Below the pieces are notes generated by a model. That model was not told where the DNA came from, did no database searches, and saw nothing but the letters and a program-made list of their open reading frames with translations. Both the position numbers and the translations under genes were made by a program. DNA of 64,000 nucleotides from Minisyncoccota bacterium (GTDB lineage: Bacteria > Patescibacteriota > Minisyncoccia > Phycocordibacterales > VMEP01): positions 33,591-97,590 of the forward strand of contig JBAZUR010000001.1 in NCBI GenBank assembly GCA_041661305.1, written 5' to 3'. Positions within the stretch are counted from its first letter, which is position 1. The number at the start of each line of letters is the position of its first letter. Positions 1-64,000 of this stretch are shown here, in pieces.

Positions 1-765
1 CGGACTAAATATTCTCCCCAATTTATTTCTGGGGCAATTTTGTTGAGTTGTGGCAAGGTTTTTTTATTGTAGATTTTTTCGACTTCGTGAATATCCTCTT
101 TTGTCATTGAGTGTTTTGCGAGACGGTGTTCAATTTTGTAAACTATCTCGGACATTTCGCCGTGAATTTGTTTTTTAGCGCCGGATAATTTAAAGATTGC
201 CGATATGTGGGGACGGTAAGCATCGCGGACACGCAACGACTCCTTGTCGTTTTTAAGATAGTAATCTCGATCCGGCATACCCAATCCTCCTTGATAAAAA
301 TAAAGAATGTTCTTATTACTATCCTTCATGTCTTGGTCTACGTCGCAACCCCACAGAACGTTGATGCCAATAACGTGAAATTCTGTGATACAAGAAAGGA
401 GATCGTCAGTATTTTTAATATCGTCAATCAGATTTAAGTAATTGGCGATTGGTTTAATGCCGAGGCGTGTACGCTCTTTTGTGTTTATCCCAGAACGATA
501 GAGGTCTCGAATCATTTGCTCAGGTGTATTTGCCGAAAAATGCTGTTTACTGTCTAGTTTTTTAAGAAGAAGTTTAAGCTTTTTTTCAGTTTCGTATCGT
601 AGGATAGTGAAAGAGCCCCAGCGTGATTCTGTTGCTGGGATTGGATTTTTCTTGAGCCAACCACCACCCGCGTAGTGATAGAAATCGTCTTGTGGGCGCA
701 CGTTTCTGTCCATGTCTCGCACATCAAATCCCCAGTTTTTATTGGTCATTTGCGAATAGTACATG
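1..765 (-). CDS. M13 family metallopeptidase (PepO/neprilysin-like), N-terminal part; CDS continues beyond window start
   Basis: Reverse-strand translation from ATG at 763-765 gives MYYSQMTNKNWGFDVRDMDRNVRPQDDFYHYAGGGWLKKNPIPATESRWGSF..., typical peptidase M13 N-terminal domain. No stop before position 1. Confidence 0.6.
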
Positions 766-817
766 AATTTTTTATCTCATGCTATATTTTCATTCTAGTT
801 TAATTGCTCAGAAATTC

Positions 818-1672
818 ATGAAAAAATCCCTAAAAAATTCAAAAAAAAATATTTTTCTGTTTTATCGAGAAGAGAACGAGAGGGCTGTTAATTGTGCAAA
901 AAAGATTAAAAAATGGCTTGATTCTAAAAATATTTCTACAACAGAGGAAATTCTTAACGCCGAGGCAATCATCGTTCTTGGTGGCGATGGGACAATCTTA
1001 GAGGCGGCGCGAATGGTAAAACGAAAAAATGCAATTATTATCGGTCTTAATCTTGGCAATGTTGGTTTCTTGGCCTCGGTTCGTGAAGAGAAATATTTTT
1101 TTACCGCACTGGAAAAGTTTTTCAATGGAGATTACAAGGCTGTTAAGAGAACAACGCTTTTAACGGAAGTCATAAGAAACGGGGAAAAGGTGTTTTCGGC
1201 GTCTGCTGTAAATGAAGTGTTGGTGCACAATTTGCTCGGGGTTGTAGAGCTCGAAGTCGGAATCGGTGGTTACGGAATACAGTCGGTTAGAGGAAGTGGT
1301 ATTTTGGTTTCGACGGCTACAGGTTCGACTGCCTACAACCTCTCTGCTCATGGCCCGATCATTTCTCCAGATATTCAATGTCTCGTTATTACTGAATTGT
1401 TGGATCATGGCTTACCAACGCCTAGTATTGTTATAAAGCCAGAACATAGTGTAGAGATTGTTGTAGGTGAGTTTAGAGAGCATCATCTTTTGGCGAGCCA
1501 GAACGGACGGGAGTCAATTGACGTTTTACTACAAGCCGATGGCGATACGACGTTCCCATTGAGGAAAAAAGATAAGATTATTATTTCTGGTTCACCACAG
1601 TTGGTAACTTTTGCGGAGCTAGAGGATAATTATTTTTTCAAAAGTCTTCGGGAGAAATTTTCATTTAGATAA
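818..1672 (+). CDS. nadK: NAD(+) kinase
   Basis: GGDGTILEAAR and NLGNVGFL motifs of the NAD kinase family. Start chosen at internal ATG 818 (MKKSLKN...); ORF opens at 779. Confidence 0.85.
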   Translation: MKKSLKNSKKNIFLFYREENERAVNCAKKIKKWLDSKNISTTEEILNAEAIIVLGGDGTILEAARMVKRKNAIIIGLNLGNVGFLASVREEKYFFTALEKFFNGDYKAVKRTTLLTEVIRNGEKVFSASAVNEVLVHNLLGVVELEVGIGGYGIQSVRGSGILVSTATGSTAYNLSAHGPIISPDIQCLVITELLDHGLPTPSIVIKPEHSVEIVVGEFREHHLLASQNGRESIDVLLQADGDTTFPLRKKDKIIISGSPQLVTFAELEDNYFFKSLREKFSFR

Positions 1673-1742
1673 TTTTAGCAAGATTTGTTCTGGGTAAATA
1701 GTTTTTTGGTGGTGATATAATGAGTTCATCTTAATTAATAAA

Positions 1743-2966
1743 ATGAAAGGAAAAATCACAAACACAATTATTAAGGGTACCCTCGTGGCTTTTGTTGTGC
1801 TTCTGCCCTTTATTGGTTATGGGGCAACAACCACGACAACTAAACCGAGTATAAAAATAGCACCACCACTTAAAAGTACACTTGAGGTTTCCGGTTGGAT
1901 TCCATACTGGAGAAAGGCGACTGGGACCGCGGATGCTTTGGTTCACCTCGATACTTTTACAGAGTTAAATCCATTTGGATATACAATCAAAAATGACGGC
2001 ACCTTAAACGATACAGCCAAGATGGACGAAGAGCCTTGGCTTACCTTAATAAAAGAAGCGAAGAAGAAAAAAGTTCGTATTATTCCAACTGTTATGACAA
2101 GCAACGGAGAGATGTTGCATCGTATTTTGTCTAATCAAAAAACTAGAATTGCCCTAGAGGATGAAATTGCCGCCCTAGTTAAAGAAAAAGGTTTTGATGG
2201 TATTGATATTGATTTTGAGGGTAAGAAAGCAGAAACAAAACCATATTTTTCTACTTTCTTAAAAGGGCTTTATCAGCGTATGGGAAACAAGTGGGTGATG
2301 TGTACTATTGAAGCACGTACACCGCTTGATTCTAGGTACGACAATATTCCGAAGGATATTAGATATGCGAATGATTTTGTGGCGATAAATAAATATTGTG
2401 ACCGCGTGCGCTTTATGACATATGACCAAGGGACAATAGATATTGTTTTAAATCGTGCCCGCACAGCACCATATATACCAGTGGCAGATCCTGCTTGGGT
2501 AGAAAAATCAATAAGGCTTGCGATGAAAGATATTTCTAAACGGAAAATATCAATAGGCATTGCTACTTATGGTTATGAATATAAGGTGACAAAGTTATCA
2601 GAATACGGATATCGTTATGATTTACAGTGGGCATTTAACCCCAGGTACGCAACCGACCTTGCTCTCTCTCTTAATATAACTCCCCAACGAAATTCTTCCG
2701 GCGAAATAGGTTTTATGTATACTCCGGTAGAAACAGTACCTCCTACACAACCAAGTAATAACCCAGATCAGAATATAAAAACCTCAACAGTCGCTGAAAA
2801 CTTATCAACAAGCAATGTTTCAAATTTTACAAATATTGTGTGGTGGAGCGATGCAAAAGCAATTAAAGATAAAGTCGATCTTGCGAAAAAACTTGGTGTG
2901 CGTGGAGTCTCGATATTTAAGATTGATGGTGGAGAAGACCCAGCTATGTGGGATGTGCTGAAATAA
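1743..2966 (+). CDS. Glycoside hydrolase family 18 (chitinase-like) protein with N-terminal TM/signal
   Basis: FDGIDIDFEG matches the GH18 catalytic DGxDxDxE motif. Hydrophobic N-terminus and Thr-rich linker. Confidence 0.7.
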   Translation: MKGKITNTIIKGTLVAFVVLLPFIGYGATTTTTKPSIKIAPPLKSTLEVSGWIPYWRKATGTADALVHLDTFTELNPFGYTIKNDGTLNDTAKMDEEPWLTLIKEAKKKKVRIIPTVMTSNGEMLHRILSNQKTRIALEDEIAALVKEKGFDGIDIDFEGKKAETKPYFSTFLKGLYQRMGNKWVMCTIEARTPLDSRYDNIPKDIRYANDFVAINKYCDRVRFMTYDQGTIDIVLNRARTAPYIPVADPAWVEKSIRLAMKDISKRKISIGIATYGYEYKVTKLSEYGYRYDLQWAFNPRYATDLALSLNITPQRNSSGEIGFMYTPVETVPPTQPSNNPDQNIKTSTVAENLSTSNVSNFTNIVWWSDAKAIKDKVDLAKKLGVRGVSIFKIDGGEDPAMWDVLK

Positions 2967-2990
2967 AGACTCCTATATAATAGGCAGAAT

Positions 2991-3773
2991 ATGACTTTAA
3001 AACCCAAAAAAACATCATGGGGCGAGGTTGCTGACTGGTATCGAGAGCATCTTTCCGATGAAAATACTTATCACGAGAAAGTTATTTCCCCAAATATACT
3101 CCGACTTCTTGCTTTAAACAGCGGTGAAAAAGTTCTTGATGTTGCCTGCGGTGAGGGATATTTTTCAAGATTGTTTTTGAAAAATGGGGCGAAGGTTGTT
3201 GGCGCCGATATCGCCCGTGAGCTTATAGAAAAAGCAAAAAAACAGTCACCAGAAATTTCTTTTTTTATAGCGCCTGCCGGGAAAATGGAGTTTGCTGTGG
3301 CTTCGTCGTTTGATAAAGCAGTTTGCGTTCTTGCTCTGCAGAACATTGAGCATTTGGATGAAGCTCTTAAAGAAGTGGCGCGCGTTCTTAAGTCAGGCGG
3401 TAAATTTGTATTTGTTTTGAATCATCCGTGTTTTCGTATACCAAAGCGCTCTGAGTGGGGTTATGACGGACAAAAGAAAATACAATTTCGTCGACTAGAC
3501 GGCTATCTTAAGGAAGCGCGCATTAAAATTGACATGCACCCAGGAGAAACTGCCGCCGGAAAAAAATCAGCGGTGACGTACTCGTTTCACCGCCCACTTC
3601 AAGTTTATATGAAGGCGCTTTCAAAAAATGGATTTGTTGTTACTCAGATGGAGGAATGGGTATCTCATAGAAAAAGTGAAAAAGGTCCTAAAAGTGAAGC
3701 AGAAGATGAAGCTAGAAAAGAGTTTCCTCTTTTTCTCGCGGTTTCCGCGCAGAAATTACGCCAATCTTTATAA
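2991..3773 (+). CDS. Class I SAM-dependent methyltransferase
   Basis: VLDVACGEGYFSR glycine-rich motif I and Rossmann-type MTase layout. Confidence 0.8.
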   Translation: MTLKPKKTSWGEVADWYREHLSDENTYHEKVISPNILRLLALNSGEKVLDVACGEGYFSRLFLKNGAKVVGADIARELIEKAKKQSPEISFFIAPAGKMEFAVASSFDKAVCVLALQNIEHLDEALKEVARVLKSGGKFVFVLNHPCFRIPKRSEWGYDGQKKIQFRRLDGYLKEARIKIDMHPGETAAGKKSAVTYSFHRPLQVYMKALSKNGFVVTQMEEWVSHRKSEKGPKSEAEDEARKEFPLFLAVSAQKLRQSL

Positions 3774-3920
3774 ATTGTTGTAACGCAAATAATTCGATGA
3801 TAGTTTTTATTGAATAATAATTTTTAAAAAGTGGAAAAGTGGTTCGCAAAAATATTCACGAGGGTATAGTATTTAAATATAAGACGGCTACAGTCGCGTG
3901 GCGTCTTCAATATTATATAT

Positions 3921-4427
3921 TTGCTTAAAATTATGGAACTAACAAACAAGAAGAATATTATCATCGGTGTAGTTATTGTCGTTGCAGTTGGTTATTATTT
4001 ATTTCAAAGTCAAAAGGTAGTGGCCCCTGTGCAGAACGAAATACAATCAGGTGTTTCAACCAGTACGAATGAAACTGCTGGTAAAACAGGAACAACTAAA
4101 TCGGCTGTGACAAGCACAACAAAAACAGGGACTACCTTACCAGCCATGACAAAAGAGGGATATTATTTGATTAGTTATACGGATAAGGGCTTTGTTCCAA
4201 AAACTCTTGAAATTAAAGCTGGTAAGTCAGTTCGCTTTGTTAATAATGCAAGCAAGGCAATGAGAATTTTTGCTGATGACAAGACAAGCTCTCTTTATGG
4301 TGAAATGAATCAAAGCAAGACCGTTGGTCGTGGAGGAATCTATGATTTTACTTTTGTTTCTGCTGGCACATGGGCTTATCACAATGAGAATAATCCAGTT
4401 GATAAAGGGGTAGTGATCGTAAAATAG
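3921..4427 (+). CDS. Hypothetical membrane-anchored protein (possible cupredoxin-like beta domain)
   Basis: N-terminal TM, Thr/Ser-rich linker and C-terminal beta-rich segment (LEIKAGKSVRFVNN...WAYHNENNP). No clear metal ligand set. Confidence 0.45.
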   Translation: MLKIMELTNKKNIIIGVVIVVAVGYYLFQSQKVVAPVQNEIQSGVSTSTNETAGKTGTTKSAVTSTTKTGTTLPAMTKEGYYLISYTDKGFVPKTLEIKAGKSVRFVNNASKAMRIFADDKTSSLYGEMNQSKTVGRGGIYDFTFVSAGTWAYHNENNPVDKGVVIVK

Positions 4428-4453
4428 TTTTAGAAATAATAAACTCTTAAAAT

Positions 4454-4951
4454 ATGACCAAAGAAAAGGCGTGGGAACATTTACCGAGAATATTGTCGCT
4501 TGTCTTATTGATAGGGACTTTATTCGCATGGGTTACCGTGTTTACTGATTTCCAGAAATTTTACGGATACGAAGGAACTATATTCAAACTAGATAATTGC
4601 GTAATACCAAACCCAGTAGCAACTCCTTGTTTTTACGGAGCATTTGCGTTTATAGGAGCTTTTATTTGGTCACTTCGTATGGCCAAGATGAGCGAAGAAG
4701 AGAAAAGAAAGCATGAGAAATTCATGTCTTGGTTTTTATCTCTAGCAACTATTTTTGCATGGAGTAACTTTCTTCCAGATGCATTTAATTTTTACGCTAG
4801 TTCTGGTGGGCCAGTTCGTGGGTGTTCAGGACAGTTGATTACTAACCCATTTATAACGCCTTGTTTTATTGGCTCGGCGATTTTTTTGGTTGCTCTAATG
4901 ATTGGTCTTTTAATTTATTTTAAAAACAAAGAATCTATTTCGTCTTTGTAG
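4454..4951 (+). CDS. Integral membrane protein with internal 2x2-TM duplication and conserved Pro-Cys motifs
   Basis: Four predicted TM helices. Repeated motif NPVATPCFYGAFAF / NPFITPCFIGSAIF. Confidence 0.5.
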   Translation: MTKEKAWEHLPRILSLVLLIGTLFAWVTVFTDFQKFYGYEGTIFKLDNCVIPNPVATPCFYGAFAFIGAFIWSLRMAKMSEEEKRKHEKFMSWFLSLATIFAWSNFLPDAFNFYASSGGPVRGCSGQLITNPFITPCFIGSAIFLVALMIGLLIYFKNKESISSL

Positions 4952-5128
4952 GAATTAAAAAAGTATTAATAGGGAAATAAGAGGCTATTTTGCGTGCTTT
5001 GATTTTATTCGTCTGTTACAATAGCGCGAATGAATCCCGTTCGAAATTACGATGTTATGTTTTATTAACGAGGATAATTATTGGGAAAATTATTAATATA
5101 GATATTATTACTAAACGGGTATACAGAA

Positions 5129-5947
5129 GTGCCAGCACTTCTTATTTCTAACGGGATGAACGGCGAGCTTATTTCTTTTCAGAATCACAAAAGAGAAACT
5201 TTGCGTGGAATTTTTGAGCGGGCACCATCGAGTACTGGTGTGATTTTTGCTCATGGATTTGGAAGAACCTCGATGGAGCCAAAGTTTAAGAATATAACCA
5301 ACAAACTAGAAGGTAAGGTAAATCTATTTCGTTTTGATTTTTCTGGTTGCGGTTTGTCAGACGGGTCGTTCGAAGATATTACGGCGGACAAACTTTCAAA
5401 AGAGCTAGGAGCTGCTGTTTTAGCCTTTCGTGAGCGAGTGCCTCGTCTTAAAAGTATTCGGATAGTTTCCCATAGCTTTGCTTGTACCGCGACTATTATT
5501 TTATGCGCGAGAGAAAAAGATGTTTTTGATAGGGTTGTTTTTCTTGGGCCGGCTCTTAATATGGGTGAAATTTTAAAATATTCTTTTGTGAAGAGGCGTT
5601 ATCCTGGAGGAAAAATTTCTTGGGCAAATTACAAAAAGTTTTTTGACCAACGCGCTTTTAGTCGGGAAATGAAAAAAGATAGAATGATGACCTATTCTCA
5701 CGTTATTTCCAATCTTCACTACCTTGAAAATAAAGATAGAGATTATCGCGAATTGATGGGGATAATTCCTAAAGAAAAATTACTTATTGTGCAAGGTGAT
5801 AGCGATAGATCAATTCCACTCGAAAGTCAGGGTAATTCCCTAAAAAATTTTAAGACAATTTTAGTTAAAGGGGGAGATCACGATTTGGAAAGACCAGACA
5901 TTGTCGCAAAATATTTACCACAAACAGTCTCGTTTCTTCTTTCTTAA
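5129..5947 (+). CDS. Alpha/beta hydrolase fold protein
   Basis: VSHSFACTA nucleophile-elbow-like motif and hydrolase-like layout with C-terminal GDSD / GGDHD acid/His region. Confidence 0.65.
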   Translation: MPALLISNGMNGELISFQNHKRETLRGIFERAPSSTGVIFAHGFGRTSMEPKFKNITNKLEGKVNLFRFDFSGCGLSDGSFEDITADKLSKELGAAVLAFRERVPRLKSIRIVSHSFACTATIILCAREKDVFDRVVFLGPALNMGEILKYSFVKRRYPGGKISWANYKKFFDQRAFSREMKKDRMMTYSHVISNLHYLENKDRDYRELMGIIPKEKLLIVQGDSDRSIPLESQGNSLKNFKTILVKGGDHDLERPDIVAKYLPQTVSFLLS

Positions 5948-6006
5948 TATTTAGTGTGAAAAAATTCCAGCTATTTAAATTTTAAAGATTTGTGTTATAG
6001 TATTTT

Positions 6007-6371
6007 GGCCTTGAACCGGACAGTCGCTCTAACTTTATTGTTGGGGAGGAAAGTCCGAACACTTACTGTCTAACCGTTCGGCGACAGTAGAAGGGTAGCG
6101 GGTAACGCCCGTCCGGAGCAATCCGAGAGGTGCGAGCAGTGACGTCGATGCCGAAAGGCTAGACCTCCCACGTGGAGGAATCCTATAGAAATATAGGGGT
6201 GAAACGGCTAAATCCTTACTTAAGTGCAAGGCCGTGCCATCTTTATGATGGAGTGCCGCTTGAGCCCGTAAGTAATTACGAGCCCAGATAAATGGCTGTC
6301 GCCCCGTGAGATAGGCGTCGAAAGACGCCGCCATCTCACGGGGTACAGAATTCGGCTTATAGGTTCAGGGT
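6007..6371 (+). ncRNA. rnpB: RNase P RNA (bacterial type)
   Basis: ACCGGACAGTCGC near the 5' end, GGGGAGGAAAGTCCGAACAC (P4 GGAAAGUCCG box) and 3' ACAGAATTCGGCTTATAGG (ACAGAAxCCGGCUUA box). P1 pairing ccttgaacc/ggttcaggg. Confidence 0.8.
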
Positions 6372-6376
6372 AAACA

Positions 6377-6406
6377 AAAAAGACCATATTTTATGGTCTT
6401 TTTTGT
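6377..6406 (+). terminator. Rho-independent terminator after rnpB
   Basis: Hairpin aagaccata-ttt-tatggtctt followed by TTTTTTGTT. Confidence 0.7.
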
Positions 6407-6504
6407 TGTCCACTTTTTAACACACAATTAAGATTGTGTGTTATTCCAAATTTCTTATATAATATTGAACACTTAATTAATAAATTTAAATAACTTTCAT
6501 TTTC

Positions 6505-8865
6505 ATGCAAGGAATAAAAAAATTGTTTTCATTGGAGGCATTACCGTTTGGATTATTGGTTGGTTTAGTTTTCTTATTACCAGTTTTTTTCTTGTCTGTA
6601 AGTGGGATTTCTCTTGATGTAAGTAAGAGTGTCCTCGCAGTTATCTTAATTGTTGCCGCGACAGCCTTGTGGCTAGTGGGGCGTATGGTGGATGGCAAGA
6701 TTGTTGTACCAAAAACACTTCTTGTTTTGTTCGCAGCATTACTTCCACTTGAATATTTAGTTTCAGCTGTTGCTTCAAAAGTTCCAGCGATGTCACTTTT
6801 TGGTCAAGGTTTTGAAGTCGGAACATTTGCATTCACTTTTGTGATGTTCCTTCTTTTGTTCTTGGCTTCTATTTTGGTTAATTCAAGAGACAAAGTGTTC
6901 ACAGTTTACGTGTCGGCAATGGCTTCTTTCTTGGTAGTAGCTATTTACCAAGGAATTCGTCTTTTTGCAGGAGCAGATGTCCTTACTTTAGGAGGAAACT
7001 TCTCTGGTGTAATCGCCAATACTGTTGGTAAATGGAACGATTTAGGGGCATTTTTTGGGATGATAGCTATTCTTTCCATGATAACCCTTGAAACATTACC
7101 TCTTAAGGGTTTTGTTAAGTACCTCACTTATTTGTCTCTTGCTGTCTCAGTATTTTTCTTGGCCGTTGTTAACTTCAGTTTTGCCTGGATTGCTCTCGCT
7201 GTAATCTCTCTTATGATTTTTGTTTTTGCGATTTACTTAAACAAAAGCGAAAACCCAACAAATGATCAAGAAGCTCCTTCTTTGATACCAAAGACAAAGG
7301 TTCCAGTAATTGCACTTGTTGTACTTCTAATTTCACTCTTTTATGTTTTTTCCGGAGATAAAATTGGTGGTTTCTTGCCAACACAGTTCAATGCTTCACA
7401 AGTAGAGGTTCGTCCATCCTGGAGTGCTACATATGACATCGTGAAGGGTTCTCTTTCTCAGAATCTTCTACTAGGAAGTGGTCCTAACCGTTTTTCATCA
7501 GAGTGGGCATTGCACCGACCAGCAGTTTTGAATGAAACAATTTTCTGGGCAACTGACTTTAACGCCGGGATTGGTTTGATTCCATCGTTCGCTGTCACAA
7601 CTGGACTTTTTGGTGTTTTGGCTTGGGTTTTATTCCTTGGATATTTCCTCTTCCGTGGGGTCAAGAGCATTCTCATGTTTGATATGGGACGTATGGCTCA
7701 GTATTCAATACTCTCGTCTTTCCTTTTGTCTGTGTATTTATGGCTCTTCGCAATGTTCTACGTTCCTAATGTTGTGATCTATGCCTTGGCATTCCTTATG
7801 ACAGGAGTTTTCATTGCCACCTTAATAAACGAGGGGATTGTTAAAACTTACCAAATCTCACTCCTTGGAAGTCCTAAAATTGGTTTTGTTTCTGTGCTTG
7901 CTTTAATTTCTCTAACGATTGCTTCGGCTGCACTTGGTTATGTTTTTGTTGAGAAAGCAATATCATCTATTAATTTCCAGAAGACTATTCAGGCTTTGAA
8001 TACTGATGGAGATTTTGACAAGGCTGAAGTTGGCTTGCTTAAAGCAGTTCAGTTTTCAGAGAACGATCTTTACTACAGATCACTTTCTCAGGTTTATTTG
8101 GTTAAGTTGAATAATTTATTCCAACAGCAAAACCTTACTGAAGCAGAGGCAAAATCACAATTTCAAGCTATTCTTGGAAATGCTATAGAAAATGCTCGTA
8201 AGGCTCGCGATTATGACGCAACAAACTACACGAACTGGATGAATCTAGCATCAGTTTACGAGTCTGTTGTTCAGCTCGGTGTTACTGGTGCTTACGACGA
8301 AGCAAAGAAAGCTTACGAGCAGGCTTCTGTTTTAAACCCACAAAGTCCGCTTGTATACCTCACACTTGCTCGTCTTGAGGTTGCAAACAAAGACAACAAG
8401 GCCGCTCGAGAAAACCTTAACAAAGCACTCGCTCTAAAGAGCAATTACACAGATGCGCTCTTCTTCCTTTCTCAGCTTGAAGCAGGAGAGGGAAATATAG
8501 CAGAAGCGATTTCAAGAGCAGATCAAGCTTCGTTATTGTCACCAAATGATGTCGGTTTGTTCTTCCAGTTGGGTTTGTTGAAATACACCAACAAAGACTA
8601 CAATGGTGCAATTCTTTCTTTGGAGCGCGCAGTACAGCTTAATGGGAATTATTCAAACGCAATGTACTTCCTTGGCTTAAGTTACGACAAGGTTGGAAGA
8701 AAGGCTGATGCTCTTGCTCAGTTTGAAAAAGTTGAAGCACTAAATCCAGACAACCAAGAGGTTAAGAACATTCTTGTTAACCTTAGAGATGGAAAGAGTG
8801 CGTTAACTGATGTTCCTCCACCATCCCCAGAAAAGAAGAGTAATCCTCCAGTAAAAGAAAATTAA
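6505..8865 (+). CDS. Polytopic membrane protein with C-terminal TPR repeats (O-antigen ligase/Wzy-like family)
   Basis: About 12 hydrophobic helices in the N-terminal ~470 aa. C-terminal ~300 aa has repeated TPR-like units (AYEQASVLNPQS, ALALKSNYTDALFFL, AVQLNGNYSNAMYFLG...). Confidence 0.6.
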   Translation: MQGIKKLFSLEALPFGLLVGLVFLLPVFFLSVSGISLDVSKSVLAVILIVAATALWLVGRMVDGKIVVPKTLLVLFAALLPLEYLVSAVASKVPAMSLFGQGFEVGTFAFTFVMFLLLFLASILVNSRDKVFTVYVSAMASFLVVAIYQGIRLFAGADVLTLGGNFSGVIANTVGKWNDLGAFFGMIAILSMITLETLPLKGFVKYLTYLSLAVSVFFLAVVNFSFAWIALAVISLMIFVFAIYLNKSENPTNDQEAPSLIPKTKVPVIALVVLLISLFYVFSGDKIGGFLPTQFNASQVEVRPSWSATYDIVKGSLSQNLLLGSGPNRFSSEWALHRPAVLNETIFWATDFNAGIGLIPSFAVTTGLFGVLAWVLFLGYFLFRGVKSILMFDMGRMAQYSILSSFLLSVYLWLFAMFYVPNVVIYALAFLMTGVFIATLINEGIVKTYQISLLGSPKIGFVSVLALISLTIASAALGYVFVEKAISSINFQKTIQALNTDGDFDKAEVGLLKAVQFSENDLYYRSLSQVYLVKLNNLFQQQNLTEAEAKSQFQAILGNAIENARKARDYDATNYTNWMNLASVYESVVQLGVTGAYDEAKKAYEQASVLNPQSPLVYLTLARLEVANKDNKAARENLNKALALKSNYTDALFFLSQLEAGEGNIAEAISRADQASLLSPNDVGLFFQLGLLKYTNKDYNGAILSLERAVQLNGNYSNAMYFLGLSYDKVGRKADALAQFEKVEALNPDNQEVKNILVNLRDGKSALTDVPPPSPEKKSNPPVKEN

Positions 8866-8889
8866 TATCAGGTAATGATTCTTGTTTAA

Positions 8890-10569
8890 ATGGTTAAAAG
8901 AATCATAGACGCATTAAGTAAAGAAGTAAGCGGTCTACACGAGGCCGCTTTTCTTCTTGGGTTCTTTGCTGTGGCGTCACAAATCCTGGCTCTTTTGAGA
9001 GACCGTTTGTTCGCGAATTATTTTGGAGCAGGACCAACACTAGATGTTTATTACGCGGCATTCCGCATTCCAGATGCGTTGTATGTAGTTATTGCTTCGT
9101 TCGTGTCTGTGTCGGTCATCATTCCATTTCTTTCTCGGATGGAAGGGGACGAAACAAAAGCAAAGAGATTTGTTTCAGAGATATTCACCATTTTTTCTCT
9201 AGTGATGGTGTTTTCTAGTGTTGTTGTTTTTTTCTTAATTCCATACCTAGCGCCACTTATCGCCCCTGGTTTTTCAGAAGAACAAATAAATACACTTATA
9301 GTACTTTCCCGAATCCTGCTTTTGTCACCGTTTATTCTAGGACTTTCAAATAATATTTTTGGAAGTATCACCCAGTTCTACAAGAGGTTTTTTGTTTATG
9401 CTCTTGCTCCGGTTTTGTATAACGCGGGAATAATTGTCGGTGTTTTTCTTTTCTATCCGACATTTGGGATGAAAGGCCTGGCTTTTGGTGTTGTTTTTGG
9501 GGCCCTGCTACATGTTTTGGTTCAATTGCCGGTTGCTATCGAGCGTGGTTTTATGCCTCGTTTTGTTAAAGAAATGAACTGGAAAGACATTTCCCAGGTT
9601 GTTGTTGTTTCTTTGCCACGAACAATAACCCTTTCTGCAAACCATTTTGTTTTGATTGCTTTAGGTGCTTTGGCGTCGACTATGTATGTTGGGTCTATTT
9701 CAATCTTCAATTTCTCGTTTAACTTGCAATCAGTTCCATTGGCAACAATTGGGGTCGCATATTCAATGGCCGCCTTCCCGATGCTTGCGTCGTTTTTTAC
9801 TCGAGGTGAAAAAGAAAGATTTGTAGAGCACATGATAACCGCCTTAAGACACATAATTTTTTGGTCTGTACCAATTACAGTACTTTTTATTGTTTTACGA
9901 GCACAGATAGTGCGTACAATATTAGGCTCCGGTGCTTTTAGTTGGAATGATACCCGCCTTACAGCAGCGGCACTCGCTTTATTTTCCTTTTCGGTGCTAA
10001 CTCAAAGTTTGACAGTTCTTTTTTCAAGAGGGTATCATGCGGCCGGGGATACGAGGAAACCACTTTTTATTAATTTATTTTCCTCGGTCGGTGCTATCGG
10101 TGGAGCATTTTGGTTGGTGGTACTTTTTGAAAAAAATACTTTCTTTCAGTATTTTATAGAATCTATCTTGCGTGTTGATTATATTCCCGGGACGATTGTT
10201 TTGATGCTACCACTCGCTTATTCTATTGCTTCGATAATTAACGCTACGATGCATTGGTTTATGTTCGAAAAAGATTTTAACATTGACCTTTATCACATAA
10301 TAAGAAAAACGTTTTTTGAAAGCTTTTCCGCCTCAGTCATTATGGGTTTTGTCGCCTATAATTGTTTGAATTTTTTTGCTCTAATTTTAAACACCCAAAC
10401 TGCTGTTGGAATTTTTCTCCAAGGATTTTTGTCGGGAGGAATAGGGATTATTTTCGGTATTATTGTTTTAAAAATTTTAAAAAATAGTGAAATTAGAGAT
10501 ATTTCATTTGCGTTACATAAAAAGTTTTGGAAAGCGGATGTTGTTGCCCCGGCACAAGAAGAGCTATAG
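8890..10569 (+). CDS. murJ: Lipid II flippase MurJ (MviN)
   Basis: N-terminus LLGFFAVASQILALLRDRLFANYFGAGPTLDVYYAAFRIPD is the MurJ signature. 14-TM layout. Confidence 0.8.
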   Translation: MVKRIIDALSKEVSGLHEAAFLLGFFAVASQILALLRDRLFANYFGAGPTLDVYYAAFRIPDALYVVIASFVSVSVIIPFLSRMEGDETKAKRFVSEIFTIFSLVMVFSSVVVFFLIPYLAPLIAPGFSEEQINTLIVLSRILLLSPFILGLSNNIFGSITQFYKRFFVYALAPVLYNAGIIVGVFLFYPTFGMKGLAFGVVFGALLHVLVQLPVAIERGFMPRFVKEMNWKDISQVVVVSLPRTITLSANHFVLIALGALASTMYVGSISIFNFSFNLQSVPLATIGVAYSMAAFPMLASFFTRGEKERFVEHMITALRHIIFWSVPITVLFIVLRAQIVRTILGSGAFSWNDTRLTAAALALFSFSVLTQSLTVLFSRGYHAAGDTRKPLFINLFSSVGAIGGAFWLVVLFEKNTFFQYFIESILRVDYIPGTIVLMLPLAYSIASIINATMHWFMFEKDFNIDLYHIIRKTFFESFSASVIMGFVAYNCLNFFALILNTQTAVGIFLQGFLSGGIGIIFGIIVLKILKNSEIRDISFALHKKFWKADVVAPAQEEL

Positions 10570-10678
10570 GTATAGAAAGTTAGCTTTTAGGTAGTTAGCC
10601 TCGTTAGGGGAGAAGAGAAAAACTGTTATTTATATAAGGGGCAGGGTTCAAAATTTATGCTAAAATACGGCTCAATTT

Positions 10679-12475
10679 ATGAGTTTAAAACACATTCGTA
10701 ATTTTAGTATTATCGCGCATATTGATCACGGCAAGTCGACCTTGGCCGATCGTTTGCTTGACGCAACCCACACAATCGAAAAGCGCAAAATGCGCGACCA
10801 AGTCTTGGATCGTATGGACTTAGAGCGCGAGCGTGGCATTACCATCAAAATGACACCTGTCCGTATGGATTATATGGTGGATGGGGAATCGTATGTATTA
10901 AATTTGATTGATACCCCAGGGCATATAGATTTTTCGTACGAAGTTTCCAGGGCACTACAGGCTGTTGAAGGATCGCTTTTACTTGTCGACTCAACGCAAG
11001 GTGTGCAGGCTCAAACTCTTACAACTCTTGCAATGGCCAAAGAGCTTGGGGTTAAGATTATCCCCGTTGTGACTAAAATAGATTCTCCAATATCCCGCGT
11101 TGAGGAAGTTAAGCATGAGGTTATGAATTTACTAGACTGTGAAGAAAGTGATATTTTGGCTGTTTCTGGAAAAACCGGTGAGGGGGTTGAGGAACTACTT
11201 CGGGCGGTAGTAAAACGTGTTCCTCCACCAAAAGAGGAGTATCATGAAAAAAATAATTTCAGAGCATTGGTTTTTGATTTTGAATATTCAAACCATCAAG
11301 GGGTTATCGTTTACGTGAGAGTTTTGGATGGTGAAATTAAAAAAGGGGATGATTTATCTTTTCGCGAAGCAAACGAGAGGTTTATTTCAGCCGATGTTGG
11401 AATTTTCACTCCCGAGAAAAAACCTGCGGATAAACTTTCTGCGGGAGAAATTGGTTATATTGTTACGGCAATCAAAAAACCCGGCATCGCTTCTGTTGGA
11501 GATACAATTACGCTAACAAAAAATCCATTACCCGCACTTCCGGGATATCAAAATCCAAGACCGGTTGTTTGGGCTTCGCTTTATCCAGAAAGTCAGGATG
11601 ACTTTGATCTCCTAAAAGAATCATTGGTTAGACTTAAATTATCTGACTCGTCTCTTTCTTTTGAGGAAGAAGTTTCAGGCTCTCTTGGTCGCGGTTTTCG
11701 TTGTGGTTTTCTCGGGATGCTTCACTTGGAAATTGTGACCGAGCGGTTAAGGAGAGAATTTAATCTTGAGCTTATTGTCACATCGCCATCTATTAATTAC
11801 GAAGTTGTTTATCAGGGAGGGAAGAGGGAAAAAATTTATTCCCCACATCTTTTTCCAAGAGATGGAACTTACGCGGAAGCCTTTGAGCCGTGGGCCTCGA
11901 TTACACTCATTACACCGCCAGATTATGTGGGTGGAATTATGCAACTTTTATATGAACACGAAGCAGAGGTTGGAGAATCAAGTATATTCGGAGACAACCG
12001 CGTTTCGATTGGTGCGAGGGTTCCACTTCGTGAATTGATGAGAAATTTTTTCGATGAACTGAAAAGCGTGTCGTCTGGTTTCGCCTCCCTTTCCTATGAT
12101 ATCAATGAGATGCGCAAGGCTGATGTTACTAGGCTTGATGTTGTTGTTGCGGACGAAGTTGTTCCGGCTTTTACCCGCGTTATCTCGCGTAGAAGGGCGC
12201 AGGAAGACGCGGAAAAAGCAGTTGAAAAATTGCACCAAGTTCTTCCAAGACAGCTTTTTGAGGTCAAAATTCAAGCTACAGCGCTCGGGAGAATCCTTTC
12301 GTCCCGTAGTTTAAAAGCACTAAGGAAGGACGTTACAGGGTATCTTTACGGAGGCGATATTACGCGAAAAATGAAGCTTAGAGAGAAGCAAAAGAAAGGA
12401 AAGAAGAGAATGAAAGCGGGAGGCAGAGTTAATATACCTAAAGAGGTATTTTTGACGATGATGAAAAATCAGTAG
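10679..12475 (+). CDS. lepA: Elongation factor 4 (LepA)
   Basis: IRNFSIIAHIDHGKSTLADRLL G1 motif, DTPGHIDF and the LepA-specific C-terminal domain. Confidence 0.9.
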   Translation: MSLKHIRNFSIIAHIDHGKSTLADRLLDATHTIEKRKMRDQVLDRMDLERERGITIKMTPVRMDYMVDGESYVLNLIDTPGHIDFSYEVSRALQAVEGSLLLVDSTQGVQAQTLTTLAMAKELGVKIIPVVTKIDSPISRVEEVKHEVMNLLDCEESDILAVSGKTGEGVEELLRAVVKRVPPPKEEYHEKNNFRALVFDFEYSNHQGVIVYVRVLDGEIKKGDDLSFREANERFISADVGIFTPEKKPADKLSAGEIGYIVTAIKKPGIASVGDTITLTKNPLPALPGYQNPRPVVWASLYPESQDDFDLLKESLVRLKLSDSSLSFEEEVSGSLGRGFRCGFLGMLHLEIVTERLRREFNLELIVTSPSINYEVVYQGGKREKIYSPHLFPRDGTYAEAFEPWASITLITPPDYVGGIMQLLYEHEAEVGESSIFGDNRVSIGARVPLRELMRNFFDELKSVSSGFASLSYDINEMRKADVTRLDVVVADEVVPAFTRVISRRRAQEDAEKAVEKLHQVLPRQLFEVKIQATALGRILSSRSLKALRKDVTGYLYGGDITRKMKLREKQKKGKKRMKAGGRVNIPKEVFLTMMKNQ

Positions 12476-12629
12476 AGTTTAGCTAAAAAGAGGAGCGAGG
12501 TATAACAAAATCATACTCACCACAACGAGCAAACTCACTATTATCCAAGTGATTCTGACGACTTTACGGTTTCCTTTGTTGAATATCATATAATATCTAA
12601 AGTTTAATTAAGGGTTATAATATCAGAAA

Positions 12630-12992
12630 ATGCTCGAATTTCAAGACAAAAAGAGGTTTCGCCGTATTTTGTACTCTAGGGTTACGTTTGGGATAGTTTT
12701 TTTCTTTTGTTTACTCATTGGGAACGCGACATTTGATATGTATCAAACCAATCGCTTAACCGCAGATAAAAGAAAAATTGCTGAAGATGAGTTGCTTGCA
12801 GTCCAAATAAGGGAAGAATCCCTTCGGGCACAAATCGGAACACTTAAAACCGAGAGAGGAATTGAAGAGGAACTCAGAACAAAATTTAGGGTTGTTAAAA
12901 ATGGGGAAGGAGTTATTATTGTCGTTGAAGAGGAAGAAAAAAAGGCAACAACATCGAAGTCGTGGCTCAGTAAGTTTTTTGAATTTTTTTGA
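12630..12992 (+). CDS. Septum formation initiator (FtsB/DivIC-like) protein
   Basis: Single N-terminal TM, coiled coil and C-terminal EEELRTKFRVVKNGEGVII, typical of the FtsB/DivIC family. Confidence 0.5.
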   Translation: MLEFQDKKRFRRILYSRVTFGIVFFFCLLIGNATFDMYQTNRLTADKRKIAEDELLAVQIREESLRAQIGTLKTERGIEEELRTKFRVVKNGEGVIIVVEEEEKKATTSKSWLSKFFEFF

Positions 12993-13007
12993 ATCAATTT
13001 TAATTTT

Positions 13008-13079
13008 GCGGGTATGGTTTAGTGGCAGAATGCGACCTTCCCAAGGTTGAGACCCGGGTTCAATTCCCGGTACCCGCAC
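13008..13079 (+). tRNA. tRNA-Gly (anticodon CCC)
   Basis: Cloverleaf GCGGGTA...TACCCGC A. Anticodon loop TTCCCAA. T-loop GGTTCAATTCC. Confidence 0.8.
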
Positions 13080-13213
13080 AGATTGAGTAAAGTGAAAAGC
13101 TGTGCGGGTAAGCGAGCAAACTGCTTTGCTCGCTTACCCGCACAAAATTTAATATTTATTACCATTTTAAGTTTGTGATATAATCAGCATTCATTAAAAA
13201 TAGTAAAAATTAT

Positions 13214-13447
13214 ATGAAAAAAGTCACTATTTATAGCACCCCAACTTGTGTTTACTGCAATATGGCCAAAAATTATTTCAAAGATAAGAATGTTTCCTTT
13301 GAAGAGTTTAATGTTGCACAAGATATGGAAAGACAAAAAGAAATGATTAACCTAACGGGACAACGTGGAGTTCCAGTTATCGTGATAGAAGGGGAAGCCA
13401 TTGTTGGATTTAATAAGCCAAGAGTAGAAGAATTGCTTGGTTTGTAG
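13214..13447 (+). CDS. Glutaredoxin-like protein (NrdH/YruB type)
   Basis: 77 aa, KVTIYSTPTCVYCNMAKNYF with CxxC active site and thioredoxin fold. Confidence 0.75.
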   Translation: MKKVTIYSTPTCVYCNMAKNYFKDKNVSFEEFNVAQDMERQKEMINLTGQRGVPVIVIEGEAIVGFNKPRVEELLGL

Positions 13448-13472
13448 AGCTAATTTAAAGGAATTAAGGCCA

Positions 13473-13500
13473 AAAAACACTAGGATTTCTAGTGTTTTTT
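13473..13500 (+). terminator. Rho-independent terminator
   Basis: aaaaaacactag-gatt-tctagtgtttttt hairpin plus T-run. Confidence 0.7.
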
Positions 13501-13544
13501 GTTGAATCTAAGGTAAGATATAACGGTAATTAAATAGACAGAAG

Positions 13545-13616
13545 GCCCTCGTAGTTAAATGGATATAACTACCCCGTCCTAAGGGGTAATTGTGGGTTCG
13601 ATTCCTGCCGAGGGCA
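13545..13616 (+). tRNA. tRNA-Arg (anticodon CCT)
   Basis: Acceptor GCCCTCG/CGAGGGC, anticodon stem ACCCC/GGGGT, loop GTCCTAA, T-loop TTCGATT. Confidence 0.75.
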
Positions 13617-13815
13617 TAAAATAAAGAAGACGGCTAGCGAGCCGTTCTTCTTTATTTTATGCCCGAGAGCGACTGAACTGCTTCAGTCGCGTGCAGGAAT
13701 CGAAAGGCGGAACTATGTTTTTGTAGCAACAAAAACAAGTGAGCCGGGGTCGAGGAAATTTTGAGTGGCGACGAAAAATTATCCGTGACCGAAAGCGTAC
13801 TCGCGATTCCTGCTG
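13617..13815 (+). repeat. tRNA-associated miniature element (plus orientation) downstream of tRNA-Arg
   Basis: Two hairpins, then the T-loop-complement box gcaggaatcgaaaggcggaac (13691-13711). Then the conserved M motif in reverse-complement form, gagccggggtcgagg...ccgtgacc (13741-13790). Then cgattcctgc, a direct copy of the tRNA-Arg T-loop/T-stem segment. Confidence 0.6.
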
Positions 13816-14035
13816 AATTGTTTTTCCGTGGTCAAGAAAATTTTGTCTTCAAAATTATTAGTGACCGATTCCTGCCAATGGTACAAATCAACACTATTGC
13901 TTTTTTTATCCGGTATTGTATAGTTTGGGCTGGTTTTACCCATTTAATCTTAACAAGAAAGGTGGACAAGTTCTTTAAGCCTAACAAGCTTTGGAGGTTT
14001 TTAATTGTTTAAAAACATACAATAAGGAAACAGTC

Positions 14036-14464
14036 ATGCAAGATTCGCAAACTGTATCAGGAACAAAACCTGCCACCGGAAAGAAGGCCAAGCCAGCTTT
14101 CGGCAGGAAGAAGGTTACCCGCGTCGATCTTTTTTTCGACAAGGAAACCCCGGCTCCGTACCAGCGTCCGGCCGTCGCGTATTCGCCGGGTTTTACGGCG
14201 CGTTACATGATTCCGTGTCGTGTCGGGGAAAATGGCAGAATCAACGCCAACCTTTCCGAGCTTTGTGGCTTTCTCCGCAACAGCAATGTTTCGGTCATCG
14301 GCAAAAAGAAGGTGGTCGAGATCGAAGCGAAAAGGGGTCGGCACATGCGCCGAATGAAGCGCGAGGTCATTGACCCGGGCCCTGATTGCGAGGTCGTCGT
14401 CTTCACGAATATGACGACACCGCACTGTTACGCCCTGAAGTCACAGGTCGTGAGCGGCCTGTAG
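14036..14464 (+). CDS. Hypothetical protein, GC-rich (compositionally foreign)
   Basis: 142-aa ORF (start at ATG 14036 within ORF 13991..14464). Locally far more GC-rich than its surroundings, with a GC hairpin at 14486-14509 downstream. No recognisable family. Confidence 0.45.
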   Translation: MQDSQTVSGTKPATGKKAKPAFGRKKVTRVDLFFDKETPAPYQRPAVAYSPGFTARYMIPCRVGENGRINANLSELCGFLRNSNVSVIGKKKVVEIEAKRGRHMRRMKREVIDPGPDCEVVVFTNMTTPHCYALKSQVVSGL

Positions 14465-14551
14465 AAATGGCCAATAAGTAGTAGGAGGCGCGCTTAAAAC
14501 AGCGCGCCTTTAACATTTATCACCGGTTATCTATGTGCTATAGTATTTGTT

Positions 14552-14854
14552 ATGGATCAGGAATTGCGTGAGTTGCTTGAAAAAACCCTTAAGATATCGG
14601 AGGAAAATAACGATTTGTTGAAGAAAATGCATCGCTCTCAGCGATGGTCTATGGTAATGAGTGCAATGTACTGGCTCTTCATTGTCGGTATTACTTTTGG
14701 GGTATATTACTATCTTCAGCCATACATTACGACACTTCTTGAAACATACACTAGTTTAATTGGTGGGATTGAGGATATTCAGCAAAAAACTCAATCATTT
14801 CCAGATGCGAATATTATCAGTGACTTTTTGAAAGGACTGAATGTTCAGAGATAA
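14552..14854 (+). CDS. Hypothetical small membrane protein
   Basis: 100 aa with one central TM helix (WSMVMSAMYWLFIVGITFGVYYYL). Confidence 0.4.
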   Translation: MDQELRELLEKTLKISEENNDLLKKMHRSQRWSMVMSAMYWLFIVGITFGVYYYLQPYITTLLETYTSLIGGIEDIQQKTQSFPDANIISDFLKGLNVQR

Positions 14855-14865
14855 AAAATAAATAT

Positions 14866-14941
14866 GCCGAGATAGCTCAGTTGGTAGAGCATTTCCCTGA
14901 AGAGGAAGGGGTCGCCGGTTCGAATCCGGCTCTCGGCACCA
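14866..14941 (+). tRNA. tRNA-Phe (anticodon GAA), CCA encoded
   Basis: GCCGAGATAGCTCAGTTGGTAGAGC...anticodon loop CTGAAGA...GGTTCGAATCC...TCTCGGCACCA. Confidence 0.9.
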
Positions 14942-14959
14942 CAACAACACCATACAATA

Positions 14960-14990
14960 AAAAATCCGCGTAAGCGGATTTTTTATTGTA
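14960..14990. terminator. Bidirectional terminator between tRNA-Phe and the hsp20 gene
   Basis: aaaaaatccgc-gtaa-gcggatttttt, flanked by A-run and T-run. Confidence 0.7.
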
Positions 14991-14991
14991 T

Positions 14992-15462
14992 TTAAATTGA
15001 CCTAACTTTTAGTTTCGTTTGCTTTTCGCGGTCAACTTTTGGAAGGCGAATAACGAGTAGCCCGTGCTTTTCAATGGCTTCTGTTTCCTCCGGCTCTATT
15101 TCTTGTGGAAGCATTATTGTTCGAGAGAATGAGCCCCAATACAGTTCGTGATAGAAATAATCGTCTTCTTCACCTTCTTTGTTTTCCTCTCTTTTACCCT
15201 TGATTGTTACCATGTCGCGAGTTATGGAGATTTGAAGATCGTCTGGCTTTACTCCAGCAACAATAGATTTGATTATTATTTCAGTTGGTGTTTGGTAAAC
15301 ATCAACAGTTAGTTGTGCGTCCTCAGCCTCTTCTTCCATCCAAGGAGCTGTGCCCTTATGGGTTCCTTTTTCGTCGTCTTGTTCAAGAGTTTCCTCGTTA
15401 TCGTCATTTAAAGAAACACTCCCAGTTAATTTTTCGAAAAATGATCGTTTGTCTTTAGACAT
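14992..15462 (-). CDS. Hsp20/alpha-crystallin family small heat-shock protein
   Basis: Alpha-crystallin domain (DVYQTPTEIIIKSIVAGVKPDDLQISITRDMVTIKG...HELYWGSFSRTIMLPQ). Confidence 0.85.
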   Translation of the reverse strand: MSKDKRSFFEKLTGSVSLNDDNEETLEQDDEKGTHKGTAPWMEEEAEDAQLTVDVYQTPTEIIIKSIVAGVKPDDLQISITRDMVTIKGKREENKEGEEDDYFYHELYWGSFSRTIMLPQEIEPEETEAIEKHGLLVIRLPKVDREKQTKLKVRSI

Positions 15463-15492
15463 AAAGGCTTTGGTTTATTATTTATTAAAAAT

Positions 15493-16191
15493 TTACTCTT
15501 TTATTTGTTTTATTTTTTCAAAGACAAGAAGGATTAAGACTGCGACAATCCAAAAAAATGCAAATACTCCAAGTACATTATTGTGTTCGTCATTCATTAT
15601 AAAAAAATTAAACAAAGTATGCAATGCAGTTGCAGCAAATAGACCTAAAATAAGCGCAATGGTGCGAATATAACTTCTTGCATAAAAAGCAAGCCCAAGC
15701 GCTATCCCAATAAGAGCACTACCTTCTGCGTGTAGTACAGCTGCCCCAAGGAACCTAAGATTTCCAGTTATGAATCCTTCCGCCAAGTTTCCATTTTCTA
15801 TCGGGTCAATTAAAAATAATGCATTTTCAGCAGCAGCGAAACCCAACGCAGCAGTAATGAGATACATCGCGCAGTCTATTGGCTCATCAAGAAAACGACT
15901 TGACCAAACAATTATGAAAAATGCTAAAAATTTTATTACCTCTTCTATGAATGCCCAAGCCGATAAGGTCTGCACACCTTCTTCGAGAAAAGATTGAACA
16001 TATTGTTGAAGGGGAATGACAAACGCAACACTCAGCATCCCAACTATAAAAACGAAAGCGAGAAGTCTTTTTGGTTCAGGATTTAATTTATCTTGTCTCA
16101 ACCAAAACCAAAGCCAAAATATTGCCGGCAAAACTCCACCTAATAAAGAATAAAAATAAGCATCTATGTTGGGGAGTATCATATTGGCCAT
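15493..16191 (-). CDS. PrsW-family intramembrane protease-like protein
   Basis: Polytopic membrane protein with EEVIKF (EExxK) and FxxxH motifs characteristic of the PrsW/M82 family. Confidence 0.55.
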   Translation of the reverse strand: MANMILPNIDAYFYSLLGGVLPAIFWLWFWLRQDKLNPEPKRLLAFVFIVGMLSVAFVIPLQQYVQSFLEEGVQTLSAWAFIEEVIKFLAFFIIVWSSRFLDEPIDCAMYLITAALGFAAAENALFLIDPIENGNLAEGFITGNLRFLGAAVLHAEGSALIGIALGLAFYARSYIRTIALILGLFAATALHTLFNFFIMNDEHNNVLGVFAFFWIVAVLILLVFEKIKQIKE

Positions 16192-18371
16192 TTCTCAATC
16201 ATTAATATTTTATGACCTTTTGATGGTGAGTTGGGAAGTAGTTGCCAAATTGACTCTGTTACGAAGGGCATAAACGGGTGAAGCGCTTTTAATAAGTTGT
16301 GAAGTATGTTTTTAAGCATAAATGCTGTAGCGTTTATGTCATCTTGATCAGAACCACCTAAATGAGTTTTGCTTTCCTCGATTATTTTATCGGCGAAAAC
16401 GTGCCAGGTATAATGATATAGTTTTTCGCCAGCTAAGTAGAAACGATAGTTTTCAATGTCCCCAGTAATTTCAGCTAAAATATTTTCAAAATCTTTCATT
16501 TGTTTAGACTGCCAGTTTCCTAGTTTTATATCTTCAGTTTTTATGTTTTCGGTATTCTCAAGAACAAAACGTGCGATGTTCCAAAGTTTGTTGCCGAAGT
16601 TTTTGTAGCCGCGTATTTTGTCCTCAGAAATTTTTGAGTCATTCCCAGGAGCAGTTCCGATGATAAGTGAGAGACGTACTGCGTCTGTGCTGAATTTATC
16701 CGACATGTTAACTGGATCAATAATATTTCCAAGAGATTTGGACATCTTGCGTCCTTGCCCATCACGAACCAATCCATGTAGATAAACTTTTTTGAATGGA
16801 ATTTGTCCCGTTAGATAAGTACTCATTAAGATCATTCTTGCTACCCAGAAAAATAAGATGTCATATCCAGTTTCAAGAACATCAGTTGGGTGATAGTTTT
16901 TTAAATCATTAGTTTTTTCTGGCCACCCCAAGGTTGAGAAAGTCCAAAGACCAGATGAAAACCAAGTATCAAGGGTGTCTGGGTCTTGTTCCCACCCATC
17001 TCCTTCTGGGGTTTCCACTCCTGTATAAGTTTCGTCACCACGGTACCAAACAGGGATACGGTGCCCATACCATATTTGCCTTGAGATACACCAGTCCCTT
17101 AGGTTATTTATCCAGTGGAAATAAATTTTTGAGAAATGCTCGGGAATAATTTCTACCTGACCATTTTCAACAACCTGAATCATTAACTTTTTTAGTGTTA
17201 CTGTGTCTCCTGATGAGATACCGTTTATTTCCGAGTATGGTAGTTTAAATTCCTTGTTAACATCCACAAACCACTGCATCATAATTTGAGGTTCTATGAT
17301 TCCACCACCGCGACTATCCGTTGCAATGTTGTGGATATAGTCTTCATCGGTCTTTACAAGCAATCCTTTACTTTTTAATTTTTCTACGATAAGTGGACGA
17401 GCTTTTTTTATATGTAACCCAGCAAATTCTCCAGCAATCGGAAGGAGCTTACCCTTGTAATCAATAACCTGTTCTTTATCAAGATTGTGCCTCTCTGCGA
17501 TTTCAAAGTCGACAGCATCGTGCCATGGAGTGATTGTCATAACACCAGTTCCAAATTCCATATCAACTGCCGCGTCTTTTATGATAGTTGCTTTAATTGG
17601 ACCATTTATCCACTCCAGCTCTATTTGTTGTCCCTCCGTATACTCCGCATAACGTTTGTCGTCTGGGTGCATCACGATATATTTATCCCCGAATTTTGTT
17701 TCTGGGCGTGCTGTACTAATAACGAACGGACCGTATTTAAAATAATAAAAAGATGTTTTTTCTTCCACGCGCTCAATCTCTTCGTCGGAAACTGTTGTTT
17801 GGAGTTTTGGATCCCAGTTAACAATGCGATGTCCACGGTAGATTAATTCGTCATCATACATTTTTTTGAAGGCCGTTTTGACCGCAAGATTTCTTTCTTT
17901 ATCAAGAGTGTATGCTTCACGGCTCCAGTCTATCGATGAACCCATTCGTTTGATTTGGTTAACAATTGTGTCGTGACTATCTTGAGCGAAATCTTCTACT
18001 CGTTTCAGAAAAATTTCACGCCCTAGGTCGTGGCGAGTTTTTTCTTCTTTTTTGTAAAGTTCCTTTTCAACTTTTTCCTGAGTGGCTATTGCGGCATGGT
18101 CTGTTCCTGGTAGCCAAAGTGTGCGTTTTCCACGCATGCGATTAAAACGCACCAGTATATCTTCTATGGCTAACATTGCAGCGTGCCCTATGTGTAATGT
18201 GCCGGTAACGTTTGGTGGAGGGAGAACGATTGAAAAAATTTCAGCATTGCTTTCGGTCACACCTTTTTCAACGCAAACATCTGGATTAAAAAATCCGCTA
18301 TTTTCCCAGAGTTTATAGATATTAGACTCAGTCTCTTTAGGGTCGTACGGCTTAAGGAATTTTCCGTCCAT
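16179..18371 (-). CDS. valS: Valine--tRNA ligase (short form lacking C-terminal coiled coil)
   Basis: PPPNVTGTLHIGHA (HIGH) and KMSKSLGN (KMSKS). The ValRS-type editing domain is present. Confidence 0.85.
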   Translation of the reverse strand: MDGKFLKPYDPKETESNIYKLWENSGFFNPDVCVEKGVTESNAEIFSIVLPPPNVTGTLHIGHAAMLAIEDILVRFNRMRGKRTLWLPGTDHAAIATQEKVEKELYKKEEKTRHDLGREIFLKRVEDFAQDSHDTIVNQIKRMGSSIDWSREAYTLDKERNLAVKTAFKKMYDDELIYRGHRIVNWDPKLQTTVSDEEIERVEEKTSFYYFKYGPFVISTARPETKFGDKYIVMHPDDKRYAEYTEGQQIELEWINGPIKATIIKDAAVDMEFGTGVMTITPWHDAVDFEIAERHNLDKEQVIDYKGKLLPIAGEFAGLHIKKARPLIVEKLKSKGLLVKTDEDYIHNIATDSRGGGIIEPQIMMQWFVDVNKEFKLPYSEINGISSGDTVTLKKLMIQVVENGQVEIIPEHFSKIYFHWINNLRDWCISRQIWYGHRIPVWYRGDETYTGVETPEGDGWEQDPDTLDTWFSSGLWTFSTLGWPEKTNDLKNYHPTDVLETGYDILFFWVARMILMSTYLTGQIPFKKVYLHGLVRDGQGRKMSKSLGNIIDPVNMSDKFSTDAVRLSLIIGTAPGNDSKISEDKIRGYKNFGNKLWNIARFVLENTENIKTEDIKLGNWQSKQMKDFENILAEITGDIENYRFYLAGEKLYHYTWHVFADKIIEESKTHLGGSDQDDINATAFMLKNILHNLLKALHPFMPFVTESIWQLLPNSPSKGHKILMIEKWPI

Positions 18372-18466
18372 AATGACAAAATCATATCATAAATAAGGGT
18401 TTTTTCTACCGTGCTTTACTTTCTGCATCTTTTGTTGTACAATAACCAGAGGTTTTGTTGTAAACG

Positions 18467-18886
18467 TTGAAAAGGAGCATGGCCATGAGTGAGAAACAAA
18501 AAACAGATGGGGCCTTCCTAGAGATTTTTGGAAATCCAGTGGACAATGGATATTCTCCAGACATCTCGTTCGTTGGGGAACTTCTTGTGGCCCTCGAAGA
18601 TTTCAGGTTCGGAAGCTCTTTTGGGAAAAAGAGTAAGTCTGAAATCGAGAGAGGTCGTCGCGCATGGGAAAGCCAAAAAAAATGTGCTTTTGCTGTGTTG
18701 CGAAAGAGTCCAAGAATTTGCCACGCGAACAGTGTCCTAAGGGAACACTTGGTTCATCGGCACTTCATCTCCGTTTTGATCACGGACAAAGAATGGTCGG
18801 AGGTGTGGAAGAAGTTTCGGGAAAACTGCAAAGCCAACCCGAAGCTCATTTCATACATCGACCGAACCTTGGTCCATGTCGCCTAA
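18467..18886 (+). CDS. Hypothetical protein
   Basis: 139-aa ORF filling the gap between valS and tsaD. No recognisable domain. Confidence 0.3.
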   Translation: MKRSMAMSEKQKTDGAFLEIFGNPVDNGYSPDISFVGELLVALEDFRFGSSFGKKSKSEIERGRRAWESQKKCAFAVLRKSPRICHANSVLREHLVHRHFISVLITDKEWSEVWKKFRENCKANPKLISYIDRTLVHVA

Positions 18887-20070
18887 AACGAGAGATTGCC
18901 ATCAGCGCGGATCCTAGAAAGGGGGACCCGCGCTTTTAATTTGTCTGATTTAAAATATCCAGCAAGTCCAATCATGATTGCATTGTCGGTTGTTAGTGTT
19001 TGAGAGGGAACAAAGAGTGCAGTTTTTGGAAAATCATTCTTAATTGTTTTTTCAAACGAAGAACGAATGTGTTTGTTGGCTGACACACCGCCCCCGAGTG
19101 TAAATGTTTTTACGCCAAATTTTTCTATAGCCTTAGAGCTTTTTGAAACAAGAACTTCTGTCGCTGAATTTTCAAATTCACACGCAATTGATTCTTTAAT
19201 AGATTCGCTCATCTTCGGGATTTTTTTAATAGTATACAAGACAGCGGTTTTCAACCCAGCAAAAGAGAAATCAAAATCTTTTGAATTGAGCATTGGACGA
19301 GGAAGGGGATATAAAGATTTTTCGTCTCCGTACTCTCCTCGATATTTTTCGGCAAGACGCGATATGTGAGGACCACCCGGATATGGGAGAGAAAGCATTC
19401 TGGCTACTTTGTCGAAAGCTTCGCCGACGGCATCATCTCTTGTTTGTCCAACTACTTTGTAAACACCCCATTTTTTAGCCAAAACAAGCTCTGTGTGGCC
19501 ACCGGAGATAAGAAGTGAGAGCATTGGGAATATAGGCTTTTTGAGCGAAAATTTCTCTCCTGTGGAGCCCTTAAGGAGTGAGGCGAGTAGATGCCCCTCC
19601 ATATGGTTTGCTGGAATAACAGGTATACCCCAGATGAAATTTAGCGCTTTAGCAAAATTGATACCAACCCAAAGCGCTGGCTCAAGACCTGGGCCACTTG
19701 TTACAACAATTAGGTCAATTTTCGGAATTTTTATTTGTGGTAAATCGGAGCACATCAATTCAAAAAGTTCGTGCTCGTGTGAGAGTAAAGTTTTTAGTTT
19801 ATTTATTGTCTTAGTGTCAAAAGATTTAGTTTTGTTGGTTTTTAGTAAACCACTCTTTTTGAGTGCAGTTTTTAAAATTGGAAGAAGATTTTTTGAGTGT
19901 TCGCGTTTTGCTAGTGCTGGGTATACACCACCATATTGTTCGTGGATTTCTATTTGAGAAATTAGGGCGTTACCCAAAACAGAAACTTTTGTTTCAGTTT
20001 TAGTTTCCTTAATGTCTAAAATCGCAATCGCGGTTTCATCGCACGATGTTTCTATGGCTAGTATTTTCAT
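18883..20070 (-). CDS. tsaD: tRNA N6-adenosine threonylcarbamoyltransferase TsaD (Kae1/Gcp family)
   Basis: MKILAIETSCDETAIAILD N-terminus, HMEGH metal-binding motif and GGVSAN. Confidence 0.85.
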   Translation of the reverse strand: MKILAIETSCDETAIAILDIKETKTETKVSVLGNALISQIEIHEQYGGVYPALAKREHSKNLLPILKTALKKSGLLKTNKTKSFDTKTINKLKTLLSHEHELFELMCSDLPQIKIPKIDLIVVTSGPGLEPALWVGINFAKALNFIWGIPVIPANHMEGHLLASLLKGSTGEKFSLKKPIFPMLSLLISGGHTELVLAKKWGVYKVVGQTRDDAVGEAFDKVARMLSLPYPGGPHISRLAEKYRGEYGDEKSLYPLPRPMLNSKDFDFSFAGLKTAVLYTIKKIPKMSESIKESIACEFENSATEVLVSKSSKAIEKFGVKTFTLGGGVSANKHIRSSFEKTIKNDFPKTALFVPSQTLTTDNAIMIGLAGYFKSDKLKARVPLSRIRADGNLSF

Positions 20071-20108
20071 GGGATGGTTAAAGTTTTTGAAAAATTAAAA
20101 GTAAATGT

Positions 20109-20260
20109 GATAGAGGGGTCGGTCACGGATATTTTTCTGCTGAAAAATTCCGCGACCCCGTCTCGTCTGTCCTCACAGACTGCGACTTTCGACTTCTCGC
20201 GCAAGTGAATTTGTTACTTGCTTATCGCGCACATAAAAATGCGCTTCTCTTATTTTTAGG
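20109..20260 (-). repeat. tRNA-associated miniature element downstream of tRNA-Val
   Basis: Copy of the tRNA-Val 3' segment gatagaggggtcg (20109-20121) fused to M motif ggtcacggatatttttctgctgaaaaattccgcgaccccgtctcg (20121-20166). Box gcgactttcgacttc with inverted match to the tRNA T-region. Hairpin gcaagtgaatttgttacttgc. Confidence 0.6.
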
Positions 20261-20333
20261 TGCGCGATAGAGGAGTCGAACCTCTGACCTACCCCACGTC
20301 AAGGGGTCGCTCTACCAACTGAGCTAACCGCGC
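20261..20333 (-). tRNA. tRNA-Val (anticodon GAC)
   Basis: Reverse complement GCGCGGTTAGCTCAGTTGGTAGAGCGACCCCTTGACGTGGGGTAGGTCAGAGGTTCGACTCCTCTATCGCGCA. Confidence 0.85.
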
Positions 20334-20421
20334 GTATAAATACAAAATAACTAACAATTAAGCATAATAATGGTTTTTTAACGATTTGAATAGGGTTAAA
20401 TTTTGACGTCTAAAGATTAGG

Positions 20422-21576
20422 TTATATGCCACGCTCTGACTCTAATATTTTGTGAGGCATTTTAATCTGATGGATACGGTTCTGTATCTTTACTAGAAGC
20501 CAAGCTAAAAATAGAATAAGGATAAGGTGTAAGACCATAGCTAACCAGCCGGGAAAAAATTTAAAAAAGAAATCGTAGCGCGATACCAGAGGCCAGTGAA
20601 GCAGGTAAACTTCATAAGCATAAAGGCCAAAAAGCGAGAAAGCTTTAATCTCGAATTTTTTCAGAGAAAAAAGAAATATTACAGCGCTCATTGTGACAAG
20701 ACTAATTAACTGTTCTTTCCATAAGCTTTCTCCTACACCAGAATAGTATGCAGTATAACCAACTAAGATTAACAGGGCTGTTAAAACTCCATAATATATA
20801 ACATGCTTCATAATTCTTAGATTATTCCAAAATATATTTAATTTTTTTATTTTGTTAAGAATTATCGGTAGCCAAACTGACGATTTAGAAAACAGCGAAG
20901 CAACAGCTACACCAAGAGGGAAGGCCAACATATGTAACTGATATAAATGGAAAACACTTTCAGTGACCGGAAGATTCAACTGAAGTATGAAATATGAAGA
21001 AATATAAACAAGAATTGCTGTGAACCAAGAGTGTTTTCTGAGAAAAAGTAACGGAAAAACTAGATAATAAAAGAGGATTTGGGTAAAAAACCAAAGAGGT
21101 GAATCAATATCAGTAAATAGATCAGCGCTTCCGAAAAATCCAAATAGAGTTTTGAGAATGTATGTTGAGCTATATGAAATGTGTAGAAGGAAAAAGTCTA
21201 GTAGGAAAAAGATGATAAGAATTATCCAAAAAGGAACGAACAATCTTAATAAACGTTTTTCGTAAAACTCGCTGATTTGCAACTTCTCTTTTAACGAGCT
21301 AATGGTCAGCCCGTATCCAGATAAAAATAAAAATAAGTTTACCCCCACGCCCGCCATAATAGATAGGGGAAATAAAAAATTATGATTATCTGAAAGGAAA
21401 TAACCAACGTGGGAAAAGATTATGGCTAAAATCGCCAATCCCTTAAGTTCACGTGTTAGCTCCAAAGAAAATAGCTCATGTTTTTCTTTTCGCCTGATTG
21501 ATATAAGTAGAACAAAAACAAAAATTACTATAAATATACTGGTTGAGAGAATCGGATTATTTATATAAATCGGCAT
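20422..21576 (-). CDS. Acyltransferase family 3 (OatA-like) membrane protein
   Basis: 384 aa, 10-11 TM helices, N-terminal RRKEKHELFSLELTRELKGLAILAIIFSHVG typical of acyltransferase_3. Confidence 0.7.
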   Translation of the reverse strand: MPIYINNPILSTSIFIVIFVFVLLISIRRKEKHELFSLELTRELKGLAILAIIFSHVGYFLSDNHNFLFPLSIMAGVGVNLFLFLSGYGLTISSLKEKLQISEFYEKRLLRLFVPFWIILIIFFLLDFFLLHISYSSTYILKTLFGFFGSADLFTDIDSPLWFFTQILFYYLVFPLLFLRKHSWFTAILVYISSYFILQLNLPVTESVFHLYQLHMLAFPLGVAVASLFSKSSVWLPIILNKIKKLNIFWNNLRIMKHVIYYGVLTALLILVGYTAYYSGVGESLWKEQLISLVTMSAVIFLFSLKKFEIKAFSLFGLYAYEVYLLHWPLVSRYDFFFKFFPGWLAMVLHLILILFLAWLLVKIQNRIHQIKMPHKILESERGI

Positions 21577-21609
21577 AAATTATTTTAGAGGAGCCGAAGA
21601 AGTTTCAGT

Positions 21610-21779
21610 TTGTGATGTAATTCTATCCTTTGCACGAACCTTTTTCGAGCGGAGCTCGTAACGCCTCGCTTCACTCGGCGCCCACCGCGCGATTACGCGC
21701 GGTCGCCCTTCGCCCCATCGCTCTCCATTCTTTATCAGTCCGGCGGGAAATTCTTTGATTTAGGTATGGGCGATGGGGC
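21610..21779. repeat. IR-A left copy (170 bp perfect inverted repeat)
   Basis: Exact reverse complement of 27906-28075. GC-rich. Confidence 0.9.
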
Positions 21780-22310
21780 TTCGGGCGAAATGCAAATTCA
21801 GAATACATCAATCGTGTCTCGGTCATTACTCTATCATTTTGCTTTCCTGACTTAAAGGGGTCCATCCTCGGCATTCGCCTCGGGCATTTCCGCTATGGCT
21901 ACGAGCGCCTAGATGTCTAGGAGCGGGCATTCTCTCGCCAACGGCTCAAATACCAGGAGATGAGCCGTTCGGCTCGCTTGCCCGCGACCATTTGGGGAGA
22001 GGAAGTTATCCTCTCCCCAGCGTCGGGCTCCTCCTCGCAGTGGTTAGCGGGAGTATTCAGTGCCGTATTTCCTTAGTGGTTTGCCTGTGTTTTCCTCTCG
22101 CTTTTATGTGCCTACGGAGTCCGCCCTCGCACAACCCCTCTCCTCGTTTTCAATATTTCCTTAGTAGTGTCGCTTCCGCTACTTAGCTTCGCGTTTCAAG
22201 ATAGAGTCGGCGCTCGTCCTTTAGTCATGGACGCCATAGCGGAAATGCCCGAGGCGCAAATGCATGTGCTTGCCCCTCCCTCCCGTGCGCGCACGCACCC
22301 GCTCCCTTGT

Positions 22311-22880
22311 TTAGATTTTAGAATACGATACGCTTTTTCCTGTTTTGCCTGTTTGTTTGATTTTCCCTTCTTTCGCCAGTGTTGATAGATACCTTGTCGC
22401 TGTGGCATCAGACACATGCAGGAGTTTCTCCACCTCGTCGTTAGTTATGCTTGCCCGCTTCTCAAGCAATACCAAAATCTTTTCCAGTTTCTTTCGTTTC
22501 CGGAACTGCATTGCGTTTCGCGCAATCGCTAGCAATTCACGGGCTCGGCTTCTTGGTTCTACTGCCGGAGTCGGAACTTGAGCCATTGGTTCGGGCTTCA
22601 ACGGCTCATTTGCCGGTATTTGAGCCGTTTGGGTTTGGGCTGGTTCGGCAACCGGTTCAAGAGCTAAATCAGGCTCATTTTGGGCTTCCGGTTGAGCCGT
22701 TTTCTCGGGTTCGGGGGCTTGGGCTGTAGGCTCGTTTGGTGGCTCAGAAACGGCAGGCGTATCAATGACCGGAGACGATATAACTTCGCTTGCGGGGGCT
22801 TCCACGGCCTCAGGGGGCACAGGGGAGGGTTCGGAAACGGTTGTATCTTTGGGAGGGAGTGTTAGGGGGTCTGGGGGCAT
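22311..22880 (-). CDS. Pro/Glu-rich protein with C-terminal winged-helix DNA-binding domain
   Basis: Low-complexity PEPxA N-terminus. C-terminal LLEKRASITNDEVEKLLHVSDATATRYLSTLAKEGKIKQTGKTGKSVSY wHTH. Confidence 0.5.
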   Translation of the reverse strand: MPPDPLTLPPKDTTVSEPSPVPPEAVEAPASEVISSPVIDTPAVSEPPNEPTAQAPEPEKTAQPEAQNEPDLALEPVAEPAQTQTAQIPANEPLKPEPMAQVPTPAVEPRSRARELLAIARNAMQFRKRKKLEKILVLLEKRASITNDEVEKLLHVSDATATRYLSTLAKEGKIKQTGKTGKSVSYSKI

Positions 22881-22908
22881 ATTTATATTTTAGCAAAATA
22901 AAAAACAT

Positions 22909-24402
22909 CTATCCTAAAGCAACCAGTCCATCCTTTAGTACCATCGTGGCTTTACAGTCATCTTCGTTATATTCAAGTATCCTATTTATAACTTTTTCGT
23001 CTTTTGTATTGATATAATCATTAAACCACTGAATAGACAGTGCCCCGGATGGTGTTTCGTCGCGCCAATGAAATCCTAGATATGTAGCGAGCGCTTTGAG
23101 AGAATAGCTACCTACCGGCCAGTCTGTCATCTTAAGTACAACTTGGTATAAATCAATAACATTTGGATTATCAAAAAATTCTTCAACCTCTTTCGCTGAA
23201 ATTACCTCAGGATATTTTTTCTGCATCTTGCTATATGTAGTTTTTTCATGATGAGAATAGTAATACACGGAAAAATCTCCTTTAGGTAATGATTTTACAT
23301 AAGTCCAAAAATCTCCCCACGCTTTTTTCTCCGCGTCCGCTGTTATTTCGTGTGCAGTAAAATGCAAATAGCGTTCTCTTTCCTTTGTTCTCTCGTAAAC
23401 TCCGTGCATATAAACAAACTCTTGAGTGGGGTCATCTTCAATATCAAAAAATAACTCATGAGATACTTCAGGGAAATCTAATTCCCCATAAATAAGAGGT
23501 TTTTTAGATACCTTAAGAATTTGTGCCCTCCTAACAGCTTTCTCAAGAGTGGATTTACCTACCCCTTTAAGAAAGGTTTTGTCTTTCTCTTTCTGTTCCA
23601 GAAGTCCGTCAGTATCAATTTTTAAAAGACTATCAATAGTATTTACACCTGCATCCTCGGCAAGAACATCTCTTACTGAACGACCGACATAAAAGATGTT
23701 AGTTGGGTCATCATTATCTTTTGCCCACTTACTACAACTTAGATACCATGGGCACAACTTACAAATTCCAGACATTGCTGGCTTATTCGTTGCTTTATTT
23801 TCCATCAAAATACCAACATTGTTTTTTATTGATTCATAAAATTCCCACCATGTACGCTTATCTCTTTGCCCCATAGCGTCATTGAGATTGTAGGTGACTT
23901 CCTTTCCCTCAATATCAAGAACCACAGCACAATCATTGTTTTTAAAACCATTCTTTTTTAATACATCAACATATAAAGCTAGCTGTACTGCATAATGTTT
24001 TTTAGGTTTTCCTTCCTCGTCCTCGTCACTATTAGCCCCCTCAAAAGCAAGTCCGGACTTAATGTCTATAGGAACATAAGAACCATCAGGTTCTAAACGA
24101 AGTAGGTCTGGAATACCCAAAAGGTTGTCATAGCACAACACCCCCTGATAAATAAGAGGGATTTTGTCGGAAAGGGCTTTAATGGTTTTTTGAAATCGTT
24201 CATCAAGAGAGCCTTCTGTTAAGTCAAGGTATTCCTCAAGCAAACTAACTCGCTTTTTTTCATAAGCAATTCCTTTAGACCAAAGAAGTTCTACGAAAGG
24301 GTTAGTTTCCTTTATTTTCTCATCTTGTGGGCCGTATTCATCTCGCCAAATACGATGCGGACATTGAATATAGTCGTAAAGTTTGGATGCGGTTATATAC
24401 AT
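22909..24402 (-). CDS. Cas4/RecB-like PD-(D/E)XK Fe-S nuclease with a C-terminal domain of unknown function
   Basis: N-terminal YIQCPHRIW Cys, GIPDLL, IDIKSG (ExK-type), QLALYVDVL (QxxxY) and C-terminal CKLCPWYLSC (Cx2Cx5C), the Cas4/AddB-type 4-Cys cluster. About 270 aa extra C-terminal domain (possibly DUF2779-like; uncertain). Confidence 0.7.
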   Translation of the reverse strand: MYITASKLYDYIQCPHRIWRDEYGPQDEKIKETNPFVELLWSKGIAYEKKRVSLLEEYLDLTEGSLDERFQKTIKALSDKIPLIYQGVLCYDNLLGIPDLLRLEPDGSYVPIDIKSGLAFEGANSDEDEEGKPKKHYAVQLALYVDVLKKNGFKNNDCAVVLDIEGKEVTYNLNDAMGQRDKRTWWEFYESIKNNVGILMENKATNKPAMSGICKLCPWYLSCSKWAKDNDDPTNIFYVGRSVRDVLAEDAGVNTIDSLLKIDTDGLLEQKEKDKTFLKGVGKSTLEKAVRRAQILKVSKKPLIYGELDFPEVSHELFFDIEDDPTQEFVYMHGVYERTKERERYLHFTAHEITADAEKKAWGDFWTYVKSLPKGDFSVYYYSHHEKTTYSKMQKKYPEVISAKEVEEFFDNPNVIDLYQVVLKMTDWPVGSYSLKALATYLGFHWRDETPSGALSIQWFNDYINTKDEKVINRILEYNEDDCKATMVLKDGLVALG

Positions 24403-24463
24403 ACAAGTATCAGAAAACTATACCACTTGCTTTGTTTTATTTATATACCACCTAAAATCACAA

Positions 24464-25306
24464 TTATTGATTGGTTGGTTTAGCTATACCGGAAACAACA
24501 GAATTAACTTTTGAAAATAAATCTGGACTGTTTTCCTTCTCCTTTACATGATTGTCCTTGATATTTTTCATGGGCGAGGAATAAAGATCAGTGACGGCTC
24601 CAAGAATGAAGTCAAGTTTTTGCTGATAAGTAGTGGATTGGTAGTCAGAAAAAATTTCTTCAATTATATTTTTGTATGCTTCAAATGAGCGTGCGATAGC
24701 AGCTTTAAAAGTATATTCTTCAATGAGATTTCGTATCCGACCATATTCTCTACTGGTAAAAACGACAAAATAGACAATAGGGGAAGTCAGGGCAACTTTT
24801 ATTAGAAAGCTAACTTCAAATATAGTTTCTTTTTCTAGAATCTGCCAGACAACTATACCAACGGTGGCAATAATAAGAACGACCACTGCTCCAACTAGCC
24901 ACCAAAACCATTTTATTTTCTCTTTTCCCAACTCGTCCTTAACTCCTTCAAATGTACTCGCAAGCTTCGCATTTGCAGCCACCCCAAGTTGCGCCTGAGT
25001 CTCTTTAATAAACTCTTCTACTTTCTGTTGTAACTCTTTTGTTTTTTCAACTAAGTCGGACACTTCTCCTTCTCGTGTAATAACTTGTTCGTTTAGACTT
25101 TTTACCTCTGTGGTTATGCGGTTTAGTTCTTCGCTCCGTGTTGGCAAATCGTTTAGAAAAGAATCAATGTTAGTTTTTTTAGTTTGAGCGTCATTAATAA
25201 GATTTGGTAAACCCTGTCCTTGTTGAACAAGACTGTTTAAATCACCTAATGCCGTAAGTCGCTGATTTATCTCTGTAAGGACTTGTTGTAATTCTTTTTT
25301 ATTCAC
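24464..25306 (-). CDS. Coiled-coil membrane protein (hypothetical)
   Basis: N-terminal ~130 aa heptad-rich, two TM helices (FWWLVGAVVVLIIATVGIVVW; IKVALTSPIVYFVVF), C-terminal soluble tail. Confidence 0.5.
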   Translation of the reverse strand: MNKKELQQVLTEINQRLTALGDLNSLVQQGQGLPNLINDAQTKKTNIDSFLNDLPTRSEELNRITTEVKSLNEQVITREGEVSDLVEKTKELQQKVEEFIKETQAQLGVAANAKLASTFEGVKDELGKEKIKWFWWLVGAVVVLIIATVGIVVWQILEKETIFEVSFLIKVALTSPIVYFVVFTSREYGRIRNLIEEYTFKAAIARSFEAYKNIIEEIFSDYQSTTYQQKLDFILGAVTDLYSSPMKNIKDNHVKEKENSPDLFSKVNSVVSGIAKPTNQ

Positions 25307-25402
25307 AAATTTTTTTATCTAACTAATAATGTGGATAACTAGTTTTGGACTTTCTAGTTTTGTTCTAGTATAATTGATGGGTAAGAAACAAGTCAAGCCT
25401 AT

Positions 25403-26926
25403 ATGCTCACAAAACGCCAAAAAGAAGTTCTAGACTTCGTAGGAAGTTATTCCCAAAAGAAAGGTTATTCTCCATCGTTTGAAGAAATCAAAAAGCGACT
25501 TAAGCTCGCCTCTGTCTCAACTGTTCATTTCCATATATCAAAACTCAAAGAAGGTGGTTATTTAGGAAAAACAGAAAATAAGGCTCGTGCCATTAGTGTT
25601 GCGTCTAAAGAACCGATGATCAAAATCCCTCTTTTGGGAACTATCGCAGCCGGAGAGCCTATAGAGGCAATTCGTCAAAATGAGTTTATTGCTGTTCCTA
25701 AGAATGTATTACCTAGTACCGGTAATCTTTATGCTTTGAGAGTGATAGGAAATAGTATGATAGATGAAAATATTAAAAACGGAGATATTGTCTTAGTAAA
25801 ACAGCAAGATGTCGCGGAAAATGGAGAAAGGGTTGTTGCTTTAATTGATAATCATGAGGCAACGCTTAAGAAATTTTATAAAGAACGAGGATATATACGA
25901 CTTCAACCGGCAAATAAAACCTTTGAACCGATTATTATAAGAAAAGATCGTGACATTAAAATTCAAGGAGTTGTTATAGATGTTATTAAAAACGAGGAGG
26001 AATTACAGGCGGAGGAAATTACAATAATCAAAGAGACAAAAAAGGAAAGAAAGTTACCCCTTAATAAAATAATTTTAGGAGACGCTATCCAAGAACTAAG
26101 AAAACTCCCTAATGAAAGTTGTGATGTTGTTATAATTGATCCACCCTATAATATCGGTAAAGATTTTGGAAATAATATAGATAAAAGAGAACTTGGAGAA
26201 TATGTGGAGTGGTGTAAAAGTTGGATAGACGAAAGCATAAGAATCATGAAGCCAAATGGGACAATGTTTATTTATGGTTTTAGTGAAATTTTGGCTTACC
26301 TTTCTATTGAAATCCCGATACAAAAACGGTGGTTAATTTGGCATTATACAAATAAAAATGTTGCCTCACTCAATTTTTGGCAACGAAGCCATGAAGCAAT
26401 AATTTGCGCATGGAAAGATAAACCTGTTTTCAATAGGGATGAAGTTAGAGAACCATACACAGACGGCTTCCTAAATGGAGCTGCCGGCAAGGTAAGAAAA
26501 GGAACTCTCGGGAGATTTAGTAGCAGTGGTCTAGAAACTGTCTATAAAGCTCACGCGGGCGGGGCTCTGCCAAGAGATGTAATCAAAATTCCGGCTCTTG
26601 CTGGAGGAGCGGGAATGAACGAAAGATGGTTTTTGTGTAAAACCTGTGACGATGTTTGTGAACCACGACAACTGAAAAATCATGAGGGGCATGAAGTAAT
26701 GAAGCACCCGACACAAAAACCATTTGAGCTATCTAAGAAATTAATAAAATCTGCTATGCCTAAAAAGGACGGAATTGTGTTGGTTCCCTTCGTTGGTACT
26801 GGTTCAGAATGCGCGGCGGCAAAAGAATTAGGTCAATCGTATATTGGCTTTGAAATTAACCCTGACTATGTGAGGTTAGCTGAAAAAATGGTAGGCGATA
26901 AAAAATCGGTTGCCAAATTATTTTAA
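25403..26926 (+). CDS. Full-length LexA repressor fused in-frame to a DNA methyltransferase (beta-class N6A/N4C)
   Basis: Residues 1-200 align over their whole length with LexA: LTKRQKEVLDFV HTH, IAAGEP cleavage site, GNSM Ser and LKKFYK Lys. Residues ~230-507 carry VVIIDPPYN (motif IV), then C-terminal VLVPFVGTGSE (motif I) and a CxxC..H..H insert. Confidence 0.8.
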   Translation: MLTKRQKEVLDFVGSYSQKKGYSPSFEEIKKRLKLASVSTVHFHISKLKEGGYLGKTENKARAISVASKEPMIKIPLLGTIAAGEPIEAIRQNEFIAVPKNVLPSTGNLYALRVIGNSMIDENIKNGDIVLVKQQDVAENGERVVALIDNHEATLKKFYKERGYIRLQPANKTFEPIIIRKDRDIKIQGVVIDVIKNEEELQAEEITIIKETKKERKLPLNKIILGDAIQELRKLPNESCDVVIIDPPYNIGKDFGNNIDKRELGEYVEWCKSWIDESIRIMKPNGTMFIYGFSEILAYLSIEIPIQKRWLIWHYTNKNVASLNFWQRSHEAIICAWKDKPVFNRDEVREPYTDGFLNGAAGKVRKGTLGRFSSSGLETVYKAHAGGALPRDVIKIPALAGGAGMNERWFLCKTCDDVCEPRQLKNHEGHEVMKHPTQKPFELSKKLIKSAMPKKDGIVLVPFVGTGSECAAAKELGQSYIGFEINPDYVRLAEKMVGDKKSVAKLF

Positions 26927-27613
26927 AGCCTCATCCATTTCCTTTTTCTTCTGCTCAAAGGCGTAAGGAGTAAAAACAACGAAACCATTAGGGAATCGTT
27001 TTAATTCTTTGTTATCTTGGAACCTTTTATATGGGAGTTTATATTCGCCGTCCTTTTTCTTTGGGTTTTCAAAATACTCACTACTTGGAACTTCATAATT
27101 AATATCAATGAACTCGCCTTCTATTTTGTTTTTGACTCCTCCCTTACCACGCCTAACCTCGCCACTGAATGATTTCTTTTTAACTTGGTAGTTCAAGATT
27201 TTGCCTCTATATGTAATTTGAAAATCTGCTCCCTGATGGTCAAGCTCGCCTGACATAGAAACTGTGCCTTCGCCAAAAACTGATTCTGCAACATAACCGG
27301 CGTGGATTTGAGTGATTATACTCGCCCATGTTCTATAAATTCTAGCGGGCAATCCTTTATGAAAACATTCTTTACACATCCCAATTTTTTCTTGAAACTT
27401 TTTAATCTCTGCCCCATATTCACTCATATACTCTTTGTAAAATTCATCAAAACTTAGAAATTCTTTCTTCCCCCAGTATATTTTGTAGAGTAGGTTAATA
27501 GCTTGGATTTCTTTTGGTAAATCCATTTCCACGATCTTAACAGGTCTATATTTTTCACGATAGGACTTAAGGTCAACTGATTGTAAAAATTTGTCGAATT
27601 TTTGGACTAGCAT
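26918..27613 (-). CDS. Candidate type II restriction endonuclease (no recognisable family)
   Basis: 231 aa. Convergent with the MTase with a 9-nt 3' overlap. Immediately downstream of and co-oriented with the XRE controller gene. Possible D..(ADFQI)..K core. Confidence 0.4.
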   Translation of the reverse strand: MLVQKFDKFLQSVDLKSYREKYRPVKIVEMDLPKEIQAINLLYKIYWGKKEFLSFDEFYKEYMSEYGAEIKKFQEKIGMCKECFHKGLPARIYRTWASIITQIHAGYVAESVFGEGTVSMSGELDHQGADFQITYRGKILNYQVKKKSFSGEVRRGKGGVKNKIEGEFIDINYEVPSSEYFENPKKKDGEYKLPYKRFQDNKELKRFPNGFVVFTPYAFEQKKKEMDEALK

Positions 27614-27616
27614 AAA

Positions 27617-27835
27617 TTATAGAAAATATGATGACGGTTTTTGGTATATCTCTGCAAATTTTTTCATTTCTGCCACATCAAGCCTTCTTTCACCAGATTC
27701 AATCTTTGAGATAAAAGATTGTGGTTTCCCGAGCTTATCAGCAACATCTTGCTGTGCTAATCCGGCTTCAACACGCGCCTTTTTCAAGCGTCTTATAATC
27801 TCTTTGTAGTCCTTTGAATAAACAGATTTACTCAT
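27617..27835 (-). CDS. XRE-family HTH regulator (C-protein-like controller)
   Basis: MSKSVYSKDYKEIIRRLKKARVEAGLAQQDVADKLGKPQSFISKIESGERRLDV is a canonical HTH_XRE. Start taken at the internal ATG; the longer ORF extends into IR-A. Confidence 0.7.
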   Translation of the reverse strand: MSKSVYSKDYKEIIRRLKKARVEAGLAQQDVADKLGKPQSFISKIESGERRLDVAEMKKFAEIYQKPSSYFL

Positions 27836-27870
27836 GTATTTAGTATGATATATCCTTTTATGGTATAATC

Positions 27871-27897
27871 CCAAAATAGGATTATATAGAGTAGTTT
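27871..27897 (-). promoter_or_regulatory. Candidate C-box/operator palindrome upstream of the controller gene
   Basis: TATAATCC-tattttg-GGATTATA inverted repeat about 35-60 bp upstream of the XRE start. Confidence 0.35.
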
Positions 27898-27905
27898 TAC
27901 CCCTC

Positions 27906-28075
27906 GCCCCATCGCCCATACCTAAATCAAAGAATTTCCCGCCGGACTGATAAAGAATGGAGAGCGATGGGGCGAAGGGCGACCGCGCGTAATCGCGCGG
28001 TGGGCGCCGAGTGAAGCGAGGCGTTACGAGCTCCGCTCGAAAAAGGTTCGTGCAAAGGATAGAATTACATCACAA
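27906..28075. repeat. IR-A right copy (170 bp)
   Basis: Exact reverse complement of 21610-21779. Its outer 6 bp overlap IR-B left. Confidence 0.9.
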
Positions 28076-28206
28076 TTTGATACATCGGCTGGATTAAGAA
28101 AAAAATCGGCGTCCGCCTTCGGCGGAGTAAGTGGAGATAAAACGAAATCTGCCTTGCGGGTGCGGGCGAAATCGGAGGGCGGGCAAAATGAGATTGAGAT
28201 AGTTTT
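28070..28206. repeat. IR-B left copy (137 bp perfect inverted repeat)
   Basis: Exact reverse complement of 29624-29760. Confidence 0.9.
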
Positions 28207-28231
28207 TAAAGATTTTGAATCCAAAAGCGAT

Positions 28232-29818
28232 ATGTCTAAACCAAAATATTTTCTCTATGCTCGCAAGAGTACTGAAGATGACGATAAGCAAGTCATGAGT
28301 ATTGAAGCTCAATTGTTTGAACTTCGTGAGTTTGCGAGCAGAGAAAATCTTGAAATTATTGAGGAATTTCAAGAGTCAAAAAGCGCAAAGAGTCCGGGAC
28401 GAGAAGTGTTCGGCGTAATGATGATGCGTATAGAGAAAATGGGTAATGTTGGTATTCTCGCGTGGCATCCTGACCGCTTGGCGAGAAACAGTATTGATGG
28501 CGGACGCATCATTTACGCCGTAGACACTTCAAAAATCGTCTCTTTGCGTTTTCCGACATTTTGGTTTGAACCCACTCCGCAGGGGCTATTTATGCTTCAA
28601 GTGGCGTTCGGACAGTCCAAATATTATTCCGACAATTTGAAGCAGAATGTTGAACGAGGTATGCGCCAAAAACTGCGACGGGGCGAATGGCTGACACGCG
28701 CTCCCTTCGGGTATGTGAACAATCCTAAAACGCGCAATATTGAGCCGGATGTAGTGAAATCTAAAATTATTGTCCGCGCGTTTGGAGAATATGTAAAAGG
28801 AACACATACTCTAGAGTCGCTGTCGCAGTTTTTGGCTCTGCACGGTGTAGCGCAAAAGTCCGGAACGCCACTTGGCAAAGCTTCCGTGAAAAGAATTTTG
28901 ACTAATCGCGCTTATCTTGGATTCACTTTGCATCGCGGAGAATATTTTCCCGGAAGCTTTGCGCCAATTCTTTCTCCGACATTGTTTGAAGCTGTACAAA
29001 AAAGATTGGAAGAGCGAGCGCGTCCAAGACACAGCAAAATATCCCATAATTTTCCTTTCGTTGGTCTTTTTCGTTGTGGCGAGTGTGGCTCAATGATTAC
29101 CGCCCAATGGGCGACAAACCGGTGGGGTTCAAAGTATAGATATTATCGCTGTACGAAAAAGAAAGGAAAATGTTATCAGGGATATTTGAAAGAAGACGCT
29201 CTCGCTCTCCAAGTTAAGGAACAGCTTCAATCAGTGTCTATACCCCTAGCGTGGGCGGATTATATGCTCAAAAAAGTGGAAGAATTTGAGCATAACGAAA
29301 AACACGCTTCGGGAAATCGTCTCGGGCAGATGAAGGACAATCTGAAAACGCTTGAAGCGAAGTTAGACGCTCTTGTTGATTTGTATCTAAACCAAGACAT
29401 TGAGCGCGAGATATATCTGACGAAAAAGGACGCGCTCATGCGTCAAAAACTTTCGCTTCAAGCCAAATCTTCATCCGCCCGAGCCGTGAGAAAGAATTGG
29501 GTCGAACCCCTGCGGAAATGGATTTTGGATTCAAAACGCTCGGGGTTTCTCGCCACGAGCGAAAATCTCTATGAGATGAGAGATTTTCTTCGTTCCTTCG
29601 GAACGAACCCCTCGCTTAAAGACAAAACTATCTCAATCTCATTTTGCCCGCCCTCCGATTTCGCCCGCACCCGCAAGGCAGATTTCGTTTTATCTCCACT
29701 TACTCCGCCGAAGGCGGACGCCGATTTTTTTCTTAATCCAGCCGATGTATCAAATTGTGACCCTACAGGGAATCGAACCCTGGTTCCAAGCTTGAAAAGC
29801 TTGTGTCCTAACCGTTAG
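28232..29818 (+). CDS. Large serine recombinase (resolvase/invertase catalytic domain, recombinase domain and zinc ribbon)
   Basis: YARKSTEDDDKQVMSIEAQ (catalytic Ser), GILAWHPDRLAR, recombinase-domain segment and CGECGSMI...YRCTKKKGKC zinc ribbon. Start at MSKPKYF. The open frame runs through IR-B right into tRNA-Glu, so the true C-terminus is uncertain. Confidence 0.8.
   Translation: MSKPKYFLYARKSTEDDDKQVMSIEAQLFELREFASRENLEIIEEFQESKSAKSPGREVFGVMMMRIEKMGNVGILAWHPDRLARNSIDGGRIIYAVDTSKIVSLRFPTFWFEPTPQGLFMLQVAFGQSKYYSDNLKQNVERGMRQKLRRGEWLTRAPFGYVNNPKTRNIEPDVVKSKIIVRAFGEYVKGTHTLESLSQFLALHGVAQKSGTPLGKASVKRILTNRAYLGFTLHRGEYFPGSFAPILSPTLFEAVQKRLEERARPRHSKISHNFPFVGLFRCGECGSMITAQWATNRWGSKYRYYRCTKKKGKCYQGYLKEDALALQVKEQLQSVSIPLAWADYMLKKVEEFEHNEKHASGNRLGQMKDNLKTLEAKLDALVDLYLNQDIEREIYLTKKDALMRQKLSLQAKSSSARAVRKNWVEPLRKWILDSKRSGFLATSENLYEMRDFLRSFGTNPSLKDKTISISFCPPSDFARTRKADFVLSPLTPPKADADFFLNPADVSNCDPTGNRTLVPSLKSLCPNR
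29624..29760. repeat. IR-B right copy (137 bp)
   Basis: Reverse complement of 28070-28206. Ends exactly at the 3' end of tRNA-Glu. Confidence 0.9.
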
Positions 29819-29829
29819 ACGATAGGGCC
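29758..29829 (-). tRNA. tRNA-Glu (anticodon TTC)
   Basis: Reverse complement GGCCCTATCGTCTAACGGTTAGGACACAAGCTTTTCAAGCTTGGAACCAGGGTTCGATTCCCTGTAGGGTCA. Confidence 0.8.
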
Positions 29830-29901
29830 AAAATTACCGAGAAAGCATACCATTTTTTGCTAAAAATGCAAAAAACCGCTATGATTTAGAACGTTCAAAA
29901 C

Positions 29902-29991
29902 GGAGATGTGGCTGAGCGGTTGAAGGCACCACACTCGAAATGTGGCATGGGGGTAACCTCATCGGAGGTTCGAATCCTCCCATCTCCGCCA
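29902..29991 (+). tRNA. tRNA-Ser (anticodon CGA), CCA encoded
   Basis: GGAGATGTGGCTGAGCGGTTGAAGGCACCACACTCGAAATGTGG plus long variable arm, GGAGGTTCGAATCCTCC and CATCTCCGCCA. Confidence 0.85.
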
Positions 29992-29994
29992 ATA

Positions 29995-30246
29995 ATGAAA
30001 TCATTCACCCAGAAAGTTTTAGAAGTGGTTTCAAAAATACCAAAGGGTAAAACCTTAACGTATAAAGAAGTGGCGCAAAGAGTGGGGAATCCAAAGGCTT
30101 ATCGTGCTGTTGGGAATATTCTAAATAAAAATTATAACCCTAAAATTCCGTGTCATAGAGTAGTGCGAAGTGACGGAAAAATTGGTGGGTATAATCGAGG
30201 GGAGAAAAAGAAACGAGCGCTTCTTAAAAAAGAAAAACCAATCTAA
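29995..30246 (+). CDS. Methylated-DNA--protein-cysteine methyltransferase (Ogt/MGMT) DNA-binding/active-site domain protein
   Basis: 83 aa. VLEVVSKIPKGKTLTYKEVAQRVGNPKAYRAVGNILNKNYNPKIPCHRVV with the PCHRV active-site motif. The ORF-track N-extension overlaps tRNA-Ser. Confidence 0.7.
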   Translation: MKSFTQKVLEVVSKIPKGKTLTYKEVAQRVGNPKAYRAVGNILNKNYNPKIPCHRVVRSDGKIGGYNRGEKKKRALLKKEKPI

Positions 30247-31184
30247 TTTTTTCCGTGAAGATAGATGTAGATGTCTTCCAGTGCTTTAACGGCATCGCCT
30301 GCGGCGATATTGTTTTGATGATACAAACCATCTGTGACATCTCCGGCTGCCCAAATACCTAGAGTTGATGTACGTTGGTTTCTTGGATCAACGACAATGT
30401 TTTTGCGCTCGTTTAAAGTAATAGTTCCTTCCACTAATCCTGTATTTGGAACTTGTCCGATTTCAATAAAAATACCATCAGTTTTTATTGTGTGTGTTTC
30501 TTCAGTTTTTACATCACGATAGGTGAGCGACTCTACGAAATCACCTCCATCAACTTGAATAGTTTCAGCGTTTGAAATTACTTTTGTTTTTTCGTTTTTT
30601 AAAACAGCCTCTACTGTGCCAGGATCTGCTTTGCTGAAATCAGAACCACGGTTTAGCAAAGTGACACTTTTACAATAGGCGAGAAGTTGGGCAGCTGATT
30701 CAAAGCCAGCATTTCCGGCGCCAATAACAATAACATCCTTATCTGAATAGAGAGGGCCGTCGCAAGAAGCACAATAAGTAATACCTTTGTGTTCGAACTT
30801 ATCGGCATTTATGGCGTTTAGTTTTTTTCGCGCACTACCTGTTGCAACAAGGATTGAACGTCCAATGAATGTTTTACCAGAAGCGCTTTCAATAGAAAAA
30901 TTTTCACTGTCTTTTTTAATAGAAGTGATACTTTCACCCTCCTTTATTTCAAGAACATCCTCTGCGTAAGCTTGAAGATGTTTTTTGAAACTTTCAGCAA
31001 GGTCGATTCCAGAAATTGAAGGTGTTCCTATCCAGTTATGAATATCTGGTGAGACGACAGATTGTCCGCCGAAATCGTTAGTCAAAAGAAGCGTTTTCAA
31101 GCGTTTTCTTGCGGCGTAAACTCCGGCGGCAGAGCCGGCCGGACCACCGCCTATTATGATTAGGTCGTAGACAGAAGTGGTCAT
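30243..31184 (-). CDS. trxB: Thioredoxin-disulfide reductase
   Basis: DLIIIGGGPAGSAAGVYAARK FAD motif, CASC redox-active disulfide and GAGNAG NADPH motif. Confidence 0.8.
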   Translation of the reverse strand: MTTSVYDLIIIGGGPAGSAAGVYAARKRLKTLLLTNDFGGQSVVSPDIHNWIGTPSISGIDLAESFKKHLQAYAEDVLEIKEGESITSIKKDSENFSIESASGKTFIGRSILVATGSARKKLNAINADKFEHKGITYCASCDGPLYSDKDVIVIGAGNAGFESAAQLLAYCKSVTLLNRGSDFSKADPGTVEAVLKNEKTKVISNAETIQVDGGDFVESLTYRDVKTEETHTIKTDGIFIEIGQVPNTGLVEGTITLNERKNIVVDPRNQRTSTLGIWAAGDVTDGLYHQNNIAAGDAVKALEDIYIYLHGKN

Positions 31185-31187
31185 TAA

Positions 31188-32360
31188 TTATTTTTGTTTT
31201 GAACGGCGTAAAAATGCTGGTACGGCACCCCAGTCGTCATCGTCAGTTTTTTCTTCTTTCTTAACTTCCTTTGGTTGATCTTTTGTTTCCTTTGTTATTT
31301 CAATTTTTGTTGGCTCGGTTGAAACAATTGCCACAGCACCTATTGTTGCGTCCTTTTTCTCATCTTTTTGTGAAAACTGGAATAGAGATGGTTTTCTCGG
31401 AATAGATGTTGGGAAGCCAGTTGCGATAACAGTGATTCTTATCTCGTCTTTCTTTAGTCTTTCGTCACGGATTGCTCCGAATATAACTTTTGCGTCTTTG
31501 TCGATTGATTCGGTAATTATTTTTGCTGCCTCTTGAACTTCGTGCATTGTGAGGTCATCTCCTCCGGCAATTGCAAACAAGACACCTTTTGCGCCTTCTA
31601 TAGAAATCTCAAGAAGAGGGGAGTTAATGGCTGCTATTGCGGCTTTTTCGGCCCGCTTTTCGCCAGTTGCACGGCCGATACCCATGAGAGCAGAACCTGC
31701 GTCTGCCATAACGGCACGAATGTCTGCGAAGTCTACGTTAACTATTCCAGGGATAGTGATAAGTTCAGAAATTCCCTCAACAGCTTGGCGTAATATCTCG
31801 TCGCACATTGCGAATGAATCCTTAAGGCTTGTGTCTTTACCAACAGCCGCTAGTAGGCGGTCGTTTGGAACAACAATAAGAGCATCCACTTCTTTTTCTA
31901 GGTCCTCGAGGCCTTTTTCAGCCAATCTCATTCTTTGGTTTCCTTCAAAAAAGAATGGCTTTGTGACAACACCGACAGTAAGGACTCCTTGCTCTTTTGC
32001 AATTTTAGCGACAACTGGAGCGGCGCCTGTTCCTGTTCCACCACCCATTCCGCAAGCGATAAAAACCATATCAGCACCCTTAAGTGCATCAACGATTTCA
32101 TCTTTTGTTTCTTCTGCTGCGCGCTTACCAACCTCTGGATTCATTCCAGCACCGAGTCCTTTTGTTAAATTTTTCCCAATATGGATTTTTTTTGTAGCGA
32201 GAGAGTAGTGAAGATCTTGAGTATCAGTGTTCATCGCAAGAAAATCAACGCCTTTAACCTTAGAATTAATCATGTGGTTCAAAGCATTGTTTCCAGAACC
32301 ACCCACACCCAAAACTTTAATTCTTGCAAATGCTTCTATTACTGGATTGATTTTTGGCAT
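31188..32360 (-). CDS. ftsZ: Cell division protein FtsZ
   Basis: GVGGSGNNALNHM and GGGTGTGAAPVVAKIAKE tubulin signature. Confidence 0.9.
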   Translation of the reverse strand: MPKINPVIEAFARIKVLGVGGSGNNALNHMINSKVKGVDFLAMNTDTQDLHYSLATKKIHIGKNLTKGLGAGMNPEVGKRAAEETKDEIVDALKGADMVFIACGMGGGTGTGAAPVVAKIAKEQGVLTVGVVTKPFFFEGNQRMRLAEKGLEDLEKEVDALIVVPNDRLLAAVGKDTSLKDSFAMCDEILRQAVEGISELITIPGIVNVDFADIRAVMADAGSALMGIGRATGEKRAEKAAIAAINSPLLEISIEGAKGVLFAIAGGDDLTMHEVQEAAKIITESIDKDAKVIFGAIRDERLKKDEIRITVIATGFPTSIPRKPSLFQFSQKDEKKDATIGAVAIVSTEPTKIEITKETKDQPKEVKKEEKTDDDDWGAVPAFLRRSKQK

Positions 32361-32487
32361 AATGTTTCTTGTTGGTCTAACGTTGACCTCTCCTTAATGC
32401 TTATTAAAAGTTTTCATATCATAACAGAAAAAGGCTAAAAAAAGAAAGACTCCATTTTCGCTTTTAAGTACCCGGTTTTACGTAGTT

Positions 32488-33648
32488 TTAAGGCAAAAGA
32501 CTCTTCACAAAGTCTTTAATTCCAGAGGAAATATCGCCCCATAAGCCGACTTCTTTACTTTCGTCATTTTTACCAGCAATACATAGTCCATACGGGACAA
32601 ACCACGTAGAGTCTAGCATTTTTGGTTTACCAGAACTTGTGTCGACTATCTCTTTTCCGAGCACCTTAACAGGAAGAGAAAGCGATGCACGAGCCAAGTC
32701 TTCTACTGTAGAAATACCAGAACCACCACCTGTGATAAATATACCAGCCGGGAGTAATCCACTTCTGCCAATTTTTTTTAAATGATTATCAATAAGTTCA
32801 AATATGTCTGTTAAACGTGCCTCGATTATTTCTTCAAGACGTTTACGGGGATATTGGTCACGTTTTTCTCCACGTTTTATCACCTCCGCTTCTTCAAGAG
32901 AAACACGCAAGCCGAGTGCAATATCGCTTGTAATATCTGTTGATCCTATTTGGAAAACATGAAGTGAGATTGGAACATCGTTTTCAAAAACTACAAGCGA
33001 GACCGTTTCTGCGCCAATATTTACAATTGCGCAACCAACGGTTTTTTGTCTTTTATTAACAGCAACGTAGCTTGCTGCAAGTGGAGAAGCAACAACCTCA
33101 GCAACTTGCACACCCGCTTCTTCGACAACAAGAGCCATGTCTTCTAAATGTTGTTTTAGACATGTAATAAAAAGCGTTTTTACTTCAAGCTTGAGACCTT
33201 TCATTCCCACAGCTCTACCGTGAACCTCTTTTCCGTCTATTTTAAAGCCGACAGGAATTATTTTTATTATCTTTCGGTTATTTAAGGCTCCGATATTTTT
33301 TTTACACTCCTCGACTGCTTTTGCAATATCACCTTCAGAGACCTCACTGTCACCACGTGAGATGACCGCAGTTCCTGAGGTCAAAACTGAATCAAGGCTA
33401 ATCCCACCCAAAGATAAGAATGCTTTTTTGATTGTAAAACGGGAGTTTTTTTCGGCGTCTCGAATTGCTCTCTCGACGCACTTAACAGCTTCTTCTGATT
33501 GGATGACGTATCCGTGCCTTAATCCACGAGATTCCGCGATACCGGTGCCGATAATTCTTGGTAATTCGGTGTTAGGAAAATACTCCGCGACTACAACGCG
33601 GACAAGAGAAGTTCCTACATCTATGCCAACAACTATTTTTCTCGCCAT
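32488..33648 (-). CDS. ftsA: Cell division protein FtsA
   Basis: MARKIVVGIDVGTSLVRVVVAE actin-like ATPase N-terminus. Sits upstream of ftsZ. Confidence 0.85.
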   Translation of the reverse strand: MARKIVVGIDVGTSLVRVVVAEYFPNTELPRIIGTGIAESRGLRHGYVIQSEEAVKCVERAIRDAEKNSRFTIKKAFLSLGGISLDSVLTSGTAVISRGDSEVSEGDIAKAVEECKKNIGALNNRKIIKIIPVGFKIDGKEVHGRAVGMKGLKLEVKTLFITCLKQHLEDMALVVEEAGVQVAEVVASPLAASYVAVNKRQKTVGCAIVNIGAETVSLVVFENDVPISLHVFQIGSTDITSDIALGLRVSLEEAEVIKRGEKRDQYPRKRLEEIIEARLTDIFELIDNHLKKIGRSGLLPAGIFITGGGSGISTVEDLARASLSLPVKVLGKEIVDTSSGKPKMLDSTWFVPYGLCIAGKNDESKEVGLWGDISSGIKDFVKSLLP

Positions 33649-33704
33649 GAGCTTAAAAATTAAGCAGTGAGAGAGTAAAAATGTTAGCTTCTTTTACTTG
33701 TTAA

Positions 33705-34097
33705 TTAAAGCAAACCGAATTTGTCCATCACCACCTTTTCTTTGCTCTCCATTGTACTACCATGTTGCATTCCTTTCAAATGAAGCATCGCGTGGATAAC
33801 CAGATGGCCAACAAAATTTTTGTAAGTCGTATTAAAAAGGGGAGCATCATGTCTCGCTGTTTTTAAAGAAATGATTATTTCACCATTTCCTTTTTCATAC
33901 GCAAAGGAAAGAACGTTTGTTGGTTTGTTTTTACCGCGATATTTTTTATTTAATTCCTGAGATTTTTTAAGACCAACAAAAGCAATTGAGAGGTTATAGT
34001 TTTTACCTAAAACTGTGTTTTTTATTGCCACAAAAGGCAAGCTTGGAAGCTTGCCTTTTGTTTCTCTTATTACCGAAAGATTATCTTTCTCTATCAT
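33705..34097 (-). CDS. ybeY: rRNA maturation RNase YbeY
   Basis: HLVIHAMLHLKGMQH (HxxxHxxxxxH zinc motif). Confidence 0.8.
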   Translation of the reverse strand: MIEKDNLSVIRETKGKLPSLPFVAIKNTVLGKNYNLSIAFVGLKKSQELNKKYRGKNKPTNVLSFAYEKGNGEIIISLKTARHDAPLFNTTYKNFVGHLVIHAMLHLKGMQHGSTMESKEKVVMDKFGLL

Positions 34098-34099
34098 TT

Positions 34100-34348
34100 T
34101 TATCGGAACGATCTCCTTTTCTTTTCTGGTAGTTTACCAAGTTTCTTTAGTTTTTCGTATTCAACTCTGCGTCCAATAACTACCAATGCACTTCTTTTTT
34201 TAGCTAGTTTTGATTTTCCGCGTTGATTGTATCTAATACTTCGAACCTTTCTTAAAACGCCAGATTCCTGGACGCGCTTAGTAAAGCGACGCAAAAGATT
34301 TGTGCCGTTTTCGTTATTATTCTTAGTGACTTCAACGTTTATTCCCAT
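34100..34348 (-). CDS. rpsU: 30S ribosomal protein S21
   Basis: NENGTNLLRRFTKRVQESGVLRKVRSIRYNQRGKSKLAKKRSAL matches the S21 pattern (LRRF.KR...GVL). Start taken at the internal ATG. Confidence 0.55.
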   Translation of the reverse strand: MGINVEVTKNNNENGTNLLRRFTKRVQESGVLRKVRSIRYNQRGKSKLAKKRSALVVIGRRVEYEKLKKLGKLPEKKRRSFR

Positions 34349-34394
34349 GAAGGCAAATCCTATCACAGAGTGCCTGTGTGGGCAACCCCTTAGA

Positions 34395-35765
34395 TTATCG
34401 TTCCTTTATCTTTTTTATGTAGTCGGCGAGTTCCTCTATTTTTACGGTATCTTGGGAGCGGGTGGCCATATCGCGGACGATAACTGTGCCCTCTAGTGCT
34501 TCTTTTTGTCCAAAGATAATCGTATACGGGACTTCAAGACGCTCTGCTGTTGAAAGCTGGGCAGAAAGGTTGTCTTTTGCAAGGGTTTGGGCCATAGGAA
34601 TGCGCGCCTTACGGAGAATCTCCACAATGGCAAGACTCTTTAGTTTTGCCTCAAAACCAAGCTGGATAAAGCAAACTTTTGGCTTTTTGATAATTCTAGG
34701 AGAAAGTGGTTTGTGGTTTTTCGACATGATAATTCGGTCGACACCAATACTTGCTCCAACCGACGGCACGTCTTTTTTTGAACCCAGAAGTTTCCCGAGG
34801 TAGTCATATCTTCCTCCTCCAGCAAGGGAGAGAGGCTGGCGCTCTATTACTTCTGTTTTTACTTCTCCATTTTCTGTTGCAACTTCAGTAACTTCATCAA
34901 GCACTTCAACGAACTCAAAAACAGTTTTCGTGTAATAGCTTAGTCCGCGAACGAGGTTGTGGTTAATGCGATAAGGAATACCCATTTCTTCTAGATACTC
35001 AAGGACCTCTTTGAAGTGAGCTTTACATGAACTACAAAGATAAGTTATCGAGTTCGGAGCACCCTCCTTGATAGGAATACATTTTTCGTTTTTACAATCG
35101 AGCAAGCGGAGTGGATTTGTTTTCAATCTATCTCGGCAATTTCCACAAATGTTGTCTAAGTGTTTTTTGTAATAGTTCGTTAGTTCTCGGATATATGTTC
35201 CACGACACTCTTTGTCACCAATGCTGTTTATATCAAGAGAAATTTTTTCAATACCAGCTTCGTTTAAAATAGTAGCAAACGTGCGGATTATAATTGCATC
35301 AGCGATACTTTTTTGGGTCCCGAGTATTTCTAGGCTAAATTGTCGCAACTCACGCAAGCGTCCACGTTGTGGGTTGTCGTGTCTGAAATAAGGACCATAG
35401 GAATAAAGCATCACTGGTTGGGGTAATGCCTGCATTCCATTTTCGATATATGCTCGCATAACGCCAGCAGTTCCTTCTGGGCGCATTGCTAAATGGTCAC
35501 CTCCTTTTGTTTTTAGGGTGTACATTTCTTTGTCGATAATATCTGTTCCCTCACCAATCCCAGAAGTGAAAACTTCTTCCTTTTCTAATATTGGGGTTTC
35601 AATTGGTTTGAACCCATAGTAGATAGCAACTTCCTGTGCTTTTTCGAAAAAACCTTGGTACTGATAATACTCATCATCCAAAATATCGCGCATTCCTTTT
35701 GGGGCGTTTAAGGTCTCTTTGTTTGGTTTTTTTTCTTGATTCATCCCGTTAGAAATAGGAAGCAC
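34395..35765 (-). CDS. hisS: Histidine--tRNA ligase
   Basis: Class II motifs: APKGMRDIL, FRHDNPQRGRLRELRQF and AGGGRYDYL. Confidence 0.85.
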   Translation of the reverse strand: MLPISNGMNQEKKPNKETLNAPKGMRDILDDEYYQYQGFFEKAQEVAIYYGFKPIETPILEKEEVFTSGIGEGTDIIDKEMYTLKTKGGDHLAMRPEGTAGVMRAYIENGMQALPQPVMLYSYGPYFRHDNPQRGRLRELRQFSLEILGTQKSIADAIIIRTFATILNEAGIEKISLDINSIGDKECRGTYIRELTNYYKKHLDNICGNCRDRLKTNPLRLLDCKNEKCIPIKEGAPNSITYLCSSCKAHFKEVLEYLEEMGIPYRINHNLVRGLSYYTKTVFEFVEVLDEVTEVATENGEVKTEVIERQPLSLAGGGRYDYLGKLLGSKKDVPSVGASIGVDRIIMSKNHKPLSPRIIKKPKVCFIQLGFEAKLKSLAIVEILRKARIPMAQTLAKDNLSAQLSTAERLEVPYTIIFGQKEALEGTVIVRDMATRSQDTVKIEELADYIKKIKER

Positions 35766-35873
35766 TAGTGCTTCCGTTATTTAATTTAATAACTATTGCT
35801 TGGCTGACTGATTGTATGGTAAATGTCTTCATCGGTAAAATATAACTTGGTGATTTCTAACGGGATCATATTT

Positions 35874-36506
35874 TTAATTAATTCCACCTGGGTAATAAGA
35901 GATACGGTTTAGCGGGAAAAGGCGAAAGAGGGCCTGGCCGACGATGGCGTCGCGCCTCACCGGACCAACCATTCGTGAATCAAGAGAGAGTGGTCGGTTA
36001 TCTCCCATAACAAAATATTGATCGTCTCCAAGTGTTGCTTCAAAATTACCCGTTTTGATATCTTTTAAATATGGCTCGGTGACAACAAATCCAGTTTTAT
36101 TTTCGGCATTTATTACTGTGAGAACGTTGTTTCTGTAGCGGAGAGTTTCACCAGGTAGACCCATTATGCGTTTAATCAAATTCTCAGACGCATTTCCAGG
36201 TTTTTTGACTATAACAACATCACCCCTTTTTGGCTCGTTAAAGCGATAGGAAATTTCGTCTACGATGAGGTATTCACCAGTTTCAAATGTTGGAGACATT
36301 GAAACGCCAGAAACTATAAATGGCTGAGCAATAAAATATCTGAAGGGAAGAACGATAAGTGCGGCGATAATCGCAAAACGGAAAATTTCTCCCCAGAATG
36401 ACTCTAGAGGTTTTTCTTTTTCGCTATTACTCATAGGTGGTGGCGTAATTTTTTCTCGCTCATCCATATTGTTTGCGAATGATACTACTTTTTTGTGTAT
36501 TGACAC
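35874..36506 (-). CDS. lepB: Signal peptidase I
   Basis: GVSMSPTF (catalytic Ser box), RGDVVIVKKPG and VMGDNRPLSLDSR boxes. Confidence 0.8.
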   Translation of the reverse strand: MSIHKKVVSFANNMDEREKITPPPMSNSEKEKPLESFWGEIFRFAIIAALIVLPFRYFIAQPFIVSGVSMSPTFETGEYLIVDEISYRFNEPKRGDVVIVKKPGNASENLIKRIMGLPGETLRYRNNVLTVINAENKTGFVVTEPYLKDIKTGNFEATLGDDQYFVMGDNRPLSLDSRMVGPVRRDAIVGQALFRLFPLNRISYYPGGIN

Positions 36507-36551
36507 AAGATTTTTTTACGTGCTCTGGTGTTTTTCAAATTAAAAAATCCG

Positions 36552-36580
36552 ACACAGTGCTTGTGTCGGATTGTTTTCCT
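36552..36580 (-). terminator. Rho-independent terminator (minus strand)
   Basis: aatccgacaca-gtgc-ttgtgtcggatt with an A-run on the plus strand (T-run on the minus strand). Confidence 0.6.
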
Positions 36581-36599
36581 GTTGCTATTGGTGAAAGAG

Positions 36600-36860
36600 T
36601 TAGCCGTGCTTCTCATTACGACCACGCTGGTGCCCGCGAACTTGGTTGAAGGGGGTCCTTCTTCCTCGTGATTTTTTGCCAATGATTTTTGGGTCAAAAT
36701 CTTTTTGCGGTACCACCGGCGTGGCGATAGCTTCTTTCAATAGCGGAGTTTTTGGGGTTACAGCTACTTCGGCTGAGATTACCCCCACTCTTGCCAGGAA
36801 CTTTGCCAGGAAAGATGATGATAATCTGCGCTTAAAGTAGCCGTTCACGGCAACCTCCAT
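36600..36860 (-). CDS. Hypothetical small basic protein
   Basis: 86-aa ORF with its own downstream terminator. C-terminal KKSRGRRTPFNQVRGHQRGRN is basic. No confident family assignment. Confidence 0.35.
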   Translation of the reverse strand: MEVAVNGYFKRRLSSSFLAKFLARVGVISAEVAVTPKTPLLKEAIATPVVPQKDFDPKIIGKKSRGRRTPFNQVRGHQRGRNEKHG

Positions 36861-36963
36861 ATTTAACGAACAGACTCATATTATGACATAAATTTTGTAA
36901 AAGAAAAGAGCTATCTTTCCTCCTGATTTTTTAGATATGGGAATATACTGTAATATTGAAAAT

Positions 36964-37554
36964 ATGAATTACATCGTTGTTGGACTAGGAAATCCAGGAG
37001 AGGAATATGAAATGACGCGTCATAACACTGGGCGCATTGTTCTCGCGCCATTTCACAAGAAAGAAGATTTTTCCGACTGGAAAATCGACAAGAAGTTAAA
37101 GGCATTAGTTTCAGTTGGTAAAATCGGAAAAGATAAAGTAGAAATTATTTTTCCAGAAACTTTTATGAACAAATCTGGAGCAAGTATTGCGCCGGTGGTC
37201 AAAAATAAAAAACAGGCAGAAAGATTGATTGTTGTTCAAGATGATTTAGATTTACCGCTTGGCACAATAAAAATTTCTTTCAATCGCGGTTCCGGTGGTC
37301 ATAAGGGGATTGAGTCAATAATAAGAGCGATAAAAACAGAAGCATTTGTTCGCGTTCGTGTTGGTGTTTCACCAAAGACGACAAAAGGAAAAGCAAAAAA
37401 ACCAAAAGGCGAAGATAAGATTGTTGATTTTATTATTGGCAAATTTTCTAAATTAGAACAAGAAGCAATAAAAAAAGTTGGCAAGCAAGTTACTGAAGCG
37501 ATTACGGTCCTTGTAAAAGAAGGTCGCGAAAAAGCGATGGGGGAGTTTAATTAG
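36964..37554 (+). CDS. pth: Peptidyl-tRNA hydrolase
   Basis: YIVVGLGNPGEEYEMTRHNTGRIVL is the Pth signature with the catalytic His. Confidence 0.85.
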   Translation: MNYIVVGLGNPGEEYEMTRHNTGRIVLAPFHKKEDFSDWKIDKKLKALVSVGKIGKDKVEIIFPETFMNKSGASIAPVVKNKKQAERLIVVQDDLDLPLGTIKISFNRGSGGHKGIESIIRAIKTEAFVRVRVGVSPKTTKGKAKKPKGEDKIVDFIIGKFSKLEQEAIKKVGKQVTEAITVLVKEGREKAMGEFN

Positions 37555-37626
37555 TTTCTAAACTTTCACTTAAATACTATTCGTGTTAGTTTTTGGTAAG
37601 CATTTTCTTTTGGAGGATGATTTATC

Positions 37627-37950
37627 ATGGCGAGACGCAAAAAACTGGTTCATAAGAGTATTTGGTTTGAGAGGACAAAGGCGAAAGATGGCACTGGGCC
37701 AAGGGAGAAGGCCTTTGCTCATACTTGGGAAAAGGAGAACGTTCCTCGGCGACATTTCCCGTTTTCCAATTCTTGTTCGCGCCTTGAAATGCTCATGCGC
37801 GATGAAGAAAAGTTGATTCCCGTGTCTCAGGAGTCAGCGACGGCAGTTGCGACGATTGTCCAGTGGCTTGGGTCAAATTGCGGGTGGGTCTTTCTCGAGG
37901 CGGCATTGCATAATGCCGGATACCGCATTGTTCCATTGAAAGAGAAGTGA
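37627..37950 (+). CDS. Hypothetical protein
   Basis: 107 aa. Followed by the terminator hairpin aatcgcccca-tgt-ggggcgatttttt at 37971-37996. Confidence 0.45.
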   Translation: MARRKKLVHKSIWFERTKAKDGTGPREKAFAHTWEKENVPRRHFPFSNSCSRLEMLMRDEEKLIPVSQESATAVATIVQWLGSNCGWVFLEAALHNAGYRIVPLKEK

Positions 37951-38038
37951 ATGGAACAACCGGAAAACAAAATCGCCCCATGTGGGGCGATTTTTTCTTG
38001 CATTTTGTGTTTAACTTTAGAGTGAGATATGTCTTTTT

Positions 38039-38116
38039 GAAAACATTGCGCAGGCCGACGAGGCCGAGCATAGCGATTCGCTAGCAAGCGAATACGCGTG
38101 TTTTCAAAAAGAGCAT
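38039..38116 (+). repeat. Intergenic structured motif R, copy 1
   Basis: gaaaacattgcgcag, GC hairpin ggccgacgaggcc, agcatagc, hairpin gattcgctagcaagcgaatac, gcgtgttttc. Shares boxes with copies at 41823 and 45464. Confidence 0.6.
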
Positions 38117-38128
38117 AGCGAGCGGTTT

Positions 38129-39274
38129 TTATTTCTTTTTCGATTCGTCTAAGTAGGTGAGCGTCATTCTTTGTTCCTTTGGTTCAAAGAAAGTGATTTG
38201 GAAGTTGTAAGTCTTTCCAAGCTCTAATGCTTCACGAATTTTTTCTTCAGAACCAAATTCGGAAACATGAGCCAATCCCGCGACACCTTCTTCGATTGAG
38301 ACAAGCGCACCGTGTTTGTTGAACTTAATAACAACACCATTCACGATATCGCCTTTTTTGTATCTCTTCTCGATACCTTTCCATGGGTTTTCCTTGAGAG
38401 CCTTGATGGATAAGGAAATCTTTCCTTCTTTGATTTCGATAACCTTGACCTTTATCTTGTCTCCAACTCTAAACATTGAGCGTGGATCTTCTACGAGACC
38501 CCAATCAATTTCCGAGATATGAACAAGACCTTCGAGACCATCTTCAATTTTAATGAAGACGCCGAAGTCGACAATGCCTGTCACTTCGCCAAGAAGTTCG
38601 TCGCCAACCTCAAACTTGGAAAGGACGGCATCTCGTTCCTTGTGATCTTCTCCTTTTTCAGAAAAGATAAGTTTTCCTTCTTTAGGACTTGCCGAGATGA
38701 TGTAAACACCAAGTTTTGTTCCAACGAGTTTCTTTAACTCACGCAAGATTTTGTCTTTGTCGCCATCTTCAACGCGTGGATAGTGTTCAGGTTTTAGTTG
38801 AGAAGCAGGGAGGAATCCAACGATACCTTGCCATTCAATAATAAGACCGCCCTTGTTTGCCTCTTTGATTGGAAGCTCAAGAGTTGTCTTTGCTTTGATT
38901 GCGGCCTCAGCGTCGCTCCAAATAAGAGCTTGGCGAGCCTCCTTGAGAGACAACTCAATATATCCATCTTCGTTTACAGTTGAAACAACCTTCGCTTTAA
39001 CAGAATCACCGATATTTATTTTTTTGATAATTTCTCGGGCATTTATAAATTCACGTCCGAAAATAATACCTGTTCCAAACGGCTTCAAATCAACAAACAC
39101 CGCTGCACGCTCAATTCCAATGACTGGTCCTTCAATCAAGTCCTCGTCTTTTAACATCGCGCCACTGTGCTCAACAACCATCTTAAGCGCATTCGCTTTT
39201 TTTAACGCCTCCTCGTATTCGGCTAATTCCGAAAAATCAGCTAAATCAAATTTCTCTTTCTTTTTTGCAGTCAT
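38129..39274 (-). CDS. rpsA: 30S ribosomal protein S1 (short four-S1-domain form)
   Basis: Repeated S1 OB-fold units (GxV.G.V..I..FGVF..I..G..GL.HISE). Confidence 0.8.
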   Translation of the reverse strand: MTAKKKEKFDLADFSELAEYEEALKKANALKMVVEHSGAMLKDEDLIEGPVIGIERAAVFVDLKPFGTGIIFGREFINAREIIKKINIGDSVKAKVVSTVNEDGYIELSLKEARQALIWSDAEAAIKAKTTLELPIKEANKGGLIIEWQGIVGFLPASQLKPEHYPRVEDGDKDKILRELKKLVGTKLGVYIISASPKEGKLIFSEKGEDHKERDAVLSKFEVGDELLGEVTGIVDFGVFIKIEDGLEGLVHISEIDWGLVEDPRSMFRVGDKIKVKVIEIKEGKISLSIKALKENPWKGIEKRYKKGDIVNGVVIKFNKHGALVSIEEGVAGLAHVSEFGSEEKIREALELGKTYNFQITFFEPKEQRMTLTYLDESKKK

Positions 39275-39455
39275 AATAATTAATTAAAAAAATCCGCCAC
39301 CTTATGCAGGTGAAGCGGAATATCTCCCAGATTCGCTTGTGTACTACTAAAACTGGAGCCAAGCGAGGTTAACTGGGAAATCCGCTGTTAATGACGAAAA
39401 GGTAACACAAAGCGGATAAAAGTTCAATGTTTTGTGGTGCTAAAAATAAAAAAGT

Positions 39456-39477
39456 AAAAGCCCGCATTATGCGGGCT
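39456..39477 (-). terminator. Rho-independent terminator (minus strand) closing the GC-rich non-coding region
   Basis: aagcccgc-atta-tgcgggctt preceded by an A-run on the plus strand (U-run in the minus-strand transcript). Confidence 0.6.
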
Positions 39478-39990
39478 TCCCCCAATCCGGGTTTCGGTTT
39501 AGGGTCGTCTCGGTGGACGTCTGTACGGCGCGTGGCGCAGTTTCTGGCACATGGCTGTCTCCAATTTGTTTTGGATGTTGCTTAGGGTTTTATTCGAACC
39601 CCGAGTTTTAAAACTCCTTTCTCTTGTTGAAGATTTAATTGAGGATTTGGCCGGGGCAACACTTTCGTGTGGTCGCCCCGGCCTCCCCAAACGCGGGAGG
39701 TTTTCCCGCGAACCAGATTGTCCGCCGGTGGAGTTTAGCCCAATGTGGGAATTCTCTCCGAGCGAGGCGCGACATCTGGCACTACCCCAACTTTCGTTGG
39801 GTACTTCTGGCTTGCCGTTGCCCTGGTTTCAGGTCGTGCCGGCGGCCGCGCAGTTGTCGCTGATCGTCTTGCCCTGGTTGATTTCGTTGAATTTTAAACA
39901 ACACTCCTCACTTGCCGTTGCCGGCGGTCCGTGCATATACATGGCGATCTCCTCTAGAACTTCAGCCTTTGGTTTTTTAGGTTAGAAACC
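39478..39990 (-). ncRNA. GC-rich structured non-coding RNA candidate of unknown class
   Basis: About 500 nt with no credible ORF. GC far above flanks. Minus-sense hairpins with GNRA loops (cccaacGAAAgttggg at 39785-39800; ggccggggc...acacGAAAgtgt...gccccggcc at 39651-39685) and cctccc/gggagg stems. Ends at a terminator. Confidence 0.4.
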
Positions 39991-40108
39991 AAGGGTACCA
40001 AAACCGCCCCTTTTTGGAACGTGCTACTAGGGAAAAGGTTAGCACGGAACTGTATTATTGTCAACCATTAAAAACTGGCTCAAATAAAGGAGTTTTTAGG
40101 TAATTAGT

Positions 40109-40200
40109 GTTTAAATTTCGTGGAAAAGTGCTTTTTTTCTTTCTTCAAAAAAGAGAACAAATGTTAACCACGCAAGAATGCTCATAGATCCGGCAATTCC
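40109..40200 (-). pseudogene. Duplicated 3' fragment of the MFS transporter gene (C-terminal ~30 codons)
   Basis: 40109-40187 is near-identical to 40528-40605, the 3' end of CDS 40529..41776. It encodes ...IAGSMSILAWLTFVLFFEERKKALFHEI*. Confidence 0.6.
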
Positions 40201-40257
40201 ACTAGAAAAATTTACCTAAAAAACAGAACAGAAATAGAAGTAGTATGAAAACGGAAA

Positions 40258-40296
40258 GGGCAGGGTATCTTGTTTTTGATACTCCTGCCCTTTTGG
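40258..40296 (+). terminator. Rho-independent terminator-like hairpin
   Basis: gggcagggtatc-ttgtttttga-tactcctgccc followed by TTTTGG. Confidence 0.45.
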
Positions 40297-40528
40297 TGTG
40301 TAGGTCACCACCCTTAAAACATAGTCGGGTGGGATACGAACATCCTACCTTTGGCCTTAATCGCTGGGAGACCACCAGATTGCGAGCACTACCCGCGGCG
40401 TAAAGTGCGACTTTTGTATAATCCCGGGCGCCTTCCCGTGTTGCATCTTTAGCTATTCTAGCTTAATTCGTTATTTTTGTCAATAGCTAAAATACCCTTT
40501 AAACAAAAGGTATTTTGGTGGTTAGTAT

Positions 40529-41776
40529 TTAAACCTCGTGGAAAAGTGCTTTTTTTCTTTCTTCAAAAAAGAGAACAAATGTTAACCACGCAAGAATGCT
40601 CATGGCGCCAGCTATTAAAATCGGAAGATTAATTGATATTGTCGCGGCAAACCCGGCGAGTATTGGAGGGAGGGCTTGGGCAAGGGATTGAATTGATTGA
40701 TTTATTCCCAAAATTTCACCTTGTGACTCTTTGTCGGCCAAATTGGAAACAATAGCGTTATAGTTTGGCATTGTGAGTCCATTCCAAATTGAAATAAATG
40801 GAATGATTAGATAAATATAAATTGCTTGGTCCGGTAAAAGTAAAAAAGGGAAAGTTAAACCAAGGAGAAGGGTTGAAAAACGGAGAATTTTTACTGGCGC
40901 AAATTTAAAGGAAAGTGGGCGCACGATAAGCCCTTGAGTTAGTGCTATGCATAGTCCCATGTACGCAAAAAGATTTCCGAGGTTGCTTTGAGTAAATTCA
41001 AATTTGTTTATAAGAAACACTTGGAAAAATTGAGTGAAAAATGCAAATCCAAACGATAAAAGAAAAATGACAATAAAAATAACGCGGAGGTTTTCCATAT
41101 GAAAAGCTTTTTCTATGTTTTTGAATCCGGTCAGAATAGATATTTTTCTGTGGATCCTTGTTTTTAGTGTTTCTTCAAATTGGAAATAAATTAGTATGAT
41201 GTTTAAGAACGTAAGTATTGAGGAGAATAAAAATGGCGTTGCGTAATTAAAAGAGCTGTAGACTAATGGGTCAGATAGCTTCCCGCCTAAAAACGGACCG
41301 ATAATAAATCCTAAACCGAGCATCATTCCTACAAGTCCGAAATTACGTACTTTGGTGCGCTCATCGCTTATGTCGGCAATGGCACTATAAGCAACAGATA
41401 AACTTCCTCCAGAAAACCCAGAAAGAATACGCCCGAGGAATATAACAGGAAGGCTGGCCGTTATTATTCCAATAGCTGTGAGTAAGTACCCTGCGAGCAT
41501 TCCACCAAGGGAAGCTAGAAAAATTGGCTTTCGGCCGATTCTATCTGATAGTCCACCCAAAATAGGAGAACCAAAAAATTGGGCAATTGGATAGCACGCA
41601 AGAAGAAAACCCAAAATTATGTTACGAAAGGCGACGCCGTATGAAGGGGGGAGAATCCCCGTTTGGTGCATATCAAGAAGTAATGGGGCGAAAATTGGGA
41701 TGACAATACCAAAGCCGACCAAGTCGATAAAGACAATAGTGATTATGGGTAGTAGGGGGTTTTTTCTAGCGAGCAT
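40529..41776 (-). CDS. MFS transporter
   Basis: 12 TM helices and the GGLSDRIGRKP MFS motif A. Confidence 0.8.
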   Translation of the reverse strand: MLARKNPLLPIITIVFIDLVGFGIVIPIFAPLLLDMHQTGILPPSYGVAFRNIILGFLLACYPIAQFFGSPILGGLSDRIGRKPIFLASLGGMLAGYLLTAIGIITASLPVIFLGRILSGFSGGSLSVAYSAIADISDERTKVRNFGLVGMMLGLGFIIGPFLGGKLSDPLVYSSFNYATPFLFSSILTFLNIILIYFQFEETLKTRIHRKISILTGFKNIEKAFHMENLRVIFIVIFLLSFGFAFFTQFFQVFLINKFEFTQSNLGNLFAYMGLCIALTQGLIVRPLSFKFAPVKILRFSTLLLGLTFPFLLLPDQAIYIYLIIPFISIWNGLTMPNYNAIVSNLADKESQGEILGINQSIQSLAQALPPILAGFAATISINLPILIAGAMSILAWLTFVLFFEERKKALFHEV

Positions 41777-41822
41777 AAAAATTGGAAAGACTCTTTGTGT
41801 TTAATTATCCCAAAATACTCTT

Positions 41823-41890
41823 GAAAAACATTGCGCAGCGTGACGACGCGAGCATAGTTGATTCAGCTGGAATCATATCGCGCAATCGTC
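41823..41890 (+). repeat. Intergenic structured motif R, copy 2
   Basis: gaaaaacattgcgcag, hairpin cgtgacgacgcg, agcatagt, hairpin tgattcagctggaatcat. Confidence 0.55.
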
Positions 41891-41992
41891 CATTTAAGCG
41901 CGATTTTCTTCAGCAGAAAATTATACGTGTTTTGAAAGAGTATTTTAAAAAGACTTCAAACCAACCAAAATATTTGGTATAGTCATTGGAAT

Positions 41993-42625
41993 ATGATTAT
42001 TACACACTACGGCAAACAATTTTTCAAGGTTCAGCTCGGAGATACGACGCTTGCTTTCAATCCAATTTCAAAAGATTCAAAAGTAAGGGCTGCGCGTTTT
42101 GGCGCTGATGTTGCACTTTCTTCTATTAATCACCCCGACTATAACGGGGTTGATACTGTTGTGTATGGAGAAAAAGAGCCACTCGCAATTACAGGACCAG
42201 GAGAATACGAAACGCGCGGAGTTTTTATAAAGGGAATTCCCACAGAAGTAACTATTGGAGGAAAAAAATACATTAATACAATTTATCTTTTTGAACTCGA
42301 CAATATAAAAATTTGTTTTCTTGGCGCATATGCAGGGAAACAATTACCAGCGGTGACGAACGAAGCAATCGAAGAGATTGATATACTTTTTGTTGCGATT
42401 GATGGAAATGAGCGAGTAACACCAGCAGATGCATATGCTTTGGCTATTTCTCTTGAACCAAAAATTATTATTCCGATGGATTACGATGAAAATACAAAAG
42501 CCCTCAAAACATTTTTAAAAGAAGGGGACGCAGAAGAGGTGAAAGGTCTCGATAAGTACACAGTTAAGAGGAAAGATTTAGAGGGGTGCGCAGGGGATAT
42601 TGTTGTTTTAGATTCACAATCATAA
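41993..42625 (+). CDS. Metallo-beta-lactamase-fold hydrolase-like protein (motifs degenerate)
   Basis: MIITHYGKQFFKV...GADVALSSINHPDYNG resembles the UPF0173/MBL-fold family, but the HxHxDH motif is incomplete. Confidence 0.45.
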   Translation: MIITHYGKQFFKVQLGDTTLAFNPISKDSKVRAARFGADVALSSINHPDYNGVDTVVYGEKEPLAITGPGEYETRGVFIKGIPTEVTIGGKKYINTIYLFELDNIKICFLGAYAGKQLPAVTNEAIEEIDILFVAIDGNERVTPADAYALAISLEPKIIIPMDYDENTKALKTFLKEGDAEEVKGLDKYTVKRKDLEGCAGDIVVLDSQS

Positions 42626-42627
42626 AC

Positions 42628-42900
42628 ATGCAAGAATTAGAAAAATTTTTAGCAGATCTCCGAACAAAACCACTACACGTTAGAAAGACGATTTTAGTTG
42701 TTACCACATCGGTAATTACACTTTTTGTTGCGATTACTTGGGGGTATTCATTTCAAGGGAAGTTGGCACAGCTAAATGGAGAGAGGGTAATTGCAGCGAC
42801 AGCCGCTGCGCCAACTGTACTTATTGGAAAAGAAGCCTCTAGTTTTTGGGGTGGAGTTTCTGGTTTAGTTTCAGAATTAAAACATCAATTATCGTTTTAA
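42628..42900 (+). CDS. Hypothetical small membrane protein
   Basis: 90 aa with one TM helix (ILVVTTSVITLFVAITWGY). Confidence 0.35.
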   Translation: MQELEKFLADLRTKPLHVRKTILVVTTSVITLFVAITWGYSFQGKLAQLNGERVIAATAAAPTVLIGKEASSFWGGVSGLVSELKHQLSF

Positions 42901-42947
42901 AACTGCTTTCAAAATCAGCTCATTTGTGCTAGAATATCCGAAATAAT

Positions 42948-45407
42948 ATGGCTAAAGAGAAGGATTTGGAAATAAAAGAGGAACGAAAAGACGGGGTAGT
43001 GCCCGTCAATATTAGTTCTGAAATGAAGGAGTCATACCTCGACTATGCGATGTCGGTTATTACCCAGCGCGCTCTTCCTGATGTCCGCGACGGATTGAAG
43101 CCGGTGCATCGCCGTATCCTTTATGCGATGAACGAGATGGGACTTAATTCGTCTGCAAAATTTAGAAAATCAGCTGCAGTTGTTGGAGATGTTTTGGGAA
43201 AGTATCACCCGCACGGAGACGTGGCTGTTTATGACACCATGGTCAAAATGGCTCAAACTTTCTCCTATCGCTACCCACTTATTTTAGGTCAAGGAAACTT
43301 TGGTTCAATCGATGGTGACTCTGCTGCAGCAATGCGTTATACCGAAGCAAAAATGTCTCGTCTTTCCGGCGATCTTCTAAATGACATTGATAAAAATACT
43401 GTTGATTTTCGTCCAAACTATGATGGTTCAAGAAAAGAACCGATTGTATTACCAGCAGCAATGCCAAATCTTGTTTTAAACGGAACGCTTGGAATTGCTG
43501 TCGGTATGGCCACGAACATTCCCCCACACAATATTAGTGAGGTTATTGATGCCTGCGTCACTCTTATAGATAAAGATGATGTGACAAACGAGGATATTTT
43601 AATGCACATCAAAGGTCCAGATTTTCCTACTGGAGGAATGATTTTTGCTGACAAAGAAATGCGTCACGCATATGCGTCTGGTCGTGGTGGTGTCGTTTGT
43701 CGCGGTGAGGCAGAAATTTTGGAAACAAAACAGGACCAGTTTCAAATTATAATCACCTCCATTCCTTACCGCGTGAACAAAAGCGAGCTTATTGTTCATA
43801 TTGCAGATCTTGTTCGCGACAAAAAACTAGAGGGTATTAAAGACATTAGAGACGAATCAACAAGAGATATTCGTGTTGTTATCGATTTGAAAAACGGCAT
43901 TCATCCTCAGAAGGTTTTGAACTATATCTATAAGCATTCAGAGCTTGAGACAACTTTCCACTTCAATACCCTTGCTCTCCTCGACGGTGTTCCACAAACA
44001 CTTTCATTTAAGTCTATGCTCGAAGCATTTTTGGCTCATAGGCAAGTTGTTATAAGGCGCCGAACACAATTTGATTTGGACAAAGCCCTTGAACGTGAGC
44101 ATATTTTGATTGGTTTGAAGAAAGCACTCGATCATATTGAGGCGATTATTAAGACGATCAAAAAATCAAAAGATACTCCGACTGCTCAACTCAATTTGAT
44201 GAAGGAGTTTAAATTCTCTGATAGGCAAGCGAATGCAATTCTTGAGATGCGTTTGCAAAAACTCGCCGGGCTTGAGCGCAAAAATATTGAACTTGAATTA
44301 GAAGAAAAGCAAAAGCTAATCAAAGAGTTGAAAACACTTTTGGCTAGTGAGAAAAAAATACTTGATTTGATTAAGACAGAAATGCTTGAAATTAAAGCAA
44401 AGTATGGAGATGCTCGTCGCACAAAAGTTGTCCGTGGTGGAGTAAAGGAAATTTCTGACGAAGATTTGGTTGAAGACAAAGAGTCTGCGCTTGTGTTTAC
44501 GCAAGGCGGATATGTTAAGCGTACCGACCCAGCAGAGTATCGTGTTCAAAAACGTGGAGGAGTTGGTGTTGTTGATTTAAATACAAAAGAAGAAGACATT
44601 GTTTCGCTGTTGATTACAACATCAACGCATAGCGACCTTTTGTTCTTTACAGACAAAGGGAAGGCATACCAAATGAAAATGTATGATATTCCAGAGGGAA
44701 GACGCGCAACTCGCGGAAAATCAATTATGAATTTCCTATCGCTTTCTGCGGAAGAAAATGTCACCTCGATTTTGCCGATGCCAAAATCACTTAAGGATGA
44801 AAAAATGTCACTCGCAATGCTTACCAAGAACGGAACTATCAAAAAGGTTTCCGCGGATAGTTTCAAAGATGTTCGAAGAAGTGGGCTTATTGCTATCAAA
44901 CTTGAACAAGGAGACGAGCTTCTCTCAGCTTTCTTTGCGCGTAAAGGAGATAGTATTATTCTTGCAACCAAAAAAGGACAATCAATTCGCTTTGAGGAGT
45001 CTGATGTGCGTGAGATGGGACGAGCTGCAGGTGGGGTGCGCGGAGTGAAGCTTGGAAAAGGGGACGCTGTTGTTGGTGCAGATGTTGTGCGCCCTGATTT
45101 TAAGAACCCAAACATGCTCGTGATGATGGAAAATGGTTATGGAAAGCGTACTCCAATGAAAGAATATAAAATACAAAAACGTGGTGGTTCAGGAATGAAG
45201 ACAGCAAAAACTACCCCAAAAACAGGTAACGTCATCGCGGCCAAAATAGTGACCGACGAGCTTACACAAGTTATCGCGATGTCTAAGAAGAGTCAGGTTG
45301 TGAAAGTTGACCTCTCAACCATTCCTGTTTTGGGACGCGCTACTCAAGGTGTGCGCATTATGAAGCCAAGAGAGGGGGATAGTTTAGCTTCACTTACTTG
45401 TCTTTAA
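42948..45407 (+). CDS. gyrA: DNA gyrase subunit A
   Basis: [28 protein letters not shown], active-site Tyr region and GyrA-box beta-pinwheel repeats. Confidence 0.9.
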
Positions 45408-45463
45408 TCTAATTCTGTTTTTTTGTTGGTATTTTTTTTCTTTATCATTCCGTTTTTATTTTT

Positions 45464-45532
45464 AAAAACATTACGGAGCGCGACGGCGCGAGTATAGCAA
45501 TCCGCCAGCAGGCGGATATGCGTGTTTTTGGA
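45464..45532 (+). repeat. Intergenic structured motif R, copy 3
   Basis: aaaaacattacggag, hairpin cgcgacggcgcg, agtatagc, hairpin aatccgccagcaggcggata, tgcgtgtttttgg. Confidence 0.55.
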
Positions 45533-45617
45533 AATAAAAGCAAAATTTATATAAGCAAGGTATACACAAAAGCTTGCTCTATGGTCTAATAACTTTTATA
45601 ATTTAAGCAAGTAATTT

Positions 45618-46151
45618 ATGGCTTTTTTAGTTCCTAATGAAATTGTAAAAAATCTTTCTATTGAAGAGGGGATGGTTATTGCCGACATCGGCGCAGGCTC
45701 TGGTTCGTTTGTAATTCCACTCGCATATTTTGTAGGGAATACTGGGCACGTCTATGCAATTGATATAAATAAAGAAGTTTTGGTTAAGGTAAAAAAGGAC
45801 GCGGCTTCTGCTCAGCTTTCTAATATAGAGATTATTTGGGGCGATGCGGAGAAGTCTGGTGGAACAAAATTGGCCGATAGCTCTGTTGATTTTGTTATTA
45901 TTTCAAACATTCTTTTTCAGACTGAAAATAAGAAAGGTTTGGTTGAAGAAGTTAGACGTATTTTAAAGATGAAGGGGAAGGTTGCTGTTATAGATTGGAC
46001 CGGTTCTTTTGGTGGGCTTGGACCAAAAGAGAACACTGTCTTTTCGCTTGCTAATGCACAGAAACTTTTTACTGATTTTTCATTTGCAGAGTATAATAAA
46101 TTCGATGCCGGTGATTACCACTACGGTATTACTTTTGTAAAAAATAAATGA
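45618..46151 (+). CDS. Class I SAM-dependent methyltransferase
   Basis: VIADIGAGSGSFVIPLA motif I. Confidence 0.75.
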   Translation: MAFLVPNEIVKNLSIEEGMVIADIGAGSGSFVIPLAYFVGNTGHVYAIDINKEVLVKVKKDAASAQLSNIEIIWGDAEKSGGTKLADSSVDFVIISNILFQTENKKGLVEEVRRILKMKGKVAVIDWTGSFGGLGPKENTVFSLANAQKLFTDFSFAEYNKFDAGDYHYGITFVKNK

Positions 46152-47452
46152 AACCATTTCAGATTATTGTTCTTGCGATATTTTCCGTTTTTTTAATAAT
46201 TGGGGTTCTTATTTTTTCTGGGATTATAAAACTTCCAGGAAGTGGAGAGAATAATGGTGTTTCAGGGGAAGTTGTTATTTGGGGGACTTTACCAACTTCG
46301 TATTTTGATAAAATATTTAGTGATTTTAATCAAAGTCACCAAAAAGAATCATTTTCTGTTCGCTATATTGAAAAAGATCAGAGTACTTTTGATAGTAACT
46401 TAGTTGAGTCAATTGCCGCTGGTGTTGGCCCAGACCTTGTTTTTTTACCGCAGGATCTTTTTTTGCGCCACTCAAGCAAGATCTACCCTCTTTCCTTACA
46501 GACAGTCTCAGAGAGAGATTTTAAAAATACTTTCATTGAGGAAGGGGAACTATTTTTCTTTAATGGAAACGCTCTCGCAATACCATTCACTATTGACCCG
46601 ATGATGTTGTATTGGAATCGCGACTATTTTTCTGCGGCAGGTTTTTCAAAGCCACCACAATATTGGGAAGAATTTTTTTCAATGATTCCACAGCTCACCT
46701 CTAAAGATGGCGCTACAAATATAATAAAAAGTGGAGTTGCTTTTGGCGAATCAAAAAATATTTCAAACGCTAAGGATATTCTTGCGATGCTCATAATGCA
46801 GGCTGGAAGCAATATTGTTTCCTACTCTCCTTCAAAAGGAGTGGAAGTGTCTTTGAGTCAGAACAATACGAGCGGTATTCAGGCTGGTGAGGCAGCCCTA
46901 CAGTTTTATTCAGAGTTCTCTGATCCAGTTAAGGAGCATTACTCTTGGAATAAATCCCTACCTTCTTCTAGGAGTATGTTTTTGGCGGGCGATTTGGCAA
47001 TGTATTTTGGATACGCAAGCGAGATTTCAGATTTACGAGCACGAAATCCACATTTAAATTTTGATATCGCAATGGTTCCACAAACAAAAGGGGCTAGTAA
47101 AAAAACAACGTTTGGAAAAATGCACGGCCTCGCAACACTCAAAAGCTCAAAGAATTTGGCGACAGCTCTTTACATCGAAGTTCTGTTGTCCCAACCTGAT
47201 TTTATGAAAAACATCCCAACATATTCATATCTACCGCCAACACGTCGTGACTTGCTACAAGTTCGCCCTTCTGATCCATACCTTTCAATTTTTTATGACG
47301 CAGCCATTATTTCCAGAGCTTGGCTTGACCCGGCTCCTAAAGAAACCAGTATTATTTTTGCTAACATGATTGATAATGTTGTTTCTGGAAGATTTAGACC
47401 ACAAGAAGCTGTGGCAGACACCGCGTCACAATTAGAAAGATTGATTAAATAA
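46148..47452 (+). CDS. Extracellular solute-binding protein-like (family 1 SBP fold), membrane anchored
   Basis: N-terminal TM anchor and periplasmic-binding-protein-like layout. No adjacent permease genes. Confidence 0.5.
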   Translation: MKPFQIIVLAIFSVFLIIGVLIFSGIIKLPGSGENNGVSGEVVIWGTLPTSYFDKIFSDFNQSHQKESFSVRYIEKDQSTFDSNLVESIAAGVGPDLVFLPQDLFLRHSSKIYPLSLQTVSERDFKNTFIEEGELFFFNGNALAIPFTIDPMMLYWNRDYFSAAGFSKPPQYWEEFFSMIPQLTSKDGATNIIKSGVAFGESKNISNAKDILAMLIMQAGSNIVSYSPSKGVEVSLSQNNTSGIQAGEAALQFYSEFSDPVKEHYSWNKSLPSSRSMFLAGDLAMYFGYASEISDLRARNPHLNFDIAMVPQTKGASKKTTFGKMHGLATLKSSKNLATALYIEVLLSQPDFMKNIPTYSYLPPTRRDLLQVRPSDPYLSIFYDAAIISRAWLDPAPKETSIIFANMIDNVVSGRFRPQEAVADTASQLERLIK

Positions 47453-47455
47453 AAT

Positions 47456-47857
47456 ATGAATTTTAATAAAAAATTTTTAGTAGCGAGAAAGGTTGGAATT
47501 TTTGTTTTAACAGCAATTATAATTTTGTCGCCAGTTGTTGTTTCTTCAGCGGGACTAGTTCCTTGTGGGGGAAACGGTGAGGCGCAGTGTGGCTACAAGG
47601 ACCTTATTATAATGGGGGGTAAAATTATTAATTTTCTAATTGAGACCTCAGTAGTTATTGCTTTACTTCTGTTCACTTACGCTGGTTTTCTCCTCGCCTT
47701 TAGTGGTGGGGATACTGGGGCAATGTCAAAAGCTAGAGCAATATTTTGGAATGTAGTGAAGGGTTTAGTTATCGCTCTTGCGGCTTGGTTAATTATAGAC
47801 ACGATTTTGAGCGTGTTGCTTAAAGGGGATGGTTTTAGGCAATATGTTCCACTTTAG
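47456..47857 (+). CDS. Pilin-like small membrane protein (TrbC/VirB2-like), paralog 1 of 5
   Basis: Signal/TM, then two hydrophobic helices separated by the charged loop GGDTGAMSKARA. Confidence 0.45.
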   Translation: MNFNKKFLVARKVGIFVLTAIIILSPVVVSSAGLVPCGGNGEAQCGYKDLIIMGGKIINFLIETSVVIALLLFTYAGFLLAFSGGDTGAMSKARAIFWNVVKGLVIALAAWLIIDTILSVLLKGDGFRQYVPL

Positions 47858-47917
47858 ATTTTTGCTGTATAATTATTTTATAATTATTTTATAATTAATT
47901 TACTAAAGAAAGTTTCA

Positions 47918-48316
47918 ATGAAAAAAAATAAAGTAAAAAGAATTTCTGCTTTGGTCGCGACAAATCTAACTATCTTTTTATTTTTATTACTTCCATTTTT
48001 CACAATTGTTTCGGCGCAACAGATTCCACTACAGGGAACTACTCCAAAACTTCAAAACCCACTCGGGAGTAGCAATAATAGCCTTACTGCTTTTGCCAAC
48101 TCTATCGTAGACGCAGTGGTGACGGTCGGTCTCCCGATTGCCGCCTTGATGATTGTCTACTCCGGTTTTCTTTTTGTTAAAGCTCGCGGAAACCCCTCTG
48201 AGCTTGAAGTTGCAAAAAGAGCGTTTTTTTACGCGCTTGTAGGTATCGCTATAATTTTGGGGGCAAAAGTTTTGTCGGAAGTCATAAAAGGGACGATTGA
48301 TGTTTTAAGGAGCTAA
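47918..48316 (+). CDS. Pilin-like small membrane protein, paralog 2
   Basis: Same architecture. Loop ARGNPSELEVAKRA. Confidence 0.45.
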   Translation: MKKNKVKRISALVATNLTIFLFLLLPFFTIVSAQQIPLQGTTPKLQNPLGSSNNSLTAFANSIVDAVVTVGLPIAALMIVYSGFLFVKARGNPSELEVAKRAFFYALVGIAIILGAKVLSEVIKGTIDVLRS

Positions 48317-48329
48317 TTAATAAATAATT

Positions 48330-48719
48330 ATGAAAAAAATGAAAAAAGGAAAGTTTGCGGTTTTAGGATTAGCTAGTTTAATGGTGTTCCCAGTGGTTGC
48401 GCATGGCATCTCAGATTTCGCGGGTCTTGTAAATTTTATTACTGACACAATAATCATGTCGCTTATTAAACTGATTGGTGCACTTGCGACACTATTTTTC
48501 TTGTGGGGTGTAATGAAATTCATAAAGGATGCAGATAATCCAGCAAAGAGAGCCGAAGGACAACAATTCATTCTTTATGGTCTTATAGGACTTTTTGTTA
48601 TGGTCTCTTTTTACGGAATTGTTCGAATTCTTGAGAATACATTTCAACTACCAACAAACAACACTTCTGTAGGAAGTTCCTATCCAGCAGGTAAAACTGG
48701 GTCAAGCTACTCGCTATAG
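48330..48719 (+). CDS. Pilin-like small membrane protein, paralog 3
   Basis: Same architecture. Loop KDADNPAKRAEGQQ. Confidence 0.45.
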   Translation: MKKMKKGKFAVLGLASLMVFPVVAHGISDFAGLVNFITDTIIMSLIKLIGALATLFFLWGVMKFIKDADNPAKRAEGQQFILYGLIGLFVMVSFYGIVRILENTFQLPTNNTSVGSSYPAGKTGSSYSL

Positions 48720-48884
48720 TCGTTGAGTGTTTTAGGACTAAGGAAACTTTTGTTGATAGCGTTTAATCCCTCCTAAAAAACAACATTATCCCCAGACTTG
48801 TCGAAAAACCCTTTGTCTTGTGTTAAAATACATTGAGCTTAATAAAGTCGTTTAGTTTAGCATTAATTTAAAAATATATTACGT

Positions 48885-49319
48885 ATGAAAAAAGTAGTCA
48901 CAGCCATAGCAGCCGCAGGTTTGCCTGTAATCGCTCTCGCTCAAACAGTTGATGCGATTTTTGTGAAAATCATGACCCTCATCAATTATCTAACGATCAT
49001 TGTTGTGGCATTGTCTGTTTTGGCATTTTTCTGGGGTTTGTTTAAGTTCATTACTAACGCAGGGGAAGAGAAAGATGAAGGACGTCACATAATGATCTGG
49101 GGTATCCTCGCTCTCTTTGTGATGCTTTCAGTTTGGGGTCTTGTTGGCGTTGTTGGTAATACTTTCGGTATTCAACAAGGAGGTGCAGTGAATATTCCTG
49201 GAATTTCTGGCACATATGGTGGAATTAACACGGGTGGAGTCAATACTGGAGGAGTTAACACTGGCGGTGTTTCAGGTGGAATTAATGTTTCAGGTGGAAT
49301 TAATATTCCAATTCGTTAA
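48885..49319 (+). CDS. Pilin-like small membrane protein, paralog 4, with Gly-rich repetitive C-terminal tail
   Basis: Loop NAGEEKDEGRH. C-terminal tail GGINTGGVNTGGVNTGGVSGGINVSGGINIP. Confidence 0.45.
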   Translation: MKKVVTAIAAAGLPVIALAQTVDAIFVKIMTLINYLTIIVVALSVLAFFWGLFKFITNAGEEKDEGRHIMIWGILALFVMLSVWGLVGVVGNTFGIQQGGAVNIPGISGTYGGINTGGVNTGGVNTGGVSGGINVSGGINIPIR

Positions 49320-49373
49320 TAAATCTTAAGATATAAAACGCGCCACTTTTAGGCGCGTTTTTGTCACTCTAAT

Positions 49374-49652
49374 ATGATTGCTGAAGCTGCAACACAATTA
49401 CAAAACGGAGCAGATAGCCTTGTTCAAAAACTAGTGGTTAATATCATTAACCCAATTACTGGGCTTCTTGGTGCTCTTGCAATAGCTTTTTTCCTTTTTG
49501 GTGTTCTTCAATTCATAATCAATTCTGATAACGAAGATGGTATAGAACGAGCTAAGAAATATATGATGTGGGGATTAATCGGTTTGTTTATCATGGTGAG
49601 CGCCTGGGGCGTTATAGGCCTAATTCAGGGTACTATTAGTTCTGCTAGATAA
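49374..49652 (+). CDS. Pilin-like small membrane protein, paralog 5
   Basis: Loop SDNEDGIERAKKY. Shared WG(L/V)IGLF(I/V)MVS..G motif with paralogs 3 and 4. Confidence 0.45.
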   Translation: MIAEAATQLQNGADSLVQKLVVNIINPITGLLGALAIAFFLFGVLQFIINSDNEDGIERAKKYMMWGLIGLFIMVSAWGVIGLIQGTISSAR

Positions 49653-49679
49653 AAGTTTTGTGCTCATAAAAACAACTCC

Positions 49680-49715
49680 GATTTTCATCGGAGTTGTTTT
49701 GTTTTGTATAAAAAG
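49680..49715 (+). terminator. Rho-independent terminator after the pilin array
   Basis: aacaactccgat-tttc-atcggagttgtt followed by TTGTTTTG. Confidence 0.65.
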
Positions 49716-49764
49716 AAAGGGCGGACGCATTGCTGCGTCCGCCCGTATTGCCACAAGAAACTCT

Positions 49765-50223
49765 TCAGCTCCTGAGGCGCATTTTCACCGGCTGCTTCTC
49801 GCCGTCGTCGAGGAGGAGACAGATTCTCGATCCCGCTTCAAAGCTACGCACAGGGGCCCGTTGATTTGGACCAATGCGCATCACCTCTCCGTCGGGATAG
49901 AAAACCTTTATGTTGCCACCCTTTCCGACAGCCGCCAGTATTGAATCACCGGCAGGAATCGTCACGCACGCTGGCGAGTTGGCGGTGACCAAGAAAAACA
50001 TCTCTGTTCCACCACCGGTCCGTCCCTGCGCTTTCCCCGCCACCGTAACACTCTCAGTTTCAGTTCGATACTTCTCGATGTAGCCGTTTGTGACGGAGTA
50101 GAAGGCGTAGAGGAATATCGGGATGGATACCCACCAGAACGCCTTCGGGATCAGAGATATTGGTTTTTGGCTTAACCCCACTATCTCCGGCTCTTTCATA
50201 CGACCAATGTGCTCTTCGCTCAT
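49765..50223 (-). CDS. NfeD-like membrane protein (short form; OB-fold C-terminus), partner of the SPFH protein
   Basis: N-terminal TM (AFWWVSIPIFLYAFY) and beta-rich C-terminus. 4-nt overlap with the upstream SPFH gene; GC-rich like it. Confidence 0.45.
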   Translation of the reverse strand: MSEEHIGRMKEPEIVGLSQKPISLIPKAFWWVSIPIFLYAFYSVTNGYIEKYRTETESVTVAGKAQGRTGGGTEMFFLVTANSPACVTIPAGDSILAAVGKGGNIKVFYPDGEVMRIGPNQRAPVRSFEAGSRICLLLDDGEKQPVKMRLRS

Positions 50224-51401
50224 GGCTTACCCTTTCCCTCAGGTTTCCCGGAGTTGGGAGTTTTGGCAAAAAGACCGGAAACGAAGTTTATTACTGCCTC
50301 CATTCCCTCACCCTTTATTTCCTGAACGTTGTGGTGGACGGTTTTGGTAACTGCTTTTCCAAGCACCATCGCCGCCTCCATCGCCTCTTTGTCGGAGATT
50401 GCTTCACCTCCGCCTGAGCTCTTCTTTTGAAGCACTTCCGCCGTTTCCTTCACCTTCTTGGCGATTTCCCTTGTTGCCAGAGCTTCCTGGAACTTCGGAT
50501 CGTAGTCGATGTCGGATATTGCGACGAGAATCAAGTCGATGCCGTACGCCTCTTCGTATGATGCTGGCGCCGTCGAACGACCTTCTTCTCTGAGAGCCTC
50601 TTTCTTTTCGTTGAGTTCCTTGATTTTGTCGAGGTACTCGTCGATGGCTTTGATTACCAGGCTCTCTCGCTTCTTCCAGATCTCCTTGTCAGAAACATTG
50701 GCAAGGGGGGCGACGCCGTTCGTATTACTTTCGGTCGGCTCTTGTAGCTCGAGTTGAATTTCGTACTCGTAGTGCCCTTTCACACAGTTTTCGATGCGCT
50801 TGATGTTCTTTCTGGCCGTCTCGGCGGTGAGGTTGGCAAAAATCTGCGCGAGAAAACTCGAGCCGATATCGTGCAAACCACCGTCAATCACAGTTTTGTC
50901 GACCGCGATGTACTTGCCGATGTTGCCACGCATCCCACGGTATTGGAATCCCCACACCACATGAAGCATTACGCCGTCGAGCGCTGGGTAAGTTTCACCC
51001 TTCTCGAAATCCTTGGCGAATATCCTCAAGTTGATGTAGTTTCCCGGCTTGACCTGTTCCCAGGGAAACCGTAAATGGATTCCCGTTTGGTATTCCTTGA
51101 GCTCTCCGCCGAAGAGGTTGACCGTGATAAGCGATGTCACCTCCGGAACGGAAACAAGGAAGTAGGGAAGAGAACGACCCAGAAGCAAAAGCCAAATGGC
51201 CATTGCAAAGAGAGCGACCTCTTTCTGGAACATTCCCATGCCGAACGTTGCAAACGCGAAGGAAAGCAAAAACTTGGTGACCAAAAACAAGGCCACACAG
51301 AAAGAGAGAAGGAGAGCTATCTCCCACCCCTTGTCTGTTCGGAACATAGGAACCGGCTTTCCTGCTGGAGCAATGTTGGTGTTCATAACTTCTCCTTTCA
51401 A
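50220..51401 (-). CDS. SPFH/band-7 (stomatin/prohibitin-like) domain membrane protein
   Basis: N-terminal TMs, then VSVPEVTSLITVNLFGGELKEYQTGIHLRFPWEQVK...DGVMLHVVWGFQY SPFH core. Long C-terminal coiled coil. Confidence 0.7.
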   Translation of the reverse strand: MKGEVMNTNIAPAGKPVPMFRTDKGWEIALLLSFCVALFLVTKFLLSFAFATFGMGMFQKEVALFAMAIWLLLLGRSLPYFLVSVPEVTSLITVNLFGGELKEYQTGIHLRFPWEQVKPGNYINLRIFAKDFEKGETYPALDGVMLHVVWGFQYRGMRGNIGKYIAVDKTVIDGGLHDIGSSFLAQIFANLTAETARKNIKRIENCVKGHYEYEIQLELQEPTESNTNGVAPLANVSDKEIWKKRESLVIKAIDEYLDKIKELNEKKEALREEGRSTAPASYEEAYGIDLILVAISDIDYDPKFQEALATREIAKKVKETAEVLQKKSSGGGEAISDKEAMEAAMVLGKAVTKTVHHNVQEIKGEGMEAVINFVSGLFAKTPNSGKPEGKGKP

Positions 51402-51563
51402 TGTGCGGTATTTAGCTGAGCGAAAATGCCAAGCTATTACTGCTTCAAATTATACATAAAATGAGCCAAAAGTCAAGGTGGGGAGGGGTGTTAAAAAGGT
51501 CTCGATTACGAGTTATGGAATAAAGAAAGGAGACTCGGCTAAGAACATTTTTACTCGTCGGCA

Positions 51564-51749
51564 CTCGTAGAAACTGGAGGGGGAAACTCGGTCACGAATA
51601 ATTTTGAGGACAAAATTTTCGCGACCCCGGCTCGCTGTCGCAGAGCGACATGCTCCGTCTTTCGAGTCTCCACACAAGCCAAGCAGTTGGCTTGTTCCTC
51701 CAGCACATAATTAAAAAACACACCCTAAAGGGTGTGTTTTTTAATTATG
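51564..51749 (-). repeat. tRNA-associated miniature element downstream of tRNA-Leu(TAG)
   Basis: Copy ctggagggggaaactcg of the tRNA-Leu 3' segment fused to M motif ggtcacgaataattttgaggacaaaattttcgcgaccccggctcg (51579-51623). Box ccgtctttcgagtctcc. Hairpin caagccaagcagttggcttg. 48-bp perfect palindrome terminator (51706-51753). Confidence 0.65.
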
Positions 51750-51831
51750 TGCTGGAGGGGAGACTCGAACTCCCAAGCCTTGCGGCATTAGTTCCTAAGA
51801 CTAACGCGTATACCAATTCCGCCACTCCAGC
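51750..51831 (-). tRNA. tRNA-Leu (anticodon TAG)
   Basis: Reverse complement GCTGGAGTGGCGGAATTGGTATACGCGTTAGTCTTAGGAACTAAT...GGGAGTTCGAGTCTCCCCTCCAGCA (long variable arm). Confidence 0.8.
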
Positions 51832-51870
51832 AAGTTGTTTGTCGCCAATATAAAAATACTACACGTATCG

Positions 51871-52021
51871 CAAGAGTCGGTCACGAATAATTTTGAAGAC
51901 AAAATTTTCGCGACCCCGGCTCACCTCGTTTTGTAAGAACAAAACATGGTTCCGCCTTTCGACTCCTGCCCGCAAGTGAAGCAGTTCACTTGCTTGAGCG
52001 GATATCTCGCTGCGCTCAATG
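51871..52021 (-). repeat. tRNA-associated miniature element downstream of tRNA-Lys
   Basis: M motif 51879-51923 (loop gaagac), preceded by a partial tRNA-like copy caagagtcg. Box ccgcctttcgactcctgc is an inverted copy of the tRNA-Lys T-region. Hairpin caagtgaagcagttcacttg. Confidence 0.6.
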
Positions 52022-52094
52022 TCCGCCCAGCAGGAGTCGAACCTGCGACCATTTGCTTAAGAGGCAACTGCTCTACCAACTGAGCTATGGGCGG
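52022..52094 (-). tRNA. tRNA-Lys (anticodon CTT), unusual C1:G72 first pair
   Basis: Reverse complement CCGCCCATAGCTCAGTTGGTAGAGCAGTTGCCTCTTAAGCAAATGGTCGCAGGTTCGACTCCTGCTGGGCGGA. Confidence 0.7.
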
Positions 52095-52136
52095 ATATAT
52101 ATAATTTTATACTAACTTTGTTAGCATCTACCAACT

Positions 52137-52264
52137 GGTCACTCATAATTTCTTGCTAGAAATTTGCTCGACCCCGACTCGCCTCGTCAGGCTCCGTCTC
52201 TCAATTGCTTCACATGTCGCAATTGAGCCCCGCCCGTACTGAACGTACGTTCGGGCTGGTATGG
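52137..52264 (-). repeat. Degenerate tRNA-associated element (variant M') flanked by fragments of tRNA-Lys
   Basis: Variant motif ggtcactcataatttcttgctagaaatttgctcgaccccgactcg. Preceded by tctaccaactg (a copy of the tRNA-Lys D-region) and followed at 52250-52262 by ggtatgggcggat (a copy of the tRNA-Lys 5' end). No intact tRNA attached. Confidence 0.5.
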
Positions 52265-52367
52265 GCGGATATTTCTAACGAGTTGAATCATAGCAATTTA
52301 TTGCATATTTTTCAATGAAAATAGGGAAAAGGACTCGGGGTAGAAAAGGGACAGTATTTTTTTCTTG

Positions 52368-52474
52368 TGGTCACGTATAATTTCTTGCTAGAAATTTACG
52401 CGACCCCGCCTCGCGCCGTCGCGCTCCGGCCGGGACCAAATAAAAATACTCACTTAGGTGAGTATTTTTATTTG
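52368..52474 (-). repeat. tRNA-associated element (variant M') downstream of tRNA-Leu(TAA)
   Basis: ggtcacgtataatttcttgctagaaatttacgcgaccccgcctcg. Then a 40-bp perfect palindrome terminator ccaaataaaaatactcac-ttag-gtgagtatttttatttgg abutting the tRNA 3' end. Confidence 0.55.
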
Positions 52475-52557
52475 GTGCCCGGAGTGGGACTCGAACCCAC
52501 ACGACCTATTGGCCAACAGATTTTAAGTCTGTAGCGTCTACCATTCCGCCATCCGGG
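52475..52557 (-). tRNA. tRNA-Leu (anticodon TAA)
   Basis: Reverse complement GCCCGGATGGCGGAATGGTAGACGCTACAGACTTAAAATCTGT...GTGGGTTCGAGTCCCACTCCGGGCA. Confidence 0.8.
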
Positions 52558-52599
52558 CAAATTTAAAATATTTTATTCTACTTAAATAAACTAAGCAAA

Positions 52600-52772
52600 A
52601 ATTGCTTGAGGCCTAGGGCGGAATCGGTCACGAATAATTTTTACTACCTGCAAAAATTTTCTCGACCCCGGCTCGCGATTTTGTCTGCTGACAAAATATC
52701 GCTCCGCCTTTCGCTTCCGTCACATCCCGCAAGCAGTTGCGGGATTCTATGCCGTCGGAACTTCCTCTAGGA
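52600..52772 (-). repeat. tRNA-associated miniature element downstream of tRNA-Cys
   Basis: 21-nt exact direct copy ttgaggcctagggcggaatcg (52600-52620) of the tRNA-Cys 3' trailer, acceptor and T-loop (52780-52800). It is fused to M motif 52620-52669. Box ccgcctttcgcttcc. Hairpins catcccgcaagcagttgcgggat and acttcctctaggaagt. Confidence 0.7.
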
Positions 52773-52844
52773 AGTATCCTTGAGGCCTAGGGCGGAATCG
52801 AACCGCCGTATAAGAGTTTTGCAGACTCTCGCCTTACCACTTGG
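52773..52844 (-). tRNA. tRNA-Cys (anticodon GCA), U73 discriminator
   Basis: Reverse complement GGCCTAGTAGCCAAGTGGTAAGGCGAGAGTCTGCAAAACTCTTATACGGCGGTTCGATTCCGCCCTAGGCCT. Confidence 0.85.
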
Positions 52845-52904
52845 CTACTAGGCCTTAATTATCACATGGCCAATTAGCCAGTGTGTTATAGCACATAGGG
52901 CATT

Positions 52905-53234
52905 CTACAGATTTCGCGATAAATCGTCTATTCTTTGGCGTGCTTTCTCTCCAGCATCAATAGCAAAAAGAATTGAAGGGAGTCTAGAAATTCTTGAGTT
53001 TGATTTTATAAAATCATAAAATTCTCTTTTTTTACGGTTTGCAAAATCAATCACGGCGTTCTCTTGGTTTGTGTCTGGAAAAACAGTAACAAAAATAGTC
53101 ACTTTTTTCTTATCATTTGAAAGTTGGGCGTTGGTGACAGTAATTAGCGAGGTGCGATTAGACTCGCGCTCCAAAAACCTCGCGGCAAGCTCTTTTATGA
53201 CATCTAGCATTTTTTCTTCTCGTCCTTGAGGCAT
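52905..53234 (-). CDS. rbfA: Ribosome-binding factor A
   Basis: 109 aa RbfA-like (KH-like fold), immediately downstream of infB as in the conserved operon. Confidence 0.75.
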   Translation of the reverse strand: MPQGREEKMLDVIKELAARFLERESNRTSLITVTNAQLSNDKKKVTIFVTVFPDTNQENAVIDFANRKKREFYDFIKSNSRISRLPSILFAIDAGEKARQRIDDLSRNL

Positions 53235-53235
53235 A

Positions 53236-54786
53236 TTATTTTTGAACTATCATGAACGATTCTATCGTGTCTCCTGGAGCCACATCTATCTTTGACTCAA
53301 GAAGCATTCCAAACTCAATACCTTCTTCAACTTCTTTTGTTTTCAATTTTTGTTGTTGAAGTTCAACAATTTTTCCTCGACCAATCTCAATCTCTCGACG
53401 TTTGATTATTATGTTTGAACCAGAAATCAAAGTACCTGTTAATACACGCCCTCCAGCAACCTGCTTATTTTTTGTTGAACTAAATACTTTTAGAATTTTA
53501 GCAACACCCATTATTTCCTCGGACTCAATGCGTGGCTTGCGTTCCTTCAGCTCGTCGTTAACCCATTCAGTTAGTTTGTAGATGATATTAAAAATTTTGA
53601 CTGGAATATTATTTCGCATTGAGATTTCACCACCAGTGTTGTCGGTTTTTACGTTGAACCCAATAACTACTCCACCAGACGTTGAGCCGGCCATCTTAAC
53701 ATCAGACTCATTGATACTCCCAACGCCTTTTTGGATAACCTTCACTTCTATTAAATCTTGGCTTAGTAGGGTAAGTTCTCGTTCAATTGCCTCCAGTGTT
53801 CCGAGAGTGTCGCTTTTTAGAACTATTGGGAAAATAGCTTTTTTTACTTCAACCTCTTCTCCTTCTTGTGTTGGCGAGGATCGTTTACTTGCTCCGTTTG
53901 TTTGCTTTTGTGTGTTTTTATTCTCGACAAAAAGACGCACGGCTTCCTCCGCCTCTTTTTTAGTTTTGTATGAAGTAAAAGGAGCTCCGGGAGAAGGTAT
54001 TTTATTAAAACCAACAATACTTACGGGAGATGAGAAAGAAACAGAATCAGTTTGTTTTCCAAGAAAATCCAGAATTGAACGTACGGGGGAGATTGCTTCC
54101 TCTGAAACAACAAACATACCCTTGCTCAAAGTTCCATCTTTAACAATAAGGGTTGTTGTTATTCCACATTTTTGATCAAGGCGTGATTCAAGAACCATTC
54201 CGGAGGCCGGGATGGTAGGGTTCCCTTTAAGCTCGGCCATATCTGCGACAAGTAAAATTATGTCGAGAAGTTCTGGAATACCCTCACCGGTTTTTGCTGA
54301 GATTAGAACGTATGGAACATCACCGCCGTAACCTTCGATATAAACTTCATGTTCAACTAACTCATTTTTTGTCTTTTCTACATTAGCGCCTGGTTTGTCT
54401 ACTTTGTTGATGGCGACAATAAAAGGAATACCGCTTGCCTTGATTGTTTTAAGGGATTCTATTGTTTGTGCTTTGACACTATCTTCGGCTGAGACAATCA
54501 AAATAGCGATGTCTGCTGTTTCGACACCACGTTCACGCATACCAGCAAAAGCTTGATGCCCAGGAGTATCAAGAAAAGTTATTTTTTGTTCTCTGCCGTC
54601 TTCTCTTTTATGTGCAACTTCGTATGCGGAGATGTGTTGAGTGATTCCACCCGCTTCGCCTTCAACAATATTTGTTTTTCTTATGAAATCAAGAAGTGTC
54701 GACTTGCCGTGGTCAATATGCCCAGTTACAACAATAACAGGAGGTCTTGCGATAGATGTTTCATTTTTGTTTTGTTCTTTAGGCAT
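53236..54786 (-). CDS. infB: Translation initiation factor IF-2 (short form)
   Basis: VIVVTGHIDHGKSTLLD G1, DTPGHQAF and NKVDK motifs. Confidence 0.9.
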   Translation of the reverse strand: MPKEQNKNETSIARPPVIVVTGHIDHGKSTLLDFIRKTNIVEGEAGGITQHISAYEVAHKREDGREQKITFLDTPGHQAFAGMRERGVETADIAILIVSAEDSVKAQTIESLKTIKASGIPFIVAINKVDKPGANVEKTKNELVEHEVYIEGYGGDVPYVLISAKTGEGIPELLDIILLVADMAELKGNPTIPASGMVLESRLDQKCGITTTLIVKDGTLSKGMFVVSEEAISPVRSILDFLGKQTDSVSFSSPVSIVGFNKIPSPGAPFTSYKTKKEAEEAVRLFVENKNTQKQTNGASKRSSPTQEGEEVEVKKAIFPIVLKSDTLGTLEAIERELTLLSQDLIEVKVIQKGVGSINESDVKMAGSTSGGVVIGFNVKTDNTGGEISMRNNIPVKIFNIIYKLTEWVNDELKERKPRIESEEIMGVAKILKVFSSTKNKQVAGGRVLTGTLISGSNIIIKRREIEIGRGKIVELQQQKLKTKEVEEGIEFGMLLESKIDVAPGDTIESFMIVQK

Positions 54787-54798
54787 TTCATTTTGTCG

Positions 54799-55272
54799 CT
54801 AATTTTCTTTGGCATTAGCACGCGCTTTCTCCATTGCCGTTTTTTCTTCCTCCGTAAGTTCGTTTTCAGATTTTCCCCCGACGATTGGTTTTGCAAAAAC
54901 ACTAACACGGTCTCTAGAGTAGAGGCTTGAAAAAACTACACCATCATTATTTTCGTTTAGTAGAGCAACAGCAAAGCTTTGATTACCACTACCGCCAGCA
55001 TCTTTGAAAGGATTAAAGCGAACGACGCCAATACTTCTACCGCCGTGTTTTAAGCGTTTTTCTGCTTGTACTAAGTAATTCTCAACGTCCTTTTGTGAAT
55101 TACTTAGGTTTTTGATGTACTTTTCTATTTCGTGAATAGTCTCCTCTAGGTCACCACCAGATTTTCCCTTCATAAGTCGGCGTAAACGCCATTCAATGCG
55201 CGCGAGCCAAAGAATTAAAAACACAACGAGACCTATAAGTATTGGGAAGACGATATTTGGGTTGGTAAACAT
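54799..55272 (-). CDS. Hypothetical membrane-anchored protein
   Basis: 157 aa with N-terminal TM (IVFPILIGLVVFLILWLA) and a coiled/soluble C-terminus. Confidence 0.4.
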   Translation of the reverse strand: MFTNPNIVFPILIGLVVFLILWLARIEWRLRRLMKGKSGGDLEETIHEIEKYIKNLSNSQKDVENYLVQAEKRLKHGGRSIGVVRFNPFKDAGGSGNQSFAVALLNENNDGVVFSSLYSRDRVSVFAKPIVGGKSENELTEEEKTAMEKARANAKEN

Positions 55273-55459
55273 AAGGATAACACCCGTTTGGGGCGCTTTT
55301 TCTTCTTAGACTGCTAACGGTTTATGATTATACAATTATTTTGAATAATTACCAATTTTATTGTGCGCTTGCGCCCTTCCTGCGGGGCGCTCACTAATCC
55401 TCAAAAAATTGGTAATTACGGGAAAAGCAAAAATAAATAACCCGTGTTAATATCGAAAC

Positions 55460-56668
55460 ATGAAGAAAAGGAGAAAGATATACTTAGATCACGCGGCGAC
55501 AACACCCATAGACCCAAAGGTTGTGACACTTGTTTCAAAATCTATGACGGGGATTTTTGGTAACCCTGGCGCTTTATATGATGACGGGATTTTGGCAAAA
55601 AGATCCTTGGAAAAAGCACGAGGCGATGTGGCTAAAATTTTATCTGTCCTTCCTGATGAAATAATTTTCACGAGTGGTGGTACGGAGAGTGATAATCTGG
55701 CTTTGTTTGGGGTAGTGAGAGCGGCTCAAGAAAAATTCCCAAAAAAGAAACTACACATTATTGTGTCCTCGATTGAACACTCTGCCGTCCTTGAGGTTGC
55801 TCTCGAACTTGAGAAGGATGGTGTTTCTGTTAGTTATATTGCGCCAGATAAAGATGGCATTGTTTCTCCAAAAGCTATTAATGGAGCTTTACAAGAAAAC
55901 ACGGTGTTTGTTTCGGTGATGTACGCAAATAATGAAATTGGAACAATAGAGCCAATTCGCGAGATAGCAAAAACTATTAGGCACTATAAAAAAAATAACA
56001 AGACGATTCTTGGTCAGTATCCTGTTTTTCATACTGACGCATCACAGGCCACTTCGTATCTTCCACTTCGTGTACCACCACTTGGCGTTGATATGATGAC
56101 GTTGTCGAGTCAGAAGATTTACGGTCCGCGTGGTATAGGTGCTTTGTATATAAATAGGGGGGTTTTGGTTAAGCCGATTCTTTTTGGTGGCGAGCAAGAG
56201 CGTGGAATTCGTCCAGGAACAGAAAATGTGGCTCTTATTTTAGGGTTTGCAGAAGCACTTCGTATTACAGAACAAAAGAAGGACAGCGAGGTAAAGAGAC
56301 TCATAGTCCTGAGGGATTATTTTATTAAGCGATTATTAAAGGATGTGCCAGGGGCTGTTTTAAATGGACACGCAAAAGAGCGATTGCCAAATAACGTTAA
56401 TATTTCGATTAGTGGTGTGGATAACGATTTTTTGGTGATTAGTTTAGCAGAGCAGGGCATACTGTGCTCTACTAGAAGTGCCTGTAAGACAAATGATGAG
56501 AAAGGCTCACATGTTATACTTGCATTAGGAGGCGATAAAAACTTAGCAAGAGAAAGTTTACGTTTTTCACTAGGGCGCGATACCACAAAAGACAAATTAG
56601 ACACAACTGTCTTGGAGCTTGTGCGCATTGTTAAAGAAATTAAAAAATTTGGAAAAAATATTAATTAA
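55460..56668 (+). CDS. Cysteine desulfurase (NifS/IscS family, class V aminotransferase)
   Basis: LDHAATTP, SSIEHSAV and SSQKIYGPRGIGALY (PLP-Lys). Confidence 0.85.
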   Translation: MKKRRKIYLDHAATTPIDPKVVTLVSKSMTGIFGNPGALYDDGILAKRSLEKARGDVAKILSVLPDEIIFTSGGTESDNLALFGVVRAAQEKFPKKKLHIIVSSIEHSAVLEVALELEKDGVSVSYIAPDKDGIVSPKAINGALQENTVFVSVMYANNEIGTIEPIREIAKTIRHYKKNNKTILGQYPVFHTDASQATSYLPLRVPPLGVDMMTLSSQKIYGPRGIGALYINRGVLVKPILFGGEQERGIRPGTENVALILGFAEALRITEQKKDSEVKRLIVLRDYFIKRLLKDVPGAVLNGHAKERLPNNVNISISGVDNDFLVISLAEQGILCSTRSACKTNDEKGSHVILALGGDKNLARESLRFSLGRDTTKDKLDTTVLELVRIVKEIKKFGKNIN

Positions 56669-56677
56669 AAAAATCAT

Positions 56678-57247
56678 ATGAATTACGAAGCAAAAAATTT
56701 TGATCACCTGTTAGGACTTTCTGGTTTTAGTGACACTCTTTTAAAAAATCATTTCACCCTTTATCAGGGTTATGTGAACAATACGAATAAGGTTGTAGAA
56801 ACCTTAAAAACCGTAGAAGCGGGAACTCCGCAATGGAACGAACTTAAGCGCCGCTTTGGTTGGGAGTGGAACGGAATGCGTTTACACGAACTTTATTTTG
56901 GAAACATGAAGCTAGACGGCTCTGCTTTAAAAGACGACGGTGAATTAAAGAAGGTAATGAATTATGTTTGGGGTTCATTTGAGGACTGGAAAAAGGACTT
57001 TGTTTCTTGTGGGACAATGCGCGGTATTGGTTGGGTTGTTTTGGCGTATGACCCTGAAAAAAAGATGGTCTTTAATACTTGGATAAACGAACATGACGCA
57101 GGACATCTCGCAGGAGCAACACCTATTTTGGTTATGGACGTTTTTGAGCATGCATATATTTCTGACTATGGACTAAAAAGAGCTGATTATATCGAGGCAT
57201 TTATGAACGCAATTGATTGGGAGGTAGTAGAAAAACGTTTTTCTTAG
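56678..57247 (+). CDS. Fe/Mn-family superoxide dismutase-like protein (atypical N-terminal ligand motif)
   Basis: DVFEHAYISDY (DxWEHAYY box) and WNGMRLHELYF are conserved. The canonical N-terminal HHxKHH is replaced by NHFTLYQGYVNN. Confidence 0.65.
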   Translation: MNYEAKNFDHLLGLSGFSDTLLKNHFTLYQGYVNNTNKVVETLKTVEAGTPQWNELKRRFGWEWNGMRLHELYFGNMKLDGSALKDDGELKKVMNYVWGSFEDWKKDFVSCGTMRGIGWVVLAYDPEKKMVFNTWINEHDAGHLAGATPILVMDVFEHAYISDYGLKRADYIEAFMNAIDWEVVEKRFS

Positions 57248-57266
57248 GTTTTTTATAGGGAAAGAC

Positions 57267-58145
57267 TTGCTCTACGGTTTAATACCATTTATATTTAGAG
57301 GAATGGATTATCTAAACAAAACACAACTCGTTCTTCTTGCAATTCTTGTTAGTTTTGTTTCCTCAATTGCGACGGGTATTGTGATGATTAAGCTCACAGA
57401 GAATTCCCCACAACCTATCACTCAAACTATAAATAGGGTTATCGAAAAAACAATTGAAAGAGTTGCCCCAGAGCGCAGTACGAGCATTGTTACGAAGATA
57501 ATTAAAGAAGAGGAGTTGGTGGTTTCTGCTATTGAGAAAAATAACGGAAACGTAGTAAAGATCAAAACCGACGTTGATTTAGAAAAAAACAACCCAGGAA
57601 CATTGCTTGGTTATGGTTTTGTTTTTTCAGGAAGTGAAAAATTGGTTGTAACAGATTTGAGTATTGTTAGTGATTCTGATATCCCATATGTTGCTGAATT
57701 TGCAAACGGAAGCATGGTTCGCATTGAGCGCGTGTACGCTAGTGGAAGTGGGGTAGCTATTATGAAACTTGTTTTAGGTGCTACTGATACTGCTCCAACA
57801 CTCTTAGAGTTGACTACAGCAAGTGAGACAACAGTGAAAGTTGGACAAACCGTTATTGGACTGACTGAACTAGTCTCAACAGGTCTTATCTCCGGCATAA
57901 TTTTTGAGAAAAATGTTTCTTCTGCCACAACGACCACAACTGGCGAAATCGATAAAACACACATAAGTGCAATTAAGACAAACATCACTACAACAAGAGA
58001 AACTGGTTGGCCATTGATAAATCTAAATGGAGATATCGTTGGGGTAGCGATATCAAAAGATATGGCACAGTTTGTTGTCCCCGGGAGTTATATTGAGGCA
58101 GCTATTTCTGAGGCAAAAAATAAGGGAAGTGAGAGCGTTCAGTAG
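57267..58145 (+). CDS. Membrane-anchored trypsin-like (S1C/HtrA-like) fold protein, probably catalytically inactive
   Basis: TGWPLINLNGDIVGVA aligns with HtrA GNSGGPLVNLNGEVIGI, but the catalytic Ser is absent. SGVAIMKLV sits in place of the Asp box. Confidence 0.4.
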   Translation: MLYGLIPFIFRGMDYLNKTQLVLLAILVSFVSSIATGIVMIKLTENSPQPITQTINRVIEKTIERVAPERSTSIVTKIIKEEELVVSAIEKNNGNVVKIKTDVDLEKNNPGTLLGYGFVFSGSEKLVVTDLSIVSDSDIPYVAEFANGSMVRIERVYASGSGVAIMKLVLGATDTAPTLLELTTASETTVKVGQTVIGLTELVSTGLISGIIFEKNVSSATTTTTGEIDKTHISAIKTNITTTRETGWPLINLNGDIVGVAISKDMAQFVVPGSYIEAAISEAKNKGSESVQ

Positions 58146-58222
58146 TTTTGACAAATCAAAATTAAATGTTATAGTTTCCTCGTATTTGTGCTTTGTTTTA
58201 ACTAATAAACTAGTAAATAAAA

Positions 58223-60919
58223 ATGCCACCACTTGATAGATTTACAACAAAAGCCCAGCAAGCAATAAGTAGAGCTCACGAGCTTGCTGTTGAGCGTGGC
58301 CAAAATCACGTTACTCCTGTGCACCTCCTAACATCTTTGGTGCTTCAAGATGAAAGCACGGTTATTTCTGTTCTCGAAAAATTAGAAGTTGATATCTCTC
58401 TTTTGACAGACTCTCTTCTTGAAGCAATTGAATCTCCAGAGTCAGCTACAACAATGGCTCCGTCATATCATTTGTTTTTAACGCCAGATCTTGCCCGAAT
58501 TCTTGAGGGTTCTGTAAAAATTGCTCAGTACATGAAAGACGACTTAGCGTCGACCGAGCACCTATTTTTGGCTCTTTGTGAAGTGCCAGGACAAGCGAGA
58601 GAAATTTTAAATCGTTTTCGTGTTAACAAAGAAGTGACGATGACTATTTTAGAGGAGCTTCGAAACAAGAATGTTGTTGATGTTGATTCTCCTAAAAAGT
58701 TTCGCGTGCTTTCAAAATATACTCGAAACCTAACAGACCTTGCCCGTGAAGATAAGCTTGACCCTGTAATTGGTCGCGACAGTGAAATAATGCGCATCAT
58801 GCAAATTCTTTCTCGTCGTACAAAAAATAATCCAATTTTGATTGGAGATGCAGGTACAGGTAAGACTGCAGTGGTTGAAGGTCTTGCCATTCGTATTTCA
58901 AGAGGAGACGTTCCGGAATCGCTTCGAGATAAAGAATTAGTTTCGCTTGATTTAGGTTCTCTTATTGCTGGCACGAAATATCGAGGTGAGTTTGAGGAGC
59001 GTATGCGTGCGATGATGAAGGAGATAGAAAAAAGCGAAGGACGCGTTATTTTGTTTATCGATGAACTACACACTATTGTCGGAGCGGGAAGTGCTGAGGG
59101 GGCACTCGATCTCGCAAACATTCTAAAACCAGCCTTGGCTCGTGGTGAATTGCGTGCTGTCGGCGCGACAACCCTTAAGGAATACCAAAAGCATATTGAA
59201 AAAGACCCAGCCTTGGCTCGACGCTTTCAGCCTGTTTTTGTTGACGAGCCATCTCCTGAAGATACCATCGCAATTTTGCGTGGACTTAAAGAAAAATATG
59301 AGCTTTACCACGGCGTGCGTATTACTGATGATGCAATCGTTGCGGCTGTGAATTTGAGTATTCGTTATATAACAAACAGATTTTTGCCAGACAAAGCCGT
59401 TGACCTTATTGATGAGGCAGCTTCTTCGATGCGCATAGCGCTTGAAAATAAGCCACCAGCACTTGAAGAAACACATCGCAAGGTGATGCGTCTTGAAATA
59501 GAGAAAGAAGCCTTGAAGAAAGAATTGGAGGTTGGTACAGACACCGTAGGAAGCAAGAAGACAAAAGCACGAGTTAAAATTATTGACAATGAAATTGCTG
59601 ACCTAAGAGAGAAAACTAAAGCTCTTGAGATTAAATGGAAGAACGAGAAAACAATTCTTGATGATATTCGCGTTGTTAAGAAAAGTTTAGACACTTTGCG
59701 TGTTGAAGCCGAAAATGCTGAGATTCGCGCCGATTTAACTCGCGCTGCAGAAATAAGATACAGCAAGATACCAGCGTTAGAAAAGGACTTACACCTTAAA
59801 ATGACGCGTTTAAAGAAGCTTCAGAAAACCAAACGTATTTTGCGTGAAGAAATTAGCGAGGAAGATATTGCTGATGTGGTGTCTCGTTGGACAAATATTC
59901 CCGTTTCAAAAATGCTTGAGGAAGAAATTGAAAAACTCTCTCGCATGGAAGACGAACTTCGAAAACGCGTAATAGGGCAAGATGAGGCTATTAAAAAAGT
60001 TTCTGATGCTGTACGACGCTCAAGAGCTGGTGTTTCTGATCCAAACCGACCTATTGGCTCGTTCATATTCTTGGGACCTACTGGTGTTGGAAAAACTGAG
60101 TTAACAAAAGCTTTAGCCCAATTTATGTTTAATGACGAGCGTGCTTTGATACGCGTGGATATGTCCGAATATATGGAAAGTCATTCAGTTTCTAAGTTGA
60201 TTGGTTCTCCTCCTGGTTACGTTGGTCACGATGATTCAGGACAACTGACAGAATCTGTTCGTCACCGCCCATACTCTGTGATTTTGTTCGACGAAATTGA
60301 GAAGGCTCACCCAGAAGTATTTAATTTGTTGCTTCAGGTTCTTGATGACGGTCGACTCACAGACGCAAAGGGTCGTGTGGTCAACTTCAGAAACTCTGTG
60401 ATTATTTTGACCTCAAACATCGGCTCACAGTTTATTTCAAAAATGGAATCCATGGGCTTTAGTTCGAAAACAACAGCTCAAGATTATTCTGGGACAAAAG
60501 AAAAAGTCTTGGGGACATTGAAAGATTACTTCCGCCCAGAATTCCTAAATCGTCTGGATGATATTATTGTGTTTGATATTCTTTCGGAGGCTGCTATCCG
60601 TGACATTGTTACTATTCAGACAGAGATTGTTCGCAAGCGTCTTGAGACAAAAGATATGAGTTTGGAAATAAGTGAAGAGGCGCTTAAGTATTTGGCTCGT
60701 GAAGGTTATAGCCCTCATTATGGTGCACGCCCACTAAAGAGACTTATTCAGGAAAGGATTTTGAATAAAGTGGCAATGCTTATCATTTCAAAATCTATAT
60801 CGGCAGGGGACAAGGTTCTGGTTACCGAAAAGAATAATGATCTAGCAATTGAAATTAATCGAGGCAAAACAATCAGCCCGATTAAAAGGAAAAGTCTAAG
60901 AAAAAAGTCTACGGCATAG
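58223..60919 (+). CDS. clpB: ATP-dependent chaperone ClpB
   Basis: Two Clp_N repeats, two AAA+ modules ([13 protein letters not shown]; [15 protein letters not shown]) and a long coiled-coil M-domain. Confidence 0.9.
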
Positions 60920-60974
60920 AAAACAAAAAATAACGGCCAAGTGCCGTTATTTTTTGTTTGAGGTTCTTATTAAA

Positions 60975-61823
60975 TTATCCAAACTTAATAAGGAGAACGA
61001 TAAGGAATGAAAGGAAAATAAAAAACAATCCTTTTGCGGTGATTTTCTCCTTGAAAAATAACGAGGCGAGTAAACTGGTGAAAAAAGTATAGAGTCCAAT
61101 AATTACGTGAACTAGTGATATTGGCCCAAGTGAAAGTGCTTTTATAATTGTGTAAGTCACCCCAAATTGAAGAACTCCGCTCGCAGCAGACCATTTGAGC
61201 ATTTCGCCGTGAGTTAAGTCTTTTATAGAGATATGTTTTCGTTTGTAAAACAAGATTATAAAGGATGCGATAAGCGCGAATGTTAATTGCCAAAAAATAA
61301 AATTATATATATTTACATGGTCTGCTCCAGCTTTTTGAATAAACTTGTTGAAAGTTGAGAGCAGTGAAATAAACATGAAAGACGGCAATATTTCAACAAT
61401 AAAATGTATTTTGTTGTTCCAGTATTGCGATATAAAAAGTAGAACCGAAAGGGAAACAGCAACCCACTGAATAAAAGTGATTGTTTCGTTGAGAAAAAGA
61501 ACCCCACCGATAATGACCAAAATATTAGAAACTAGACTTGTGAATGGAAATACACTACTTGTGTCTTGTTTGTGCAAAACATGCATTTGGGTAAGTGAAA
61601 GTATTGAATAGCCCGTTCCCCACAAAAGAGCGAATATAACTGTTTTGACGTCAAAAGAAATGTAATTATATAAAAAAATTCCAGCTAAAATTGAGGCAAA
61701 AAAATAAGACCACACCGAAAGTGTGTATTTGTTAATTTGTTTAGCTGCTGGGACTTTATACAGAGTCATTAACAAGCTTACCTGTACTAAGCCCATAGCA
61801 GCATAGATTGCCCAGCTGTTCAT
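60975..61823 (-). CDS. EamA/DMT-family transporter
   Basis: 282 aa, 10 TM helices in a 5+5 EamA arrangement. Confidence 0.65.
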   Translation of the reverse strand: MNSWAIYAAMGLVQVSLLMTLYKVPAAKQINKYTLSVWSYFFASILAGIFLYNYISFDVKTVIFALLWGTGYSILSLTQMHVLHKQDTSSVFPFTSLVSNILVIIGGVLFLNETITFIQWVAVSLSVLLFISQYWNNKIHFIVEILPSFMFISLLSTFNKFIQKAGADHVNIYNFIFWQLTFALIASFIILFYKRKHISIKDLTHGEMLKWSAASGVLQFGVTYTIIKALSLGPISLVHVIIGLYTFFTSLLASLFFKEKITAKGLFFIFLSFLIVLLIKFG

Positions 61824-61867
61824 TAGATTATATTATCACGCTCCGGCTTTCGAATCCTTCTAAACAC

Positions 61868-61892
61868 AAAAAATCCCTTTCGGGATTTTTTA
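61868..61892 (-). terminator. Terminator downstream of tRNA-Tyr
   Basis: aaaaaatccc-tttc-gggatttttt. Confidence 0.6.
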
Positions 61893-61895
61893 GCT

Positions 61896-61981
61896 GGTGC
61901 GTCGGGAAGGATTCGAACCTTCGAAGGACTAAGTCCGACAGATTTACAGTCTGTTGCGATTGACCACTCCGCCACCGACGC
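61896..61981 (-). tRNA. tRNA-Tyr (anticodon GTA), CCA encoded
   Basis: Reverse complement GCGTCGGTGGCGGAGTGGTCAATCGCAACAGACTGTAAATCTGT...GAAGGTTCGAATCCTTCCCGACGCACCA. Confidence 0.85.
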
Positions 61982-62083
61982 ATATGGTGCTTGCGTATAA
62001 TAACTTCATAAGCGTTGTTTGTAAACTACTGGAAATTAAAAAAGGCCGTCTTGGTGACGGCCTTTTGGTTGTGATGGAATGGC

Positions 62084-62220
62084 TTCAAGGGAACCAATTG
62101 CGGTCGCTTGGCTTGCCACGCATCGCGAGCCACAGCAATAGCCCTGCAATTCCGCCTATTCCGAGTATCGCCAAAAGAAGGGCGAAAGCCGGTTTTATTA
62201 CTAGACTTAGTGCTTCCATT
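62084..62220 (-). CDS. Small hydrophobic peptide (44 aa)
   Basis: MEALSLVIKPAFALLLAILGIGGIAGLLLWLAMRGKPSDRNWFP. AGGAG RBS 7 nt upstream. Hairpin terminator 62040-62068 downstream. Not in the ORF track (<60 aa). Confidence 0.35.
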
Positions 62221-62265
62221 CTCTTCTCCTAAGGTGCGTGTCTGTTTGAGACAATAAAGTACACA

Positions 62266-62823
62266 CTAAAAGTTGTCAACGATATGCCCGAGCTCCCTAA
62301 AAGACGCCTCAAATTGTTTCATTACTTTTGTGCCACGTAAGGCAGCCGCTGGATGGAACATTGGGAATATTTTTCTTCCACTCACTTCAGATATTTTTCC
62401 TTGAGCGAGAGAAATTTTAGCATCCGATAAAAAATAATTCGTCGCAAATCGTCCAAGTGGAACGATGATTCTGGGGTCAATTATTTCTATTTGTTTTGTA
62501 AGATATGGCTCGAAGCTTTTTATTTCTTTTTCACTCGGGTCGCGGTTTAATGGTGGGCGTTTTTTAACAATATTGGTGATATAGACATCTTCGCGTTTCC
62601 AGCCAATTTTTTCGAGATTCTTATTGATTAGTTGCCCGCTACGTCCGACGAAAGGTCGTTTTTCTAAATCTTCGTTTTTACCAGGTGCTTCGCCAATAAA
62701 CATAACCATACAATCAGGGCTACCCTCACCAAAGACTAAGTTACTTTTCTTTAGTGGAAGGGAAGTATTTGCTTCAATTTCGGCCTTAAGTATTGTTAGA
62801 GCCAGCTTTTTATTCATAAGCAT
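62266..62823 (-). CDS. Uracil-DNA glycosylase, family 4
   Basis: GEAPGKNEDLEKRPFVGRSGQLIN (family-4 motif A) and HPAAAL. Confidence 0.8.
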   Translation of the reverse strand: MLMNKKLALTILKAEIEANTSLPLKKSNLVFGEGSPDCMVMFIGEAPGKNEDLEKRPFVGRSGQLINKNLEKIGWKREDVYITNIVKKRPPLNRDPSEKEIKSFEPYLTKQIEIIDPRIIVPLGRFATNYFLSDAKISLAQGKISEVSGRKIFPMFHPAAALRGTKVMKQFEASFRELGHIVDNF

Positions 62824-62885
62824 ATATTATAGCGTTATGTTGCAAAAAATGGTGAATTATAGTATGCTCACGAGGATTAAATCAT

Positions 62886-63044
62886 ATGTCACAGGATCAA
62901 CTCATAAAATTGTCGTGCGCAACATGCAAGCACACCAACTATTGGAGTCGCAAAAACCGCAAGAAAGTCGAGCGAAAAATCGAGCTTAAAAAGTATTGCA
63001 AGTGGTGTAAAAAAGCCACCAAACATAAGGAGTCGAAGAAATAA
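62886..63044 (+). CDS. rpmG: 50S ribosomal protein L33 (zinc-ribbon type)
   Basis: 52 aa MSQDQLIKLSCATCKHTNYWSRKNRKKVERKIELKKYCKWCKKATKHKESKK (C4 ribbon). Not in the ORF track. Followed by terminator 63045-63078. Confidence 0.7.
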   Translation: MSQDQLIKLSCATCKHTNYWSRKNRKKVERKIELKKYCKWCKKATKHKESKK

Positions 63045-63078
63045 AAAACAAACCCCAGAAAGGGGTTTGTTTTTTATT
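63045..63078 (+). terminator. Rho-independent terminator
   Basis: aacaaacccc-agaaa-ggggtttgtt followed by TTTTTATTT. Confidence 0.7.
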
Positions 63079-63079
63079 T

Positions 63080-63224
63080 GGCGGGCCCACGGGAATCGGT
63101 CACAAGTATTTTTCTGCTGAAAAATCTCGCGACCCCAGCTCGGCACGTCTGCCTCCGCCTTTCGAATCCTCACGCAAGCAAAATGATTTGCTTGCTGTGA
63201 TCCCTACGTTCACTTTGTTCACAG
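63080..63224 (-). repeat. tRNA-associated miniature element downstream of tRNA-Trp
   Basis: Copy ggcgggcccacgggaatcg of the tRNA-Trp 3' end fused to M motif ggtcacaagtatttttctgctgaaaaatctcgcgaccccagctcg (63098-63142). Box ccgcctttcgaatcctc is an inverted copy of the tRNA T-region. Hairpin gcaagcaaaatgatttgcttgc. Confidence 0.65.
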
Positions 63225-63295
63225 CGGGCCCACGAGGATTCGAACCTCGGTCAACGGTTTTGGAGACCGTTATTCTACCACTGAACTATAGGCCC
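63225..63295 (-). tRNA. tRNA-Trp (anticodon CCA)
   Basis: Reverse complement GGGCCTATAGTTCAGTGGTAGAATAACGGTCTCCAAAACCGTTGACCGAGGTTCGAATCCTCGTGGGCCCG. Confidence 0.85.
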
Positions 63296-63555
63296 AAACG
63301 AGGAGCGGGGCGAAATGTGTCTGCGAGCGAGAAAATTTCTGAAAGCTTACTTGCAAGAATTTTTTCGAAAGCGGATAGAAATGGTCTACATTTCATTTCG
63401 TCCGAGCGCCAGGCCTACATCTGATTTTGATATAGGCCCAATGCGTAACAGCGAGTATATCAAGTTACAAAAAATGACGCTACTTAAGTTTTAAAAATAG
63501 TGATACAAAATTAAACAAAGCCACCTTCTCGGTGGCTTTGTGCGCTTGGGGTGAA

Positions 63556-63840
63556 TTAGTCTTCAACCCCGAAGATCTTGTACGTTGATTCGCGCTGGCT
63601 ATAGACCAGAGAACCAGGATTCTCGAGCGGGTCTTGAAAAAAGCGAACCCACCCATCAACCTCATCGAGGAAACGGAAAATCACCTCTTCTCCGTCCAGT
63701 GCGTCAGACTTGATGGCGATTTGGTTGAAGGCGTCTGGTCCGCTCTCCACTTGCTTGATATCAAGGATTCGCCCTGAATCGAAGAATGTTTCGTCGGGTG
63801 TATGGACAAAGACTTTTTGTCCAATTTCAAGACTACTCAT
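63556..63840 (-). CDS. Hypothetical protein
   Basis: 94 aa. GGAGAG RBS upstream. Terminator hairpin aaagccacc-ttct-cggtggcttt downstream (63518-63541). Confidence 0.5.
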   Translation of the reverse strand: MSSLEIGQKVFVHTPDETFFDSGRILDIKQVESGPDAFNQIAIKSDALDGEEVIFRFLDEVDGWVRFFQDPLENPGSLVYSQRESTYKIFGVED

Positions 63841-64000
63841 TTGAACTCTCCTTAAGTTCTGTGACTATTTCAAGACTACTTTTTCTTGCGAAGTAAGTCA
63901 ATTTTCAAAAATTTTTCTGCTTCTTTTATAATTTTTGCCTTTTCCATTGGTTTAAACCACTTTATTTCTTTGTCTTTTTTAAACCATGTTGCTTGGCGTT

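Follow-up and report, generated by a model that had tools for sequence, protein, structure and literature searches.

Four tRNA genes on the minus strand, for Leu(TAG), Lys(CTT), Leu(TAA), and Cys(GCA), lie at 51749-52854 of the window (the whole 64-kb stretch of DNA analyzed here), where ARAGORN and Rfam place them in agreement with an earlier note on this sequence, and each is followed by a small element that contains no ORF. A scan of the window for the motif CGAGCCGGGGTCGCGAAAATTT, with 3 mismatches tolerated, gave eight matches against 0.00 expected by chance. Seven of these copies are linked to tRNA genes, just as the earlier note had listed them: the four above, plus those at tRNA-Val, tRNA-Trp, and the plus-strand tRNA-Arg. 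It had missed the eighth (52137-52260, upstream of tRNA-Lys), and the motif begins 60-115 nt past the end of the tRNA, and not 100-190 bp as it had been placed. In all, the window holds eight canonical copies, two divergent free-standing copies, and two truncated remnants, and 9 of its 12 tRNA genes are affected when the remnants are counted.

The elements measure 111-206 nt at tRNAs and >200 nt at topA (~110-250 nt overall), and are built in one order: a copy of the target's 3' end, a hairpin, a guide, the helices Pa and P3, a GG, and the helix P4, with a terminal GTGACC. The Leu(TAG) element (51590-51766, minus strand; 177 nt) runs from G57 of the tRNA to GTGACC, and comprises the 3' part of the tRNA, a 29-bp trailer palindrome, P2 (loop AACTGCTT), the guide GGAGACTCGAA, Pa/P3, and P4 (covariance model score 68.5 bits; fold z = -5.5). 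Downstream of it lies the direct repeat GAGTTTCCCCCTCCAG, which covers the T loop, T stem, and acceptor (51574-51589, minus). The Lys(CTT) element (51879-52038, minus; 160 nt; 73.4 bits) has a guide, GCAGGAGTCGAA, that corresponds to the T arm at 12 of 12 positions, and a downstream repeat, GACTCTTGC (~51870-51878, minus). The Cys(GCA) element (52626-52799, minus; 174 nt; 57.3 bits) has P2, a guide, a long P3, and a long P4; its direct repeat, GATTCCGCCCTAGGCCTCAAG (52605-52625, minus), is an exact 21-nt copy of the tRNA 3' end and three trailer bases. The Leu(TAA) element (52369-52476, minus; 72.6 bits) is without P2 and has the guide TATTTGGTCCC and the downstream repeat ACAAGAAAAAAATACT (52353-52368, minus). 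This guide pairs with the tRNA 3' end and trailer, and the junction therefore lies near 72|73. A direct copy of the tRNA 3' part with a junction in the T loop had been claimed throughout; this stands for the repeats at Cys (21/21) and Leu(TAG) (~16 nt) and for the junction TTC|GA, between positions 56 and 57, which the Trp, Val, Lys, and Arg copies have as well, but at Leu(TAA) the repeat matches the 3' end plus trailer and the junction reads approximately GGGC|ACCAAAT.

Three further tRNA genes in the window carry complete elements. That of Val(GAC) (20121-20277, minus; 157 nt; 83 bits) has the 14-nt repeat GACCCCTCTATCAC (20107-20120, minus), and that of Trp(CCA) (63098-63241, minus; 144 nt; 84.7 bits), which was folded by minimum free energy, has a diverged 18-nt repeat, GATTCCCGTGGGCCCGCC (63080-63097, minus). 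The Arg(CCT) element (13600-13790, plus; 191 nt; 45.1 bits) is followed by a recurrent 15-nt insert, GAAAGCGTACTCGCG, and then by ATTCCTGCT; repeats at Lys and Arg are ~10 nt long. To the features already noted we add a second, partial right end at the Arg locus (13830-13877, plus; 21.5 bits), which has only the P4 hairpin, reaches its GTGACC end at 13866, and carries the repeat GATTCCTGCCA, and remnants after tRNA-Gly and tRNA-Tyr. The tRNA-Gly(CCC) remnant (13102-13143, plus) has kept, besides the direct copy TACCCGCAC and a P2 hairpin with the loop AAACTGCTTT, an inverted copy of the acceptor 3' strand, but no core; the truncated tRNA-Tyr remnant (61839-61894, minus) runs through a terminator hairpin and the guide GAAGGATTCGAA as far as AGCCGGAGCG, beyond which the sequence is unrelated.

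A three-helix module folded from the sense strand

The conserved part of the element is a 75-90-nt module of three helices, folded from the gene-sense strand. It consists of the guide, one linker base (usually A), Pa (G-N-C), a bulged G, a tandem G.A/A.G, P3, GA, Pa', GG, and P4, the last of the form GGUCGCG...bulged A...YGUGACC with an invariant G.U and the bulged A 9-10 nt from the 3' end. The GA on the 3' side is found in 112/114 copies and the bulged G in 108/114. The junction strands of the three-way junction are N3-A, GG, and none, and very few unpaired bases are conserved.

The earlier observation that the hairpin is conserved through compensating changes is borne out: pairing amounts to 98.6% in P4, where five pairs show double changes, and to 100% in Pa, whose middle pair occurs in every one of the four Watson-Crick combinations (GCC/GGC in 33 copies, GGC/GCC in 26, GAC/GUC in 24, and GUC/GAC in 10). 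Across the whole fold 86% of cells are paired, compared with 76% in shuffles, and the covariation score of 0.33 (0.14 in shuffles) was reached by none of 500 shuffles. Minimum-free-energy folds reproduce the three-way junction with z between -2.7 and -5.7. While one G.U is invariant, a second position is G.U in 21/45 copies; since both would be A.C mismatches on the opposite strand, it is the tRNA-sense strand that folds. The core is invariant across all eight window copies, in which the guide and repeat diverge, although its conservation is partly an ascertainment effect because our search patterns demanded a conserved P4.

A conserved hairpin is present only at the right end of the element. 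Hairpins on the left side are copy-specific trailers, and in many tRNA copies a hairpin resembling an intrinsic terminator precedes the core. A kissing interaction of the P2 loop AACUGCUU with P4 loops (CAGCAG) was considered and rejected, as the two showed neither co-occurrence nor covariation.

Distribution and targets

A genome scan returned at least 120 loci, nearly all in records of Patescibacteria MAGs, and a metagenome scan at least 119; together the motif scans yielded >230 loci, almost all labelled Patescibacteria. The one match from a scan of viral contigs falls within a GC-rich coding region and is due to chance. A single conserved core is found at >30 different targets, at tRNA 56|57, tRNA 72|73, tmRNA, and protein genes. 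Among the matches listed, the tRNA hosts span at least 29 anticodons, with two tRNA sublocations used by the one core. The other hosts are tmRNA (confirmed) and the 3' ends of topA, where the insertion was found in six genomes, and of further protein genes. The association of the motif with tRNA genes, as first proposed, thus holds at those many anticodons but is too narrow, in that tmRNA, protein genes, and free-standing copies have to be included.

At the gathering threshold, Rfam 15 recognizes nothing in the whole window besides tRNAs and RNase P RNA, and at E values up to 10 the interval 51400-53000 has no relevant family, and no ribozyme or intron. A search of the full-text literature found no description of the elements, and ordinary annotation, as had been remarked before, does not explain them. 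They had been likened to MITEs or CIMEs. Small insertions at tRNA 3' halves they are, but neither label fits. No terminal inverted repeat joins the ends, the left being a local copy of the target and the right being P4 ending in GTGACC, and there is no fixed-length target-site duplication, the repeats measuring ~10 (Lys, Arg), 21 (Cys), and up to 87 nt (topA, locus L229). For a CIME, or any att-bounded element, one integrase and one target are expected, whereas the same core is found here at at least 29 anticodons, at two sublocations, in tmRNA, and in protein genes.

Neither a transposase, an integrase, nor a reverse transcriptase was found in or beside the elements, and clustering of 2,434 flanking ORFs (~1.5 Mb of flanking DNA) showed no enrichment for any of the three. 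When the left repeat or guide target was sought up to 6-8 kb upstream, as a sign of an autonomous version with ORFs, every element proved to be ≤206 nt and distant matches were at chance level. Pfam searches of 40 window ORFs identified housekeeping genes and one serine-recombinase/restriction-modification island, which is unrelated to the copies. The large serine recombinase island adjoins the tRNA-Glu gene of the window, and that gene has no copy.

The guide and the position of the junction

The box between the tRNA and the motif, described previously as an inverted copy of the T loop and T stem, is indeed their reverse complement (e.g., GCAGGAGTCGAA for Lys), and the pairing extends over 94 copies from many genomes. 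In these, the guide is complementary to tRNA positions 54-65, with positions 54-56 paired in ~90% and positions 59-64 in 70-83%. What had been missed is that the box is a variable guide that tracks the target, whatever the target is, along with the fixed 3-nt offset described below, the targets at 72|73, in tmRNA, and in protein genes, and the Patescibacteria-wide spread. We conclude that this 11-13-nt guide, complementary to the sense strand near the gene 3' end, chooses the site.

The new joint falls after the third target base of the guide:target duplex, regardless of the target sequence; counted from Pa, it is the fifth base upstream that pairs with the first base of the flank. In 100 elements picked solely for a non-G flank, the flank matches the reverse complement of the guide at an offset of 3 and at no other offset. 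The match at that offset averages 4.5/8 and is at least 6/8 in 34 copies, compared with 0-4 copies at other offsets and a mean of 6 (maximum 13) for shuffled partners. The rule applies to targets as unrelated as TTC|GA, TTC|AA, CGC|ACAAAG, TCC|ACAAA, CAC|AAAAACC (topA), and GTC|GAGTC, and triplets that precede the junction are ACC, TTC, CAC, CGC, and TCC. The guide itself sits 45-135 nt from the left junction. Since a continuous duplex encloses the junction, models that invoke an RNase P external guide, RNase Z, or bulge-helix-bulge splicing were set aside.

Where the repeat and the tRNA disagree, the guide sides with the tRNA at 144 sites versus 59, so that it is not clear that a guide:flank stem persists once the element has inserted. 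The commonest guide:target mismatch is A:C, as AT-biased decay would predict.

Replacement of gene ends and turnover

The left side of the element brings its own copy of the gene end, together with a hairpin. Because everything between the junction and the gene end is supplied by the element, its host, whether a tRNA, tmRNA, or protein gene, stays intact, and the displaced native 3' end persists downstream as the direct repeat. In protein genes, the core lies within the 3' end, beside a duplicated coding tail. At the topA gene of locus L067, the element-borne and displaced tails differ by 11 synonymous and no non-synonymous changes in 19 codons, and at that of L229 the 87-nt repeat has three differing positions, one of which is a stop codon in the displaced copy.

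Several observations support insertion over the fixed tRNA trailer that had been offered as an alternative. The tRNA-Cys site of locus L074 is empty, since the next tRNA directly abuts it; tRNA-Gly carries a full copy in a ~79%-identical relative (L092) and is left with a remnant in the window; copies can be nested, composite, or in tandem; and there are copies in protein genes. Between genomes with ~79% identity in their genes, the identity of the cores is 92-100%. Contigs that are 99-100% identical to the window, which were found by exact-protein match (two of three proteins gave contigs and one gave none), share the same copies, so that no recent movement is seen among such closely related strains.

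Interpretation of the family

Taken together, we favor the view, with a probability of about 60%, that these are integrative mini-elements spread across the Patescibacteria, which have no ORF, bear a guide, and are programmable and directed to their sites by that guide. Several findings weigh against this view: no transposase, integrase, or reverse transcriptase was found in or beside the elements, a terminator-like hairpin stands ahead of the core in many tRNA copies, 99%-identical strains share the same copies, the guide follows the tRNA where the repeat differs from it, and the D-loop family and the free-standing copies are exceptions to the scheme.

An alternative that we regard as unlikely is a derivative of an IS200/IS605 (PATE)-type ssDNA transposon, in which the folded strand would be sense-strand DNA and a circle would be excised and inserted by a Y1 HUH transposase that is encoded elsewhere and cuts at guide-paired sites. 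As in IS200/IS605 elements and PATEs, one strand is folded with a subterminal right-end hairpin, cleavage points would be fixed by pairing with internal sequence, and terminal inverted repeats and a fixed-length duplication are both absent; moreover, the terminal hairpin, flush with the right end, is specific to one strand and contains a bulge and mismatches that are conserved, and insertion occurs 3' of a short sequence that mostly ends in C. The guide of IS608, however, is ~4 nt long and adjoins the hairpin, whereas the present one exceeds it about threefold in length and is remote from both ends. A PATE should have similar TnpA-bound hairpins at both ends, but nothing at the left end resembles the right-end hairpin, and the elements differ further in starting with a copy of the target and in always making a repeat. 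The tandem G.A and bulged G are more typical of RNA, and the elements are always co-oriented with the host gene. Neither TnpA nor TnpB was found near the elements, no TnpA-like family recurs in the ~1.5 Mb of flanking DNA, and no Y1 transposase was seen in the 64-kb window or in the 2-14-kb loci.

It is also quite improbable, in our judgment, that the module is a self-catalytic RNA (a mini-intron or reverse-splicing ribozyme), whose guide would bring the 5' flank (3 bp) into line with the downstream sequence in the manner of group I P1/P10, so that the module exchanges strands at C|R, with DNA copies made by reverse transcription. The guide does span the junction, the three-way junction shares its topology with the type I hammerhead, the cut site immediately following P4, and P4 has a bulged A 9-10 nt from its 3' end. 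Against this, there is no match to an Rfam ribozyme or intron even at E = 10, very few unpaired bases are conserved, and the geometry differs between the two junctions. All 108 copies that would yield a tRNA on removal in silico also have an intact, unspliced tRNA, so splicing is never needed, and an obligate intron is rejected, as no tRNA depends on removal of the element.

Group I introns are RNA elements of the same genes and phylum, occurring in tRNA anticodon loops and in the T loop of tmRNA, where they use T-loop subsites (PMC13011429, PMC11915505), and they too have an internal guide that pairs with both junction flanks. In contrast to them, removal is not required here, there is no Intron_gpI match, the P3-P9 core is absent, and the conserved part is <90 nt; the -1 base is a C paired with G, and not a U.G, and the element ends in C, and not in a terminal G. 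A group II intron, defined by domains I-VI, a 5' GUGYG, and the domain V catalytic triad, is rejected for want of an Rfam match and because the element is too small; the bulged A of P4 recalls domain VI, but as a likeness only. A survey of Patescibacteria genomes (PMC13011429) detected no group II introns, the kind that encodes a reverse transcriptase. The type I hammerhead has a comparable three-helix junction, in which one hairpin immediately precedes the cut or joint site and the strand that pairs with upstream sequence follows it, but the CUGANGA...GAAA core is absent here, the triplets before the site are not NUH, and Rfam gives no match.

We are similarly skeptical that the elements are host-functional trailer RNAs (stabilizers of the 3' end, terminator or processing signals, or modification guides) that spread by duplication and now evolve in place. 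Such a role would suit the occupancy of 9/12 window tRNAs, the core that is invariant in 8/8 window copies while guide and repeat diverge, and the presence of the same copies in 99%-identical strains. The k-turn-like motif and the "fifth base" ruler recall box C/D guides, and archaeal Cm56, a modification of what is here the junction base, can be guide-directed. Left unexplained, however, are the direct repeats and duplicated protein-coding tails, the nested and tandem copies, the empty orthologous sites and truncated remnants, and the topA and other mRNA targets. In box C/D guides, C (RUGAUGA) and D (CUGA) boxes form a k-turn next to the guide. These boxes are absent here; a tandem G.A/A.G with a one-base bulge is conserved and the fifth-base ruler is analogous, and this G.A motif is on the opposite side of the guide from that of the box C/D k-turn.

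Integrative elements of tRNA and tmRNA genes (tyrosine-integrase islands, prophages, and CIMEs) similarly insert in the T loop or acceptor 3' end, supply a replacement 3' end, displace the native end as a direct repeat, and home to the same gene across genomes. They differ from the present family, which is 110-250 nt long without integrase or cargo, uses one module at dozens of unrelated targets, and has an internal complementary guide with a fixed 3-nt offset. That the copies are scars (attL/attR remnants or CIMEs) of such integrase-driven islands or prophages is hardly credible: the restored gene end and displaced repeat are the classic signature of integrase insertion, the T loop and acceptor 3' end are among the usual crossover sublocations that Williams is said to have listed in 2002, and a large serine recombinase island abuts the window tRNA-Glu, but one conserved core serves >30 targets, the size is constantly 111-206 nt and never above, no integrase is encoded nearby (by clustering of flanking ORFs), att sites have no counterpart of the internal guide and fixed offset, and the recombinase-adjacent tRNA-Glu has no copy.

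A possible mechanism

Returning to guide-directed integration, it is probably as RNA, transcribed together with the host gene, that the module is read. Strand-specific wobble pairs, the k-turn-like G.A, and co-orientation with the host gene are the features of the sequence that suggest an RNA, and ssDNA could look alike. Its role would be to place a strand-transfer activity that depends on the guide and is encoded outside the element, and this activity would swap the ...NNC 3' end of the target for the ...ACC 3' end of the element on a shared downstream sequence. The agent would most likely be a trans-acting nuclease or recombinase that works as an RNP, and the unit may spread among genomes by homing to the same conserved sites.

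A structured RNA of the element that would set the DNA target by pairing, as putatively occurs here, recalls the bridge (seek) RNAs of IS110/IS1111, the TIGR-Tas systems, which occur in CPR bacteria, and guides of the box C/D type. As here with the fifth base from Pa, a fixed count from a structural anchor gives the position under the C-5 rule of TasR and, for box C/D RNAs, the D+5 rule (PMC12045711), which serve as an analogy only. Unlike IS110 and TIGR-Tas, no recombinase or Nop-domain ORF is present in or near the elements. Assignment to IS110/IS1111 itself is rejected, since a DEDD/serine recombinase ORF is required within the element, and those found here are ORF-less and 111-206 nt long; separate target and donor loops are likewise required, and there is a single continuous guide 5' of the three-way junction.

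We propose tentatively, with the odds against it, that the module is the RNA part of a new programmable DNA-insertion system, in which the 11-13-nt guide and the five-base Pa ruler set the exact phosphodiester that is joined to a 100-250-nt unit, the catalyst being either the RNA itself or a small, unrecognized host or helper protein widespread in Patescibacteria. If the favored reading as guide-directed mini-elements is right, most tRNA genes of the smallest bacterial genomes known are colonized by a gene-less parasite that uses base pairing to locate its site and mends the gene into which it inserts. Mobile DNA would then have a previously unrecognized means of persisting in streamlined genomes. 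It would explain much of the unannotated intergenic DNA beside the tRNA, tmRNA, and some protein genes of Patescibacteria, as well as their apparent pseudo-fragments. Once found, the catalyst could provide very compact programmable insertion, given the 11-13-nt guide, the single-nucleotide precision, and the lack of any coding capacity.

Divergent arrangements

The D-loop family and the free-standing copies depart from the simple scheme. The eighth canonical copy, a composite of the "D-loop type" (52137-52260, minus; 70.9 bits), is located upstream of an intact tRNA-Lys and is flanked by a pseudo 5' tRNA-Lys fragment (52261-52272) and a D-loop copy, AGTTGGTAGA; this arrangement recurs in loci of the L097, L139, and L156 type. 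The covariance model, a check that the earlier note had suggested, recovered the two copies without a tRNA. The first (38034-38109, plus; 37.8 bits, E = 1.4e-9; z = -5.7) has the fold of Pa, G.A, P3, and P4 with its bulged A, and is closed by a 12-13-bp stem formed from its own flanks. The second (45459-45533, plus; 34.1 bits; z = -5.0) begins ~50 nt past the stop codon of an 819-aa ORF (42948-45407).

Elements at the 3′ ends of tRNA genes in the window

Four minus-strand tRNA genes (Leu-TAG, Lys-CTT, Leu-TAA and Cys-GCA) lie at 51564-52844, and each is followed, in tRNA orientation, by the motif ...CGAGCCGGGGTCGCG-AAAATTTT-loop-AAAATTATT-CGTGACC. When we searched the 64-kb window with the 22-nt left half of this motif, allowing three mismatches, we obtained 8 occurrences, versus 0.00 in dinucleotide-preserving shuffles. 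Seven copies are located 3′ of tRNA-Arg (plus strand), Val, Leu-TAG, Lys, Leu-TAA, Cys and Trp, and the eighth lies between tRNA-Leu-TAA and tRNA-Lys. The sequence immediately 3′ of GTGACC repeats the tRNA from G57 on, over 21/21 nt at Cys, ~18 nt at Trp, ~16 nt at Leu-TAG, ~14 nt at Val and ~10 nt at both Lys and Arg. Truncated remnants are found 3′ of tRNA-Gly and tRNA-Tyr, and only tRNA-Phe, Glu and Ser have neither copy nor remnant. The earlier note had reported the motif behind the four clustered tRNAs, the same architecture at Val, Trp and Arg, and a direct copy of the tRNA end beside the motif. Given the eight copies, their adjacency to tRNAs and the G57-onward repeats, that description is confirmed, with corrections.

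At tRNA-Arg, a recurrent insert, GAAAGYGTAMTCRCG (15 nt in the window, 13791-13805; 13-15 nt overall), separates the GTGACC end from the direct repeat. It also occurs in loci from other genomes and metagenomes (L012, L026, L087, L095, L104, L113 and L118), repeatedly at tRNA-Arg sites, and may be a trace of a second type of element, either its footprint or its 5′ stub.

A conserved fold on the sense strand

In gene orientation, an element begins with the gene segment 3′ of the junction, which in T-loop copies runs from G57 to the tRNA end and trailer. A hairpin follows, often containing the acceptor 3′ strand and trailer in inverted form (at Leu-TAG, a perfect 29-bp palindrome), and then, in some copies, hairpin P2, whose loop AACTGCTT is conserved. 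Next come the guide, a single linker base (A in 77/100 copies), helix Pa (G-N-C), a bulged G (108/114 copies), GA or CA, hairpin P3 of 11-53 nt, GA (112/114 copies), Pa′ (G-N′-C), GG, and hairpin P4, GGTCG(C/A)G...YGTGACC, in which an A bulges out 9-10 nt before the end; such conservation statistics are biased, because the non-window copies were gathered with patterns demanding a conserved P4. Either in-place selection or a recent spread may account for the invariance of the core.

Every Watson-Crick combination occurs at the middle pair of Pa (33, 26, 24 and 10 copies for the four). When 45 sequences are aligned, 86.3% of cells are paired under the proposed structure, versus 75.6% in shuffles, and the structure's covariation score of 0.33, versus 0.14 in shuffles, was reached by none of 500 shuffles. 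Sliding the partners by 1-3 columns drops pairing to 37-50%, and single-sequence folding returns the same three-way junction (z -2.7 to -5.7). P4 contains one invariant G.U and a second position that is G.U in 21/45 copies. Read from the complementary strand, both would be A.C mismatches, so it is the gene-sense strand that folds, whether as RNA or as single-stranded DNA.

After tRNA-Gly, at 13102-13143, there is a lone P2 hairpin (loop AAACTGCTTT) flanked by inverted and direct copies of TACCCGCAC, and the orthologous tRNA-Gly of L092, a ~79%-identical relative, carries a full element that lacks P2. Possibly P2 is a module in its own right.

A variable guide complementary to the insertion site

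Across 94 T-loop copies, the stretch immediately 5′ of the linker is complementary to tRNA positions 54-56 in ~90% of cases and to positions 59-64 in 70-83%. As T loops are conserved, this pairing could reflect inheritance rather than function, and we therefore used as a test set metagenome-scan copies whose flank starts with a non-G base. Here the guide varies among copies and tracks the flank, which is the reverse complement of the guide only after its first three bases are skipped. At this offset of 3, the mean was 4.5/8 matches, with 34 copies at ≥6/8 (n = 100), compared with means of 2.0-2.9/8 and 0-4 such copies at other offsets (n = 100); with shuffled partners, offset 3 gave a mean of 3.0/8 and on average 6 (maximum 13) such copies. 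Junctions include CGC|ACAAAG, TCC|ACAAA, CAC|AAAAGCG and AGC|ACATG, as well as CAC|AAAAACC in topA. At the left junction, the skipped guide triplet pairs with the final three bases of the upstream flank, which usually end in C. Put differently, counting five bases upstream from Pa gives the guide base that pairs with the first base past the joint. Most tRNA copies use one of two sublocations, 56|57 (~18-20 nt from the end) and 72|73 (0-4 nt from the end).

Carried gene ends and displaced tails

A recurrent non-tRNA target is the coding end of the C-terminal zinc ribbon of topA (...MMEGTKTIPERCS...), in which six genomes (L067, L110, L141, L148, L149 and L229) have an insertion at the same point, ~80 nt before the stop codon. 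The reading frame runs via the element-borne copy to a stop codon, and the displaced native tail is still legible past GTGACC. Both tails in L067 encode the same 19 residues, with 11 synonymous and 0 non-synonymous differences, and the element-borne tails of L067 and L110 (...PHKIAK) are closer to each other than to their own displaced tails. The 87-nt repeat in L229 has 3 differences, one of which puts a stop codon in the displaced copy, and it stops just short of the native terminator. A carried end with a displaced tail is the classic signature left by integrative elements that come with a copy of the gene end they interrupt. In-silico removal of the element gives a tRNA in 108/273 copies, and all 108 also keep an intact, unspliced tRNA; removal is never required for a tRNA, in agreement with that signature.

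Evidence for mobility, and absence of coding capacity

Several observations speak for movement. In L074, tRNA-Cys abuts the next tRNA directly, at a site that is occupied in the window, L003, L006 and L093. In L092 (~79% gene identity), a complete copy, whose 18-nt repeat is perfect, follows tRNA-Gly, where the window has a remnant only, and the tRNA-Arg unit is inverted and of a different build. Cores are 92-100% identical across genomes at this level of gene divergence. Strains at 99% identity to the window share its copies, which speaks against recent movement. Copies at tRNAs reach at most 206 nt and contain no ORFs, and among 2,434 flanking ORFs no transposase-like family was enriched.

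Nested, composite and tandem copies also speak for movement. Some are nested within a longer P4 variant (GGGGTCGAGAGTACTTAG...CTTAGTAACTCGTGACC) and some composites have two Pa-P3 cores before one P4 (L019, L033, L042, L049 and L079; L092, 4074-4243).

Distribution

Scanning one genome per species with the exact pattern yielded at least 120 loci, and among the matches listed nearly all are labelled as Patescibacteria/CPR MAGs (Saccharibacteria, Paceibacteria, Kaiser-, Morani-, Nomura-, Yonath-, Zambryskiibacteria and others), bearing in mind that MAG labels can be wrong. A scan of metagenomes gave at least 119 loci. Two canonical copies (L002 and L046) are on short contigs binned as Polaromonas and a gammaproteobacterium, which are probably misbinned Patescibacteria contigs. 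One match in Clostridia lacks the structure and is a chance hit, and the viral contigs scanned gave a chance match only. The targets are many and unrelated. A same-strand tRNA lies ≤300 nt upstream in 83/126 pattern matches listed, representing at least 29 anticodons, and upstream in 95/135 covariance-model matches, for which E-values are rough. Many matches without an upstream tRNA sit at locus ends; the remainder are 3′ of tmRNA genes (confirmed as the preceding gene in L011, L016, L019 and L076), inside protein-gene 3′ ends, or nested within other copies.

Possible mechanism

We infer that the module is a guide that would position a strand-transfer activity, swapping the target's ...NNC-3′ for the element's ...ACC-3′ on common downstream sequence. 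One guide could read the donor left junction as well as a naive target, which would explain why the element has to start with a target copy. We favour a read-out by RNA together with a putative trans-acting protein, because the G.U and G.A features resemble those of RNA, elements are invariably oriented in the direction in which the host gene is transcribed, and young topA copies sit upstream of the native terminator. The rivals to this reading are an IS200/IS605-like single-stranded-DNA mechanism, a self-catalytic RNA, a trailer module that serves the host, and att scars of the usual kind.

In behaviour the elements resemble integrase-driven islands in tRNA genes, and in targeting logic they resemble guide-reading systems (IS200/IS605, IS110 bridge RNA, TIGR-Tas, box C/D RNAs and intron guide sequences); each defining feature of these families that we tested was either absent or matched in part. 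The fixed count of five bases in the elements recalls the rules of TasR (C-5) and of box C/D RNAs (D+5). In CPR bacteria, TIGR-Tas systems are present (PMC12045711), which offers a lead rather than evidence.

Other features

In a "D-loop family", the element lies upstream of an intact tRNA-Lys, Val or Asn. The element is flanked on the left by a duplicated leader and a pseudo 5′ fragment (the first 9-10 nt of the tRNA), and on the right by copies of the D loop and, inverted, of the tRNA 5′ end. We found this family at 52137-52272 in the window and in L156, L163, L173, L203, L209, L232 and L097 (1-400, in tandem repeats). Two divergent three-helix copies without a tRNA (38034-38109 and 45459-45533) are each just downstream of a protein gene and closed by a 12-13-bp stem from their own flanks.

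The region 22311-29829, adjoining tRNA-Glu and tRNA-Ser, is probably an integrated island. It encodes an HTH protein, a PD-(D/E)XK + RNase_H_2 nuclease (22909-24402), a fusion of a LexA-S24 peptidase with an N6/N4 DNA methylase (25403-26926), a TaqI-like restriction enzyme (26918-27613) and a large serine recombinase (28154-29818) whose 3′ end overlaps the opposite-strand tRNA-Glu. The RNase P RNA (bacterial class A, 6008-6375) scores 104.3 bits against a gathering threshold of 100 and appears to be a divergent version. Two small neighbouring genes at 47918-48719 match the type IV secretion pilin family (T4SS_pilin/TrbC).
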